Source: Amphiscolops sp. MND2022 (Eukaryota). Taken from it: 64,000 nt of DNA. Where the stretch lies: contig OZ076409.1 of assembly GCA_964187785.1 (NCBI GenBank), forward strand, positions 13,394,001 to 13,458,000. Direction: 5' to 3'. Within the stretch, counting starts at the first letter, position 1. Each line of letters begins with the position of its first letter. Both the position numbers and the translations under genes were made by a program. The notes under the pieces were generated by a model. That model was not told where the DNA came from. It made no database searches and saw nothing but the letters and a program-made list of their open reading frames with translations. Positions 1-64,000 of the stretch are shown one piece after another.

Positions 1-119
1 GGATTGTCTGACTGAAATGAAGTTCTCAGTATCGCCAATACTTCTTATTCTTGTCTGTTTTTAGCCAATCAGCAGTCTGTGACTAGTGTTTTAAGTATGC
101 ACTTGCAATTCGAGCTCTC

Positions 120-513
120 ACCAGTGAATAAGGTTTTGCCAAAAAGCTTATCGCTTGTTTCGCTTGTGACTGACTTCTTAAACGGCGCTTTTTAGAAGCA
201 AACTTTGTTCGGCGAATTAAAATTTTTAAAGCTGTCATTTCTCTGCATTTCGAACTTTTGGAAATTTCGATTGTTTACTTTCTTCTCAACAAACTACCAC
301 CACAAGAGACGAACCTTTCAACTGTACTGGTATCGGGTGAAACGCCCGGTGCAAGAAACTTGCCGCTGTAAGAGTTGGGCACTTTTTGAAAACCAAAATG
401 GGAAAGTTTTTAGACCAATCAGAGAAGCGCAAATTTCAGTGGGCGCTTATTCGGATATTACATCGTTTTCGCTTCTTTTGAACATTCACGTACATGCGAC
501 CTAGTTCACTGGT
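120..513. mobile_element. Small non-autonomous TIR element (MITE-like)
   Basis: Imperfect 14-bp TIR accagtgaataagg (120-133) / cctagttcactggt (500-513), flanked by direct repeat tctc (116-119, 514-517). Confidence 0.5.
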
Positions 514-698
514 TCTCACTGTCCTAAAGTTTTTGGAAGGCCTCAAAAAGTTGAATTAGATATTTCAACAGCTGATCAGTTCGTTTCAAAACGCTGACTC
601 CGATTACATGATCTATGTCTGATTTTGGGCCACTAAAGTTCACTAGGAAATTGTATCGATGGTCACAGAGCTCTATGGCGATAATCATTGATTAGTCT

Positions 699-1108
699 CA
701 GTGTATTGCTCAAGAATTATACGGAACCCATAATTTTCTATACGAGTTACATGTTATACGAAGATGCCATTATCATACGAGTTATACGGAGAATAGTTTT
801 TCAGTCTTTTTGCGTCTATTTTCCCGTGACGAGCTGAGGAAGTTTTTGGAAATTATGAAAATCTTGTGATGAATTTCAAATGCAGTGGATCCTAAAATGG
901 TGATAGGCAATGTGAGATTTGGAACGGGGGCTATTGCATTCCTCTTTTTTGAAGCAATGAACACTTTCCGATATAAAAATGATCCAAAAATTGTGCTTCA
1001 TGCCTTCATATGATATAAGAGAGCCAATTATACGAATATACGATATACGAAACGTTCGATTATACGATTACACGTTATAAGAGGAACTCTGTATACGACA
1101 ATACACTG
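699..1108. mobile_element. hAT-type MITE, 410 bp
   Basis: Perfect 10-bp TIR cagtgtattg/caatacactg, 8-bp TSD attagtct (691-698, 1109-1116), many subterminal tatacg(a) repeats at both ends. Confidence 0.85.
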
Positions 1109-1858
1109 ATTAGTCTATCGATGTTTGGCTTGCATATCATAAAAATGTTTACTGTGGCATATTGTTCAACATATTCACGAAGCATATAACTAGAGAATAA
1201 TTTTCTAAATCTGCTGCACTTCAAAGCTTGATAAGTTGAAATTTGGAATGGTTTTATTCCGAAACCCTCTCATCATAGATTATTTATTAGAAATTGATGA
1301 CTGATTGAAAATGAGTTTTAAGGTTTGATATAAAATCCGGTACATTTGCTGTTTAATCAAGTGACGGTAATGTTTAATCCCTTCAATCAATGTTTGATGT
1401 GTGTAATAACCAATTAAATATATATTGAGTATATTTATTCAGTAGAGTATAGTTTTATGTCAAATTTTGAAGTTATAGTATTTTTTCTGACCTGTGGTCA
1501 ATTGTGTGAATTCAGCTTTGCAAAAAAGTCTCAGTTTTTCAAGATAACAATTGTAGCGTAGCCATCAAAACGTAAAATGATTTTTTGAAGAATACATGTT
1601 TTTTCGCCTATCAGGAACTTCTAGTTTATGTATTTTATCTCTGTTCCCTGAAGCTTGAAATATCTGGCTCGGAATGTGCTCAAATCCACCGGAAAACCGA
1701 CCGATTTGGTCTCGAACCCCGCTCTGGGCCGTAAATTTCCGTGTTTTCAACTGAATTATACAAATTATTTAAACGTTTATCTAACGTTTACGAAGTGAGG
1801 TGCGCTTTCTTTCCACTTTAGTTGTTTTTTTTAGGTTCAATTTTTTTGCATGGTTTTT

Positions 1859-2309
1859 GTTAGGAGTCGGAAAAAAGTTTCGACTACTTATGCAATCGTG
1901 TAGTTTTTTTTCTCCCGACCTTCTCATGAAAATTTCAAATTTCTCAAAAACTGTCCATACGATTTTTCATAAAATTTTGCACAGCCATTCTACACCCAAA
2001 GAAAGCGTGCGCTAAGGCATCAAAATCGTATGACTGGAATGTGAGAAACATAGCCAAAATTAGCCCGAAAATGGCCAAAATTAGCCCGAAAATGGCCAAA
2101 ATTAGCCCAAAAACAGGCATTTCTCGATTTTTTTTTCGATTTTCTCAAAAACTATCCGTACGATTCGAACGAAAATTTCTACAGTCATTTTCTACACCAT
2201 AGTATGGTCCTATGTGTGCAATTTCAATAAATTCGTATGACTGGGATTGGAGCGAGTCAGAAGGAAAAAGACCTGAGCCGACTCCTTGACCACATATGCG
2301 GCTCTGGTT
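1859..2309 (+). mobile_element. Helentron-like non-autonomous element (HINE/DINE-1-like), family B
   Basis: Subterminal inverted repeat aggagtcgg...ccgactcct, 3' hairpin ccacatatgcgg, T-rich flanks; homologous copies at 35977-36340 and 42312-43384. Confidence 0.65.
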
Positions 2310-3839
2310 TTCTCAGGAGGTTTTTCTTAAGAGGCTTCATCAAAAATTGTTCATATATTTCAAGTGAAATAATTAGGATATAAACTTTTGTTGCGTTTCG
2401 CATGACAGAATATGGTAGTTCCCAATCTAGCCAATGTAGCCAATGCCGAATTTTCAATCGTTACCCATCTGAAATACAGAAATTCAAAATCATTTCGGAT
2501 TAAATGTATGGATATATGAAGTGCCGTATCCGGTTGTTTTAGACTTCTAACTCCTTGAAGGCATCTAAAGAATCTCTACAAACTGGTTGAAAAATTCACA
2601 TTTTTAGAGGCTGAAAGACAAAAGTATCCCGTTTTAATTTTTCGACTTGACATTTCTTCTCGATTTTCTTGATCCAAAAATTCCCTCCTCTGTGAATGCT
2701 TCAAAATTTTGCAATCACGTGGTGAAGAAAACAACCTAAAGACTCACCCTTTTGATTTATTCGGCACTGTGCGACTGTTTTGGAATTCAAAAGACTTCAA
2801 GCCTTAAGCGGCTCGCCGACTAGGGCTGTTACTGACTTGTTCTCCGTTTTGATCCATGTTGGCTCCTTTACAAGTCTAATTAATGCAAGGATGGTTCAAA
2901 AATAATTTGGGTTTGACATCGCTATTTTTTCGCTAAACCGCTGATTTCAAATGCGTTGAAAATTTTTTCTCCAAACTATCAAATATTTCAAATTTATTTT
3001 CGGAACTCATTCTGAAACCCAGGGAATATGTAACGATACTGTTTAGCGTATTCACAAGGCTCAAAAATATCTCATTCTTTGTACATTTTTATTGATCAAA
3101 AATTGTCGGAACTACTTGAAGCTATAATCATGTTTGTTCTCTTATGTCTTACTACTGGTATCTAAGTGATAACCTAGGCCTCGTAAAAGATTATGCTTGG
3201 TATCTGTCTTTCCTATTATATACAAATAACACCAACAGCGCAGCAATTTCGAAACTAGTGTATCTACCAAAAAATCACACGCGTCTTGGGAGAATTCTGT
3301 GATGGTTGTTTCCAGTACATTTGAATACAAGTTCAAATTATATGGTGGATTGCCTTGGGGTAAGGAATAAAACCTTTGCCATTATTTCCTTTCTTGAATC
3401 CTTCATTGATGAGCGAATTTTGATAATTGCATTATTGTATTTAGATAACTTGGGTCTTTCAAATAAATACTGTTGCATCTTTTGGTACACAATTTTACAA
3501 GTTGAATTATTTGGAAAGAATCTTTGAAAGCGAGCGTTCAGCTTAGCCTGCTTTACTCACTGCTCAAACACTTTTTACGTTATTCTGTAATTAGCAGCAT
3601 GAAATGACGTCGAATTCTTGTGTTTCAGTTGATCGAAATGTGTACTAATGAAACCCTTTCTCAATTAATTACTTGATTTGGTCTTCAAATATCTGAGAAA
3701 CAAGCTGCTGCCACCAGTGCCTTAAATATTGGTTCTTGCGCCAAAATTTTGCCTTTTTCATTTTATTTTCTTCTACATATCCAAAAATATATATCCGAAA
3801 TTCTTTAAATTACATTTGGGCAACTAGAACATCCTCAAT

Positions 3840-4109
3840 ATGAAGCCACAACATGTAGAACTACAAAACGAGTTCACTTCGAAGTGTTCGTTCGGGACGA
3901 AGTTCACTAGAATAACAGGTGGAAATATTCTGGTTGTGTGTCCCAGCGACTTATTCGACGCCCTTGGTCAGTACCTGCTAGATGGTAAGAACCGATGGGT
4001 CACAGCCCGAAGAAGCGACAATGGTGCCGACGAGTTCTACCCTTTCCAACCTTACACTCCTTTTTCCAAGTACCAGTCTCTGAAAAAAACATCCGAAGTG
4101 TGTGTCAAA
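3840..4109 (+). CDS. Exon of host gene of unrecognised family (5' boundary uncertain; acceptor possible at 3918)
   Basis: GC-richer open frame ...GNILVVCPSDLFDALGQYLLDGKNRW...EVCVK ending at phase-0 donor AAA|gtgagt. Confidence 0.6.
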
Positions 4110-5058
4110 GTGAGTCTGTTTTTCCAGTTATTTCGCCAAATATGAAGGAATCAAAGACAATTTATTCGGAAAGTTTGGTATTATGAACGACATGTATTAT
4201 CATCCTCTGCCCTTCTGAAGAATAGCCCCCCAAGTCACATATCCTAAAGAACAAGCCCTCAAATTTGAGCCAATGATTGTCTAACTACTCAAGACATGGC
4301 TATCAATAATTTCAGGTCATATCTAAAATGCCCATCCAAATATGTATGCACATTCTAACTATCCTTATCACCGTATTTCAGTCCAAAATAGGTGTGAATT
4401 GAGTAGTATCGCCTGTTTTTTAGATGCTTCTCAGTCTCATTTGGCCTAAGTCCTGCTCAATTTTTGTAGTTTACTAGTGATAATTCACATTGCTGTAATT
4501 GTCACCTCATAAAGGCGCCCAACACGAAATAATTGATAATTTGATAATTGATAATTTGCCCAACACGAAATATCCCAAAAAATCCTCCTGAAGTTTTCTC
4601 CTGCAATGAGTTCTGTTATACTTTTTGCACAATTGAGGTTCAACCCCTTTCTCAACCCGAATTGAATAAGCTGCTTTATAATATAGAACATTTTATAACC
4701 AGACGTTTTGACGGTAGATGTGGGAATGCAATGAAATTGAAGTCAGGTACAGTTGCGGTCCTAGTAGTGCTATTGCTCGTAGTGCATGATTTTGCCCAAC
4801 ACATTTCATGTCCACTTTTTGATTGAATTTTCATTCAGTTTCTCCCATGATGCAATGCCAGCATTTCTTTCAATTTAGTATGCGTTCTGAATTTCTTAGA
4901 GCTTCCTTTTTTCGAAAAAAAAATACCATAATTGAACTTCAGATGGGTAAGTTTTTCATGTATACCGGCGGAGGTCTCGATTTGGCGAAGGATTCTGCGA
5001 AACTTCCGACGGAAAATATTTGCCCCTCTTTCTAGTTGAATCTGATGTGGCAATTTAT

Positions 5059-5684
5059 AACAAGACGGGAACGTCTAAAGTCGGCGCTATATCTAAGGCT
5101 CAAAAAGCTCAGTTTTCTAAATATGCCCAGGATGTATTCATGAAAAGCTTTGAAAACACTTTCGAGACACCCAAAGTGTGCCTTTCATGCTCGATATGAC
5201 TGGAAAATCACTTTTCTCGACTGGAAACAAAAAAATTTTTAAAAATTTTTTTGAAAATTTTTTTTGGAAATTTTTTTTTTGAAAAAAACTTCGAAAACGT
5301 CGCATAGTGCCGAAAAATGAAAAGGGGGACCCTTTGGGATTCATTAACATACTTTCTGTTGCAAAATATCAAAAAATCCGAAGGGGGGACTCTTTTGAAA
5401 AATTAAAAATTTTCGAAAAAAAATTCGCACAGTGCCGAAAAAAAATTGAAAGGGGGGACCCTTTGGAGTCTTCCGGTTTTGTAGGTTACGTAAAAAAGGT
5501 AAAAAACGAAAGGGGGGACCCTTTGCAGTAAGTTTGCATTGGTGGAACTTGGCCTGAGTGAACTTATCAGTTTCTGTAAAAAGTGGTACATACGCGATGA
5601 GCTCTGTGGTCTGACGAAAAAAAAAAAACTAGCCACTGTAATAGTCGGGCTTTTTTCCTTAAAGGAAAATGCGCCGACTAAAAA
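5059..5684 (-). mobile_element. Helentron-like non-autonomous element, family A
   Basis: Ends aacaagacgggaacgtctaaagtcggcgc... and ...agtcgggcttttttccttaaaggaaaatgcgccgactaaaaa (sub-TIR agtcggcgc/gcgccgact plus stem-loops); internal aaggggggaccctttg repeats. Confidence 0.75.
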
Positions 5685-5925
5685 TAAGGAATCCACAGAC
5701 CCGAACCTTTGTTCACATTTCCTGCGCATTGTCTCATCACTCAGTGAGACCCTTGGAAAACGGCAACTCCAGAGTATCTACAGTTTTGCTTCTATCTAGG
5801 CGCATCATTTTAGTCTGATGTTTTTTGCACTTTCTTTGGAGGCAACTGTGCATCGGAGCTAGCTGTTTTTTCCGCCCTCACAAATTTATTTGTGTAGAGG
5901 GAGGAAAATCACCATCTGTGTAGTG

Positions 5926-6907
5926 TTTTTAGTCGGCGCCTTTTCCCTTAAGGAAAAAAGCCCGACTATTACAGTGGGTAGTTTTTTTAGTCGGCGCTTT
6001 TCTAGGAAAAAGTGCCCGACTCTTACAGTGGCTAGTTTTCTTTTTTTTTCGTCAGACTACAATTTCACTCTGATTGGGCCACTTTTCTTACAATCGAAAC
6101 TACTAACATAAGGCCAAGTCCGGTCAGCGGAAATTAGTGCAAAAGGGTCCCCCTTTCATTTTTTACTTTTTTACCGTAACCTACAAAACCGGACGAGACT
6201 AAAAGGTTCGATTTTTTTCGGCATTGTGCGACTTTTTTTCAAAAATTTTTAATGTTTCAAAAGAGTCCCCCTTTCGAGTATTTTGATATTTTGCAACAGA
6301 ATATATGTTAATAAAGCCCAAAGGGTCCCCCCTTTTACATTTTTCGGCACTATGCGACATTTTCTGAAAGAAAAAAATTCAAAAATTTCAATTTTAAAAA
6401 AAATTTTTTGCGCTTTTTGAGCCTTAGATATAGCGCCGTCTTTAGACGTTCCCGTCTTGTTTCTTTTTCAGTTGATAATCTCACTCTGAATGGTCCACTT
6501 TTCTTACAATCTTTGTTCATTTGTTCAACTAATTTTCTGAGAAGCAGGAGATCGTGGGTTCGATTCTCGCACTAAACCACAATTTTTTATGCTTCCAAAA
6601 GTAGATGCAAGACCAAAGGTTTTTTCGTTTGGTTTTTTTTCGGCACTATGCGACTTTTTTCGGATTCTATCAAAGGGTACCCCCTTGCATTTTTTTGAAG
6701 TTTTCGGTTTGTAAAAACGTTTAATGAGCCTGAATGGCTTCTTTTTGAGTTTTTCGGCATTGTACGACTTAAAAAATTACTTTCGAAAAAAATTTCAAAA
6801 ATAGTTTTTCTTTAAAAAATAATTTTTTGCAAATGTTTCCAATAGTTGTTCCTTGAATATTTTTGAGCCTTAGATATGGCGCCGACTTGAGACGATCCCG
6901 TCTTGTT
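5926..6907 (+). mobile_element. Two tandem family-A Helentron-like copies (5926-6461 with duplicated 5' end; ~6462-6907 partial)
   Basis: Start tttttagtcggcgcc; ends ...gacgttcccgtcttgtt (6461) and ...gacgatcccgtcttgtt (6907); reverse orientation relative to 5059-5684. Confidence 0.7.
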
Positions 6908-7208
6908 TTTTTTTTCAAAATTCTGTCAAATCTCCACTTTATTACTCCATTTAAGTATGCGGAGGGTAGAGCGTCCACCTGACAGACAGGAAGTCGTAGG
7001 TCCGAACCCGAGCTGGAGCCTGAAATTTTTCGGCTTACCCAGGAAGTAGGTGGTCAGTATATCTCAGCTTCGCCATGCTTTTTTTGGAGAAGTTAGGACG
7101 AGTTTCGAAGCTCACCTTCTCCACACTTTTTTGTGTGGCAGAAAATATGCCGATGCTTAGCGGTCGTCTCGTTGATATCGTAAAGTTAGCGTTTCTTCTT
7201 GTTTGCAG

Positions 7209-7349
7209 TTGATGACCCTTCAGAAGGGGAGAGTGAAGCTGACTGTGACTAACGGAGTTCTGCCTCCGGGCTCAAACGAACTAGATGACACCAAGTATCT
7301 ATGGGACGGAAGCAACACCATTCTGAACCTCATCTGGACTAATCGTAAG
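7209..7349 (+). CDS. Host gene exon (LMTLQKGRVK...NLIWTNRK)
   Basis: tttgcag| acceptor, AAG|gtaaca donor, 141 nt, phase 0-0, open frame. Confidence 0.65.
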
Positions 7350-7441
7350 GTAACAAACTGGTACTTTATTCAATTGATGAAAGTTGTTTCAGTGTGGTAT
7401 AATTTGAAATTCATAGTTATTAAAGAGGATTCATTACAAAA

Positions 7442-8803
7442 TTGAAAATGCGGGAGCCAGAAATATAACTTTATGAGAAAAGAGTGGCAGAATAAAAACT
7501 TCATAAATTCGACGTTTCGTCAACTTCTGTTGACATTATCAAGAAAATCTGAAAAACAGCAAAAATTAAACAAATTTCATCAGTGCATCATCAAAAAAAG
7601 CAGAAACAAAGAACATCAATTTAAAATACACGCAGAGGAATAGAGTCCGTCTGAGTGTTCAGATCACATTTTTGGTGTTTTATGTGATATGCCTCGGTGA
7701 AGAGCAGAGACCTCCAACTGGACGACTTCTTGAGGATGCTGAAACACTCAAGATGAGTCTCAAAAGTTGGTCTTACATCGTGAAACATCAGATGATCAAA
7801 AATCACTGACGATGAGCCATCTTTACGCTCGGCAAGGTGTTCTCGGACTCTCTGGAACAAATGACGCCTTGTGACACCTACGTAGCGGGATTCACAACCC
7901 GTCTGCGGACACTTGAACATGTAGGTGACACCGCCGCTGTTAACGACTTTCGGCTTGGCTTCAGGAAGCCTAACCAGAGACCCAACACTCGTCGATGTAA
8001 AAACCAGACAAGGACATTCAGTGTTGACACGCCTGCAAAGGGCTGAAAAGGACGAAATAAGGCGCTTCTTCGCACTTTCACCTTTGTAGGGCAACACCAA
8101 CGGGACCAACTTGGATTTCTCTTTCTGAGTTGACGATTCCGGACCCAGACGACGCGTCAGAAAGTGACGAACCTGGCTTCCAAGGACACATTCATCATAA
8201 CCCAGTTGTGTCAGGCACTTCACTGATCTCTCGATCTCTTCGTGGAAACCTGTCCAGGACGATGACAAGGCGAACGCTCGGTGATAAAGCATCGGCATGA
8301 GGTTCCGCTTGTATTTCTCGTCACAAAACGACTGGGAATGTAAAAATACGCCTTTGTCGCAACTTTTGTGGTAAACGGACGTTGAAAAACCCGTTTTTGA
8401 CATGACAACAGTGACACCAATGAACGGAATAGAACTATCGACAGAAAACTCGCACGTAAACTGAATGGCTGGATGAAATCTGTTCAAACGTTCCAGAAAC
8501 AGTTGAACGTGGGTTGGGTCTGAGAATAGTAGAAATGTGTCATCCACATATCTGACATAGAACACAGGGAAGAAATTATGGTTCTCGGCGAACACGCTGA
8601 TTTCCAGGAAACCAAGATAAAAATTCGCAAGAGCGGTCCGAGAGGAGAACCCATTGAAACCCCGTCTATTTGCTCATACAAAACTCCGTCAAAAGTGAAG
8701 AGCATGTTAACAGTGGCCTTTTCCAACAGCAGCTGCAAGTCGCGTCTCTGGAGACGAATACCCTGGTCTTCGAGGAAACTAGACTCTCCAGAGGTGTCAA
8801 AAA
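7442..8803 (-). mobile_element. Penelope-like retroelement arm (3' part of RT, GIY-YIG endonuclease, 3' UTR)
   Basis: Near-identical reverse complement of ~31966-33303; motifs GVSMGSPLGP, RYVDD, YVGVT; 1-bp deletion near 8628 splits the ORF (7621-8595 and 8484-8738). Confidence 0.93.
7508..7545 (-). ncRNA. Minimal type-I hammerhead ribozyme (U3-A8 core variant) in Penelope 3' UTR
   Basis: Minus strand reads uuc-UUGAUAA-u-GUCAAC-agaa-GUUGAC-GAAA-CG-UC-gaa; identical to the copy at 33225-33262. Confidence 0.75.
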
Positions 8804-11800
8804 TATATATATGCTGTGTGTACTATAGAAGAGAGAGAAAGAAGTATTAGGTTAGGGTTATGTGTAAAAGATTTGTTATATAGGTGTGCCAACTTTAAAG
8901 TTGATCCAAGCAGCTAGAACCAAAGAATTTTTACTAGCAGGAATCGCTGGATAGCACTGTAGAGGGGCCAACACGTTACGCACGTCTGCGGTTGGAACGG
9001 AAGAAGGAGAGAAAGCCAACACAAATTCACTCAGAGGTGGTTGGAACGAAAAATTTTACTGAAAGGAATTACGCGAAGAAACGTAGTCAGAACCAAGAAA
9101 AATGACTGACAGGAATTACGTTGAGGAACGCAGTCAGAACCATAGCAACACGAATCAATTTCTAGTAGAAATTGGTTGCAACGTTGAAGTTAATAACAGT
9201 AGGCGATATTGAGAGGTGGCGAGACTGTGTGTCGAACAAAGAGATATCGGATGAGAAAGTCGAGAAAAGGTGTACAAAAATTGTAGAGTTGTGAAATGAA
9301 TGGGAGAGAAAGAAGAATTTTCTTGGTCGCACCAATTGAGCTGTTAAAAAGTGTGGTGGTTGTTTCTTTTAGATGTTTTATTACAGACATAAGAAGTCTA
9401 AGATTTTAACAGCGGGGTCGTCTTACTTTATACCTTGTAGCTAGCTAGTTCTAAGTCCAATCTTTTCTGAGATCTCAGTTCTTGAAGGAGAGAAGACCGA
9501 TCGTCAGGATGAATTCTCAATTTCTCCGAGTAGATATATTCTATTAACTAGGGTAGGTTTCATCAATTAACAATGTGACAGCAACAGGATGAATCTAAGA
9601 AGCTTGTTACAGGATATATTAAATGAAGTTTCTTCTAGAATAATTAGCTTTCAGATAAGATTACAGTTGTTAACAGTTCAGATAATTTCTGAATTATAAA
9701 ATCTTTGATGACATGCATCATGGCATCACAACTTCTTCCACCTAGTTCCACCTACTTCTTCCTTCTTCCAAATCACAGCTTTTTCGACTTACCTGGCAAT
9801 GATTTTTCATACCTTTTTCGTTGTGAGTTCAATAGCTTGCAGGAAAAAGATCAAAATGGCGTCCCAACGTTCGAAGCGTTTCCCAGATATTGTGTCTATA
9901 ACTCTACAGTGTCAACCTCCAATTTTCGTAAACCTACCTCATTCAACTCCTAGCCACTGCACTATCAACTCTACAACCTAGTGGAAGCATGATACAATTG
10001 CAACGCAAAACGCATCGATCCTATGATAGGCAATTTCGTTCTTCAAGCTACCTCTTCTCAACATAAATCTGACCAATTTTTTAAATTTCCTAAAAACAAT
10101 CCTCTATCAGTTGCACTTGATTCCATTGCGATCAAGTGAAAAGATGACCTAATGTTCAGTCCACAACTTCTATGCCACATATTACTCACTTCGAATTCAA
10201 AACAAAGACAGAATACGTTGTTAAAGACCAGCCTGATTATCGGCACCTCTCATCCACGCGACCAATTAAAGTATTTAGTATTTATGATCACAAACACTTT
10301 AATTCAATACTCGTTCCTTATGATCAATACCTTTTCTGAAATCGACATATTATGAACTTATGACAACCCCGATGACGGAACTGTAAAAGAATCTACTCAC
10401 TCTCATTGTTATCGTATTCCGTTTTCCATTACTACAAATGCACAATTGACCATAAACCCATCATGGGAACAATCCACAAACACCAAATCACGGGTTTTAA
10501 AATAACTTTATTCATCTTAAAACCAAAGAAAACCGGAGGCCGTGCTATGATTTGCGCTAGATATTAGCTAGTTGAAAACGACTTTATTGTGTCATTATAC
10601 TTACCTTGTACACACACGAAGTTTCCACAGTAATATTGTTCACATCCTGCCTTTGTTGCTTTCGAGGAAGACTAAAAGCACAAAAACTATTGTAGCACTA
10701 AGTTCAATGAACAAAAACTAACATCCTTCAACGCACTCTTTTTTGTACGAAATATATTCTCAATTAGCTTCTCAAATTGACCATGAACCCATTATCAATC
10801 GCCTTTGCCTACTATGCAACCTTCTGCTTGTTTATTAAAAACGAAAAAGCGCAACTTCTAAAAAACTTCTTGCTTTGTCGACGTGAGCACCGTGTATCTA
10901 AAATAGTAAGTATCCTCACACCCCAAGTTGAAACAGCTAAAGTAGTAGCGTTAACACTGTAGACGTATGTCTACTACATTGTTCACTCACGGGAACTGCC
11001 TCCAATTGGTTTGGTCATTTACCTCAAGTATATAAAATAGTTGGTCTTCCATCTTACAAAATTTCAGATAAAATTATTTTTTTCAAAAACATACTTACCA
11101 TGCTCAACTTGAAGCACTTTCCTTTGTTGAAAAGGGTCATGAAAAAGTACGCCACTTTTCATTAAAAGTTGAAACCTTTGAAAAAGAAGGCTGATATTAT
11201 GGTTGAATATAAATCAACCATAATGTAATGAAAATTTCCACTTGAGGCCTCCCAAAGAAATTGGAAGATTTCGGTAATAAACGCCTCTGTAAACACATCT
11301 AAAGTTCTCTTGAAACATCCCTCCGTTTTCAGCCTTTTGTCGATATGATTGACTCTGAAGAAATTGGTCTTGAAAATGGTCAAACGCCAGAACGTTCACA
11401 TTAGATTAATACACTCTCAGGCACACTTCAACAAAATGCTTCTATTAAAGAAAACTATTCTGAAACTCTAAACGTTTGAAAAGTATTGCTCCTTTTGTCA
11501 AGATATTATTCACTTTGTATCTACTTTTTATTGTAGACTCTTCATTTTATCAACATTTTAAAACTCCAAATTATAAATCCTACACTTTTACTCCTTACGC
11601 AGTCGGAGTAACAGTAACCTCTATAAAATCCCTTCATGAGATTCTCGGTTCTTATGTTGCTCTCATTACGCACTAACTCTCGCTCCAGATACTTTGACAA
11701 TCACATCATAATCATTCTTCAACCTCTGATCATAATCGATCCCGTTATGATCAATGTTTTAAAATATCTCTTTGACGTATCCTTCAAGCCCGTATAATGT

Positions 11801-14800
11801 CTCTAGATTTTCTCGTAGTCGTTGTCGATTTTCCCTGGTTCTCGTGAACGCTCCTTCAGGTAAATACCTCCTCCTTTAGGCGATATAAATGACCATTACG
11901 ATCACCTTCTAAGCCACGTACTGAACGGTGTCGGAGTCGACCACACACCAATTCACACTCAAATCCTAACAGGCACTCTAATTGTACTTATAAACCCACT
12001 CTCAACCTTACTCAACCATCTTCTTCATCCTCTCATAACCAGTCCTCCTCTGAACCCAAATTTGAAAATAACATGTATCGTCAAATTACTCCTTCTACTC
12101 TGAAACGTTCTATTTCCTCTAATATACATGCTAATATAACACCTTTGTTTGTAAACCTATATATCTTGTAACTTTTGTGGTAAACGGACGTTGAAAAACC
12201 CGTTTTTGACATGACAACAGTGACACCAATGAACGGAATAGAACTATCGACAGAAAACTCGCACGTAAACTGAATGGCTGGATGAAATCTGTTCAAACGT
12301 TCCAGAAACAGTTGAACGTGGGTTGGGTCTGAGAATAGTAGAAATGTGTCATCCACATATCTGACATAGAACACAGGGAAGAAATTATGGTTCTCGGCGA
12401 ACACGCTGATTTCCAGGAAACCAAGATAAAAATTCGCAAAGAGCGGTCCGAGAGGAGAACCCATTGAAACCCCGTCTATTTGCTCATACAAAACTCCGTC
12501 AAAAGTGAAGAGCATGTTAACAGTGGCCTTTTCCAACAGCAGCTGCAAGTCGCGTCTCTGGAGACGAATACCCTAGTCTTCGAGGAAACTAGACTCTCCA
12601 GAGGTGTCAAAAATATATATATGCTGTGTGTACTATAGAAGAGAGAGAAAGAAGTATTAGGTTAGGGTTATGTGTAAAAGATTTGTTATATAGGTGTGCC
12701 AACTTTAAAGTTGATCCAAGCAGCTAGAACCAAAGAATTTTTACTAGCAGGAATCGCTGGATAGCACTGTAGAGGGGCCAACACGTTACGCACGTCTGCG
12801 GTTGGAACGGAAGAAGGAGAGAAAGCCAACACAAATTCACTCAGAGGTGGTTGGAACGAAAAATTTTACTGAAAGGAATTACGCGAAGAAACGTAGTCAG
12901 AACCAAGAAAAATGACTGACAGGAATTACGTTGAGGAACGCAGTCAGAACCATAGCAACACGAATCAATTTCTAGTAGAAATTGGTTGCAACGTTGAAGT
13001 TAATAACAGTAGGCGATATTGAGAGGTGGCGAGACTGTGTGTCGAACAAAGAGATATCGGATGAGAAAGTCGAGAAAAGGTGTACAAAAATTGTAGAGTT
13101 GTGAAATGAATGGGAGAGAAAGAAGAATTTTCTTGGTCGCACCAATTGAGCTGTTAAAAAGTGTGGTGGTTGTTTCTTTTAGATGTTTTATTACAGACAT
13201 AAGAAGTCTAAGATTTTAACAGCGGGGTCGTCTTACTTTATACCTTGTAGCTAGCTAGTTCTAAGTCCAATCTTTTCTGAGATCTCAGTTCTTGAAGGAG
13301 AGAAGACCGATCGTCAGGATGAATTCTCAATTTCTCCGAGTAGATATATTCTATTAACTAGGGTAGGTTTCATCAATTAACAATGTGACAGCAACAGGAT
13401 GAATCTAAGAAGCTTGTTACAGGGTATATTAAATGAAGTTTCTTCTAGAATAATTAGCTTTCAGATAAGATTACAGTTGTTAACAGTTCAGATAATTTCT
13501 GAATTATAAAATCTTTGATGACATGCATCATGGCATCACAACTTCTTCCACCTAGTTCCACCTACTTCTTCCTTCTTCCAAATCACAGCTTTTTCGACTT
13601 ACCTGGCAATGATTTTTCATACCTTTTTCGTTGTGAGTTCAATAGCTTGCAGGAAAAAGATCAAAATGGCGTCCCAACGTTCGAAGCGTTTCCCAGATAT
13701 TGTGTCTATAACTCTACAGTGTCAACCTCCAATGTTCGTAAACCTACCTCATTCAACTCCTAGCCACTGCACTATCAACTCTACAACCTAGTGGAAGCAT
13801 GATACAATTGCAACGCAAAACACATCGATCCTATGATAGGCAATTTCGTTCTTCAAGCTACCTCTTCTCAACATAAATCTGACCAATTTTTTAAATTTCC
13901 TAAAAACAATCCTCTATCAGTTGCACTTGATTCCATTGCGATCAAGTGAAAAGATGACCTAATGTTCAGTCCACAACTTCTATGCCACATATTACTCACT
14001 TCGAATTCAAAACAAAGACAGAATACGTTGTTAAAGACCAGCCTGATTATCGGCACCTCTCATCCACGCGACCAATTAAAGTATTTAGTATTTATGATCA
14101 TAAACACTTTAATTCAATACTCGTTCCTTATGATCAATACCTTTTCTGAAATCGACATATTATGAACTTATGACAACCCCGATGACGGAACTGTAAAAGA
14201 ATCTACTCACTCTCATTGTTATCGTATTCCGTTTTCCATTACTACAAATGCACAATTGACCATAAACCCATCATGGGAACAATCCACAAACACCAAATCA
14301 CGGGTTTTAAAATAACTTTATTCATCTTAAAACCAAAGAAAACCGGAGGCCGTGCTATGATTTGCGCTAGATATTAGCTAGTTGAAAACGACTTTAGTGT
14401 GTCATTATACTTACCTTGTACACACACGAAGTTTCCACAGTAATATTGTTCACATCCTGCCTTTGTTGCTTTCGAGGAAGACTAAAAGCACAAAAACTAT
14501 TGTAGCACTAAGTTCAATGAACAAAAACTAACATCCTTCAACGCACTCTTTTTTGTACGAAATATATTCTCAAATAGCTTCTCAAATTGACCATGAACCC
14601 ATTATCAATCGCCTTTGCCTACTATGCAACCTTCTGCTTGTTTATTAAAAACGAAAAAGCGCAACTTCTAAAAAACTTCTTGCTTTGTCGACGTGAGCAC
14701 CGTGTATCTAAAATAGTAAGTATCCTCACACCCCAAGTTGAAACAGCTAAAGTAGTAGCGTTAACACTGTAGACGTATGTCTACTACATTGTTCACTCAC

Positions 14801-15981
14801 GGGAACTGCCTCCAATTGGTTTGGTCATTTACCTCAAGTATATAAAATAGTTGGTCTTCCATCTTACAAAATTTCAGATAAAATTATTTTTCTCAAAAAC
14901 ATACTTACCATGCTCAACTTGAAGCACTTTCCTTTGTTGAAAAGGGTCATGAAAAAGTACGCCACTTTTCATTAAAAGTTGAAACCTTTGAAAAAGAAGG
15001 CTGATATTATGGTTGAATATAAATCAACCATAATGTAATGAAAATTTCCACTTGAGGCCTCCCAAAGAAATTGGAAGAGTTCGGTAATAAACGCCTCTGT
15101 AAACACATCTAAAGTTCTCTTGAAACATCCCTCCGTTTTCAGCCTTTTGTCGATATGATTGACTCTGAAGAAATTGGTCTTGAAAATGGTCAAACGCCAG
15201 AACGTTCACATTAGATTAATACACTCTCAGGCACACTTCAACAAAATGCTTCTATTAAAGAAAACTATTCTGAAACTCTAAACGTTTGAAAAGTATTGCT
15301 CCTTTTGTCAAGATATTATTCACTTTGTATCTACTTTTTATTGTAGACTCTTCATTTTATCAACATTTTAAAACTCCAAAGTATAAATCCTACACTTTTA
15401 CTCCTTACGCAGTCGGAGTAACAGTAACCCCTATAAAATCCCTTCATGAGATTCTCGGTTCTTATGTTGCTCTCATTACGCACTAACTCTCGCTCCAGAT
15501 ACTTTGACAATCACATCATAATCATTCTTCAACCTCTGATCATAATCGATCCCGTTATGATCAATGTTTTAAAATATCTCTTTGACGTATCCTTCAAGCC
15601 CGTATAATGTCTCTAGATTTTCTCGTAGTCGTTGTCGATTTTCCCTGGTTCTCGTGAACGCTCCTTCAGGTAAATACCTCCTCCTTTAGGCGATATAAAT
15701 GACCATTACGATCACCTTCTAAGCCACGTACTGAACGGTGTCGGAGTCGACCACACACAAATTCACACTCAAATCCTAACAGGCACTGTAATTGTACTTA
15801 TAAACCCACTCTCAACCTTACTCAACCATCTTCTTCATCCTCTCATAACCAGTCCTCCTCTGAACCCAAATTTGAAAATAACATGTATCGTCAAATTACT
15901 CCTTCTACTCTGAAACGTTCTATTTCCTCTAATATACATGCTAATATAACACCTTTGTTTGTAAACCTATATATCTTGTAA
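8361..15981. repeat. Direct tandem duplication, 2 x ~3.81 kb (8361-12171 / 12170-15981)
   Basis: Offset 3809-3810 throughout; I counted at least 13 substitutions and 1 indel; 2-bp (aa) junction microhomology. Confidence 0.93.
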
Positions 15982-18900
15982 TCCCCTGAAGACACCATTT
16001 TTTACTTTCTAAATTCAATATCTTAGCCGACCACTTCCTAAAATTTTCAGAATACAATCCTTCAAATACTGACTTTAATGCTTTAACAGTTGCCAACAAA
16101 GCTGAAGTTCCAATATTATTTAAGGTACTTCTTACATTACACACCTCTATCCATGGAAGTACTAGAACACTTGGAATCCCGTTTGCAGTAACAAATATCA
16201 AGGACAATATTCTTGGTACACCTATTTCGAAAAACATGTCAAAACACACTAAATATTGAACATACGTCCCTTACGTTTAATACACTACACGAATCTCATG
16301 TTAACACAGTTCCTTCTACTGCTCATATTTTCACTGCTCATAAAGGAAGTGACTGCTCATCCGTAGTTTAATACGCGTTTCCAATCTGCCTTTAATTTTC
16401 TCCAATTTATCAAAATACCGAACCCGAACCTAACAGTTGTTCTGTTATAATCCCAAACAATACCTATCACTTCTCGCACCAAGATATGTTGGCTACGTTG
16501 GAGTTGTTGCTACTAAAATTAAACCACTACACTAAAAAAGCTAATGATGGTAAGTCCTTTATTCACACTACATTTTTTTTCTTATTACCCATATCTCTCC
16601 GAACCCAAGCCTCCTGTTCGTCGTTCCATACTTCGCAAAACGAATTACTGATATTAAGAACAAACAAACCTCTCAACTTTTGAATGGACCTCTGCCTTTT
16701 TTACCGTATTCACCAGAAAGTCAACAATTCCTCAAAAACTACAAAGTTCAAAATTCGGATGTCACTGATGATGAAGAAGCTTAATCTAGTTTAATATAAT
16801 ATCAACATTGCTATTCAACTAACGATATTGGACAAATCGCTACACCATTTGAAACCCAATGCTAAACTTCAAAGCGGAAGACTCACCTCGCTAAAGGTCT
16901 CATTCACTATAGAGAAACACTCAAAAACTTGCTTGATGAATTGGAACACCAAAACATTACTCGACAAATTGGTTCCTCCTCCTCTGATAAATCGATTTAC
17001 CTCACTGCATTTTTACACCCACTCATTATTATCCCTAAAAGGATACACTATTAAAGTCGTTCTTGACACCAGAAACCTGAATTCCAACACTGATCAATCT
17101 TTCGAATCGTTGCCTATTGAACCTCTAGCTCCCCATTAGCAAGAGCTACCGAAAACTTCAAATTTGAAATTGACCTCATGTATGCCTAGGCACATGCTCC
17201 GTTAGATGTTGAAACTATTATTCTCACCAATTTCTCCTCTGGAGATAAACTCTACGCTCTATTTCGCGGTTTTGTGATCCTAATGTACTTCCAAATTTCT
17301 TCACCAAACAAATGTACTCAATTTTCCAAAAACTCATTGATCAAGATTTAAAACTCGATTATGTTCACGATATTCTGATCATAGCCCATACATAAACTGA
17401 CGTGCTGGAACTCCTTGAAAACTTACATCAAACTTGTAGTTCTAATGTACTTAAAAATGCTCCTGAAAAATGCTAATATATCCTTCTCACTGTTAAATTT
17501 CTCGATCATGAATTTAGAAATAATGCTATAAAACATATCTCTTCAAATCCTATGGTGTTCACAACCTGAAAACGTTCACCTCTGTAGCAGAACTGATGAC
17601 ATACAAACTCTTTTACCACTAAAACCTCTCTCTAAAATTATTCTGACAGGAAATTCCTAACACCACCCATCATTTTTTGTTGCCGTTGACGCAACCCTCA
17701 TTGAACCAGGTGCAAAACTAGTTTAACTTAAATCGGCTAACAAAATGAAAAGTATTTCCTTAACTCCCGTTTTTTAACAACTCAAAAACAAAAAGTTTCT
17801 ACTTAGGAACCAAAACTTTGTGCTATAAGTTTTGCACATCATTCTCAATATGAAATTAGGTTTTTGGTTCTTCATACCCAATCACTATTTTCACTGATGA
17901 CAGCCCAATTTTATTCATTTTCACTCGTAAAGGAATTCTCACACCTCGACAATACAAAGCTCAAATGTTTTTTTTTACTAATTTTCAAATCTTTCACACT
18001 TCACACCGCAGGTAGTAATCTCAGTTGCTGACATGCATAGCCGTGATGTTTCAATTATAACAAACAAAAAGCGTCAACTACATTATAAAACACTACAACC
18101 ACATATTGATAGTCTCAAAGTCATATCATGTTTTGCATTAAAACAAGTTCACTACATGATCAAACATGAAGATGTTTTGCCCACGGGAAAGGATGATTCT
18201 CACCCAATTCTCGTTGATTATGGTGAGCACCAATTTACACTCCGTATCCAAGATAAAAGAGTTCTTTCCAAACTGCATCGTCCTCTCGAACAAACAATCG
18301 AGGAACCTGTTAAAACAGTCAACACATTACTCCAACAAAATCCACTTTCAAATGAAATCAACTCATAGGAGGGTGATGACCCCGTTACAAAAAGAATTCC
18401 ACTTTCAAATCTCAGTTCACCTCAACTTCAACCTACTATAAGTGTTATCGCTTTTGAAATTCACCATCGAAACCTTCATTATTGTTCTCTTTCTAATGAT
18501 GTAACAAACGTCATTTATGATGTTTCATTTGATACATCTTCTATACCGTATGCTATAATTCAAACTATTAAAACACCTCTACACAATCGTTGCTCTTTTT
18601 CGACCCAAACTTCTTTACCTATTGTGAAGCTTCCTAGAACTTCTTTCTCTCTAGCAATACCTTCTTAACGATTCCCATTCTTCTACGAGCTCAAAAAGAT
18701 GAACCTCCTCTCCATTGTTTATACATGATTAAAACAGAAACAAAAGCGTTTTAACCTCACACGAATTACAACAACTCATTCTTATATACTTATTACAAAC
18801 AAATGCAACATTTTTACCAGACTCTAATTCTCATTTAATTCAATAGGAATAATACACCCACTTCTACATTATTCGAAGAACATTTTATCAAATCCCATCC

Positions 18901-19220
18901 TTCAAGTAACCTAATTCGGATTTTTACCTATTCAAACGTTTCAATGCCGATGTTCACAAAACGATCGAGATACTGATTACATCAATCAAGATACGACTCA
19001 TCTTTGATCATTCTTCACAATAGTCACACTCCACGCACTCCATATTCCACAAGTTCAAAACCGTAATCGTGGAATTCTATTACGCCTATTTTTACCAAAT
19101 CATCCTACTAATTTGACCTTTCAAATACCTTTTCTTTTTATGCTTATGCTCATAACACCACTCTTATTTCAAATATTATTCTCTACATTACTCACTCTCT
19201 CGAACTCATTTCCACACACA
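9700..19220 (+). mobile_element. Heavily decayed Ty3/gypsy LTR retrotransposon (gag region duplicated; pol remnants ~15980-18700)
   Basis: Broken-frame motifs: NDIGQIATPF, IKVVLDTRNLNS (~17050-17085), DLMYA, YVHDILI (degenerate YxDD, ~17360-17380), RNase H AVDA, FTD, VADM.SR (~18025-18045). Many stops and frameshifts; LTRs not identified. Confidence 0.75.
12170..12613 (-). mobile_element. Internal Penelope RT fragment (part of the tandem duplication)
   Basis: Matches 8361-8803; ORF 12081-12548 reads GVSMGSPLGP...RYVDD and then runs into unrelated gypsy sequence. Confidence 0.9.
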
Positions 19221-19320
19221 TGTGTACGAAGTAGCACTTGGTGGGTCCGTACACGAAACGGGCATAAGGTGGGACGTACACACTTTTCCCTTGGTGGGAC
19301 ATACACAAAAACTTTAACTT

Positions 19321-19903
19321 GGCTATTAATAATACTTATTGACATGCATTGGTGGGACCTTAACACAAAATCTTTTCGGCGATTTTCAGCTATCAAGAAT
19401 ACTTACTGACATGCATTGGTGGGACCTTAACACAAAATCTTTTTGGCGATTTTCAGCTATCAAGAATACTTATTGACATGCATTGGTGGGACCTTAACAC
19501 AAAATCTTTTCTACAATTTTCAGCTATCAAGAATACTTATTGACATGCATTGGTGTGACCTTAACACAAAATCTTTTCGGCGATTTTCAGCTATCAAGAA
19601 TACTTATTGACATGCATTGGTGGGACCTTAACACAAAATCTTTTCGACAATTTTCAGCTATCAAGAATACTTATTGACATGCATTGGTGGGACCTTAACA
19701 CAAAATCTTTTCGACAATTTTCAGCTATCAAGAATACTTATTGACATGCATTGTCGGGACCTTAACACAAAATTTTTCGGCGATTTTCAGCTATCAATAA
19801 TACTTACTGACATGCATTGGTGTGACCTTAACACAAAATCTTTTCGACAATTTTCAGCTATCAAGAATACTTATTGACATGCAGTGGTGGGACCTTAACA
19901 AAA
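19321..19903. repeat. 67-bp tandem array, ~8.7 units
   Basis: Core gacatgcattggtgggaccttaacac starts at 19341, 19408, 19475, 19542, 19609, 19676, 19743, 19809, 19876. Confidence 0.95.
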
Positions 19904-21354
19904 CATTGTTTTTCCAATGTTATTCTTTACGAACGAAACTCGGTCATTGGAGAGAGCAAAGTATTGTAGCTACTGAATCAATTATTGACATTGAAAAAGA
20001 GGAGACAATCATTTATTGCATTCATTGTAAATGAATTTTTCTATAATGACTGAATGGTATTTACATTCCAATAACTTTGGAATTTACATTACTGGATTTA
20101 CACCCCAGTAACCCCATATTTGTTGTACACCTACTGAATAGTTTTCATATACCTTACTCTTTACAGTACACAGTTTGCTGGTAACAAGTTGACTGGTAAA
20201 TTAAAAATCAAAGTCATTGCAAATCTTTTATTCAGCCCAAATAACGTTATTACAACTCAAGTGAAGTTTCATACAATCTGGATTTGTTTGAAACGATCTC
20301 ATAGTTCATACTGTTTCTTTGTTATCCTGTCACTGATAACTGATCATTTTCTTGCGTCACTGATGGTCATGTTACGTATTTTATCTTTGATATACTGCCA
20401 CTTCGAAGCATGGGGGTACTTTTTCATTGCATCCAAACAAACTGCACGGCCAGGCAGTCGCCCTTGCATCATCTCTTCTCGGAATTGTTTTCTCAGCCTT
20501 TTTCATTGATCCAGTGGCCATGTTCGTCGTGTAGTACCAACAGGCTTAGGCTTCTTCTTACCACTAGTAGTTTTCTTTCGATTCCTTTTGACGGTTGTAT
20601 CAAATTCATCCGAAATGTCACCCGTGTCATGATCGACTGTTCCAAGTGAGAGACTGTTTTTGCTTCCCGAGGTTGAGGCCTGGGACATTCTGAGTGAGCT
20701 GTCTGCGACGTCACGGGATTTCGCATGATCGGTATTATCTTGGACTGCGGTTTCGTTATCCTTAACAAAACAACTTGTGATTACTCAAATCAAGTCAATC
20801 TGTTTTTACCTAAACGATTTTGTTTTGGCTATGTTATACAAAGTTCCATTTTTATGTTTTCGAGAGTTTTGAAAAGCAACGCGACGTGATAGAGAACAGG
20901 GCTTCATTGTCTAGATGCATGTTTATTGTGCACAATTTAGATGTGTAATGTTTCGTTGGGAGTATGATCCAAAAGAAACGCAATGTGAACAAGAATGGAT
21001 TTGTTTTGCTTCAGTAGAAACTGCATACGAAATAAACGAAGATCCGAATTATCCGGATACGAATTAAATGCAATTGACTGTACTGTTATCTGAAGTATTC
21101 AGAAGAATTTATGATTGGCTGGAACTTTTTCCTTTTCCCACCACACAAAGATGATGTTTTTGCAATTATATGTATCTCGATTGCGTTTCCAATGAAACAA
21201 TTCAGTTTTAAATTTATTCTTAGGGTGATAGTTCAGGATTCAGATACAAACTTTGTTCACACTTTTTCATAATAATAATAATATGCATGGAGCTTCAGAT
21301 GTTGTGATTATAATTATGATTAGTATAACTAAAATTGAAGTCCAGCATGTAGAT

Positions 21355-22162
21355 TCAAATGGTTTTTGATTTTTCAATAGATTCTTCCTGGAACCGATCA
21401 TCCAGTGTCGGTTGAATTGTGTCAAGGTCTTTCGAATAGGCATCCTCGAGTTTACCGCTGTCGACCATATACAACAATTTTGTAACTTTTGCTAGATTTA
21501 CGGCATCAGTGTGCATCCTGTAATACTTGTCGTGAACCCTTAAGTCATGACCCAGAAAATCAGCATCCCAAGTCCTCTGGTGCTGTGGTAAGTTCGAAAA
21601 CTGTGCTGCAGTTGCCATAAACTTTCGAAGCTTCGTTGACCTGAACAAAGGTTTGTTCTCCAGCTCAAAGTCTTTAGCGAACTTGTTCAGGGCCTCAGCG
21701 CTCCGATAATGCAGTTTTCCACCTTCTGTTTGGAAGAAGTACGTTTCATTTTTCAAGTTGTCATCATTTATCATGATATCGATAAGTTTGAGTGTATCCG
21801 GTGGCACCAACACTGGGACAACTTTTCCGCCCTTCCCGGGAAGTCGGAGGAGTGTGTAGACTTCTGTGAACTTTTCCTCTAATTTTGTAAGCTTCACGAG
21901 CTCATTATCCGCTGTCTTTGCTCGTTCACAGGCAAGACTCCGTTGTAATACCATGTCTCTTCTTTTGATTCCAGAAACTTCACGATCACGCTTCTTGTTG
22001 AAACTAACAAGATCAGCTATCACAGTTAGTTTGAGTTCGGCATAGTTATACTTAGTCAGTGCGAGGAGTTCTCGCACTTGTTTTCCAATGCTTTGCCGGA
22101 ATTTAATGATGTCGGTAGTGGGAATAACCAGGTGTATGCTCTCATTTTGCTTCTTGACCAAC
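21355..22162 (-). CDS. Tyrosine recombinase catalytic domain exon
   Basis: FNKKRDREVS (box I Arg), GKGGKVVPVLV (Lys), STKLRKFMAT (box II Arg), FLGHDLRVHDKYY (His and Tyr nucleophile) in the expected order. Confidence 0.82.
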
Positions 22163-24554
22163 CTAGAAAAAAACAAGGTGATTAGATTTGGGAAAGAAAA
22201 GGCTCAAAAGGTTTATCAGCTAATTTTAGGGGACCTAAATAAAACCTGTGGAGCAACTTTTTACATTGTGGCTTCTTTTAGGGGAGTTGTTGAGGAAACC
22301 AGATTCAGTGGGACATACACCCGCTACTTTACTTGGCCTTGGTGGGACGCAGTCTCAGTGAGACTTGAAAGGTGGGACCCGCTATGAAGCCTAAAGAAAA
22401 ACGACTGAAATTGGCTGAGTAACTATTTCAGACAAAGTTCCACCACGTTTTCTTACACTCCGCAACCACATATTTCTTCATTTTTTCCCATTTTTGGTGT
22501 TTCTTGTAAATATTTGCCTCAACAGTTTTTGAATGGTTCCAACTTACTCGTATTTAGCAGGTGCGGATATTTGAGCCCATTCAGTGTCAATAACTTTCTG
22601 AAACTGTTTAGCTTGTTGAGATATCTCCTTCTTCTCCCACACGAAAGCTTGATTTTGCAGAAAAGCAGCAGCTGTTTTCAGAATCGATCCCATTTTTACT
22701 TGGTAGGATTTTGCAAAATTTTTGAAACCGCCTCTTTCACTCTTGACCACATGTCTGGTCTGATTAATTCAATGAAATATAAGCATTCCAGTTGGAGAAC
22801 AAGTTTGGCCATGATTGGCATTCTGTCCTTGATCTGATTGTAGCCCTCGTCTGATTTTCGCTTGTTGAAATAATATTCCCCAACATACTTTATAAGGGGG
22901 TCATTTCGTATTAGTTCTGCAACTGGATCGTTTCTTAAATTGTTATAAAGGAATTCCTGGAATAATGTGTTATTATTTGCTTTGATTTCAAGCATCAATG
23001 CAAAGATGGCAGCTTTGATGTTTTTGTTTTTTCCTTCTTTATGGCTAGACTTGGTAACTTCCGGGCAGTCTAGTTTGTGCCGGTACATGGTTTTTCTTAT
23101 GAAGAAGCCAAGACAATCAGGGCAAGGAGCATAGTTATCAGCTGTTGGATTCTCCGTTTCCGTCGGGTCCCTGACTACAATCAGTTTGTCAGTGAATCTG
23201 TTCGTCTCTATGCATTTTTTGAAAACCGCGATGTTATATTTGTACTGTCCTTCATATGTGATCAAGCGGTATGTTCGATCTTTCTCTTTATGAAGTTTCC
23301 TCAAATCGCGTTCAGTCGTGGCGACTTCCTTACTTCCTTCTAATTCTTCTATTTCTAGATTTATTCGCTAAGGTAACTGACGCGGAGCTCTCTTTGATGG
23401 AATGATTGCAAATGGCGATGTAATTTGGCAACCATTGTCGCATCTTTGATATCTTCAAAAGGACAGTAAGGACAACATTTCTTCTTTTTGTATTTACCTT
23501 CAGAGACAACAATGTGGATCTTCCTGAGATACTTTGAGTTGAATCTCCCTTTTCCGGAACAATTAGCGTTGACATATTGTTGCATGTCGTCTTCAATGTT
23601 ATCATAGCTTTCCACAGTGTTTGCAACATCATCTGGTCCTGCAGACGACGTTGAAACTAGTGCGGTCTGATAACTACTTTCACTGATCTGAGAAATGCCT
23701 TCTCCCAATACCACCGTCTGGTTTGATGAAACTTTATTGGGTGTACTTGGCGCTCTTTCAGCTGTTGATGCAGATTTTGTTTCTTCTTCTGAAGACAGTT
23801 CTTCGCTACTTTCATCCCCATCAAAATTGTAACTTTCACATGACGACTCAGATGTTTCAGACGACGAATCGTCACTGGAACTCTCGCTTGACTGTTCAGG
23901 TATGTCGCTGTGTTATTCAGCTGAGTCAGAATCCAAATCTTCCTCAGGCTTCGGCATTAAGTGTTCGCGTCCTTTGTTGAGAATTCTCGAAGCCCTTGAT
24001 GTTCCCTCAGAGAGCTCCAACTGCTCAAAAAGGAAGAATCTTAATCTTTCTGGAAAACACAGTTCGGAAAGAAATATTTCGCTCTAAAACCACAGTGGCT
24101 TCCTTTTGGACTAAAATTGTATTGAGGTTATTTCCAGATAGTGAAGCATTATAATCTACATTCTTTCACAATGCGTTTGTTTTTACGTGCAAAATTCAGT
24201 CAAGCATTCCTCAACCACATTGCGTTTCATTTCACATGATTAAATTTAACAATTCTAAAAAAAATTTCAACAGCATGATTTTGAAATCTTGTGGCACTTC
24301 AATGAATGCGGTGCATGAAAGCCATCAAATTGCTTTCACTTTGAGGTGCAAACGCAATCAAAAAAAGATTTTTCAAAAAGTCAGTAGTTTCAAGTCTTAA
24401 ACGGGTAATTAATGAAAATGTGCTTACCTTCTGAGGTATTATACATTCGTTTTTGGCTTCAAAAGGTGTTTTCGGTTTTCTTTCTTCTAGTTTAGTCAAT
24501 TTGGCATACGATGCTTCAATGCTTCTAGTTACATTCTTCGGTTTCCGTGGTTGT

Positions 24555-25370
24555 TTAGGAGCTTTCGCTTCTGTGTCAGTAGTTTTGTTTTTCTCAACTT
24601 TGCCAGATTTGTTTTGCGATGATTTTGTTGAGATTCTCGGTTCCGTGTCCCCGCCTTTGCGTAACGGGTTAGGAGCCTTCTCTTCTGTGTCAGTAGTTTT
24701 GTTTTTCTCAACTTTGCTAGATTGGTTTTGCGATGACTTTGTTGAGATCCTCGGTTCCGTGTCCCCGTCTTTTCGTAACGGGTTAAGAGCCTTCTCTTCT
24801 GTGTCAGTAGTTTTGTTTTTCTCAACTTTGCTAGATTGGTTTTGCGATGATTTTGTTGAGATCCTCGGTTCCATGTCCCCGTCTTTGCGTAACGGGTTAA
24901 GAGCCTTCTCTTCTGTGTCAGTAGTTTTGTTTTTCTCAACTTTGCTAGATTGGTTTTGCGATGATTTTGTTGAGATCCTCGGTTCCGTGTCCCCGTCTTG
25001 GCGTAACGGGTTAGGAGCCTTCTCTTCTGTGTCAGTAGTTTTGTTTTTCTCAACTTTGCTAGATTGGTTTTGCGATGATTTTGTTGAGATCCTCGGTTCC
25101 GTGTCCCCGTCTTGGCGTAACGGGTTAGGAGCCTTCTCTTCTGTGTCAGTAGTTTTGTTTTTCTCAACTTTGCTAGATTGGTTTTGCGATGATTTTGTTG
25201 AGATCCTCGGTTCCGTGTCCCCGTCTTTGCGTAACGGGTTAGGAGCCTTCTCTTATGTGTCAGTAGTTTTGTTTTTCTCAACTTTGCTAGATTGGTTTTG
25301 CGATGACTTTGTTGAGATCCTCTGTTCCGTGTCCCCCGCAATATTGTGTAATGGGTTAAGAGCTTTTTCT
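24555..25370 (-). repeat. 114-bp coding tandem repeat, ~7 units (38-aa unit)
   Basis: Register marks at 24601, 24715, 24829, 24943, 25057, 25171, 25285; unit DTEPRISTKSSQNQSSKVEKNKTTDTEEKAPNPLRKDG. Confidence 0.95.
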
Positions 25371-26184
25371 ACTGTGACCGCTGCGTTTTGTATCTCAATT
25401 TTGATAGATTCGTTGCATGATTGCAATGACACAGGCTGAAGTGGAATTGTGAGGTTCTTCGCACTAAGATTAAGATACAAATGGAAACCTCTTTCACTGG
25501 AACGTCAGATTATTTTCCTTTTCTTTGCGTTGTTGATGCAACTCTTTTTTCTGAATCACCGGGATTTCTTTTTCAGGTCCAGATTGTTCGAAGTGAGTTT
25601 CCAGTTTCTTCTTCCTTGTCACTGTTATGAAGGGCTCCTCCACCTTACGAGATATTTTGTTTTTGGAATCAGCGGCTTCTATATTATCTATATTACTTTT
25701 TATTCCCGAAGCTTGGGGATTTCGTCTCCATTCTGCATGAGGAAAACCATAATCATTGCGCAACTCCTAACCTGTGAATATGAACGGATAAACAAGAATG
25801 ATCAATTGATATTTGTTTCTTTTAATTGTCTCACAAAAATGACTTTTTGGTGAAAACTTTGGCAATAGGCAGTGTTTTCCAATTTTCAGATGCCCCGTTT
25901 ACGATACCAGAGTTGGTGGGACATAGATTCCACTTTTTACTGAGCCTTGGTGGTACCTCATACGAAACAGTGCAAAATGCATGGAATTTGCTAAAAAACC
26001 GTTACGGCCGTGTAAAATAATAGCCTGGTACTTCCAAGTGTGTATTACTGCAAAACCGTTCAATATATCGTTACGCTTTGATCAACACTTGGTTGGACAC
26101 TGATCCCTTTTTCACTGAAGCTTGGTGGGACTCACACTCAGTACCTCAAACGGCCTTCTGTCTTGTAAAAAAAATCAAACTAAC

Positions 26185-26578
26185 CAGACTGAATCGGGCG
26201 AGTTGCCAGGAAGATACAAGGGTTTCTACCTTCGTCATCAGTGACCTTCTTCATCCGACAGTTAGCAGCCACTGCCCTGTCCTTATCGTTGATGAATCGA
26301 GCCATTCCTGAATTCTTTTCGTCAGAAGTGTCAATGAATACCGCTTGTTTTCCTTCTCGCAGTTCCATCACATAGTCGAAGTTTGACGTTTTTGTTGTAC
26401 TTCTCGGTCCCCAGTAAGTGAGTAAAAACTCTTTGTCGTCAAAACTTCTGTTAGCAAAAAGCCCTCGCCCCGTGGCCCCGTTTGCAAACTGTACAGTTTT
26501 CACTTGGAAGCCTTCTAGGTCTGAGTAAAGAAAAGAGCTCCAGGGCTCTGCTTTCCGGGCAGCCCTTCTTGTTGACAT
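26185..26578 (-). CDS. SET-domain exon (SETD8/KMT5A-like lysine methyltransferase fold)
   Basis: GRGLFA (motif I), EFLLTYWG, FIDTS...GMARFIND...NCRMK, FLATRPIQSG; spliced to G*ELRNDYG...WR in the next exon (starts 25771). Confidence 0.85.
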
Positions 26579-26943
26579 TCAAGTCCTAGAAAGTTACGTT
26601 TAATAAAGTCCTGACAGACAAGAAATTGTTTCTAACCCCATCTCACTAGTGAACTCGATGTACATTTGTAAGCTTACAAAACATTGAATTAAAAAACTAC
26701 TCCGAAGAAATGCTTCAATTACGAAAGACCATTAGTATACTGATACTTCCAGATTCTGTAAGGTAGCGACAAATGATTTAGGCAAAAACAAAGTTACACG
26801 TAGCCTACAAGTCGGAAGAATAATTGAGCAAATTCAGAGTTGAAGCTGAATTTTTTGCCTCAACTGTTCTCTTGAATTCTCAAATCCCCAACATTTGTAC
26901 ATTTATCATATGAAACTTTCGATTCTTTCCTATACCTTGTATA

Positions 26944-27343
26944 CAGAGGTATGACAGCGATAGCGACAATTCAGCATGAACTAGCGATAGCGATAGTTAG
27001 CGACAAATTAAAGCGTTAGCGAACTTTTTTTTTACTAGAAATTCAGAATTAACTAATGCAATAAGTTTTTGCGAATAACTTGACACATCATTTTGGCTTT
27101 TTCCTTTCCAACAGTTATTCAATGAGCCCGGCTTTGTAGACGAAGTACAATTTGCCCAAAGCTTCAATATTTTTTAATTTTAAAGTACATTTCTGAAATT
27201 TTAATATGAACATTCTGAAAATCAGATTTTCAAATAAGCGATAGCTTTAGCGAACCACCCATTTTGTTGTAGCGATAGCGATGAAATCAAATCATTAGCA
27301 ATGTTAGCAATTTGCGATAAAATTGTTAGCGATCACACCTCTG
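26944..27343. mobile_element. hAT-type MITE, 400 bp, nested between the SET and JmjC genes
   Basis: TIR cagaggtatga/tcacacctctg (10/11), 8-bp TSD cttgtata (26936-26943, 27344-27351), subterminal tagcga repeats. Confidence 0.85.
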
Positions 27344-27532
27344 CTTGTATAGTATTTACTACGTAAGTAAAAAACTAAGCAAGAGTGCTCAGTAAGTAAA
27401 AAACACATGACACTAAATAAAGAAAGCAAACTGTTTGCATGATCATCAGTCAATAAAGAGCCGAAGATCAAGTTTTGGAACTGAAATTGAAGACTTCCTC
27501 AAGCTGCACTATCTGGACTCTGTTGTTTCTCC

Positions 27533-29463
27533 TCAACGTTGTAGCCACTCCTCAATTACATTCCAACGCAAGTCGCTGATGGTTGCTGCATAGCGATACA
27601 AGAACTCTGTCCAGGGATTGTCCAGCGGAAATTCTTTACCAGTTGGTCGCTCATCAGCTTTATTGATCTGCAGCATCTCACGCATAGCGGCTTTCGTGAT
27701 AGGACTCGCGCGGTTTTTATTAGCCCATTCCATGTAGAGCTGCATCACTATCAAACCTGGGAAGTTTTGGAACAAGAAACGTCTGGCCAAACCTGCGTCT
27801 AGCTCCTTCTTGAAGGCTAGGGCACTCTGGTGGAGGTGGGTTTCCATAATGAAGTTACACGCATAAGCAAACAAAGTGAATCCACTGGCTTGGTAAGAAG
27901 ATAGCGTCTCCTTCTTGTACCACTATAGGATAGCATGTGACATCTCGATGGAAACCGAAGAAATGGAGCTGAAAACAACAATAATCAAAGTTGAGAGAAC
28001 TAACTTCTACTTTAAACGTCGGAAGTTTTCTAAGAAGTTTCAGCCCCTTGAAAGTATCTTGTAACTCGTGAAAAGCAAACCCTTTTTTGGAAATAACTTC
28101 AGTCATAACCTTCAGCTTTTAACAGTTGATGACAACAATCACATAACCAATTACAACTTAACAATAAGGAAAAAGATCGCAATTTTTAATTTAAACTGAA
28201 TTAAAAATTGAGTTTTCCTTTTTACAAACCTTTTCCATTCACTCTCTCGCCATTCGTCAAAACGCTGTTGGACTTTCTGGGTTGGCTCTACGATGAAAAA
28301 TTCTTTCCTTCCCTTCAACAAAAAGTAAAAAACAGAAGTTCCGGTGAAATCCTGATGCCAATCCGTCTGTGATTCCTGTTCAGTCATCAAGAGGTAATTG
28401 CTGATGCCAGCAGTCAAACTCTTCTCGGATTGAGGGATCCATTCTTGAGGTGTAAGTATAACCCAGAGAATAATCTTTTATCAAGTTTGGAATCGAAAAT
28501 GTGTGTTTCATTGTCCTCTGATGCGGACCAATGTCAAGGTCGATGATGTTCATTGGATGAAGATCTTGCTCGCGGAATGGGTCTTCATGATGCTCCAAAA
28601 ACTTGCCAAGGTCATATTGTTCTCCTCTTCCTGGAGTGCTGAAAAACACACATTTACTTTCCTGCTGCAAGGGATTCCCTCAATTATTTTACGGAAGGTA
28701 CCATGTATGGCACTAGGAACAACAAGACCAGGAAGTTTGCCCCTAGCTTGTCTCAAAACTACAGGACATGGTGTACTTCTCGTCATTCAGTTCTTGAAAT
28801 CCTGGCGGTTGTTGACAGTGAAACTTTGGGTGACTGGTACTTTCCCTCGAATTAAATCCAAAACCTTTTTTGAACCAATTTTGGAACGATTGTGTGAACC
28901 CCATTTGAAGGAATCTAAATACGGCAGTTCAATTTCCGGTATCTTTTGTTTTTCTTCAACAGCAGTCTCTTCTTCAAGAGCAATCTCTTCCCCGGGAGCA
29001 GTCTCTTCTTCAGGAGCAGTCTCTTCTTCAGGTGCAGTCTCTTCAGGAGCAGTCTCTTCTTCGCGAGCAGTCTCTTCTTCACGAGCAGTCTCTTCTTCAC
29101 GAGCAGTCTCTCTTTCTCTAGGAGGGGTTACTAATTCGGGAGGAAACACTTCACCAGAAGCAATTACTTCTTCAAAAGTAACTGTTTCACCGAAAAGTTC
29201 TCCTAGGGGAGGAATAGACTGTTGCCTCTCGAGGCTAACTCTGGGTGTCCTGTCGAGAGAAGTTGTTGCAGCTTCGGATTCGGGAGAAGGTACATCATCT
29301 CTGGTTACATCAACAGGAGCATCTACTGGAGTTGTAATACGCGATGTGGTTCTAGCTTGCAGACGTCTACATTGTTGATTTTCTTGTTTATGACGGAGTA
29401 AATTCCAATGTCTCGTTAATACTTTTCCACAAACATTGCATTCGAATGAACCCTTCTGACGTT
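27533..29463 (-). pseudogene. Zinc finger + acidic repeat + JmjC histone demethylase (KDM2/KDM7, JHDM1/PHF8-like), disrupted
   Basis: FECNVCGKVLTRHWNLLRHKQENQQC finger; NYLLMTEQESQTDWHQDFTGTSVFYFLLKGRKEFFIVEPT (HxD); QEGDAIFLPSQWIH (distal His); FAYACNF. In-frame stop 28787-28789, frameshifts, intron ~28225-27969. Confidence 0.82.
28960..29110 (-). repeat. 15-18-bp coding minisatellite (EEETAP/EEETAR)
   Basis: Repeated gcagtctcttcttc units on the + strand. Confidence 0.85.
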
Positions 29464-29699
29464 CTGAAGCAACAGTTTAAGTTGATACGTTAAGGATTTG
29501 AACCACAGTGAAAGTCGGTTATATGGGTAATCAATGAATACCAATAACACTTTTTGTTCTGATGATCAATTTCAATACATATCTTTTCCAGGAAACTTCT
29601 TCACTTGTTTAAGCAAAGCAGACTAAGTGGGACATAGACCCTTGTTTTTATTAGGCCTTGGTGGGACATAAAAGTTGAGAGCCGCTATTAAACCTTTCA

Positions 29700-30267
29700 C
29701 GCCAATATAAATGCACAGCGGAAAATACAGTAGCTCGACGCTTCCTCCTTGTTGATAATATTTTTGCAAATGGGCCCACTTCGACACTGCTGGACGTGAT
29801 ATTTGAGTTATGAATATCCCTTGGCGCGAGTGGAGTTCTTTGTGCCTCGTTTTTCATTTTGGACTCGATTTTGATCTTTTGGATTTCATCTGGATTTTTG
29901 GGATGAGTGTGGGGTTGATTTTCGAAAAAAATTCCATTTTCAACAGCGCCTGAGCCACAACAACCTTTTTTGTAAGAATGGCATCGCAAGTTGATTTTGC
30001 CTTTATACTCGTTGTTTTTGGTGTAAATGTAGCCATTCGCACAATAGATGAAAGAACCCTTGCGGCTACCTTCAATTTTTTCGAATTCCATTTTGACCTG
30101 AAGTACTCGAAAAAACTATTGAAATTTGAATACGTCCATTTTCGAACCGGGAATAGTATCTAAATTTTTAGATATTATTCCCGAAAAATGATTTCAGCCA
30201 TGTCAGTTTTAGATATTATTCCCGAAATCTTTTTAGATATTATTCCTTGGATATTATTCCGCTCCCC
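29700..30267 (-). mobile_element. 5' fragment of a Mutator-like (MULE) transposon with FLYWCH-type finger
   Basis: ORF 29651-30091 (GYIYTKN...LRC...C.G....HTH) without a DDE domain; terminus ggggagcggaataatatcc on the minus strand at 30267 with tandem gatattattcc repeats (~30170-30260). Confidence 0.6.
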
Positions 30268-30940
30268 TAAAGAAAGCGTTGCATGCAGATATTAAATAAG
30301 TTTTGACCACTTTAAAATTTTTTGATTTCAAAATAATTTTGACAGAAAAATTCTTCCGATCTTATCCTAATACGTGTATTTTCGAAAAGCCTAGTTTTAC
30401 AGCTCATTTTATTTGAAGTTTTAGAATTATTTGTGAATCAAAAGCATATCAGGGGCTTCAGTGAAATCAGGGGTCGATTGAACATAAAATAATTCAAAAA
30501 GTGCAAGTCAGTCTTCAGTGAAGAGGCGCTCTACAAAATTAGAATGCAAAACATTTCGTCTAAAGATTTATTCAACAATTAAAATGTATTTCATTTGTTT
30601 GAGTCGAAAATTATATCTGTTCAAAAATATATTTTTGAAAATATTTATTTTTTACAACCCTGCAGAGACCCCACATTTTACTAGGCCTTGGTGGGACATA
30701 AAATGTATTTTCATGTACTTCTTTATTGGATTTATTATATGGTTATCATTTGTAAGTGTTTTTTCCTCGTATTGAATGATTTTGTACTCATGTTTTTTAT
30801 TTCAAACACTTTATCAGGATCTTTTCTGTTTACCAAAGCCAACCCCCCTCACAGTACGAGCGAAAATTGTAATTTCCCCAGCATCAACGATGAGTTTTAT
30901 TTAGGTGCAGTTAGAGCTATAAATATTATTTTTATTACAA

Positions 30941-30941
30941 A

Positions 30942-31019
<78 letters not shown>

Positions 31020-31020
31020 T
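30941..31020. repeat. (ATT)n microsatellite
   Basis: About 25 att units. Confidence 0.97.
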
Positions 31021-31228
31021 TCAATGATAATTTCACTTGACCTTTTAACTGGGGGTATTAAATTGGTGGGTAACCAGGGGTTGGTAATATTGTATTGCAA
31101 TGCAATACAAGCCTACCAATAACTAATTTTTGTGCTTGAGAAAAAATAAAATATTTTTATTTCTTCGATCTCGAAATAAGAATTTTTTATTTATTTTTTG
31201 ACAATAATTTTTCCAATATTTATTCATT

Positions 31229-31428
31229 NNNNNNNNNNNNNNNNNNNNNNNNNNNNNNNNNNNNNNNNNNNNNNNNNNNNNNNNNNNNNNNNNNNNNNNN
31301 NNNNNNNNNNNNNNNNNNNNNNNNNNNNNNNNNNNNNNNNNNNNNNNNNNNNNNNNNNNNNNNNNNNNNNNNNNNNNNNNNNNNNNNNNNNNNNNNNNNN
31401 NNNNNNNNNNNNNNNNNNNNNNNNNNNN
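31229..31428. other. Assembly gap (200 N)
   Basis: Run of n; round length suggests a placeholder size. Confidence 0.99.
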
Positions 31429-31577
31429 ATTTTGTCAACATAGTTAGCCCTGTCCATGACAACGACGCGTCGTTGTCATGGACAGGGCTAACTATGTTGA
31501 CAAAATGATGAAGATCCTAGACGATGTACGAAATTTCGCGTGATTGACGCTGACAACCAACCAGAGGACGCAAGCCC

Positions 31578-33149
31578 TTGGTCTCCCACCCGCTCCTTCA
31601 GAAAGAGCAGATCTTGACCGCGTACTTACGTCGATGGAAAAGAGAAGTTGCTAACGATGTCGTAACGAGATTCGTCCCCATGGTTCCAGATTGGCACACA
31701 TGTACGGTCTGCAAAGCTGCACAAACAAGGAGTCCCCTGAGACCTGTTCTGAGTGCTACTGGCACTTACAATTTCAAGCTGGCGAAGTGGTTGAATTCGA
31801 TCTTACAACCGCTCATCCCTGCGAAACACACAGTTGACAGTGCTTTTGATTTCGTGGATATGCTGGATGACGTCCCAAGTGCAGAAACTATGGTTTCGTT
31901 TGACGTGGTCTCACTTTTCACGAACGTTCCAGTCGGCGAGACGATTCAAGTCATTTTGGATGCTGTTTTTGACACCTCTGGAGAGTCTAGTTTCCTCGAA
32001 GACCAGGGTATTCGTCTCCAGAGACGCGACTTGCAGCTGCTGTTGGAAAAGGCCACTGTTAACATGCTCTTCACTTTTGACGGAGTTTTGTATGAGCAAA
32101 TAGACGGGGTTTCAATGGGTTCTCCTCTCGGACCGCTCTTTGCGAATTTTTATCTTGGTTTCCTGGAAATCAGCGTGTTCGCCGAGAACCATAATTTCTT
32201 CCCTGTGTTCTATGTCAGATATGTGGATGACACATTTCTACTATTCTCAGACCCAACCCACGTTCAACTGTTTCTGGAACGTTTGAACAGATTTCATCCA
32301 GCCATTCAGTTTACGTGCGAGTTTTCTGTCGATAGTTCTATTCCGTTCATTGGTGTCACTGTTGTCATGTCAAAAACGGGTTTTTCAACGTCCGTTTACC
32401 ACAAAAGTTGCGACAAAGGCGTATTTTTACATTCCCAGTCGTTTTGTGACGAGAAATACAAGCGGAACCTCATGCCGATGCTTTGTCACCGAGCGTTCGC
32501 CTTGTCATCGTCCTGGACAGGTTTCCACGAAGAGATCGAGAGATCAGTGAAGTGCCTGACACAACTGGGTTATGATGAATGTGTCCTTGGAAGCCAGGTT
32601 CGTCACTTTCTGACGCGTCGTCTGGGTCCGGAATCGTCAACTCAGAAAGAGAAATCCAAGTTGGTCCCGTTGGTGTTGCCCTACAAAGGTGAAAGTGCGA
32701 AGAAGCGCCTTATTTCGTCCTTTTCAGCCCTTTGCAGGCGTGTCAACACTGAATGTCCTGGTCTGGTTTTTACATCGACGAGTGTTGGGTCTCTGGTTAG
32801 GCTTCCTGAAGCCAAGCCGAAAGTCGTAAACAGCGGCGGTGTCACCTACATGTTCAAGTGTCCGCAGACGGGTTGTGAATCCCGCTACGTAGGTGTCACA
32901 AGGCGTCATTTGTTCCAGAGAGTCCGAGAACACCTTGCCGAGCGTAAAGATGGCTCATCGTCAGTGATTTTTGATCATCTGATGTTTCACGATGTAAGAC
33001 CAACTTTTGAGACTCATCTTGAGTGTTTCAGCATCCTCAAGAAGTCGTCCAGTTGGAGGTCTCTGCTCTTCACCGAGGCATATCACATAAAACACCAAAA
33101 ATGTGATCTTAACACTCAGACGGACTCTATTCCTCTGCGTGTATTTTAA
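31578..33149 (+). CDS. Penelope-like reverse transcriptase / GIY-YIG endonuclease (frameshifted before ~31740)
   Basis: PLRPVLS, MVSFDVVSLFTNVP, GVSMGSPLGP, RYVDD, GVTY...C...C...YVGVTRRHL...R..EH, terminal LN.Q. Confidence 0.93.
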   Translation: MVSHPLLQKEQILTAYLRRWKREVANDVVTRFVPMVPDWHTCTVCKAAQTRSPLRPVLSATGTYNFKLAKWLNSILQPLIPAKHTVDSAFDFVDMLDDVPSAETMVSFDVVSLFTNVPVGETIQVILDAVFDTSGESSFLEDQGIRLQRRDLQLLLEKATVNMLFTFDGVLYEQIDGVSMGSPLGPLFANFYLGFLEISVFAENHNFFPVFYVRYVDDTFLLFSDPTHVQLFLERLNRFHPAIQFTCEFSVDSSIPFIGVTVVMSKTGFSTSVYHKSCDKGVFLHSQSFCDEKYKRNLMPMLCHRAFALSSSWTGFHEEIERSVKCLTQLGYDECVLGSQVRHFLTRRLGPESSTQKEKSKLVPLVLPYKGESAKKRLISSFSALCRRVNTECPGLVFTSTSVGSLVRLPEAKPKVVNSGGVTYMFKCPQTGCESRYVGVTRRHLFQRVREHLAERKDGSSSVIFDHLMFHDVRPTFETHLECFSILKKSSSWRSLLFTEAYHIKHQKCDLNTQTDSIPLRVF

Positions 33150-33224
33150 ATTGATGTTCTTTGTTTCTGCTTTTTTTGATGATGCACTGATGAAATTTGT
33201 TTAATTTTTGCTATTTTTCAGATT

Positions 33225-33262
33225 TTCTTGATAATGTCAACAGAAGTTGACGAAACGTCGAA
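33225..33262 (+). ncRNA. Minimal type-I hammerhead ribozyme (U3-A8 variant), predicted cleavage after C33259
   Basis: ttc TTGATAA t GTCAAC agaa GTTGAC GAAA CG TC gaa. Confidence 0.75.
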
Positions 33263-33549
33263 TTTATGAAGTTTTTATTCTGCCACTCTTTTCTCATAAA
33301 GTTCATTACAAAAAGCAGGTTAATGCACTTTTGTCCTTATTTTTTTCGAAAAGTTGTTTCTGAAACATTGTCTTGGATTATCATTCGTTGTCGACTGCTC
33401 TCGTTTCTACAGAGCCATGCTACAAACTATCAACAAGATGAAAGGGCAATTCATGTCCTGATCTGCAAAAACGTAGATTCTTCAAACGGTAAAAAAATAT
33501 TTGCTCCTGAATATCTTGTGACAATATTTCTGCACCGGTCGTCTTTTAG

Positions 33550-33811
33550 CCTGCCGGGACTTTTTCGTCCTTGAAGGGGCTAATGGGGGGAGGGGGAGGA
33601 GCGGGAGGAAGCAGCAGTAAATCCAATTCCAACCCCAGCGACCCCTTTTCCCATGACGAAATCTTCAAGTGGATCCACCGGTACATCAATGTTGAGAGCT
33701 GTGAATGCAGACCCGACTCCTCGTTTCAACAGGCAAACAAGAGTGCAGAAGAGGCCCAACAGTGCAGGAAAACATCTCTGAGGGTGGAAAACATTGCCAA
33801 ATCACTCACAG
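33550..33811 (+). CDS. Host gene exon (PAGTFSSLKGLMGGGGG...IAKSLT)
   Basis: ttttag| acceptor in phase 0 (compatible with the donor at 7349); G|gttctt donor, phase 1. Confidence 0.65.
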
Positions 33812-33936
33812 GTTCTTTTATTTCTCATTTAACCCTAAGTGGACGAGGAAATTTCCGAAACCATCTAAAAATCTGGTGCTTAAACTTTAAATCGCAATAT
33901 TTTCTGAACTATTCGAGTCCGACAAACGAATTATAG

Positions 33937-34061
33937 CGCGTTCAAAGAAGACAATCAGGGCTTTCAATTTGATTTTTGAACTGCTGGGCTGGGGACCGAG
34001 CTCACTGGCTCCGGACTTGGCGCCAAAATCTTGCATGCCTCGTGTCTTTGATTGCAATTCA
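33937..34061 (+). CDS. Host gene exon (ARSKKTIRAFNLIFELLGWG...DCNS)
   Basis: ttatag| acceptor phase 1; open frame; donor gtatat is weak, so the 3' boundary is uncertain. Confidence 0.55.
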
Positions 34062-34154
34062 GTATATTTTAAAGCATGCAAGGGCACTGCGACCCAACCT
34101 TGATACCAGTGGGATAAAGTGACCACAAATGAAAAATCGAAAATCTGCACTCAG

Positions 34155-34452
34155 TTTTTTTTGCACATGACGAAGTCAATGTGCATTGCAGTCCAGCTAA
34201 GAAAGTTTTTTTTTCCACAATCGCCAACTTCATAATAAGCGCCTTTTAGAGAAAAGCCAAAACCCCATAGAGATTCGAACCTGCAGCCTCCCGATTGCGC
34301 GGCATAAGTGTTAACCACTGTGCCATAAGGACGTTATTGAATAAAGTTGAACTGTTGAATATATACGCATGCGATTAAAATAATATATATACGCATATTA
34401 AAATAATCGTTGTCTTCGTCATGTGTTGCGAAGCACCGCTTCGCCTCTGTGT
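34155..34452 (+). mobile_element. Helentron-like non-autonomous element, family C, with internal tRNA-derived segment
   Basis: Sub-TIR cacatgacgaag/cttcgtcatgtg, 3' hairpin gcgaagcaccgcttcgc; minus-strand A box tggcacagtgg and B box ggttcgaatc; second copy 35215-35512. Confidence 0.65.
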
Positions 34453-34526
34453 CAATTTTCTGGTCCCTTTTTTCAATTTTGGAGTCATCATCAAGTCAAT
34501 TTTGACTTTACATCAAGTCAATTATA

Positions 34527-35046
34527 GCGGACTGCAGTGAACCAGCAACAGCATTCTCATTGGCTAGAGATTGTTCTTGTTTGTAAAAATTACTTTAAGT
34601 TTGAAATACTTTAAATTAAAGAGTAAGAAAACCCGACTAACATTTCTGGTAGTTGTAGCGATTGTGTTAGTAAACTGGGGCGAAGAATAAACTGCAAGTT
34701 GACAACTGGCACGGGTCAGACAGGCGGCGACAGGTTAGTAATTTATAATTAAACAAGCCCCGGAGGGTTTAAGTTTGGGTTTATTTTCGAGGGAAATTTG
34801 GGGAAGAGACGTGTTCGTTTTAATAAATAAGAAGAAGCTTGAGGATATAAAATTGTAAGTTTATATTAAAATGAATTAATTTGTATCAGAAATGTACTAC
34901 TTAGAAGAAAAATTGTTTTTGTTATGGGACACTGGACTTGTTTGTCAAGTGGTTCTAATTCTTCAGAACAGTTCTATTTTGCTGGCTGTTGTGTGGCTGT
35001 TATCTCTAGCCAATGAGAATGCTGTTGCTGGTTCACCGCAGTCTGG
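34527..35046. mobile_element. MITE with ~41-44-bp TIRs, TA-flanked
   Basis: gactgcagtgaaccagcaacagcattctcattggctagaga (34530-34570) vs its reverse complement at 35003-35043 (1 mismatch); tata on both sides. Confidence 0.8.
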
Positions 35047-35214
35047 TATACAATAATTCATGGAAATTTGTGCAATGCTATGTAATATTGTCTAAAAATC
35101 TTATTCAAGAGTTTTCTTTTCCATACGTTCAGCTAGTAGTAAGTTTGCAGAAACTAGTTGGTACGAAATGGTCCCATCGTTCCTTTTAGGGCTAAAGTCT
35201 TTCAGAAGTTTTCC

Positions 35215-35512
35215 TTTTTGCACATGACGAAGTCAATGTACATTGCAGTCCAGCTAAGTAAGTTTTTTTTCCACAATAGTCAACTTCATAATGAACGCCT
35301 TTTAGAAAAAAGCCAAAACCCCAGAGAGATTCGAACCTGCAGCCTCCCGATTGCACGGCATAAGTGTTGACCACTGTGCCATAGGGACGTTATTGAACAA
35401 AGTTGAACTGTTGAATATATACGCATGCGATTGAATATATACGATTTTTCGGCATTCGTCTAGCCATGATTCGTCTTCGTCATGTGTTGCGAAGCACTGC
35501 TTCGCCTCTGTG
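35215..35512 (+). mobile_element. Second family-C Helentron-like copy
   Basis: High similarity to 34155-34452 with the same termini. Confidence 0.65.
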
Positions 35513-35782
35513 TTCCAGTTTGATCCGTTAAATACCAAACTTTGTCTTTAAAGAATTTCGTTCAATTGGATTCATAGAAGTTTTCATCACATTGTTCTCG
35601 GAATGACCTTGCTGAACCTTTTTTAATTGAGAGCACGCTTTGTCTGTGAAAACTTTCAATCGTTTTAAATAGCAATGCATAATGTTCGTTGTTACTTGGA
35701 ATTGATAAATCTCAAGATCTTTCCACGCTTGCGATCTAAAAAACAGTTGAATTCAATTGCCCCATTTTATGATCGTTTCTAG

Positions 35783-35939
35783 AGTCGGAAGGCATTAGCT
35801 AGAGAAAGATTATTGGTGATGAGAAAAACAAAGATTTCTTTGAAGTTACCATCAAGCTGTTTCATTTCAGATCTTTTCAAACCCGACAAAATTTTCAGTT
35901 CTGCCAAGCCTTGTCCTTTCTGGAGATGCGCAGACAAAG
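35783..35939 (+). CDS. Host gene exon (...DLFKPDKIFSSAKPCPFWRCADK)
   Basis: ttctag| acceptor (alternative acceptor at 35870); AAAG|gtatgt donor, phase 1. Confidence 0.55.
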
Positions 35940-35976
35940 GTATGTACATTAAACTACACACAAAGAAGTGTCTTTG

Positions 35977-36340
35977 TTTTTATGAGTTTGAAAAAAATTT
36001 CGACTACTTGTGCATTCTCCCGACCTTTCAATGAAAATTTCAAATTTCTCGAAACTGTCCATACGGTTTCATAAATTTGAGCAGTCATTCAACACCCAAA
36101 AGTGCTCCTGCGGTCGCAATGACATCAAAATCGTATGGCTGGGATCTGAGAAACGGCCAATTTGGGACTTTTTTCGATTTTCTCAAAAACGTTCAAGATC
36201 TGAACGAACTTTTATGGAGTCTTCCTACACAATATAAGGGCGCCATATGTGCAATCTCGTCAAACTTGTATGACTGGAATTCGAGCGAGTTAGAATGAAA
36301 AGCCCTAATCCGACTCCTTTCCGCACATGCGGCCGTTGTT
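35977..36340 (+). mobile_element. Family-B Helentron-like copy filling most of an intron
   Basis: Homologous to 1859-2309; ends ccgactcctttccgcacatgcggccgttgtt. Confidence 0.6.
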
Positions 36341-36373
36341 CACTCAGTTTGTCATTTCGAATATATATTTCAG

Positions 36374-36687
36374 ATTGCTTCACTTTGAAAATATACGGAA
36401 CGAAACCAGATGCTTTGTTCGCCATTTTGGAAAGGTTGAGCGAGGAATCTGTGTTAACGTCGCAGTTACTGAGCTTTCACACTGACATGCGAAATCATGA
36501 GAAACAAGTGAACTCTGCCAGTAGTAAAATCAAGAGCAAGTGGCGGAGCGTCAAAAGCGCAGTCTCTGAGCAGGCTAACGTCATGACTGGTGCTCAGGAC
36601 GAGGAGGAAAAGCAGGATAACTTCGACGACTACGTCCCAAAAATGCCGTCTAAAGCAGGAATGCTGAAATCCATGCTGCTCGGATAA
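36374..36687 (+). CDS. Last coding exon of host gene (DCFTLKIYG...MLKSMLLG*)
   Basis: tttcag| acceptor phase 1, open to TAA at 36685-36687, higher GC than flanks. Confidence 0.65.
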
Positions 36688-37559
36688 AACTATGCATTAC
36701 CTCCTGGAGTTTTGATTAGTTATCTTAGTGTGTCAGATAGTTTATATTTCCATTTAATACTGAATATTATAATTTCATCTTGAATTTTGAAAATTCATTT
36801 TTCTTCCCTTATAAATTTGCTGCATATATAACCGAAAAATTGAACATGAATTTCGCTGTCAAAATCCGTTTTCAATTTCGCCCCGGAAAAGGAAGGCAGA
36901 GTTATACAACCAATGTTTTGACTCTAATTAATTTATATTTTAACCTAGGAAGTTTTGACGTGTAACCATTTCCGAAACACTGACGTTATATCCGAAAAAT
37001 GGTTTGCCAGAAGCGAGGTTCTTCATACTCGAAGTTTTTCATCTTTTTGTACTTGCGATAAGCTTTTTTCTGCACGACAACTCATTTCAGCCGGTAAGTG
37101 GTAAGCCTCAGTTCAGGTATTCGTGGTCAAGTGGTGGTAAGATGCTTGCTTTTCAACCCAAAAGGTTCGTGTTCGAACCGGTGCGTATGTACTAATTTGT
37201 TTACAAGCCTTCCGAAGCAGAAGGTTTCCACTTTTTGGCATGATTAGACTCCACCCCTTTCGGCTTTGTGAGACTTCGATTTTTTTTAGTTTCTCCAAAG
37301 GGCCCCCTTGTTTTTTGATATTTTGCAGCAGAAAGAATGTTGAAATATCCCAAAGGGTCCCTTCCTTCAGATTTTTTGGCACCATGAGACTTCAATTTCC
37401 TCATTTCTTGGTAGAATTTTATAGAAATCTTTTGGCCAGGTCGTGTGGATTAGAAAAAAATTCACTAGTTTAGTCAGGTTTCACTTCATGAAGCGCCGAC
37501 AAAAAAGAAGAATGCTATTCAAAAAAAGGAAAAAATTGGATTTTTTCTCATCAGCGATG

Positions 37560-39850
37560 CAATGAATGCCAAACAGGACTAGCTGCGCTTGGTTTTCTGT
37601 CAACTTTCAAGAAGCTAATCCATGTTTTTATTATTTCTGCGATAGCAGGAATATTATTGAAATCTGAATTATTCAGTTTTTTCGTCTGATTCCGAATGCC
37701 TACTTATAAATTCAGATATTGTCTTCAGCAGTGAGTATAAGCGTGAGATTGAATTTGTACTGCGAATTCAATGAAATGAAGCTGCGAACGTTCGTAATTG
37801 TTTTCGTACGCCGAGTTGAGAAGAATCGAAGCAGTGGTAATTATTCGTTCGCCGAGAGCTTCGACTGCATTCAACTGTGAATGGAACCTTCGTCTACGCT
37901 TAGTATATATTTTCTTCAGTCCGAGAAAAATTAAAGGTGGTGTAAGTAAACTGGTAGATTGATTAATTGTGCGCTATTCTTGGAGTGGCTGTTTGAAGAT
38001 ATAACTAGCTCGAACAAAACCAATAAGCACGTTATTATACTAGGTGATTTCAACGTTCACCTCGCTAAAAGTTCGTATTATCAGGCACACTCAAGTCTTT
38101 CAACCTACCTTTAAGTAGTCCTCTAGGTGTTATGAGAGAGCAAGGTGACTCAATGATCTTTATCAGAGCAAGACTTTATCAGATCTAATCTGACTTTGAA
38201 ATATCATCGACTCGAGTGTATGAATGCAGTATCACAGATCACTATTTTGTGTGGGTTTTAGTCGAGAAACCATTGAAAAATGACATTTTGACTCCAACGT
38301 ATCGGAAGTGTAACAATTTTCTAAAAAGTGGAACGAATTTATAAAAGTAGTTTGTAAAGAATTAACATTAGAGCAATGTTTCGAAATGCCGGCTGCGTTG
38401 AACTTGGAGGCAGCTGATTCATATGCTCCGGTAAAAACAGTGCTTGTCAGCGAAAAGAATTAGGTGGACAATTAGCTGAAAAGATAATTGAACAAAGGTG
38501 ATCATCTGCATAAAGCTTGGGAGGAAAAACCAAAAATTCATGCTAAAAAGATGCCTATCGCACACAGAGGAATTTTGTTAAAAAATAATACCAGAGATCA
38601 GAAAAAAAGCATGTTCAATGTATTTTCGGCGTTGGTCAAGATGTCAGGCGATTTCGTCGACAATTGACTAAGATAATTTGTAACGCCTTCAATCCTGTGT
38701 TCCTTTACTTCAATTCAACCTTTTTTGGACATTTTCAACGGATGCTTCGTCGAATTCGGTTCCAATCTACAGAAGACATTACCTTCTGTACATCCATTCC
38801 ATATAACATGAGACAAATTGAGTTTGTGTTTCTCCAACCAGTTTCTGAATTGGAGGTTGAAAAAAATTTCAGCTTTCAAAAATTGTTCTCAACAGGCCCT
38901 GATGACGTCTCAGCTAAATTGATTCAATTATCTTATTCAGCTTGGATAACTTTGTCCAATTTCATTACTGCCTCCGTCAGCTAAAATTTGCGTTTCCGTG
39001 AACAGTTTATACGATTGATGCCCTTGCATGTTTGGTTGAGCAATCAGATACTGTCTAGATGGAAAAGATTCTTTTAGTTTTGTCTTCATAGATGTGGAAA
39101 AAGCTTTCGATAGAATTGATCAAGAAATACTCTCGGAAAAACATAATGAATACGGTTTCAGGGACCTATTTTTTTCTTGCCTCATTCCCATTTTAACAAA
39201 CAGGAAATAATCCATTCAAATTGGGAATGAAGAGTCCTCGGTGGAAGATGTCGTTTGCAGTGTATCTCAAGATTCTGTTGTCGGGCCGCTGTTTGTCTTC
39301 TTGTATGTCAATGACTTACCTAGCTTGATGGACTCAGATGTGAAGCTTTATGAAGCCTCATTTAAACTACCTCATTTGAACTACCTTGGTGTTGAAATCG
39401 GTGAATGATTGTCGTTAAGCGATCACATTCAAAAGGTAAATCTAAATTATTTTTCTGTAAGTACTGTCTTACGTACAAGATCGCTCTTTACCGGAACTCA
39501 GTTCTTACCCCATTACGGAACACATGTCAAGACGATTTCCACGAAATTTTCGAAGTTCAGAAATAATTATAGGTTATATCTGTTTTCCACCCAAACACGC
39601 TAGTGAGACTGATTATATGACTGAAAATGAAATTCCAAATGTTTACGACCAACACATTCATGAGCTTTTTGAATTTTTAAAACCTCTATCTGTCATGAAC
39701 ACTCTCATTATTCGCTCCACGAAATGTTAACACCCCAAGAGGTTAAATATTGTCTACGATCTATTGACAGAATGGAGACTTCGGTTCTTTTCGAAAACAC
39801 GAAGAAATTCAATCATTCGTTAACGAAACGGATTCCTAAGCTGTACATTA
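37560..39850 (+). mobile_element. Decayed non-LTR retrotransposon (APE endonuclease + RT, CR1/L2-like)
   Basis: Remnants VIILGDFNV (~38031-38057), ITDHY, TGPDDVS, FIDVEKAFDRIDQEIL (~39085-39132), VSQDSVVGPL, YVNDLP. Confidence 0.75.
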
Positions 39851-41860
39851 CAATAACAAGCCGTGACAAAAGCCGTGACATAACAATAACATTACAATAA
39901 CAAGCCGTGACAAAAACCTAGGAATGGTTTTTTACCTGACATATCCCCAATTCAATCCTACACTCTATCAGATTAATTGATATCATCATAGCGTTTTCAG
40001 AAGCTTAGTTGTAGGTAATCCAGAGTTGGTAGGCTTCGTGTTTGATATCGTTTCAGACCATCGAATCGGAATTTTTCGTGGGATTGTTCGTGGGACAAAA
40101 AAAGATCATTGGAATCTTTCCATCTTCCATAAGCTTCCGCAGGACAGCTGTAAAAATCCATCGTTTGCGTTACAATGAGCTCTTCTCTATGGTCCCCGTG
40201 ATCTTTGCGGGCTCTTGGGTCAGTAAAGTTGGCCATCATATGTGCGGAAGATTGAGGGTATCAGTGGTCACTAGTTCCAATTTTTAAACCGATTGCGAGA
40301 TGGTTTCAGTCATTTTGTTGTTCCCCTGCTAGTGTTGACTCCTCTGACATTTGGTATTCCACGGTATATGTCTAAAGTTTCGGATCATTGACTTTTCTGC
40401 TCACAAGAAGTTATATCCATGCACGAGTATTCCTCTTAATTACTTGAGTAATCGTTCACTTCACTCAACTATGTCTCCAGTAGACTATTGGTGTTCCATA
40501 GGAACAGTTACTGTCGCTTTCAGATTCGGTCGCTGCTTGCTTTCACATTTTTAAAGAACCCCGCGTTTTTTCTCTGGCTAGCCTGCAATGCAATAAACTA
40601 TGACCATTTTTGAAAAAAAATCAAAAAGAACACCTGTTGGATACATTGCTTTTTCTATTGCGTGAAATAGGCTTCCGTCAAGCGGTCTTCTGCCTTTGGA
40701 AGTTTTTCTGATGAATTGGTGCTATGTAATTTTTTTCATTGGAATTGTTTATATATTATGAAACAGAGTAATTAAATTATTGTTAACATTTCGAACTTTA
40801 CCTCAGAAAGCTTCAAACATCGAACTTTTTTCCAGACCTAAATCATTATTTCTGAACCTCAGAAATAGGTTGTTCTATCAATCTGATTTATTTATTAGGT
40901 TATTCATGCTGAAATAATTAGCGTGACATAAAATAAAGTCGTCAAGGACCGTAAAACCAGTTTCTCTACTGAACACATTGTTAGACTTTGATCGATTGTG
41001 TCTTCCTTGTACTTACCCGGGCTTACTAGAGGACACCATATGAAGATTGCGAGATTGAAAAATATGTTCTGTCAACGTCGATCATACTTGCCAAACCGGT
41101 TCCTAGAAAGGTTGAAATCGAGGCATGAATTGTAGGTCTTTTACATTTTGCGGTCTCGTTTCCTGTTTGATGCATCAGGAAGCTCTTTCTTTATTCTACA
41201 GCTGCCCCCGATTTGCTTCTAAGGTATAACCCATAGTTTCATGTATGTAGGTGTCTATATAAGCAATCTAAGAATGAGTAGTTTGATGATTCCTAAATGC
41301 AGCGATGGTGAAACACAGTGGTTGACATTCAGCATGATGTCTCATGGTTATCGCCACTTTTTTCAAAAAATTTACAAAAATCTACTGATGAATGCAAACA
41401 CATGGATAACAGCAGAAAGCGGGGAAGCCCGATATATGATTTTCGAAGTCAACTTGGGAGCGATCTAAATTTTCATTTATTAAAATACATCAAATGTGAA
41501 AAAATGAAAAAGCAGTCAGTCGTTGAATTTTTGTGACCTTGAGCAATACACTGAAAACCGATTGAATCTTATTGTAGAAACCTAAAAAGTGGAATAAAAT
41601 GTAAAAAGCGGGAAAACCTTTTGAACGCGGGAATAAAGACTACAATTCGAGAATATCGCCAAATTACGTCTGAACATGGGATCAACGCTAAAAAGGTATC
41701 CAAAAAGCGGTACCGTTAATTATGGATAAATAACGTGAATGAATAACAAAATAGTGAGCGAAGTTTCGGCGAAAAAAGAGTATCAATTGAAATCGGTTCA
41801 ATCAATTTCAGTATTTTTCAATTGAGTATCAAAAAACGCCGTAGTGCGATAATTTGCAAA

Positions 41861-42101
41861 CATGACGTTTCGTACACAAGACATTTCGTACAAAATATAA
41901 AATCGGACATTTCGTACAAAAATAAAATTGGGCATCTCGTACACAATCTGATACAAAATTAGTATTACTGGAACAAAATGATTTTGCTCATCTGATGATC
42001 ATTTTGAACTTGTTTTTGCCTCATTTTGATTCACATTTTGTACGAATCGTCCATGTACGAGATGTCCGGTTTTTGACCAGTGTACGAAATGTCGTCGTGC
42101 C
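41861..42101. mobile_element. MULE-like MITE with tandemly repetitive TIRs
   Basis: Left arm repeats gacatttcgtaca; right arm repeats tgtacgaaatgtc. Confidence 0.6.
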
Positions 42102-42311
42102 GAAATACGCTGTCGATGCATCGAAATCAGTCACATATTAAACGGGTTCCATTCTCGGAATCAAAAATTTCAGCGACAAAAACGCAGCGTCACAAGTCTA
42201 GATTAAAAATTCAAGGAGCGATTGTATCGAGGATTACGCAATGAATTCTGGGAAGTTCGAAGAAGCTTTAGAGGCACTCTTATGAACGTACCTTCAAGAT
42301 AGATTTATTGC

Positions 42312-43384
42312 TTTTTTAGGAGTCGGAAAAAATTTCGACTACTTATGCAATCGTGCTGTTTTTTTGTTTTTTTTTCTCCCGACCTTTTCATGAAAATTTC
42401 AAATTTCAAAAACTGTCCATACGATTTTCACGAAATTTTGCACAGTCATTCTACACCCAAAGGGGCCCCTGCGTGTGCAAAGGCATCAAAATCGTCGCAA
42501 AGGCATCAAAAAATGTGCAAAGGCATCAAAATCAAAGCTGCCGACAACAATTCAATTCTAGTGCGATGGAACAAGCGAGTGGTAATTATCCATTCGTATG
42601 CTGACGTCATTGAGATGAAGCGAGCGAATGTTCGTAATTGTGCTTTTGTTGCCCCGAGTTATTGAGATGAAGCGAGTGAGTGTTAATTATTCAATCGTTG
42701 AGAGCTTCGCCTGCATTCAAATGCGAATGCGAAACTTCGTCTACGCTTAGTAGTTATATTTTCTTTGGTCCGAGAAGAATTAAAGGCGGTGTAAACTTGT
42801 ACAGTGATTACATGTAATTGTGCGCTAAATAATGATTGAACAAGAGTGTATTGGTATTCCAGATATGATTCTTTTATTAATGATTTTTTTTGTTTCAAAA
42901 GAAATAAAGATTAAAGCAGAAATAGTACTGAGCCATGGAGGGGCCTATTTTCTCAAAAACTGTCCATACGATTCGAACGAAATTTTCAACAGTTATTCTA
43001 CACCATTTTAGAGTCCTATATGTGCAATGGCATCAAAATCGTATAGCTGGGATGTGAGAAACATAGCCAAAATTAGCCCAAAAATGGCCAAAAAATAGTC
43101 ATTTTTCGATTTTTTCGATTCTCTCAAAAACTGTCCATACGATTCGAAAAAAATTTTCTACAGTCATTCTACACCATATTATGGTCCTTTATGTGCAATT
43201 TCATTAAATTCGTATGGCTGGGATGTGAGAAACATAGCCAAATTTAGCCCAAAATGGCCAAAAAAAACAGTCATTTTTTCGATTTTTTCGATTATCTCAC
43301 TAACTGTTCACACGATTCGAACGAAAGAGAGTCAGAAGGAAAAAGACTTAAGCCGAATCCTTTACCGCATATGCGGCTCTGGTT
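42312..43384 (+). mobile_element. Family-B Helentron-like copy interrupted by a LINE fragment (~42540-42830, similar to ~37700-37980)
   Basis: Starts ttttttaggagtcgg, ends ccgcatatgcggctctggtt; internal duplicated blocks. Confidence 0.6.
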
Positions 43385-45999
43385 TGGAAATCTGATGGAT
43401 CGATTGATTTCGAGCAAGAAAGTTAGTGCATATTCGTTGTTTACTGCCAAAAACGTTCCATAAAAATTTGTCTTGAATCTTTCCAAAATCGAATGAATTC
43501 CAATTTCGATGGAACGCATGCATCGAGGTTGAAACCTGTCTTTCGAGGTTGAAAACGTTTTTGTACAAATTACAGATATCTCCGAATGCCTGAGCGCTCT
43601 GCTGGCTCTTGTTTTTGATTTTTCTTTCAGTGTTGTTCTATTCTAAAGTTTTCTAGGCTGAGAGAAGAGATTGGATTGAAACAGTTTCTATTTCTAGCAA
43701 CTGTACTTCATATCAAGCGTAACAATGTAGTTTGAATAAATGTCTTCTTGTGTTTGTTTCACAATAACTCTGTTACGACTGGCGTACGAGTCGTTATTTT
43801 GTGTCGAAATTATCCTGACTGATTAGTGGGGTAAAGAAATTTCTCGTATCATTTTCGGGCTTCTCTCTAGAATTCGCATTTGCTCTGGATTTTAGCATAC
43901 TTAACATTTCTCTCTGAGATTCAACAAGTAGATTCCTAATTTCCGAAGTGATTTCGTCTTTCAAAGAAATACTAAGCTTTCTATGACGCTATTCTCTATT
44001 CCAGGTGATTTTGGGTTTGAAGGACCCGCTACCGAGACGTCTTGGACTACATGGGTATCATCCTCCCTCAAAACCGGCGAAATTAAACCTTCACTTACGT
44101 TGTAGACAGTTTGAAAGATTTTGATTTCAAGGTGAATTCAATGATGATTTCAAACAGAATTTGTTTTTTTTAGCAATTAAAAGTGTTCGACTGATTTTTA
44201 CTGAAGGCAAAAGACTCAGTCCCTCAATCATCATCACACATCATAATTATACCCTCCTAGCACCATTTGATCACGAAAGAATCTCTAATTTTCATCGGAC
44301 AATTCGTCATTTCCTGTTTTTTTTTATTATCAAAAATTCATCTTGATCCTCAATTTAAGTCGACACATCGTCAAATTTTAAGACATGGAAATTCTAATTC
44401 AGCATTAGTCATCGAATGTGGTCATATCATTTCATTTTGGCGTCCTTTTTGTTTCCTCCCGAGCAGGAAGTAGATTTTAATTCAGTCCGTCAATCCGGAA
44501 ACAATTCCCTGTTTTGCTGCCTTGGTTCGCGGGAAACTTGATGCTGAGATGACGCTGACGTGAAAAACAAAGACCTGATTTTGAAATTTGACTTGAAAAT
44601 AAGAGTATGGCTAATCTTATCGACACCTATTCGAAATGATGCTAGGAAAGGGAGAATTTACAGCAGTTTGATAGTGACTGAATTAATCATTTCCAACAAA
44701 TGTCCAAAAACTTTGATATACAGATTGGTTCACTGTACAATAACACAAATTAGTAAAACAACAAATACGAACTGTTAACGGAATGGAAACGACTACAAAC
44801 AGGAGCAACGAGCATTACAAAAATGAAAAGTAGTGTATCAAATTACAAATACTGATTATAAGTATTGATGAAGATAGTAAACGTTTACAAAAGCACACAC
44901 ATAATATTAATTCACGAAGTCTGGCAAAACTTCAATTTTTTGACGCATTGACTAAATTAGCCTCAAGTTTATTCTGTATCATAATCGACAATATCAGACA
45001 AAACCATAGTTAATGGTGCGCATTGTTTGTCCATAGTACGTCAAAGATAATAAACTGTGACCTTGCCCTTTATTTCCTATATCATTGAAACTTTAAGTTA
45101 AATCCTATCCCTCTCTTTACCTTAAAAGGCTTGTGGAAATATTATCACTGATGGACAAAGACGGTTCTTTAGATGGATTTTGGACGTAACGCGGACGTAA
45201 ATTCTTTTCTGGACTAGGTCCACTATTATAGTGTACGTAAAATCTTTACTTAGACTTAGTCTACAAAAACCAGTGACGTAGTATTTGCTGATAATTGGAA
45301 TGATTTCTGAGGTACTTGTAAAGCGTTGGTAAGATACCGGCGGATAATTGGAAATATTTCTTACCAGCATGTGCGCTGTAGTGACGTCAACAGACGGGCC
45401 TTCATTATCGTTTACGTCCTTGCGACGTCACATGTATAATATTATTTTGCTGCCGCCGCAATCTTTATTTACATAGCGCTCTACCGACGTTCCAAACCGA
45501 TTTAATTGCTGTCCGAAAGCAATTAACTTGCCTTATTTTGACAAGGCGTAATCTCTTAACGTGTATTTCAACGTGGTTTTCATTTTAGATCTGATTAAGT
45601 GCTCTTTTTAGAGATAATTCTTGTATCTAGTTTTCATTTAGATTAGTTCATGATTTCAATCCTGAGACGCAGTTTTAGTTTAATTTCAGGTGGAGAATGT
45701 GATCACATAATTCGTGGCTTAAACGTCTCGGCGGAAATGCGTGAACTCATTTTAATTTGATCAATCACTAGTATTCATAACTATCTGAGAATATGCGTAA
45801 AGTAGGCAAATTTGTTTTTGGTCACAGTTTATTTGTTTGTTTTTAGCGGTTAAAGTATGTTTTCGCAAACCTTGCGGTGCACCCATGACCACGGCCAAAT
45901 CCAACTCTTGGACAGCCACAACCTAGTCCGGGACCGGACTGTGACAAACTCCCAGTGTTCTAGACACTGGTAGAACTAAAACACGGCACCGGATTGAAC

Positions 46000-48900
46000 A
46001 GTATAAAATTTCCACCTTTTTCTTCCTCCCTCTTTTGCCACATGAAGTTCGATGATGGTCCCGGGTGTTGCGTTTCCTGGAAGGAAATCTGATGGCTGTT
46101 GGATAATCTCCAGTTGATGTTTCGCCTTTTTGACCTGTTCCACGTCCTACCTCTACGGTATACAACGTTCATTAGATGTTCAAAATTACAACCCCAGCAG
46201 AAATTTCCAGTGTATTTAAGCCGTAGTTTTGTCTCAAAACTCTCATCCGATATCTCTTCGTCGGTGTGTATATGTTTTGCTTCCTTTACCGGATTGGTCC
46301 GGATATGCGCGTATCTTCCGTTACGTTAGGATGTATTCCCAGAGGACACCATATTAAGATAGTGAGATTACCAAATATCTTCTCACAACTGTGATTAAAC
46401 TTGCCAAACTGGTCACCTGAAAGGTTGAAATCCGGCAAAGAATTGTAAGTCATTAACATTTTGCGATCTTGTTTCTTGTTTGTTGCATCAAGTAGCTCTT
46501 TCTTTATTCTACAGCTGCCCCCGATTTGCTTCTAAGGTATAACCAATCGTTGCATGTATGTAGGTCTATACAACATCAAGTAATATTTTGTCCTGGTGTC
46601 TTCCGGCATTTCCTCGTCGCCATCGTCGTCGGATTCACTGCCGTTTTTTTGTTTTGGACGATCTTCAGTTTTCCGTTCAATTTGTCAGTGCCATCTTTCC
46701 TATCTCTTCCTATTTTGACACCGTAGGCAGCGCCTGTTCTTCGGGATTCTTTGCTGTTTTTAGGACTTACCGTCTCGTCTTTCTTTCGGTCTGAAACAGT
46801 GGTCCCAAAATAAAATTTTATCGTTTTTCCGGTATCCCTTTTCACAGTGTTTTCTGTTTCGCTCACCGCGGTTTGTATGTTTTTCTGAAATTTTTCTTCC
46901 ATCGAATTTTCGCTATAATTTTCCTTAACAATTTGAGAGGATATCTAACCGAAAATTTTTTCTGTTTCGAACGTCGAGTCTTCGGCTATGCTTCTCTCCT
47001 CTGCTTTTGTTCTCGCCATCACTTTGTGATTGGTATATCGCCTTCCGCATGGATGCCTATATAGATAGGTAATATTGGTGCTGAATGGTTAATTTCGACC
47101 AATCCGTTGAAAATGTTTTACCATCTTCAACAACGTTTGTTAATTCGGTTCTCGGGATTTTTAGTTCCGTGTGTACGGCAAAGCGCATCACACTGGAAGC
47201 GCTTGGTTCACACTCTCAGTCAGACTTATTCCGTCTTCCATGTTTGCTTTGATTAGGTTTGTCAAAGTTTTTTGCTCTTTCTACTACCCCGTCTCCGTGT
47301 GTTTTCGGAGTCTACAGTATTGAATTTCAATTTTCCAGATTTTGCAAAACTCCCGGTATTCTTTTGAAACGAAAGTGCTTCTTTTTCTTCTGGCCAACAG
47401 AATATCTTCGCTTCGGATATCCTGTTCTTGATGCCGAGTGATTGATATGAAGGATACCAAACAATCGTCTTCTGAGATCTATTGCAATTACTATTTAGTC
47501 ATCGACCGGGCCCCATCTGATTGACAGTTTGTCAAAGTCGGACCGGTAACCATCCGGAATTGCTTCACGGTCTTCTCGGTGCATGCTATATCTCAATCCC
47601 TTCAGTTCGGGATAGATGGCTATTTTCGAGCTCAGCGTTTTCAGGTCCATCGCCATTTTTGGTAATTTCCTTGTTCGGAGTAAGTTTTCCGACGATGCGG
47701 TTGATCTGGATGTACTTTGCTTCTTTCCCATCCGTATCAAAATTGCTCAAATCTTCAATTGATATCGTCGGTTTCCTACCGTATGTCGTCGGTACGACTT
47801 GTTCTGTATTTTCGCCGATTTGTTTTTGATGTTACAGTTGGTGATCACATTCCAGTTTGTTCGCTCTTTTCAATAGTTCTGCATCTATGTCGGCACTTTT
47901 TTTTACTTACGCGTTATGTTCGGGCGTGATAGAGCAAATACTCTTTCCCTTGTGTTTGCGGATCGTACCGGCGTCTCAATGTCCCGGCCGCGATAATGCG
48001 TTCCTCTTCTCGATAAGCCGTCTCGGCTTTGGGGTGTGCTTTTGCTTCCCGAAAATCACCATTAATTCGCGGGTTGGTTGAAAATTTGTCTTTCCCTTTT
48101 AATATTGTAATTTTCTCCCCATTGGTTATTTCGCCCCTATGTAACAAATTTTGTCGGTTCATTTTAAGATGATTTCCTCCTAAATGTCGACTGAATTTCG
48201 GAGTGCTAACCTCAAGCTGCACGGATGTAGTTCTGTTTTGTTGATTTTGTTCACGCTGTTTTCAATCTTGAATGTTCTACTTGTTTGTGATTGGTCCGTT
48301 CTTTGCTCAATTTTTCTTGGTATTCTCGATTGCAATAATGATCCGTTTGTTACGTTCAATTCATCGTGTTTGGTTAAATTGTTGATTATGTAGACTTTCT
48401 CATACTTTTCTACCAACAGAATTTTCCCTATCGGAACTCTATTGAGGTAGTCAGTGAATTTCAAGTTGCTAACTACGATTTGCTGTGTTGAAACATCAAA
48501 GTGAGTTGAGCTTTAATCTTTGGATGTATTGTTTGTTACCTTACCTCGGTTTTTTTATTAAGTAGTTCTAGTGCTTCGTGGTCCTTGCAGAGATACATTT
48601 TGCTTAGTGATAAATTCGGCTTTTCTCCAGTCCCAACACTACCCCCAATAAGTCTAATTCATTGATGTACTTTTTTCATTTCTGTCTTGGCAATAATCTG
48701 CTTCTAATAACTGAGAGTTTTTGTTTCCGTCAATATTTCTGCCAAATGGTCAGTCTCAGTCAGGATTTACTGACGTCCGATGTTATCTTTGTCTATGGCA
48801 TAGTGTGCAAGACCTTGTCTTTCGGTCAGAATTTGTTTGGTGTTCCTGAACTTTTTGTCTTGTTCATCTCCTTGTTTCTCCAATTTACATAGTTCACTTT

Positions 48901-51400
48901 TTTTGAGTTATTTCTGGAGTTGAATCGTTTTTTTTTCGGGAGCTTCGGTAAAAGTTTTGCCATACGTTGTATGGCACTGAGAAACTATTCAAGTTCTTTT
49001 GTAATTTCCGGTAGTTTCAATTTCGGTATAGCTTCCAATTTTCTTCATTTGGTTTTCTCCTGTTCTCATCTCTTTCGTGTCCCAACCATTTCTCGAATTC
49101 ATTTTCGATCCGCGGGTGACGACAATATCGTGTCTAGTTGAGCTGGTGTGCAATATCCGAGTGTTCAGTCAGAGTGTTCTCGAAAGATTGTGGGGTATAT
49201 CGTGAAATCCGTAAAATAGCCGTTAGAAGAACCTATCGAATTTGCTAAATTAGCCTCCTGATAGTGCAAATACGCATTGTCGGCTTGTATTTTTGGATAT
49301 TTCTCTCGCTATGCGTAGTGTAGATCTTTTGTTTCGGAAACAAGTTGTGCCGTTCTGTCTCGCAGAGTTTAAAATCAATAATTTTTTCGTGTTTGGCATA
49401 TGGGGTCTATCTTTTATGCAACTGTCACTTTTGTTCGAGTACAATTTTCACCGAATTTATCACTTTTACCGTTGATTACTCCCTGTGGGGCAAAACATTC
49501 TTCATCGACTGAATTCACTTTCTCCAGATGTCCGGTTTTTGTTAGCTTCTCTAGCTCTCTTCCCACATTTTGTCGATGTAACAGTAACGGTCGGCCTTTT
49601 TGCAACATAGTTTCAACTTCTTTCGGGAATTAGTAATTCCATCGTTTGTTGAATGTTTCCGTATTTCACCTTTGCTGGAATTTTTCCTCGGAATTTTACC
49701 TGGTCCATTCTTTTCACGGTCTCTGTTTGTTCGTTTCTGTATTTCTGTTTACTTCAGTATCCATTCAGCGGGCGGCAAAATTGTCATTGGTGACCCGATA
49801 CTTATTAAAAAGTGTACCACTGCTCCGTTAATTTTCACTGTTGCGGTGTAACGTTTAATCTTTTCTACGATTGTTTTTTTTATGTGGTGTATGCTTCAGC
49901 CTGATTCCTTGGTTTGTCCGTCTCTTGTGATTCATCTTCGGTTAGTTTTTCACTGCTCTGTTGTTGTTTAATCTTTCTCTACACGCTTTGGCCAAGTGAC
50001 TTTTTTCCGCAATTGTTGCAATTCGCCTCTCGTGCAGGGAGTTTTAGTGTCGATGACCATTTTGGAGAATTGCAGAATTTACAGGATCGGTTCACCTGTT
50101 TTGTTTTTCGATCTCGTTCCGAACCTTTGCATTCTGTGTATCGGTTCTTTCATTGTTGGTTCTTAGTCGGCGCCTTTTCCCTTGAGGAAAAAGCCCGACT
50201 ATTACAGTGCGTACTTTTTTGCAGCCTACAATCACTCTGAATCGTCCACTTTTCTTACAATTTTCATGAGTCATGAATTCTTGCTTGCGAAGTACTTCCA
50301 CTTTTTCAAGATCTGGCGAAGTGTTTTTACATTATCTAAGAAACTCAACGTGGCCAAAGGGTTCTCCCTTAGAGCATTTTCGTCTCTGAGAGACTTTTTT
50401 GGAAAAAAAACTCACCAAATTTTTTGATATTTTCCGACCGATGGGATGTTGAAAACTTTCAAAGGGCCCCCCTTTTCAATTTTTTGACATTGTGAGACTT
50501 CGCTTTCAGTTTATTGTTCATTGAAGTGTCCCTAATTCACCAATATTTGACATTTTGAAGTCGTTTTGCTATTTTTGAGCCCTAGATATGGCGTCAAATT
50601 CTGCCGTTCCCGGCCCTCTTCTTTTGCTCGAATCGAATCAGTGCTCCGGTGTTGTGTTCTTTCTGTTCTTTTTCTTATAGGTGTTCTGTATATTTAGTTT
50701 AAGTTTCTTCAATCCTAGTGTCTTTTCGTCCATCATTTCGTACCTAAATTTTTTGATTATCGCGATCAAGTGTTTGGAAATCAATAATTCTTCGGCTCGA
50801 ATAGCGTTGAAGTTGCACTTTTTTATCTCTATCAGTCATCTCCAGAATTCTTTGGGTGTTTCCTCTCCCAATTGTTTTGCCCGAACGAAATTTCCTCCAT
50901 TGTGGTATGTATTGCGTTTCGAGAGATAAAACTTGGTGAATGATCGGATTAGATCTTTTATTTTTCTACTGTCCGGTTCCGTTTCGTATTCAGCTCGGGT
51001 AATTCGATAGAGCGCTTCCAGTTCTACTCCCCAGATGTTTTATTGTCTTCCTGCGTCAGTTCTTCTTTCCCCGTCCATCCGGGTTCTGCGTTGTCTTCTT
51101 CTTCTATTAACTGTGTAGTTTTTACTTCTTACTCTCGTTTCGTAAATTGTGGGAATTTTTCCAACCACTGTCTCGGTGTAAGTAGTGGATTCCTGTCTGA
51201 ACCCTTCGCTTCTATATTCGGTACAGTGTTTTCTCTGCCATTGTTCCAATGTTTTCAAGAAGTTTCATTTTGTTGAAAAATTGACAGACTGCGCTATGTT
51301 TTTTTGGATTGTTTTCTAGGCTAAGAACAGAGATTGGATTAAAAGAGAGTTTCTCAAAATAGTTTGAATGAAGGTTTCTTTTTGAGTTTGTTTAACAACA
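46000..51400 (-). mobile_element. Decayed Ty3/gypsy gag-pol
   Basis: Gag knuckle remnant CKFCNSPKW...CNNCGK (~50000-50090), protease-like IGSPMTILP (~49775-49800), RT ELEKLTKTGHLEKV...ECF and RPHMPN, RNase H FTDYLNR; many disruptions; family-A insert at ~50160-50620. Confidence 0.7.
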
Positions 51401-51706
51401 ACTCTTAGTCTCCTAGACTCTGCAGGAACCGAAACTCGGTAGAGGTCAGGAACCGGATTGAACCGTATAACAAGTGTCATTTTCTTTATCAATTTTTTCC
51501 GTATACCTGTTTTCTTGTTGGGTGAAAAGTTCTTTTTTAGAGATAAGAATGGTATGAAAAAATAAAAGGAAACCGGAATAAGATCTAAATTTGTTGAGGT
51601 TTTTCATAAATTGACTAACATATGATGAATGTTTTCCTTTAGACGTTATTCCTACCTCTATTGTAGAACAGTCAAACCAACATGGATTAGTGCATTCGGT
51701 AAAATA

Positions 51707-52337
51707 AACAAGACGGGAACGTCTAAAGTCGGCGCTATATCTAAGGCTCAAAAAGCGCAAAACATTTTTTTTGGAAAAAAATTGAAATTTTCGAAAAAAT
51801 GTTTCTTTCAAAAATGTCGCACAGTGACGAAAAATGTAAAAGAGGGGACCCTTTTGGATTTCCAAACATGCATTCTGTTGCAAAATAACAAAAAACTCAA
51901 AGGGGGGACCCTTTGGGGACATTAAAAAATTTTCGAAAAAAAGTCGCACAGTGCCGAAAAAAATCAAAAGGGGGGACCCTTTAGCCTCGGTCGGTTTTGT
52001 AGGTTACGTTAAAAAAGTAAAAAATGAAAGGGGGGACCCTTTGGAGACAAAAGAAATTTCGAAAAAAAAGTCGCACAGTGCCGAAAAAAAACGAAAAAAT
52101 ATTCGAAAGGGGGGACCCTTTGGGCACGTCCGGTTTTGTATGTTTCCTTGAAAAAGTAAAAAATAAAGGGGGGACCCTTTGGAGTAAAGTTTGCCTTGGG
52201 CGGACTTGGCCTCAGGTGCTCTGCGCAGAATTGTAAAAAGTGGACCGATCAGTGTGAGGATTGTAGTCTGAAGAAAAAAAAAGGTCACTGCTATAGTCGG
52301 GCATTTTTCCTTAAAAGGAAAACGCGCCAACTAAAAA
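51707..52337 (-). mobile_element. Family-A Helentron-like element
   Basis: Same termini as 5059-5684. Confidence 0.75.
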
Positions 52338-53013
52338 GGCCTAATGACTTTTGTTGGCGTATTAAATTGCTTCCAATAAAAAACGTCTGCTCGAATTTCA
52401 TATGTAGGGTGTAAGATGATGTAAACGTTTTTTCCAATGAGCACTGCCAATTGATGTTTGTTGAATGTCTGGATACATTTTGACGTCAGTGATTAAAGAA
52501 AGTTTTTCATATAAAATTTGAGTCAAAAACGCGCTTTTGACCATAAGGGCTGCTTTTCTAAAGCACAAACTTAATGCAGTTATATTGCAAGCAACTGTAA
52601 TGAGAGCTCGGAGGCTCAAATGAGGCAGTCAGAATGAATCAGTGTTTCACGAAAAGTTAGAAAGCAAAGTGAATCTACCAGAACTGTTGACAAACAACAG
52701 AATTTTTTGCTAGACTCAACCTATTTATAAATAGTCTCTGCGTTGAAACTTTATAGTTGATTGAAGAGGAGAGATCAGTTACTAACCCCCCCCCCCCAAT
52801 TAAAACAATTATACAAAACTGAAAGATTTCTTTGAGCAAAAGGCTCTGTGACGTTTCAGTGTTCATTGTATTATTGTAAGGATACGATGTCTTTTCAAAC
52901 AGCAGCTCCATTGATAACTGACCCCAACATTGGGATTTTCGGACTATAATAAAATTGCAGGGAAAAGGATGTTCGATATTTTCGCATGTATCAGACCCGG
53001 TTGGCATGTTTTA

Positions 53014-53477
53014 AACAACCCGGGAACGGCATAAGTCGGCGCCATATCTAATGCTTAAAAATAGCCAGAGGAATTCAATGTGTCAAGTATTCATTTACAG
53101 TACCTGAAAAACCCAAAAGTTGGACCGAATTGGCCCCCCGCTGGCGCGCTAAAAGGGGGTACCCTTTTGGAATTTTTTAACACCCATTGTCAATTGAAAA
53201 ATTCAATGGATCCTTTGGGGAAAAATCTTTGCCACAAACTGAATGCTCACAATGCCAAAAAACTGAAAAGGGGGACCCTTTAGTCTCCCCCGGTACTGTA
53301 TGTTACACCGAAAAAAGGAGAGGCCATTTTGGTTCAGTTCGCCAGGGCAAATGGTTCATTTTGACACTCAAATGTTTCGTAGAAATTTGTGAAACTATTT
53401 TGTTCAGTTCCTGTGGATTGAAAGAAAAAGAGTCACTATAACAGTCGCGCTTTACTACATTAAATGCCGACTCAAAA
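53014..53477 (-). mobile_element. Family-A-related Helentron-like element
   Basis: aacaacccgggaacggcataagtcggcgcc ... atgccgactcaaaa. Confidence 0.6.
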
Positions 53478-53888
53478 TGTTTCAGAACAGGATGGTAACA
53501 AACTGTTTTGCATATGCGAAAAAAAACTGCGTCGCAACAGATGCTTGCCCTCATCTTGCGATGTAGTTTGACAAACTTTACGCCGCCCTGATCCGTTGTT
53601 TAGTACTGTGGACAGTTACTAAACAGTCTTAGTTTTCGTGGTTTAGAGGACTGTATCTTTACGCGCTCCGACTCTCCAACTATGAGAGTAGCTACTTGTT
53701 CGCTCTGACTCCTTAGCGAAAAGTTGTAAAGATATGAGAAGTTAATTCGTCTCGTGGTCCTGAGACCCAACTTGACTATAGCTATCCAGTAGTTAAAATC
53801 GCTTAACAATATTGGTTTATATCTGCTTTACCATTCTTCAGTATTTATAAGTGAAATTATGTGGTATAAATAAGTGACATTTAAAGTT

Positions 53889-54529
53889 AACAAGCCAGGA
53901 CCGGCCCAAGTCGGCGCCATATCCAAGGCTCAAAAATAGAAAAAAGACTTCCAAGTGTCAAGTATTCTCTTTTACTCGAAAATCGAAAATTTTACGAAAA
54001 AATTACATACTCAAAAAATGGACCGAGTGGCGCGCCGGGGCCCGCTAGCGCGAGCCACTGGCGCGCTGAAAGGGGGACACTTCCGAAATTGTCAACATTT
54101 TTGTCCCAGTTGAAGGGGCTTTGTCGCAAAACATCAAAAAAATTGAAGCGGGGAAAAATTTTTTTTCGGAAAAATATCTCACAGTGCCGAAAAAAACCCA
54201 AAGGGGGACCCTTTGGGGTTTTCCAACATCCATTCTGTCGCAAAACAACAAAAAAAGGGGGGACCCTTTGGGGGAAAAAATTCCGGAAAAAAATTCTCGC
54301 AGTGCCGAAAAAAATTGGAAGGGTGGACCCTTTGGTCTCCCCGGGTACGGTATGGTACGCGGGAAAACAGGAAAAACCTTTTTGGTTCAGGTCGCTAGAC
54401 CAAATAGTGCAATTTGGTGCAATAATATTTTGTAGAACTTTTAGGAACTTTTTTGGTCAGTTCGTGTGGATTGAAAAAAAAGAAAAGCACTATAATAGTC
54501 GTCTCACTTCATGAAGCACCGATTAAAAA
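53889..54529 (-). mobile_element. Family-A-related Helentron-like element
   Basis: aacaagccaggaccggcccaagtcggcgcc ... gcaccgattaaaaa; internal ggggaccctttg repeats. Confidence 0.65.
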
Positions 54530-55973
54530 TGAAATGTATGGGTCATGTATACAAATTATGGGTGGCAACATCATGTTTGTCATGTGATCTTAAAAGCATG
54601 TTTACACAATGTAGATATCACCCACTTCAACAGAGTTACATTCTGAAGAGGTCATTTGGGTAAATTTTAATGTTTAGATTTCGGCCTAATGACCTTGAGC
54701 ACCACACATGTGAGGAGTAAAGTGAGTTATGTTAGGTGAATAACCTTGAAACTAGGCCGGGGTTGGTTTTAGGTACCTGCATATGTGTGCCAAGTTTCAA
54801 GTCTCTATAATTATTAGTTGTCGAAGAAACCCAATTGGCGTGGTTCGATTTGTCACACTTGATATTTCTACAAAATTTTTTCTGAGTTTCAAGAGTTCAA
54901 ATTCTTGTTTTTCATCCATCGTGCTCCAAATCAACTTTTTTTCGTTCAGTGAAGTGGCGCCAAAACGGGTAAAATGTTTTTAAACATTATGAACTCTTGT
55001 CAATTTCAATATTAACAGATATTCATGAGTGAATTTACATAAGAGAATAAGAAAATAGGGCGCAGCCGAATGAATTGCGATCCATGCGGTGCCATCTAGC
55101 GGTCATTCAATTCCACGCATTGTTGCTACCGATGCGTTTATATTTATGTGCCTATTATTTCCGCGTTTTAGCTTTTGTTTTTTCAATATTACTCTGAAAG
55201 TTTCGTACTTTTTTGACCTTTTTCATGTAGATTTGCGTCGGAAAATAAAGAACTTAAAAAACATAAAAACCACGAGAAAACAGTGTTTTTTAAAAAAAAA
55301 CATGTTTGTTTTTTTTCAAAAAAAAACGTTTCTTATGCCAAACCTGATTAGACCAGACTTGTTTAAAATCTAGTTTATTTTTTCCAAAAAAATCTGTTTT
55401 TCTCATGCATGATATAAATAATACACAAATTAGACTTTGGTTTTTGTCCGACAATCAGGATATGGTTTATGGCTTCCACGGAAACCATTCTTCACGTTTG
55501 TTTTTTTAATACCTATTCATGTTCGTTTTACATTTCAAATCAAGACAAGCCGATTACGTCTGAGCAGAGTTTATAAAACAAATTTGCTATTTTTAATCTT
55601 TTTTATATTCACGTTCATTCTACATTTCAAGTCAAGCGAAACTGATTACGTCTGAGCCGCGTCTATAAAACAGTTTTGTCATTTCATAATCCTTTTTTCA
55701 TAATCAAATGTAAAATTTTCCAGAAAAAATAGTTTGATAGCATACATCCTAATGAAGATATGAAGATATTTAGGCTGAGAAAGAGACTTAAGATAGTCTA
55801 AAAACAGCAGAAACGTTTTTACTTCAAGGTCTTGCCTTTCTGCGGAAAAAAAGAAATTGGATCGTTTCTCGTTTGGAAATGTTTGGTTTGTCAGTTTGGC
55901 AGCAGAGGATAATTGTCGCGCAAATTAGTTGACACCAAGGGGTTCCAGTTTCCAGGTTTGAAACCTAAAACTA

Positions 55974-56433
55974 AACAAGACGGGAACCTCTCAAGTCTGC
56001 GCTACGCTTAAAGCTCAAAATGCGTCAAGTTTCAAGAATGTAATACGCTTTTTTATGAAAAACTCACGAAAACGTGTCGAAAATAGAGAAGAATTTTTAA
56101 AAAGTCTCATAGTGCCTAAAAACGTAAAAGGGTCACCATTTAGGTTTTCTTAACGTCCAATTTGTTGCAAAATTTCAAAAAAATTGAAGAGGAACCTTTG
56201 ATTCAATAACATGAAATGACAGTGCCAAAAAAGTGGAAAAGGGGACACTTCTGCTGTGGAATGGTTTTTCAATTCATTTTAGAGGCTTTCGACGGGTTCA
56301 AAATTAAATTAGGTATTAGTATTTATCGTAAAAGTGCACCGTGCAAAACAAGTAGGCCATTCAGAGTGAGACTTACAAAACTAGTCACTGTAATAGTCGG
56401 GCTATCCTTAATCGAAATTGCTGACTAAAAAAA
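55974..56433 (-). mobile_element. Diverged family-A Helentron-like element
   Basis: aacaagacgggaacc ... cactgtaatagtcgggc...gctgactaaaaaaa. Confidence 0.6.
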
Positions 56434-57945
56434 GGTCCATGGCACTGCGAAACTTTTTGTATTTCCATGTAAAACACCTTAAGAAAAAAAGACACGTTCA
56501 AGTCAGAATTGTTTGACACGAAATCATTGAAATACGTTTTTCCAGGAAAGTCTATGAAACTTAGTTCATGTTAGTCTGCATAAGGAGTTCAAAAGTGACA
56601 ACTTGAAAAAATTATTTTCCCTGATTTCGTTTTTGCAAGATTTGATATATTAACGTGGACTTTGCCTGTGTGTTGTAATAGACAACGAAAATAATAATGT
56701 TCGCATGGGAAATAACAAAAAGTTCCACTCTGCACGGAGTGGAAACCCACACTCTTCCCGTCAATACTTGTGACCAACCAGATATAAGACTTTTGAAAAT
56801 TCCGATACAGCGTAATTAGTTTTTAACGCTTTTTTTTCGTCGAAAAAGGTAAGATGTTGGGAAACGGTAGACCTATAGTTCAATTTGGAAAGGATAGTTG
56901 TGCGAAAGTGGTAAAATCGTGAATGTAAACATCCCGCGCTGAGAGGTGAATGTAAAAAAGTTGCAATTTGGAGGTCTGAAGATACTGTTGTACCTCTAAG
57001 CTGGCTCAACCAAAAAAAGGTTGTTTTGGTGCGTAGCTAATTTCACTAGAAGGTAACATTTATAGTTTTCCAATTTTTTTCTGCTCACGTTCATCAGTTG
57101 AGAAACCAGATTGTGCTGATTCAATTCAGTTATTCATCTATATCTATCTTAGGTTATTGACGATAGACATAAACTCCAGTCGAGTACGTTCAATAAATAC
57201 AACTCAGCCAGTTACTTTACGCTCAACTCAATCTTGTGGCAACAGCAACTTCAACAAAATCTTGGAAATGTCAATTAAACCATAACCGTGCTTCAAAATC
57301 CCGGAGCTAGCGACGACAAAATCTTGAGAAGTATCTTGTCTCCGCGAGACTTATTTGATCCTAGCTCCCCAACACCATTCGCATGTTCCCTACACGTCAG
57401 GAGTCGTCTTCCGTCAGTATGTAGGCCGTGCGGTGCGCCGCGAATAATATCTCCTAAATGAAATTCATTAAGAATGAATTGAATTGCAATTGCGCAAAGG
57501 AGGCTCTTTGACGTGTTTCACCGTACCGCACACTTTCAAGATGTTCAGGAATCCTCCCCTGGAATGACTGTGAAGCCCACCTGTGACCTCGAAGCTCCTT
57601 CTTGTCATCTAACCTTCCTATATGCAGGGTTGTATGCTCCTAGAGTTAATGCTTTCCTTGTTAACTTGTTTTCGTACGGTTTCTTTACTTGAAGGGGTTA
57701 TCCCTGTTTGGGTTACAAAGGAAATTTCTATCGCACAAGCCAACGACCACATTCGGTATGGCGGTTCCTTGAGACATTCCAACTCCAGGCCATATGGATC
57801 TTTTCTGCGGAGCACCGTGTCCGGCCCGGTTTTTACATTAATCAGGCAAAACTCCTCGCGCAATGGACTGATTAATGTAGTTTTCACGTAGAACACTCAG
57901 TGTTGGTAGGTAAGTATCTTGGACAATTTTCAATCTCGCAAGATC

Positions 57946-58246
57946 AACTGGTGGAAATTTACACAATTTTCTTACGTTTTTGAAGGTTTACGCAAATGAC
58001 CTAATAGTTTTGGGCTATCAATTCCATGTATAATCGTTTTACATGGAAGTGATAGCCCAGAGACTATTAGGCCATTTGCGTACACCTTCAAAACCTTTAA
58101 AAAATTGTTTGAATCTCCACCAGTTCGTTCAAAATTCAAACCACGTCGAGACTTCCAGCCCCAGGTTATACCAACCAGCGCGTCGACAACGCTTGAAATG
58201 TTTCATATGATATGAAGGCTGGAAGTCCCGACATGGTTTGAATTTT
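57946..58246. repeat. Two adjacent foldback inverted repeats (57946-58124; 58131-58246)
   Basis: First: ~85-bp imperfect arms around a ~9-nt loop; second: ~30-bp arms aaaattcaaaccacgtcgagacttccagcc / ggctggaagtcccgacatggtttgaatttt. Confidence 0.8.
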
Positions 58247-60119
58247 CTAAACAGGCCTATGTCCATGGCCTATATTTAGAGTGGTGAGAAGTATCGTCTA
58301 CTGAGTACACACCAGGTTTACCAAAAGTACGATGGCACATTATTTTCAGTCTCTTCAGCCACTTTTTCTAATTCGGCGAAGCTAGAATCCTGATTACAAT
58401 CGTTCTGTCCTTAGTCTGGACTTCGCGCAAAATCATGAGCTTTTTTTGAAAAATTCAAAAAATCCAAGTATCCGACAGTAAAAAAAGTGTCAAGTATTGC
58501 GGCAAAAAAATCGAATGATTTTATTCAGCTTGATTAGGTTCATCTGAAAGCCTCAAATCAAATGAACTGAAGACACTTTCGTGGTATGCTTTTTTCATAG
58601 AAGTTGCTCATTCCCGAAGTTACGTAAATGGATATTTTTTGTCTTGAAAAACGCATTTTGTAACTGAAAACATGAAAATGGGACTCCCAGTAAAAATTTT
58701 CATCGGAAAAAAGTTGTGCAGTGCCGCGAAAAACCTAAGAGGGACTTTTCAGTATATTATTCACTGTTAAATGTTAGCCCTAAATTTTGAAAAAAACGGA
58801 TGATTAATCAGAATAAGAAATCGTTCGAGCCCCTGGGTAAACTATAGTTCCTTGGCCAAATTAAAAATTGGATCAGACGTTCTTCCCAAATAGAACTGAA
58901 GCACAACAAGACGGCCAGCTTTACGCTCAAAAAGCTCAAAGTCTCAGTAAAACGGTTTTCGATGGGTGGTTTTTTTGGAAATTTTCACAACGTTCAGAGT
59001 GGTAATAATGTCCTAATAATGAATGAAATCTTAGCTAAGTTGGTGTCTCGTTTGTAAAGAATATCAGGGAAGCCATCTGTTGTCACCAGTAATGTTTTTA
59101 GTCGGCGGATTTTAGCCGAAATGCTCACGACTATTACAGTGGCAGATTTTTTAATCAGATGACAATCTCACACTGAATGGTCTATTTTACAATCTTCGGC
59201 TGCCACACTCCTGCGGTGGCCGAGGCCCGGCTCACTACAATCGAATTTTTGACGTTACATCCAAAGTAGATCAAAGAGGAGGCCAAAGTTCATATTGCGC
59301 TAATTCCGAAATTTGAAATTATGTCTGAAGTAAATCGTGTTTTACTGAGGATACCGAGATTCGAAAAAAGCGCTTTCCTACTCTACAAATTGTTCTATCT
59401 CTACACGGAATTTGAAACCATATCCTCCTGTTAGCAAACTATGCACTCTGTCAACTGAGCTAAGTAAAAGCTAAAACTCTTTCTTTTTTCAAATAGGCCA
59501 CTTCCGGCTGGAAACATTGTAAAAAAAATCGTGAAGTCTGTCAATTTGAGTAGTTTTTGAAAAGTTACGACTTTTGTCTGCGTTTCATAACGAAAACATC
59601 GAGTTACAAGAGGCTCATTGGTTTAGTAGACTGGTGAGTTTTACACCTTTCTGTCCAATGAAATGACGAGAAATAACTGATAAAGTGAACTATTTGAAAT
59701 ATTCGTACACATATCTAGCAAGTTACATCCGGGTTGTTTGTTGTGTCCGATGTTCATTGAAAACAACTAAACATCAGTTCGAGACATTGTTTTGGGCCAA
59801 TTCGATTTGAAAAAAAACCAAAACATTGCGACTGGTCAGATTCAAAAATATAGTCCTTCTAGCAAAATAAACCAAGATTCATTACCGCATTTTTTGTATT
59901 CACGTTATATCGGTAAGTTTATTGGTTTTGGGTTAACGCAATTTGGAAAGGCACAAAAATTGACATTAATTAATTCCCCTCCCCACCAATTTTCATGGCG
60001 AGACATAAAATCACTCCGATAGTTTTTCATTGTTCCGGATAATGCACATTACTTTTCATAAATACCAGAAAACGGTGTTAGTGAAGTTCGAACCTATACT
60101 TATCTTTTATCGGTATTTT

Positions 60120-60213
60120 TAACCTGAAAGATTATAGCCCATGACATTTTTTGTTTCCAAACTGATCAGTTTGGAAACAAAATAATTGTCATGGGCTGTG
60201 ATCTTTAATGTTT
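60120..60213. repeat. Palindromic foldback element
   Basis: Perfect centre ttttgtttccaaactgatcagtttggaaacaaaa with imperfect outer arms. Confidence 0.85.
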
Positions 60214-60818
60214 AAAAAGACTCTTGGAGATTTGAAAAAAAAAACGAGAGGCACTAATATATTTTTCGTATACTGGTACAGGGTGTTCGGAAAACAACGC
60301 CACTTTCAAAACTCATTTGTTTGAAATTGTGAAAGCTACGGAATATTCACTAAAATTCCTCCACGGACCCGAAAGCATCTCATGAAAAATTGCAAAATGG
60401 TTCCCAAAATAGCATTTTCAAAATTAGCAATCCACGGCTAATAATTTGGATGACTTCAATCAGAAAAATTGAAGTTAGTTCAGTCTGGGAACAAACGAAA
60501 TTTTAAAAACAAATAAGGTCAACCCTAATTTATCTCTGTCAAAACAAAAAAAAAACGGCGAAAACAAACAATTTAGATAGAATTTTTTAAATGAAAATGA
60601 AATCGGTATTACCATTGTTCCAATTGGAAAAATGCAGAAGCTCGACACGGGGTTGTTGGAAAATCCATCGCTGGGGAAATATTCAGTAAGAAAATATTCA
60701 GTAAGTGCACTCGTTGAATATTATCTCACTGAATAGTTCCCCACCGGAAGTGTGAGCACGTGAATGAAAACATCAAATACCCGAACCGCCGCATCTTTGG
60801 TTCAAAAAGTTGGTGAAA

Positions 60819-61552
60819 TGTAACGACAAGCTCTCACCATTGTCGCCGTAACCATAAGAGTAGGAGGAACACATGGCATGGGTATTTGCCCGGGACAGGC
60901 GCCCATGGCCATGAGTCCATTTTGCCTCCTTCGGGTAAGAAATGTCCCGTCAGAGGAGGATTCCGCTTCTTGTGAAGTGCTCGCCGGCCTGATCCAGTCT
61001 GTAATTGCTATCAGTAGTGCGCATTACGCTTTTTCTTCGAAACCAACACTTAGACAGCCTTTAAAAAATGCAAGTGGTGGAAAGGAAAAATCAAATTTTT
61101 TCGAAGTTACACAGGAGATCGAAACGAGTAGCTCACGAGCTGTTACAATAAGAAAATACGAAAATTACTACATGATTAGCACTTTTGAGGCAGCAATTAG
61201 CCGGGGACACAAGCACGGATGCTTGGTCAAGCTAATTGACTCATTTTTGGTAATCACAGCGTCTTGTGACGCTTCGCTGAAGAAAGCACTGGTTAGAACA
61301 AAGTTCAGTCCGTTTTGGCAGAAATTTGAGTCTTTTTCTGACAGCGGCTGTATTTTTCTGCAGTCTTCTTGTTCGGTTGGGGTCTCTCTCGAGTCTTTTG
61401 CTCAAATTCTCTTCAATTCCGTGGGCAGGTACTTGAATAAAGACACGCTGCCGTCTAGCGGAATATGACTCTTTAGTAGAGGAGATATAGTCCCTTGAAC
61501 GAAATTTTCATCGAAATTTTCGAAATCGTGCACTCGATAGGTAATCGCTACA
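60819..61552 (-). mobile_element. Putative 3' LTR (734 bp) of an LTR retrotransposon extending off the right edge
   Basis: TG...CA ends with 7/8 inverted match (tgtaacga / tcgctaca); purine-rich ggggagtgta directly precedes it on the minus strand (61553-61562). Partner LTR not in window. Confidence 0.55.
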
Positions 61553-62563
61553 TACACTCCCCGGGGTCTAGTCTTGACGTCCCCGTCAAGTGTGGGTTGG
61601 CGTCATCGAGTCTGTACCCAGAGTCACCTGTGTCCCACTGAGGAGGTAGAGTGCACATCAAGTAGCGCTGGGCAGTTCATTGGGACATCGTCAAGTTGGC
61701 CTCGTGGAAGTGTTTTTGACCCAGCGTTGCTGCATTTTGATCAAATCAACACCACTTTGTATACAAATCTTATACGGCAAGGTCATTATTTTTTGTAGCC
61801 TGTCGTGAGCAATTCAGGCGTTAAAATTTCTTTTCGGCCATTCAAGAAAAATTTTTTATTTGCCGTTAGTGTTAAAACTTGTTTTAAGGTCAACGACCAT
61901 CACATGACTGTTCGAAACTTATTTTCCGAAGCTCGGGAGCTTCGCACTGCTTGGCGTTTGATAAAAGTTCTTTTGGTAAGCAGTTGCCATAAAATCAATC
62001 AATTAGTACGGTCAATTTAAAATTTCTTTTGCGAGACTTACTCTCGATCCTATCAGGTAGCTCAAGAAAAACAATGGTCGAGGTTCATCAATCTTTTTAT
62101 TCTATCCATTTCTCATCTCTCCCTTTTTGTTTCCTTTTCCTTCATTTTTTCTTTTTGTCTTTTTCGACAATAGCAACAGTGTAAACAATCACTAGTAACT
62201 AAAAGGGTGTAATAGCACCGAAAATTTAGAGCACGGAGTGCGCACAGCGCATCCACATCTAGCATAAGGTAGCATGAAAAAGCACTAACTGCAAACACAA
62301 ATTGCAAGTTGAATATTGCATCTAACTAAGGCAAGGCAAAGACGCAGTTTCATGGTTGGGTTGCCGGTCCCAAAACGGAATAGTAAGGAGGATGAAGCCC
62401 GGGGGCTTCATCTCCACTTGGAGATTTTTACCCATGACCAATTGGCACTTCCATAATCGAAGTTTAGCAACAACAGAGATTGAAACCATGAGATTTCGCA
62501 AAAGTTCATCTAGCGTAAGACTATTGAAGTTAGAAATCGAATGGCGACAATGTTAGGTTTGTT

Positions 62564-64000
62564 TTACTGGGTGGCGGAGGAGTGACGCGCTCTGGGGGAG
62601 ACGTCGGCCTTTGGTTGCAGTTCGGACAGGGATCCTCTTCGCGTATTTCCTTCTCGCAGGACTGGCTTTGGTTCGGCGCTGGCAGTTTCATGGGTCCTGG
62701 GAGTCGTGTTTGAGCCACTAGGGCCATCTTCTGCGGCTACGGGAGTTGAGGCTTCTGGCGAATGTTCTTGCGCTGCATTGGCTGAGCCACTAACATTGGC
62801 AGAACTTGTGGTCGACGTGGAGATTGGGATCTGCACGTCCAATCTACTGGCATTAAACAGGTGCGGTAGATCTAGCGGTCTATTGCGGGTGGCAATGGGT
62901 CGTTTCTGCTTGGCGCTGAGTTTCGGGCGTAGATCAGGTCGGCCCCAGAGCCCGCAGGCTCTGGACCAGTTGTCCCTGTTTGCATGTTCTATAATTTGTC
63001 TGGAGGCTTCCCATTCGGGTCCGAGGGGATCACTCAGCAATTCCATGACGTGGTAGCAAGTCTCCGCTGGCATGTCGCTTCCCATAGTGACCCTCGCCTC
63101 TGGATTCCAAACAGGCATTGTCAGTGGGGGGATGATCAAACCTTTCAGGCGCCCTTGGCGTTCCTCCAGGGTCCTTGACATCCACACGCCTAGTTTGTAG
63201 TGATCGCGATAGGCGTACTGCTCATCAAAGCCCTTCTCGACCATGCTGATTGGCTTAGCCCGGATATAACCGATGGGTCCTCGCCAGTACCTGGCTGGAA
63301 GCTTGATCATTTGAAAATTATACTCCTGATTTGTGTGACCGCCCATGGTTTGCACGCATTCGGTCACGTACTTTCTGAGGTGTGCGAAACTCCAATTAAA
63401 TCGCTGTGGGATTCCAAGGTGATCTAGGGGCGAATTGTACCAATTCACCGGGCCGTATTCGCGAGGTAAGGGGCACGCCTTCTTCGTTCGGGCTTTGAGA
63501 ATACCGGCCAGGTTTTCGTCTTGCTGCGTCTCATTCTTTATGGTGGTATACATGCGGGGTACTAGCAGAAACAGCCCACGTTCAAGCATCTGTTGATAGT
63601 TGTGCGGTTTTACGTTCTTCAGATAAGTCAGGATGGATACTGTTAGTGTCTCCGAGGCCAGTCGCAGAGGCTTGGTGGGATAGCGAAGTATCCCGGTTGG
63701 GCCAAATATCGGAGTTAGCACGGGTGCTAACACCGGTACAAGATCTTCGACTTCAGCCAAAGTGAAATCTGCCAGCTGGTTAGGTGTCAAAAATCCAGCT
63801 ACCTCGGTCACTAGCTGACGTCCGTCATATAATGGTTGGTGCTTATCCACCCCCACGAAAAGTCCCGAGGCAAAGACCAGACTGCAATATATCCAGTGAT
63901 ATAACGAAGTTGTCATGCGCTCCAGGTGAGCGGGATAATCCTGAGCGTCTTTTCGTTGTAACAGCTTGGCTAAGGCGGTGAGGCCTGAGATATTCCCTCG
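62564..64000 (-). CDS. Intact intronless ORF of unknown function (>=478 codons; Met at 63916, frame open to the window edge)
   Basis: No stops from 64000 to 62564; GC clearly above background; low-complexity Ser/Ala/Pro tail; no motif I recognise. Confidence 0.7.
   Translation of the reverse strand, partial: RGNISGLTALAKLLQRKDAQDYPAHLERMTTSLYHWIYCSLVFASGLFVGVDKHQPLYDGRQLVTEVAGFLTPNQLADFTLAEVEDLVPVLAPVLTPIFGPTGILRYPTKPLRLASETLTVSILTYLKNVKPHNYQQMLERGLFLLVPRMYTTIKNETQQDENLAGILKARTKKACPLPREYGPVNWYNSPLDHLGIPQRFNWSFAHLRKYVTECVQTMGGHTNQEYNFQMIKLPARYWRGPIGYIRAKPISMVEKGFDEQYAYRDHYKLGVWMSRTLEERQGRLKGLIIPPLTMPVWNPEARVTMGSDMPAETCYHVMELLSDPLGPEWEASRQIIEHANRDNWSRACGLWGRPDLRPKLSAKQKRPIATRNRPLDLPHLFNASRLDVQIPISTSTTSSANVSGSANAAQEHSPEASTPVAAEDGPSGSNTTPRTHETASAEPKPVLREGNTRRGSLSELQPKADVSPRARHSSATQ

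Follow-up and report, generated by a model that had tools for sequence, protein, structure and literature searches.

The window, that is the whole stretch of 64,000 nucleotides that was analysed, contains two minus-strand genes close to a repeat array: a zinc-finger/JmjC gene and, ~1 kb downstream of it, a five-exon gene that encodes in one long protein a KMT5A-like SET domain, a linker of 38-amino-acid repeats, a zinc-finger/core-binding region, a tyrosine-recombinase catalytic domain and a conserved tail. The exons of the second gene were mapped from copy A, another copy of the same element, and the following features were identified.

19213..19321, plus strand: left terminus, beginning with CACACACATGTGTACGAAG and containing the palindrome ACACATGTGT and three GGTGGG(A/T)C motifs within the first ~90 bp
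19322..19900, plus strand: subterminal tandem array of a 67-bp unit (TRF: period 67, 8.7 copies, 93% matches) with ATGCAYTGGTGGGAC in each unit
20347..20784, minus strand: last exon of the SET-recombinase gene, with a basic stretch and the conserved C-terminal tail domain; 27 gap positions and one stop relative to copy A
21355..22203, minus strand: recombinase catalytic exon, an open 282-aa ORF in which the catalytic residues R, K, R, H and Y have been retained
22547..24110, minus strand: recombinase N-terminal exon, encoding a stretch rich in Ser/Asp/Glu, two zinc-finger-like motifs of Cys/His and the presumed core-binding region; interrupted by two in-frame stops
24302..25821, minus strand: SET exon 2, with the last part of the SET domain (GEELRYDYG where the copy is intact) and, after it, the linker of 38-aa (114-bp) repeats at 24555-25336 (TRF: period 114, 6.9 copies)
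26183..26578, minus strand: SET exon 1, beginning at a Met and intact; matched by Pfam SET with E 7.4e-07 and 30 bits, above the cut-off of 22.4
27536..28006, minus strand: JmjC exon 2, encoding the second His that binds iron, the remainder of the JmjC barrel and a helical domain at the C-terminus; frameshifted, 21 gap positions relative to copy A
28154..29492, minus strand: JmjC exon 1, with a C2H2 zinc finger, an acidic repeat of an 18-bp unit (28952-29111) and the JmjC domain in its first half, where T-x-x-H-x-D and the 2-oxoglutarate Lys are located; in three frames in the window
29651..30115, minus strand: FLYWCH zinc-finger ORF upstream of the JmjC gene (Pfam FLYWCH E 2.9e-05), a relic
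30116..31228, no strand assigned: non-coding continuation of the element, with homology to other copies up to 31228 and motif modules at 29658 and 30688; cut by a scaffold gap

Domains and decay of the two genes

An earlier note on this DNA had placed a zinc-finger/JmjC gene on the minus strand, and the gene is indeed present there in frameshifted pieces between 27533 and 29476 (28787-29476, 28380-28679, 28151-28477, 27855-28118 and 27533-27922). In the window gene the Pfam matches to JmjC/Cupin_8 and C2H2 are weak and all below the curated cut-offs. An unbroken homologue in another copy, however, matches PDB chains of PHF8, KDM7A and KDM2A, with E-values of 2.7e-10 for exon 1 (PHF8/KDM7A) and 7.8e-11 for exon 2 (PHF8), and the iron and 2-oxoglutarate residues (T-x-x-H-x-D...K...H) can be aligned and are kept in this intact copy. 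The full-length relative P0226, which has the same architecture as the JmjC protein of the element, finds PHF8 as its best PDB match (7.4e-24), followed by ceKDM7 (2.1e-20), KDM7A (4.7e-19) and KDM2A (5.1e-19). Judged by these similarities the JmjC domain is closest to the KDM7/PHF8 subfamily. A feature of this subfamily is an N-terminal PHD finger reading H3K4me3; no match to a PHD finger was found in the JmjC protein, which yields only the C2H2 finger, below the Pfam cut-off. Exon 1 of the youngest subfamily has no start codon ahead of its zinc finger, and the model of the JmjC gene is thus without a 5′ exon. The FLYWCH ORF further upstream is found only in the subfamily of the window copy; it has an internal 1-bp frameshift in all three other copies of this subfamily that were compared, the segment contains a stop in most of its genome matches, and in the youngest subfamily it is replaced by 42 bp.

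The spliced gene that had been proposed to join a SET domain to a tyrosine recombinase could likewise be reconstructed, with SET exon 1 intact and the downstream exons mapped to 20347-25821. The reading frame is kept across the GT-AG junctions and the order of the exons is colinear with single vertebrate proteins. In addition, the recombinase N-terminal exon can be aligned colinearly with the region that precedes the catalytic domain in 14 relatives, and the tail domain aligns to the C-termini of P0074, P0086 and P0118. The 3′ end of the catalytic exon is unlike that of other copies, as 108 bp of the nearest relative are absent at ~21396.

Profile searches with Pfam and PDB do not assign the recombinase family (one of 33 members matches Phage_integrase, with E 0.0019), and the NCBIfam XerA match of the catalytic ORF (E 1.2e-4) is far below the cut-off. 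In the alignment of the 33 members R72, K124, H219 and Y228 are invariant and R193 is found in at least 90%. The canonical set of tyrosine recombinases is R...K...(H)xxR...H/W...Y, and the His of the H-x-x-R box is a Thr in this family. An AlphaFold2 model of the catalytic homologue of copy A (pLDDT 82) retrieves XerH, XerA, XerD, Cre and topoisomerase IB as top Foldseek matches, all of them tyrosine recombinases or topoisomerases IB, with a modest best E-value of 2.7e-3. The predicted fold of the catalytic domain is Xer/Cre-like, which is that of a tyrosine recombinase.

The SET exon of the element alone retrieves no PDB chain at E ≤0.01. The SET exon of copy A matches the family relative P0218 (BLASTP E 2e-10), whose best PDB match is KMT5A with 2.1e-28 compared to 7.9e-16 for the next family. 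The SET domain is thus closest to KMT5A, and a monomethylation of H4K20 would be its predicted activity. In the cofactor pocket the residues NH are replaced by ND in the element and in all nine vertebrate relatives that were aligned, and because this replacement is found throughout the family a methyltransferase activity is not assured.

Both genes of the window copy are decayed, as the earlier note had stated. The JmjC frame breaks directly after the second iron-binding His, the recombinase N-terminal exon has its two stops, and in SET exon 2 a stop stands in place of the first Glu of GEELRYDYG, the first Tyr of which is changed to Asn. In copy A this motif, which includes the ELxYDY tyrosine of KMT5A/SETD8, is kept, and exon 2 could be aligned with the SET domains of the vertebrate SET-recombinase proteins.

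Copies, linkage and extent of the element

A genome pattern search with the left-terminal 39-mer yielded 254 matches, 133 on the forward and 121 on the reverse strand, compared to none for the control. The left-terminus matches listed are all single-orientation left ends and there is no inverted copy among them. In 10 other copies with readable junctions the homology starts at positions 19212-19215 of the window, and the sequences outside are CA-rich and unlike between copies. Thus, the copies do have a common left terminus and different flanks, as had been expected for a mobile element. Of the boundaries proposed in the earlier note (19230 and 30700) the left one is sharp but lies at 19213, whereas the right one was not confirmed: the homology of the window copy to other copies extends to 31228, which is the edge of a 200-N scaffold gap (31229-31428), and other copies continue beyond this point. 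To the right of the gap no further element sequence was found in the window. The statement that the block begins where gypsy sequence stops is not borne out either, since only one of the 30 ORFs scanned between 9.7 and 19.2 kb gave a family match, a reverse transcriptase fragment at 12084-12572. The immediate left flank is an old repeat of unknown type with 66-73% identity to its other copies.

The linkage of the genes was determined by comparing the match tables of the JmjC domain (150 genome matches scored of 589 candidates), the SET exon and the recombinase. Among the matches listed, the SET exon is found on the expected side, on the same strand and less than 3 kb away in 124 of the 150 JmjC matches (median distance 1353 bp). 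Likewise, the recombinase is accompanied by SET in 119/138, by JmjC in 114/138 and by both in the expected order in 105/138 of the matches listed; another arrangement was seen for a single JmjC-SET pair among them. The JmjC matches alone are spread over at least 60 contigs, and at over 100 loci, distributed among many contigs, the three coding parts lie on one strand in a common order and with a common spacing. A gene present in so many copies is not the syntenic host ortholog of KDM2/7, and the central claim of the earlier note, namely one tyrosine-recombinase mobile element with both a SET and a JmjC gene, is supported. We conclude that a JmjC demethylase gene and a SET domain fused to a recombinase are carried by one mobile family with ~250 copies in the genome.

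The exons are still open in most copies. A by-eye count from the match tables found stop-free exons in 115/138 (recombinase), 137/150 (JmjC) and 140/150 (SET) of the matches listed. The identity between copy A and the C13 copy is 99.67% across 16.2 kb, and identities up to 99.7% are found between copies on different chromosomes. It could be argued that a host cluster of a JmjC gene and a SET-recombinase-derived gene has been multiplied by segmental duplication and is not mobile at all. In fact some copies are located within large regions that are duplicated or mirrored, such as the two on C5 (13.26-13.31 Mb and 13.52-13.57 Mb) whose internal spacing is identical, and in one of nine comparisons to copy A 1.4 kb of common sequence extend beyond the left end. 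In the other eight comparisons, however, the boundary positions agree to a few bases and the flanks are unrelated. The left ends in both orientations, the number of contigs, the high identity across chromosomes and a recombinase with intact catalytic residues also argue against this explanation, which we regard as extremely unlikely.

The mobile element is far larger than the ~11.5-kb block that had been proposed. Other copies run on for at least 29 kb, tens of kb past the block in the window. Within 30 kb, tail markers were found on the correct side and the correct strand in 33/40 and 23/27 cases and in the wrong arrangement in 0/67, and more than 100 copies combine the three coding parts with the long tail. 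For 17 of 43 left ends an inverted module is found, at a median distance of 50.3 kb, and the order is consistent in 14/14. These repeated landmarks suggest that the full element has a length of ~50 kb.

Repeated motifs also connect the parts of the element. The sequence TTGGTGGGAC, with at most one mismatch, has 22 matches in the window compared to 2.84 ± 1.65 expected (none of 100 shuffles reaches 22), and 17 of these lie within 19238-30697, all on the plus strand, in agreement with the suggestion that one motif is shared from end to end. The terminal 67-bp array, which had also been recognized before, varies in the number of its units among the element copies. Sites of the 10-bp motif CTTGGTGGGAC are found in this array, in introns and between the genes; their orientation is uniform in the left half of the element and reversed in the right half. 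A 31-nt motif module has 748 matches in the genome and none in the control; among the first 100 matches listed, 64 lie inside known copies and one lies outside, within 90 kb.

In the tens of kb beyond the genes no coding domains were found in the portion read, which extends to ~29 kb in copy A. Neither a reverse transcriptase nor a transposase nor a viral domain is present in the ORFs of at least 60 aa that were scanned (from copy A 68 ORFs of the tail and those of the genes, from copy B 9 ORFs, and the window ORFs). These results bear on two further explanations. According to the first, the block belongs to an endogenous large DNA virus, or to a virus-like element, in which the tyrosine recombinase serves as integrase and the histone enzymes manipulate the host. 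The large size of about 30-50 kb, with ~20 kb of the longest form outside the portion read, would fit a virus, and tyrosine-recombinase integrases are reported for endogenous large DNA viruses of crustaceans (PMC10871703). However, the ORFs scanned in the tail of copy A and in copy B encode no capsid, polymerase, packaging ATPase or other domain, the genes contain spliceosomal GT-AG introns and the ~250 copies have a transposon-like subfamily structure. Thus, a viral origin is very unlikely. The second explanation is a tyrosine-recombinase retrotransposon of the DIRS/Ngaro type with the reverse transcriptase outside of the block. Two ORFs bearing a reverse transcriptase are close by in the window (12084-12572 and 31554-33149), but both are outside the element boundaries and absent from other copies, and neither the window part nor the scanned ORFs of copy A contain a reverse transcriptase or RNase H beside the recombinase. 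The introns also argue against retro-copying, which would lose them. We have therefore rejected membership in DIRS/Ngaro, to which we assign next to no probability.

Taken together, it is highly probable that a very large class II (DNA) mobile element is represented in the window by one decayed copy, of which 19213-31228 form the left arm with the genes. The tyrosine recombinase is the sole mobilisation enzyme that could be recognised in the portion read.

Selection on the genes and a possible role in anti-silencing

The dN/dS ratios were measured between subfamilies, which differ by 13-18% in DNA across the JmjC domain region, and are given with 95% confidence intervals where available. We obtained 0.16 (0.05-0.41) for SET exon 1, 0.39-0.42 (0.25-0.67) for the JmjC domain, where no more than 2 of 1000 bootstraps attained 1, 0.25-0.27 for JmjC exon 2 and 0.29-0.31 (0.18-0.53) for the recombinase N-terminal exon. 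The SET, JmjC and recombinase parts are under purifying selection between subfamilies. For the N-terminal half of the JmjC protein the ratio is 0.82-0.86 and the confidence interval includes 1.

A different explanation is that the JmjC gene is a passenger, that is, a host-derived or foreign gene which inserted once beside an ancestral SET-recombinase element and has been copied along without service to the element. A single ancestral landing followed by carriage would give equal linkage, and it is only the selection signal that argues for use. Capture does occur in the same upstream region, as the decayed FLYWCH exon demonstrates, the ratio near 0.8 in the N-terminal half fits a passenger, and none of 52 long recombinase relatives in other animals, the proteins themselves having been scanned, has a JmjC domain. 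On the other hand, the JmjC domain itself is constrained between these diverged subfamilies, its iron and 2-oxoglutarate residues are kept and most of the listed exon copies are free of stops. Moreover, JmjC relatives at 44-52% identity with the same architecture of zinc finger, repeat, JmjC domain and tail form multi-member clusters in other assemblies, which points to an old, maintained gene of mobile DNA and not to a recent capture. Hence, we consider the passenger explanation unlikely and favor a JmjC gene that is used by the element.

How the two enzymes might serve the element can be sketched as follows. The recombinase would excise the element as a circle and reinsert it by conservative recombination, as has been proposed for Cryptons; the crossover could take place at or near the terminal palindrome ACACATGTGT, with a preference for CA-rich targets. 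CTTGGTGGGAC is a putative binding site for one of the zinc-finger parts of the element. Such binding would bring the demethylase to the chromatin of the element itself, where a repressive methyl-lysine would be removed; by analogy with KDM7, candidate marks are H3K9me1/2, H3K27me2 or H4K20me1. Similarly, the SET domain might be brought in to write a mark on the element chromatin or at the recombination site. We infer a self-directed anti-silencing role, and the substrates would be those of SETD8 and PHF8.

Comparison with known systems

Relatives of the SET-recombinase protein are found in vertebrates. The earlier note had mentioned predicted proteins with SET and tyrosine recombinase from other animals, and in fact 10 of the 52 long recombinase relatives contain a SET domain. 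These are records of teleosts and dendrobatid frogs annotated as "uncharacterized protein LOC..." or "KMT5A-like", for example, XP_077388776.1, XP_048861681.1 and XP_077121903.1. Like the element protein, they have a KMT5A-like SET domain with ND, a linker, a zinc-finger region, the recombinase and the tail, and their recombinase is 30-37% identical to that of the element. In the literature searched we found neither a paper on these teleost and frog proteins nor a description of the combination of JmjC and SET-recombinase genes.

Among the described mobile elements, Cryptons are similar in several aspects: they are eukaryotic class II elements with a tyrosine recombinase as sole mobilisation enzyme, and introns are possible (Kojima and Jurka, 2011, PMC3212892). 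In our element no reverse transcriptase was found in the ORFs scanned. Cryptons are devoid of long terminal repeats and have short direct repeats or microhomology at both ends; the left junction of our element is consistent with a short target microhomology. However, the Cryptons described have a few kb and usually one ORF, and those of animals are without an extra domain (PMC3212892), whereas our element has at least 29 kb, a recombinase fused to a SET domain and, in addition, the gene for the JmjC protein. In addition, none of the 33 recombinase family members matches DUF3504, the animal CryptonA type.

Starships of filamentous fungi resemble the element in being very large, with a tyrosine recombinase at one end and further intact genes (PMC10104507, PMC11162782 and PMC13465315); in our element the recombinase gene is ~2 kb from one end, akin to the position of the captain. 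Their captain contains DUF3435, and Starships are reported to be unique to Dikarya (PMC13465315); the host of our element is animal-like, and neither the recombinase exons nor their relatives match DUF3435. Furthermore, Starships range from tens to hundreds of kb in length and have dozens of cargo genes of various kinds (PMC11162782 and PMC13465315), whereas our element has a small fixed gene set and is mostly without recognised coding sequence. Fungal DNA transposons with TET/JBP dioxygenases likewise carry a dioxygenase able to erase a silencing mark, presumably to their own benefit (PMC12730594). The substrate of these enzymes is methylcytosine in DNA and not a histone lysine, and they occur in fungal hosts together with DDE transposases (Kyakuja/Dileera/Zisupton and others), in contrast to the tyrosine recombinase of our element.

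With regard to the histone enzymes, the JmjC protein has the iron and 2-oxoglutarate residues in common with its best PDB matches PHF8, KDM7A and PHF2 (KDM7) and KDM2A. Unlike these, it has no PHD finger but the C2H2 finger and the acidic tandem repeat instead, it possesses a C-terminal helical domain of its own, and its gene is multi-copy and transposon-borne. SETMAR (PDB 3bo5), which is among the PDB matches of the relative P0218, is likewise a SET domain fused to a recombination enzyme of a transposon. SETMAR is a single-copy primate host gene that arose by capture of a mariner DDD transposase. In our case, the fusion is encoded by a multi-copy gene that belongs to the element itself, and a tyrosine recombinase is its enzyme part.

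Gene content of the window copy

The left arm of one decayed copy of the element, the putative tyrosine-recombinase transposon, lies in the window. Its genes follow each other from right to left on the minus strand in the order FLYWCH, JmjC, SET, repeat exon, recombinase and tail:

29651–30115, minus strand: FLYWCH ORF (Pfam FLYWCH, E 2.9e-05, just over the curated cut-off)
29492–27536, minus strand: C2H2-finger/JmjC gene, split over several frames (Pfam JmjC/Cupin_8 and C2H2, both under the cut-offs)
26578–26183, minus strand: SET exon with Met at its start (Pfam SET, E 7.4e-07, over the curated cut-off)
25821–24302, minus strand: exon comprising the last part of the SET domain plus the 114-bp tandem repeat
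24110–22547 and 22203–21355, minus strand: two recombinase exons
20784–20347, minus strand: tail exon of the SET–recombinase gene
19322–19900: tandem repeat, period 67, 8.7 copies
24555–25336: tandem repeat, period 114, 6.9 copies

The JmjC, SET and recombinase genes, the tandem array and a repeated motif had been pointed out in an earlier note, and the ORFs, the Pfam matches and the repeat and motif counts show that these features are real. The motif TTGGTGGGAC, allowing up to one mismatch, is found 22 times in the window compared to 2.84 ± 1.65 times in shuffled sequences, and 17 of the 22 are found inside 19238–30697, every one on the plus strand.

This copy is dead, as its JmjC gene is spread over several frames, a stop stands in place of the first Glu of GEELRYDYG in SET exon 2 (the first Tyr is changed to Asn), the N-terminal exon of the recombinase has two stops and 108 bp are absent at ~21396. 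It comprises the left 12 kb only and is followed by a scaffold gap. The nearest relative of its subfamily is ~96.8% identical.

The FLYWCH ORF upstream of the JmjC gene resembles a captured exon and is uninterrupted in the window. All three other copies of the same subfamily that were compared carry a 1-bp frameshift at an internal T-run of this segment, most genome matches to the ORF contain TAA, and in the youngest subfamily 42 bp replace the 885-bp FLYWCH segment. Open FLYWCH ORFs with 80–89% identity are present elsewhere, for example, at C10:15460732, C8:37635165 and C2:24043102 (C-numbers denote contigs of the assembly). The shared frameshift rules out that the FLYWCH exon is a working part of the JmjC gene.

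To the left of the element, ORF positions between 9000 and 17000 recur every ~3810 bp (e.g., 9693–9950 and 13503–13760), which indicates a duplication, either in tandem or LTR-like. This part of the window contains a reverse transcriptase fragment (12084–12572), and the GC skew is strongly negative between 10 and 20 kb (−0.26 to −0.34). Directly right of the scaffold gap there is an open ORF of 531 aa with a reverse transcriptase domain on the plus strand (31554–33149; RVT_1, E 4.6e-08), which is unrelated to the element.

Linkage, ends and size of the copied unit

The assembly (1.07 Gb, 1929 contigs) was searched in six frames with the ORFs of the window. For the recombinase ORF the best 138 of 661 candidate matches were scored (87–96% identity to the window), for the C-terminal JmjC ORF the best 150 of 589 (78–96%) and for the SET exon the best 150 of 550 (89–97%). 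Linkage was counted by comparing the coordinates of these three sets of best-scoring matches, and the counts are therefore lower bounds. At least 124 of the 150 JmjC matches have a SET match on the same strand and towards the recombinase, not more than 3 kb away and at a median distance of 1353 bp. Seen from the recombinase, SET is found within 2–12 kb in at least 119 of the 138 matches, JmjC within 3–14 kb in at least 114 of 138 (median 6140 bp) and both together in at least 105 of 138. Fourteen of the 150 JmjC matches have neither partner, and one JmjC–SET pair is arranged differently, both among the matches listed. The genes are thus mobilised together, and these counts reject the view that JmjC occurs only once or is never linked to SET–recombinase copies. 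Copy number and linkage also rule out that the JmjC gene is the host KDM2/7 orthologue.

The element has a sharp left end. A 39-mer from the left terminus has 254 matches in the genome, 133 of them forward and 121 reverse, and the reversed control sequence has none. When 20 kb each of ten other copies were compared, the match to the window started at 19212–19215 in all of them, and the sequences to the left are unlike each other except for one pair with 1.4 kb in common outside the end. Apart from this pair, the check proposed in the earlier note, whether copies with different flanks have common termini, comes out positive at the left end. The left junctions of the window and of nine other copies (ten in total, as one of the ten other copies failed to match the anchor) consist of a variable CA-rich tract followed by ACATGTGTACGAAGTAGCACTTGGTGGGTC, and the palindrome ACACATGTGT is located at the extreme left end of the element. 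Among the listed matches to the left 39-mer we found no inverted partner. No second sequence nearly identical to the window's left flank, as a candidate empty site, was found in the genome; the other matches are 66–73% identical.

The 10–25 bp just outside the terminus are CA-rich and different in nearly every copy (window 19190–19218; L021:3790–3825, a sequence piece around another copy; eight others), with the shortest tract in the window copy. This suggests that the element either inserts into (CA)n-like targets or has a terminal microsatellite that changes quickly. The common 1.4 kb are found in L021:2437–3819 and in L038, the flank of a copy on contig C3, and these two copies belong to different subfamilies. 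The shared flank contains an ORF of 193 aa (L021:3260–3838) and is 92.7% identical, which equals the identity of the element itself. Both insertions might have hit one repeat family at an identical position; alternatively, the flank might have moved together with the element.

The right limit at 30700 proposed in the earlier note is wrong, since homology to other copies extends to 31228, the edge of the 200-N scaffold gap; in the sequence right of this gap we found nothing belonging to the element. In fact the element is much larger than the block described before. Copy A (C1:31861365–31894364, of which 33 kb were read) matches other copies from the left end at 3820 to the end of the sequence read, that is over at least 29 kb. 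Two markers were located relative to a core gene: of the scored matches to the one ~20 kb from the left end, 33 of 40 are within 30 kb of such a gene with the expected side and strand, as are 23 of 27 for the one ~26 kb from the end, and a wrong arrangement was found in none of these 67. In addition, the genome has 748 matches to a 31-nt module that includes the motif (control 0), and the positions of this module were taken for 43 exact left ends on contigs C1–C6. The module recurs in the same orientation 11–35 kb inside in 28 of the 43, and in inverted orientation at a median of 50.3 kb in 17, nine of which fall at 48.3–50.8 kb; in 14 of 14 cases the inverted module is located beyond the direct ones. 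Among the first 100 modules listed, 64 are inside copies with exact left ends and one is within 90 kb outside. The copied unit is at least 29 kb and, in one subfamily, probably ~50 kb long.

Two copies on contig C5 (13261667–13308662 and 13523419–13570037) are mirror images with equal internal spacing ~215 kb apart, which suggests a large inverted duplication including the element.

Coding capacity, enzymes and selection

Copy A has uninterrupted genes. The JmjC gene consists of exons of 467 and 164 aa separated by ~150 bp, and the exon ORFs of the SET–recombinase gene comprise 132, 659, 522, 287 and 137 aa. GT–AG junctions are in frame at the joints between SET exons 1 and 2, between the N-terminal and catalytic parts and between the catalytic part and the tail. 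The order of the exons is colinear with single long vertebrate proteins, for example, the relative P0086 (SET 64–171, N-terminal region 462–673, catalytic 668–945, tail 996–1055). Among 68 ORFs of at least 60 aa in copy A, a set which genes with short exons would escape, there was no credible domain and matches below threshold were at chance level. Nine ORFs of copy B, another copy of the same assembly, gave nothing but a RING-like match below threshold (L042:7563–7829, plus strand; zf-C3HC4_3, E 1.7e-05, under the cut-off), located in a 5-kb stretch specific to the subfamily of copy B. Copy A contains a 600-bp MITE-like insert with 53-bp inverted ends (L022:5508–6108) which is absent from window-type copies, and inverted 38-bp tandem arrays at 17.5–18.4 kb and 31.6–31.8 kb, which may be the sign of an element nested in the tail.

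The intact JmjC exons match the PHF8, KDM7A, PHF2 and KDM2A chains (E 2.7e-10 and 7.8e-11), and the T-D-x-H-x-D motif, the Lys and the second His are aligned with these chains. P0226, a relative of 595 aa from another assembly, is 46% identical, has the same layout of C2H2, tandem repeat, JmjC and tail, and matches PHF8 at 7.4e-24. The SET exon aligns with the SET domains of vertebrate SET–recombinase proteins (P0218, E 2e-10). The best PDB match of P0218 is KMT5A (2.1e-28; next family 7.9e-16), and the whole SET family has ND where KMT5A has NH.

For the recombinase, phmmer found 2394 relatives at E up to 0.001 among 1.84 billion representatives. Among 52 long relatives, a SET domain is present at the N-terminus of ten and a JmjC domain in none. 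The ten records come from teleosts and dendrobatid frogs and carry the name "uncharacterized protein LOC...", with fragments named "KMT5A-like". In the family alignment R72, K124, H219 and Y228 are invariant and R193 is nearly so. The exons and their relatives gave nothing meaningful against Pfam, and a PDB profile search gave no match at E up to 1. The assignment as a putative tyrosine recombinase depends on two results, an NCBIfam match to XerA (1.2e-4) and a fold search with an AlphaFold2 model (pLDDT 82, pTM 0.76), which returned XerH, XerA, XerD, Cre, Flp, the Tn1549 integrase and type IB topoisomerases as best folds (best E 2.7e-3, probability 1.00). The Protein Atlas gave generic leads only, namely hypothetical clusters of eukaryotes in the case of the recombinase and unspecific JmjC clusters in that of the demethylase.

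The coding parts are under selection, as judged from copy A and a diverged subfamily (L031–L034) with 82–87% DNA identity over the JmjC–SET part.

dN/dS between copy A and the diverged subfamily; the two comparison copies come from one subfamily and are not independent (95% CI in brackets)
SET exon 1: 0.16 (0.05–0.41)
JmjC exon 2: 0.25–0.27 (0.12–0.59)
Whole JmjC domain: 0.39–0.42 (0.25–0.67)
Recombinase N-terminal exon: 0.29–0.31 (0.18–0.53)
JmjC N-terminal part (zinc finger and acidic repeats): 0.82–0.86 (CI includes 1)

Counted by eye among the best-scoring matches, 115 of 138 recombinase, 137 of 150 JmjC and 140 of 150 SET exons are free of stops. Over 16.2 kb, copy A is 99.67% identical to a copy located on a different chromosome, and the left flanks of the two are unlike. 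Taken together, the dN/dS values, the stop-free exons and this identity indicate very recent activity of the family and a need for its SET and JmjC parts. Given the 99.7% identity on different chromosomes, the family is probably still active. The observation of the earlier note is real, and the data support its main interpretation, one mobile element with SET and JmjC genes.

Between L031–L034 and copy A the recombinase exons are 95–98.7% and the JmjC–SET part 82–87% identical, a mosaic which suggests recombination between subfamilies.

Proposed mechanism and relation to known systems

The motif of copy A has one orientation between the left end and ~16 kb and the opposite orientation from ~19 kb on. 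We conjecture that this switch fits binding sites arranged towards two ends. The motif CTTGGTGGGAC is the predicted binding site for a zinc-finger part of the element, with the C2H2 finger and the N-terminal region of the recombinase as candidates. By analogy to Cryptons, for which this is proposed in PMC3212892, excision and integration might proceed by a circular intermediate. The crossover would take place near the terminal palindrome, the circle junction would join the right end to the left-end CACACACATGTG, and the targets would be CA-rich. The demethylase may strip repressive methyl marks off the element's own chromatin.

A joint reading, which we consider rather unlikely at present, is that the element is an animal counterpart of Starships, a recently active transposon of ~50 kb with a tyrosine recombinase that polices its own chromatin via the 10-bp motif. 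The motif, spread over the full element, would recruit the self-encoded KDM7-like demethylase and also the KMT5A-like methyltransferase tethered to the recombinase. The element would thereby be kept out of H3K9/H4K20-methyl heterochromatin, or its own ends would be marked for recombination. If the dispersed motif does recruit the enzymes, the element would be a natural sequence-targeted chromatin editor. Were the joint reading true, it would stand for a new superfamily of chromatin-editing animal transposons, since the SET–recombinase fusion is widespread in fish and frogs.

Transposons are the usual targets of silencing by histone methylation. In the open full-text literature, with Repbase and subscription journals outside this scope, neither a JmjC gene nor a SET–recombinase fusion was found in any transposon, and we found no report of one carrying a histone demethylase or a pair of writer and eraser. 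The family offers an abundant and concrete test case, with ~250 copies, many with open exons and some 99.7% identical across chromosomes. Hundreds of vertebrate gene models named "uncharacterized protein LOC..." and "KMT5A-like" probably are transposon genes.

A few transposons carry tools against DNA methylation, and the nearest functional precedent is provided by the fungal DNA transposons with TET/JBP dioxygenases described in PMC12730594. The likeness to Cryptons lies in the proposed way of working; compared to that group, the element differs in size, has more than a single ORF and its recombinase is not of the DUF3504 type. With Starships it shares the large size and the extra genes behind a terminal recombinase, whereas it has no DUF3435 captain and is not fungal. 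Large recombinase-driven elements with intact extra genes are not limited to fungi.
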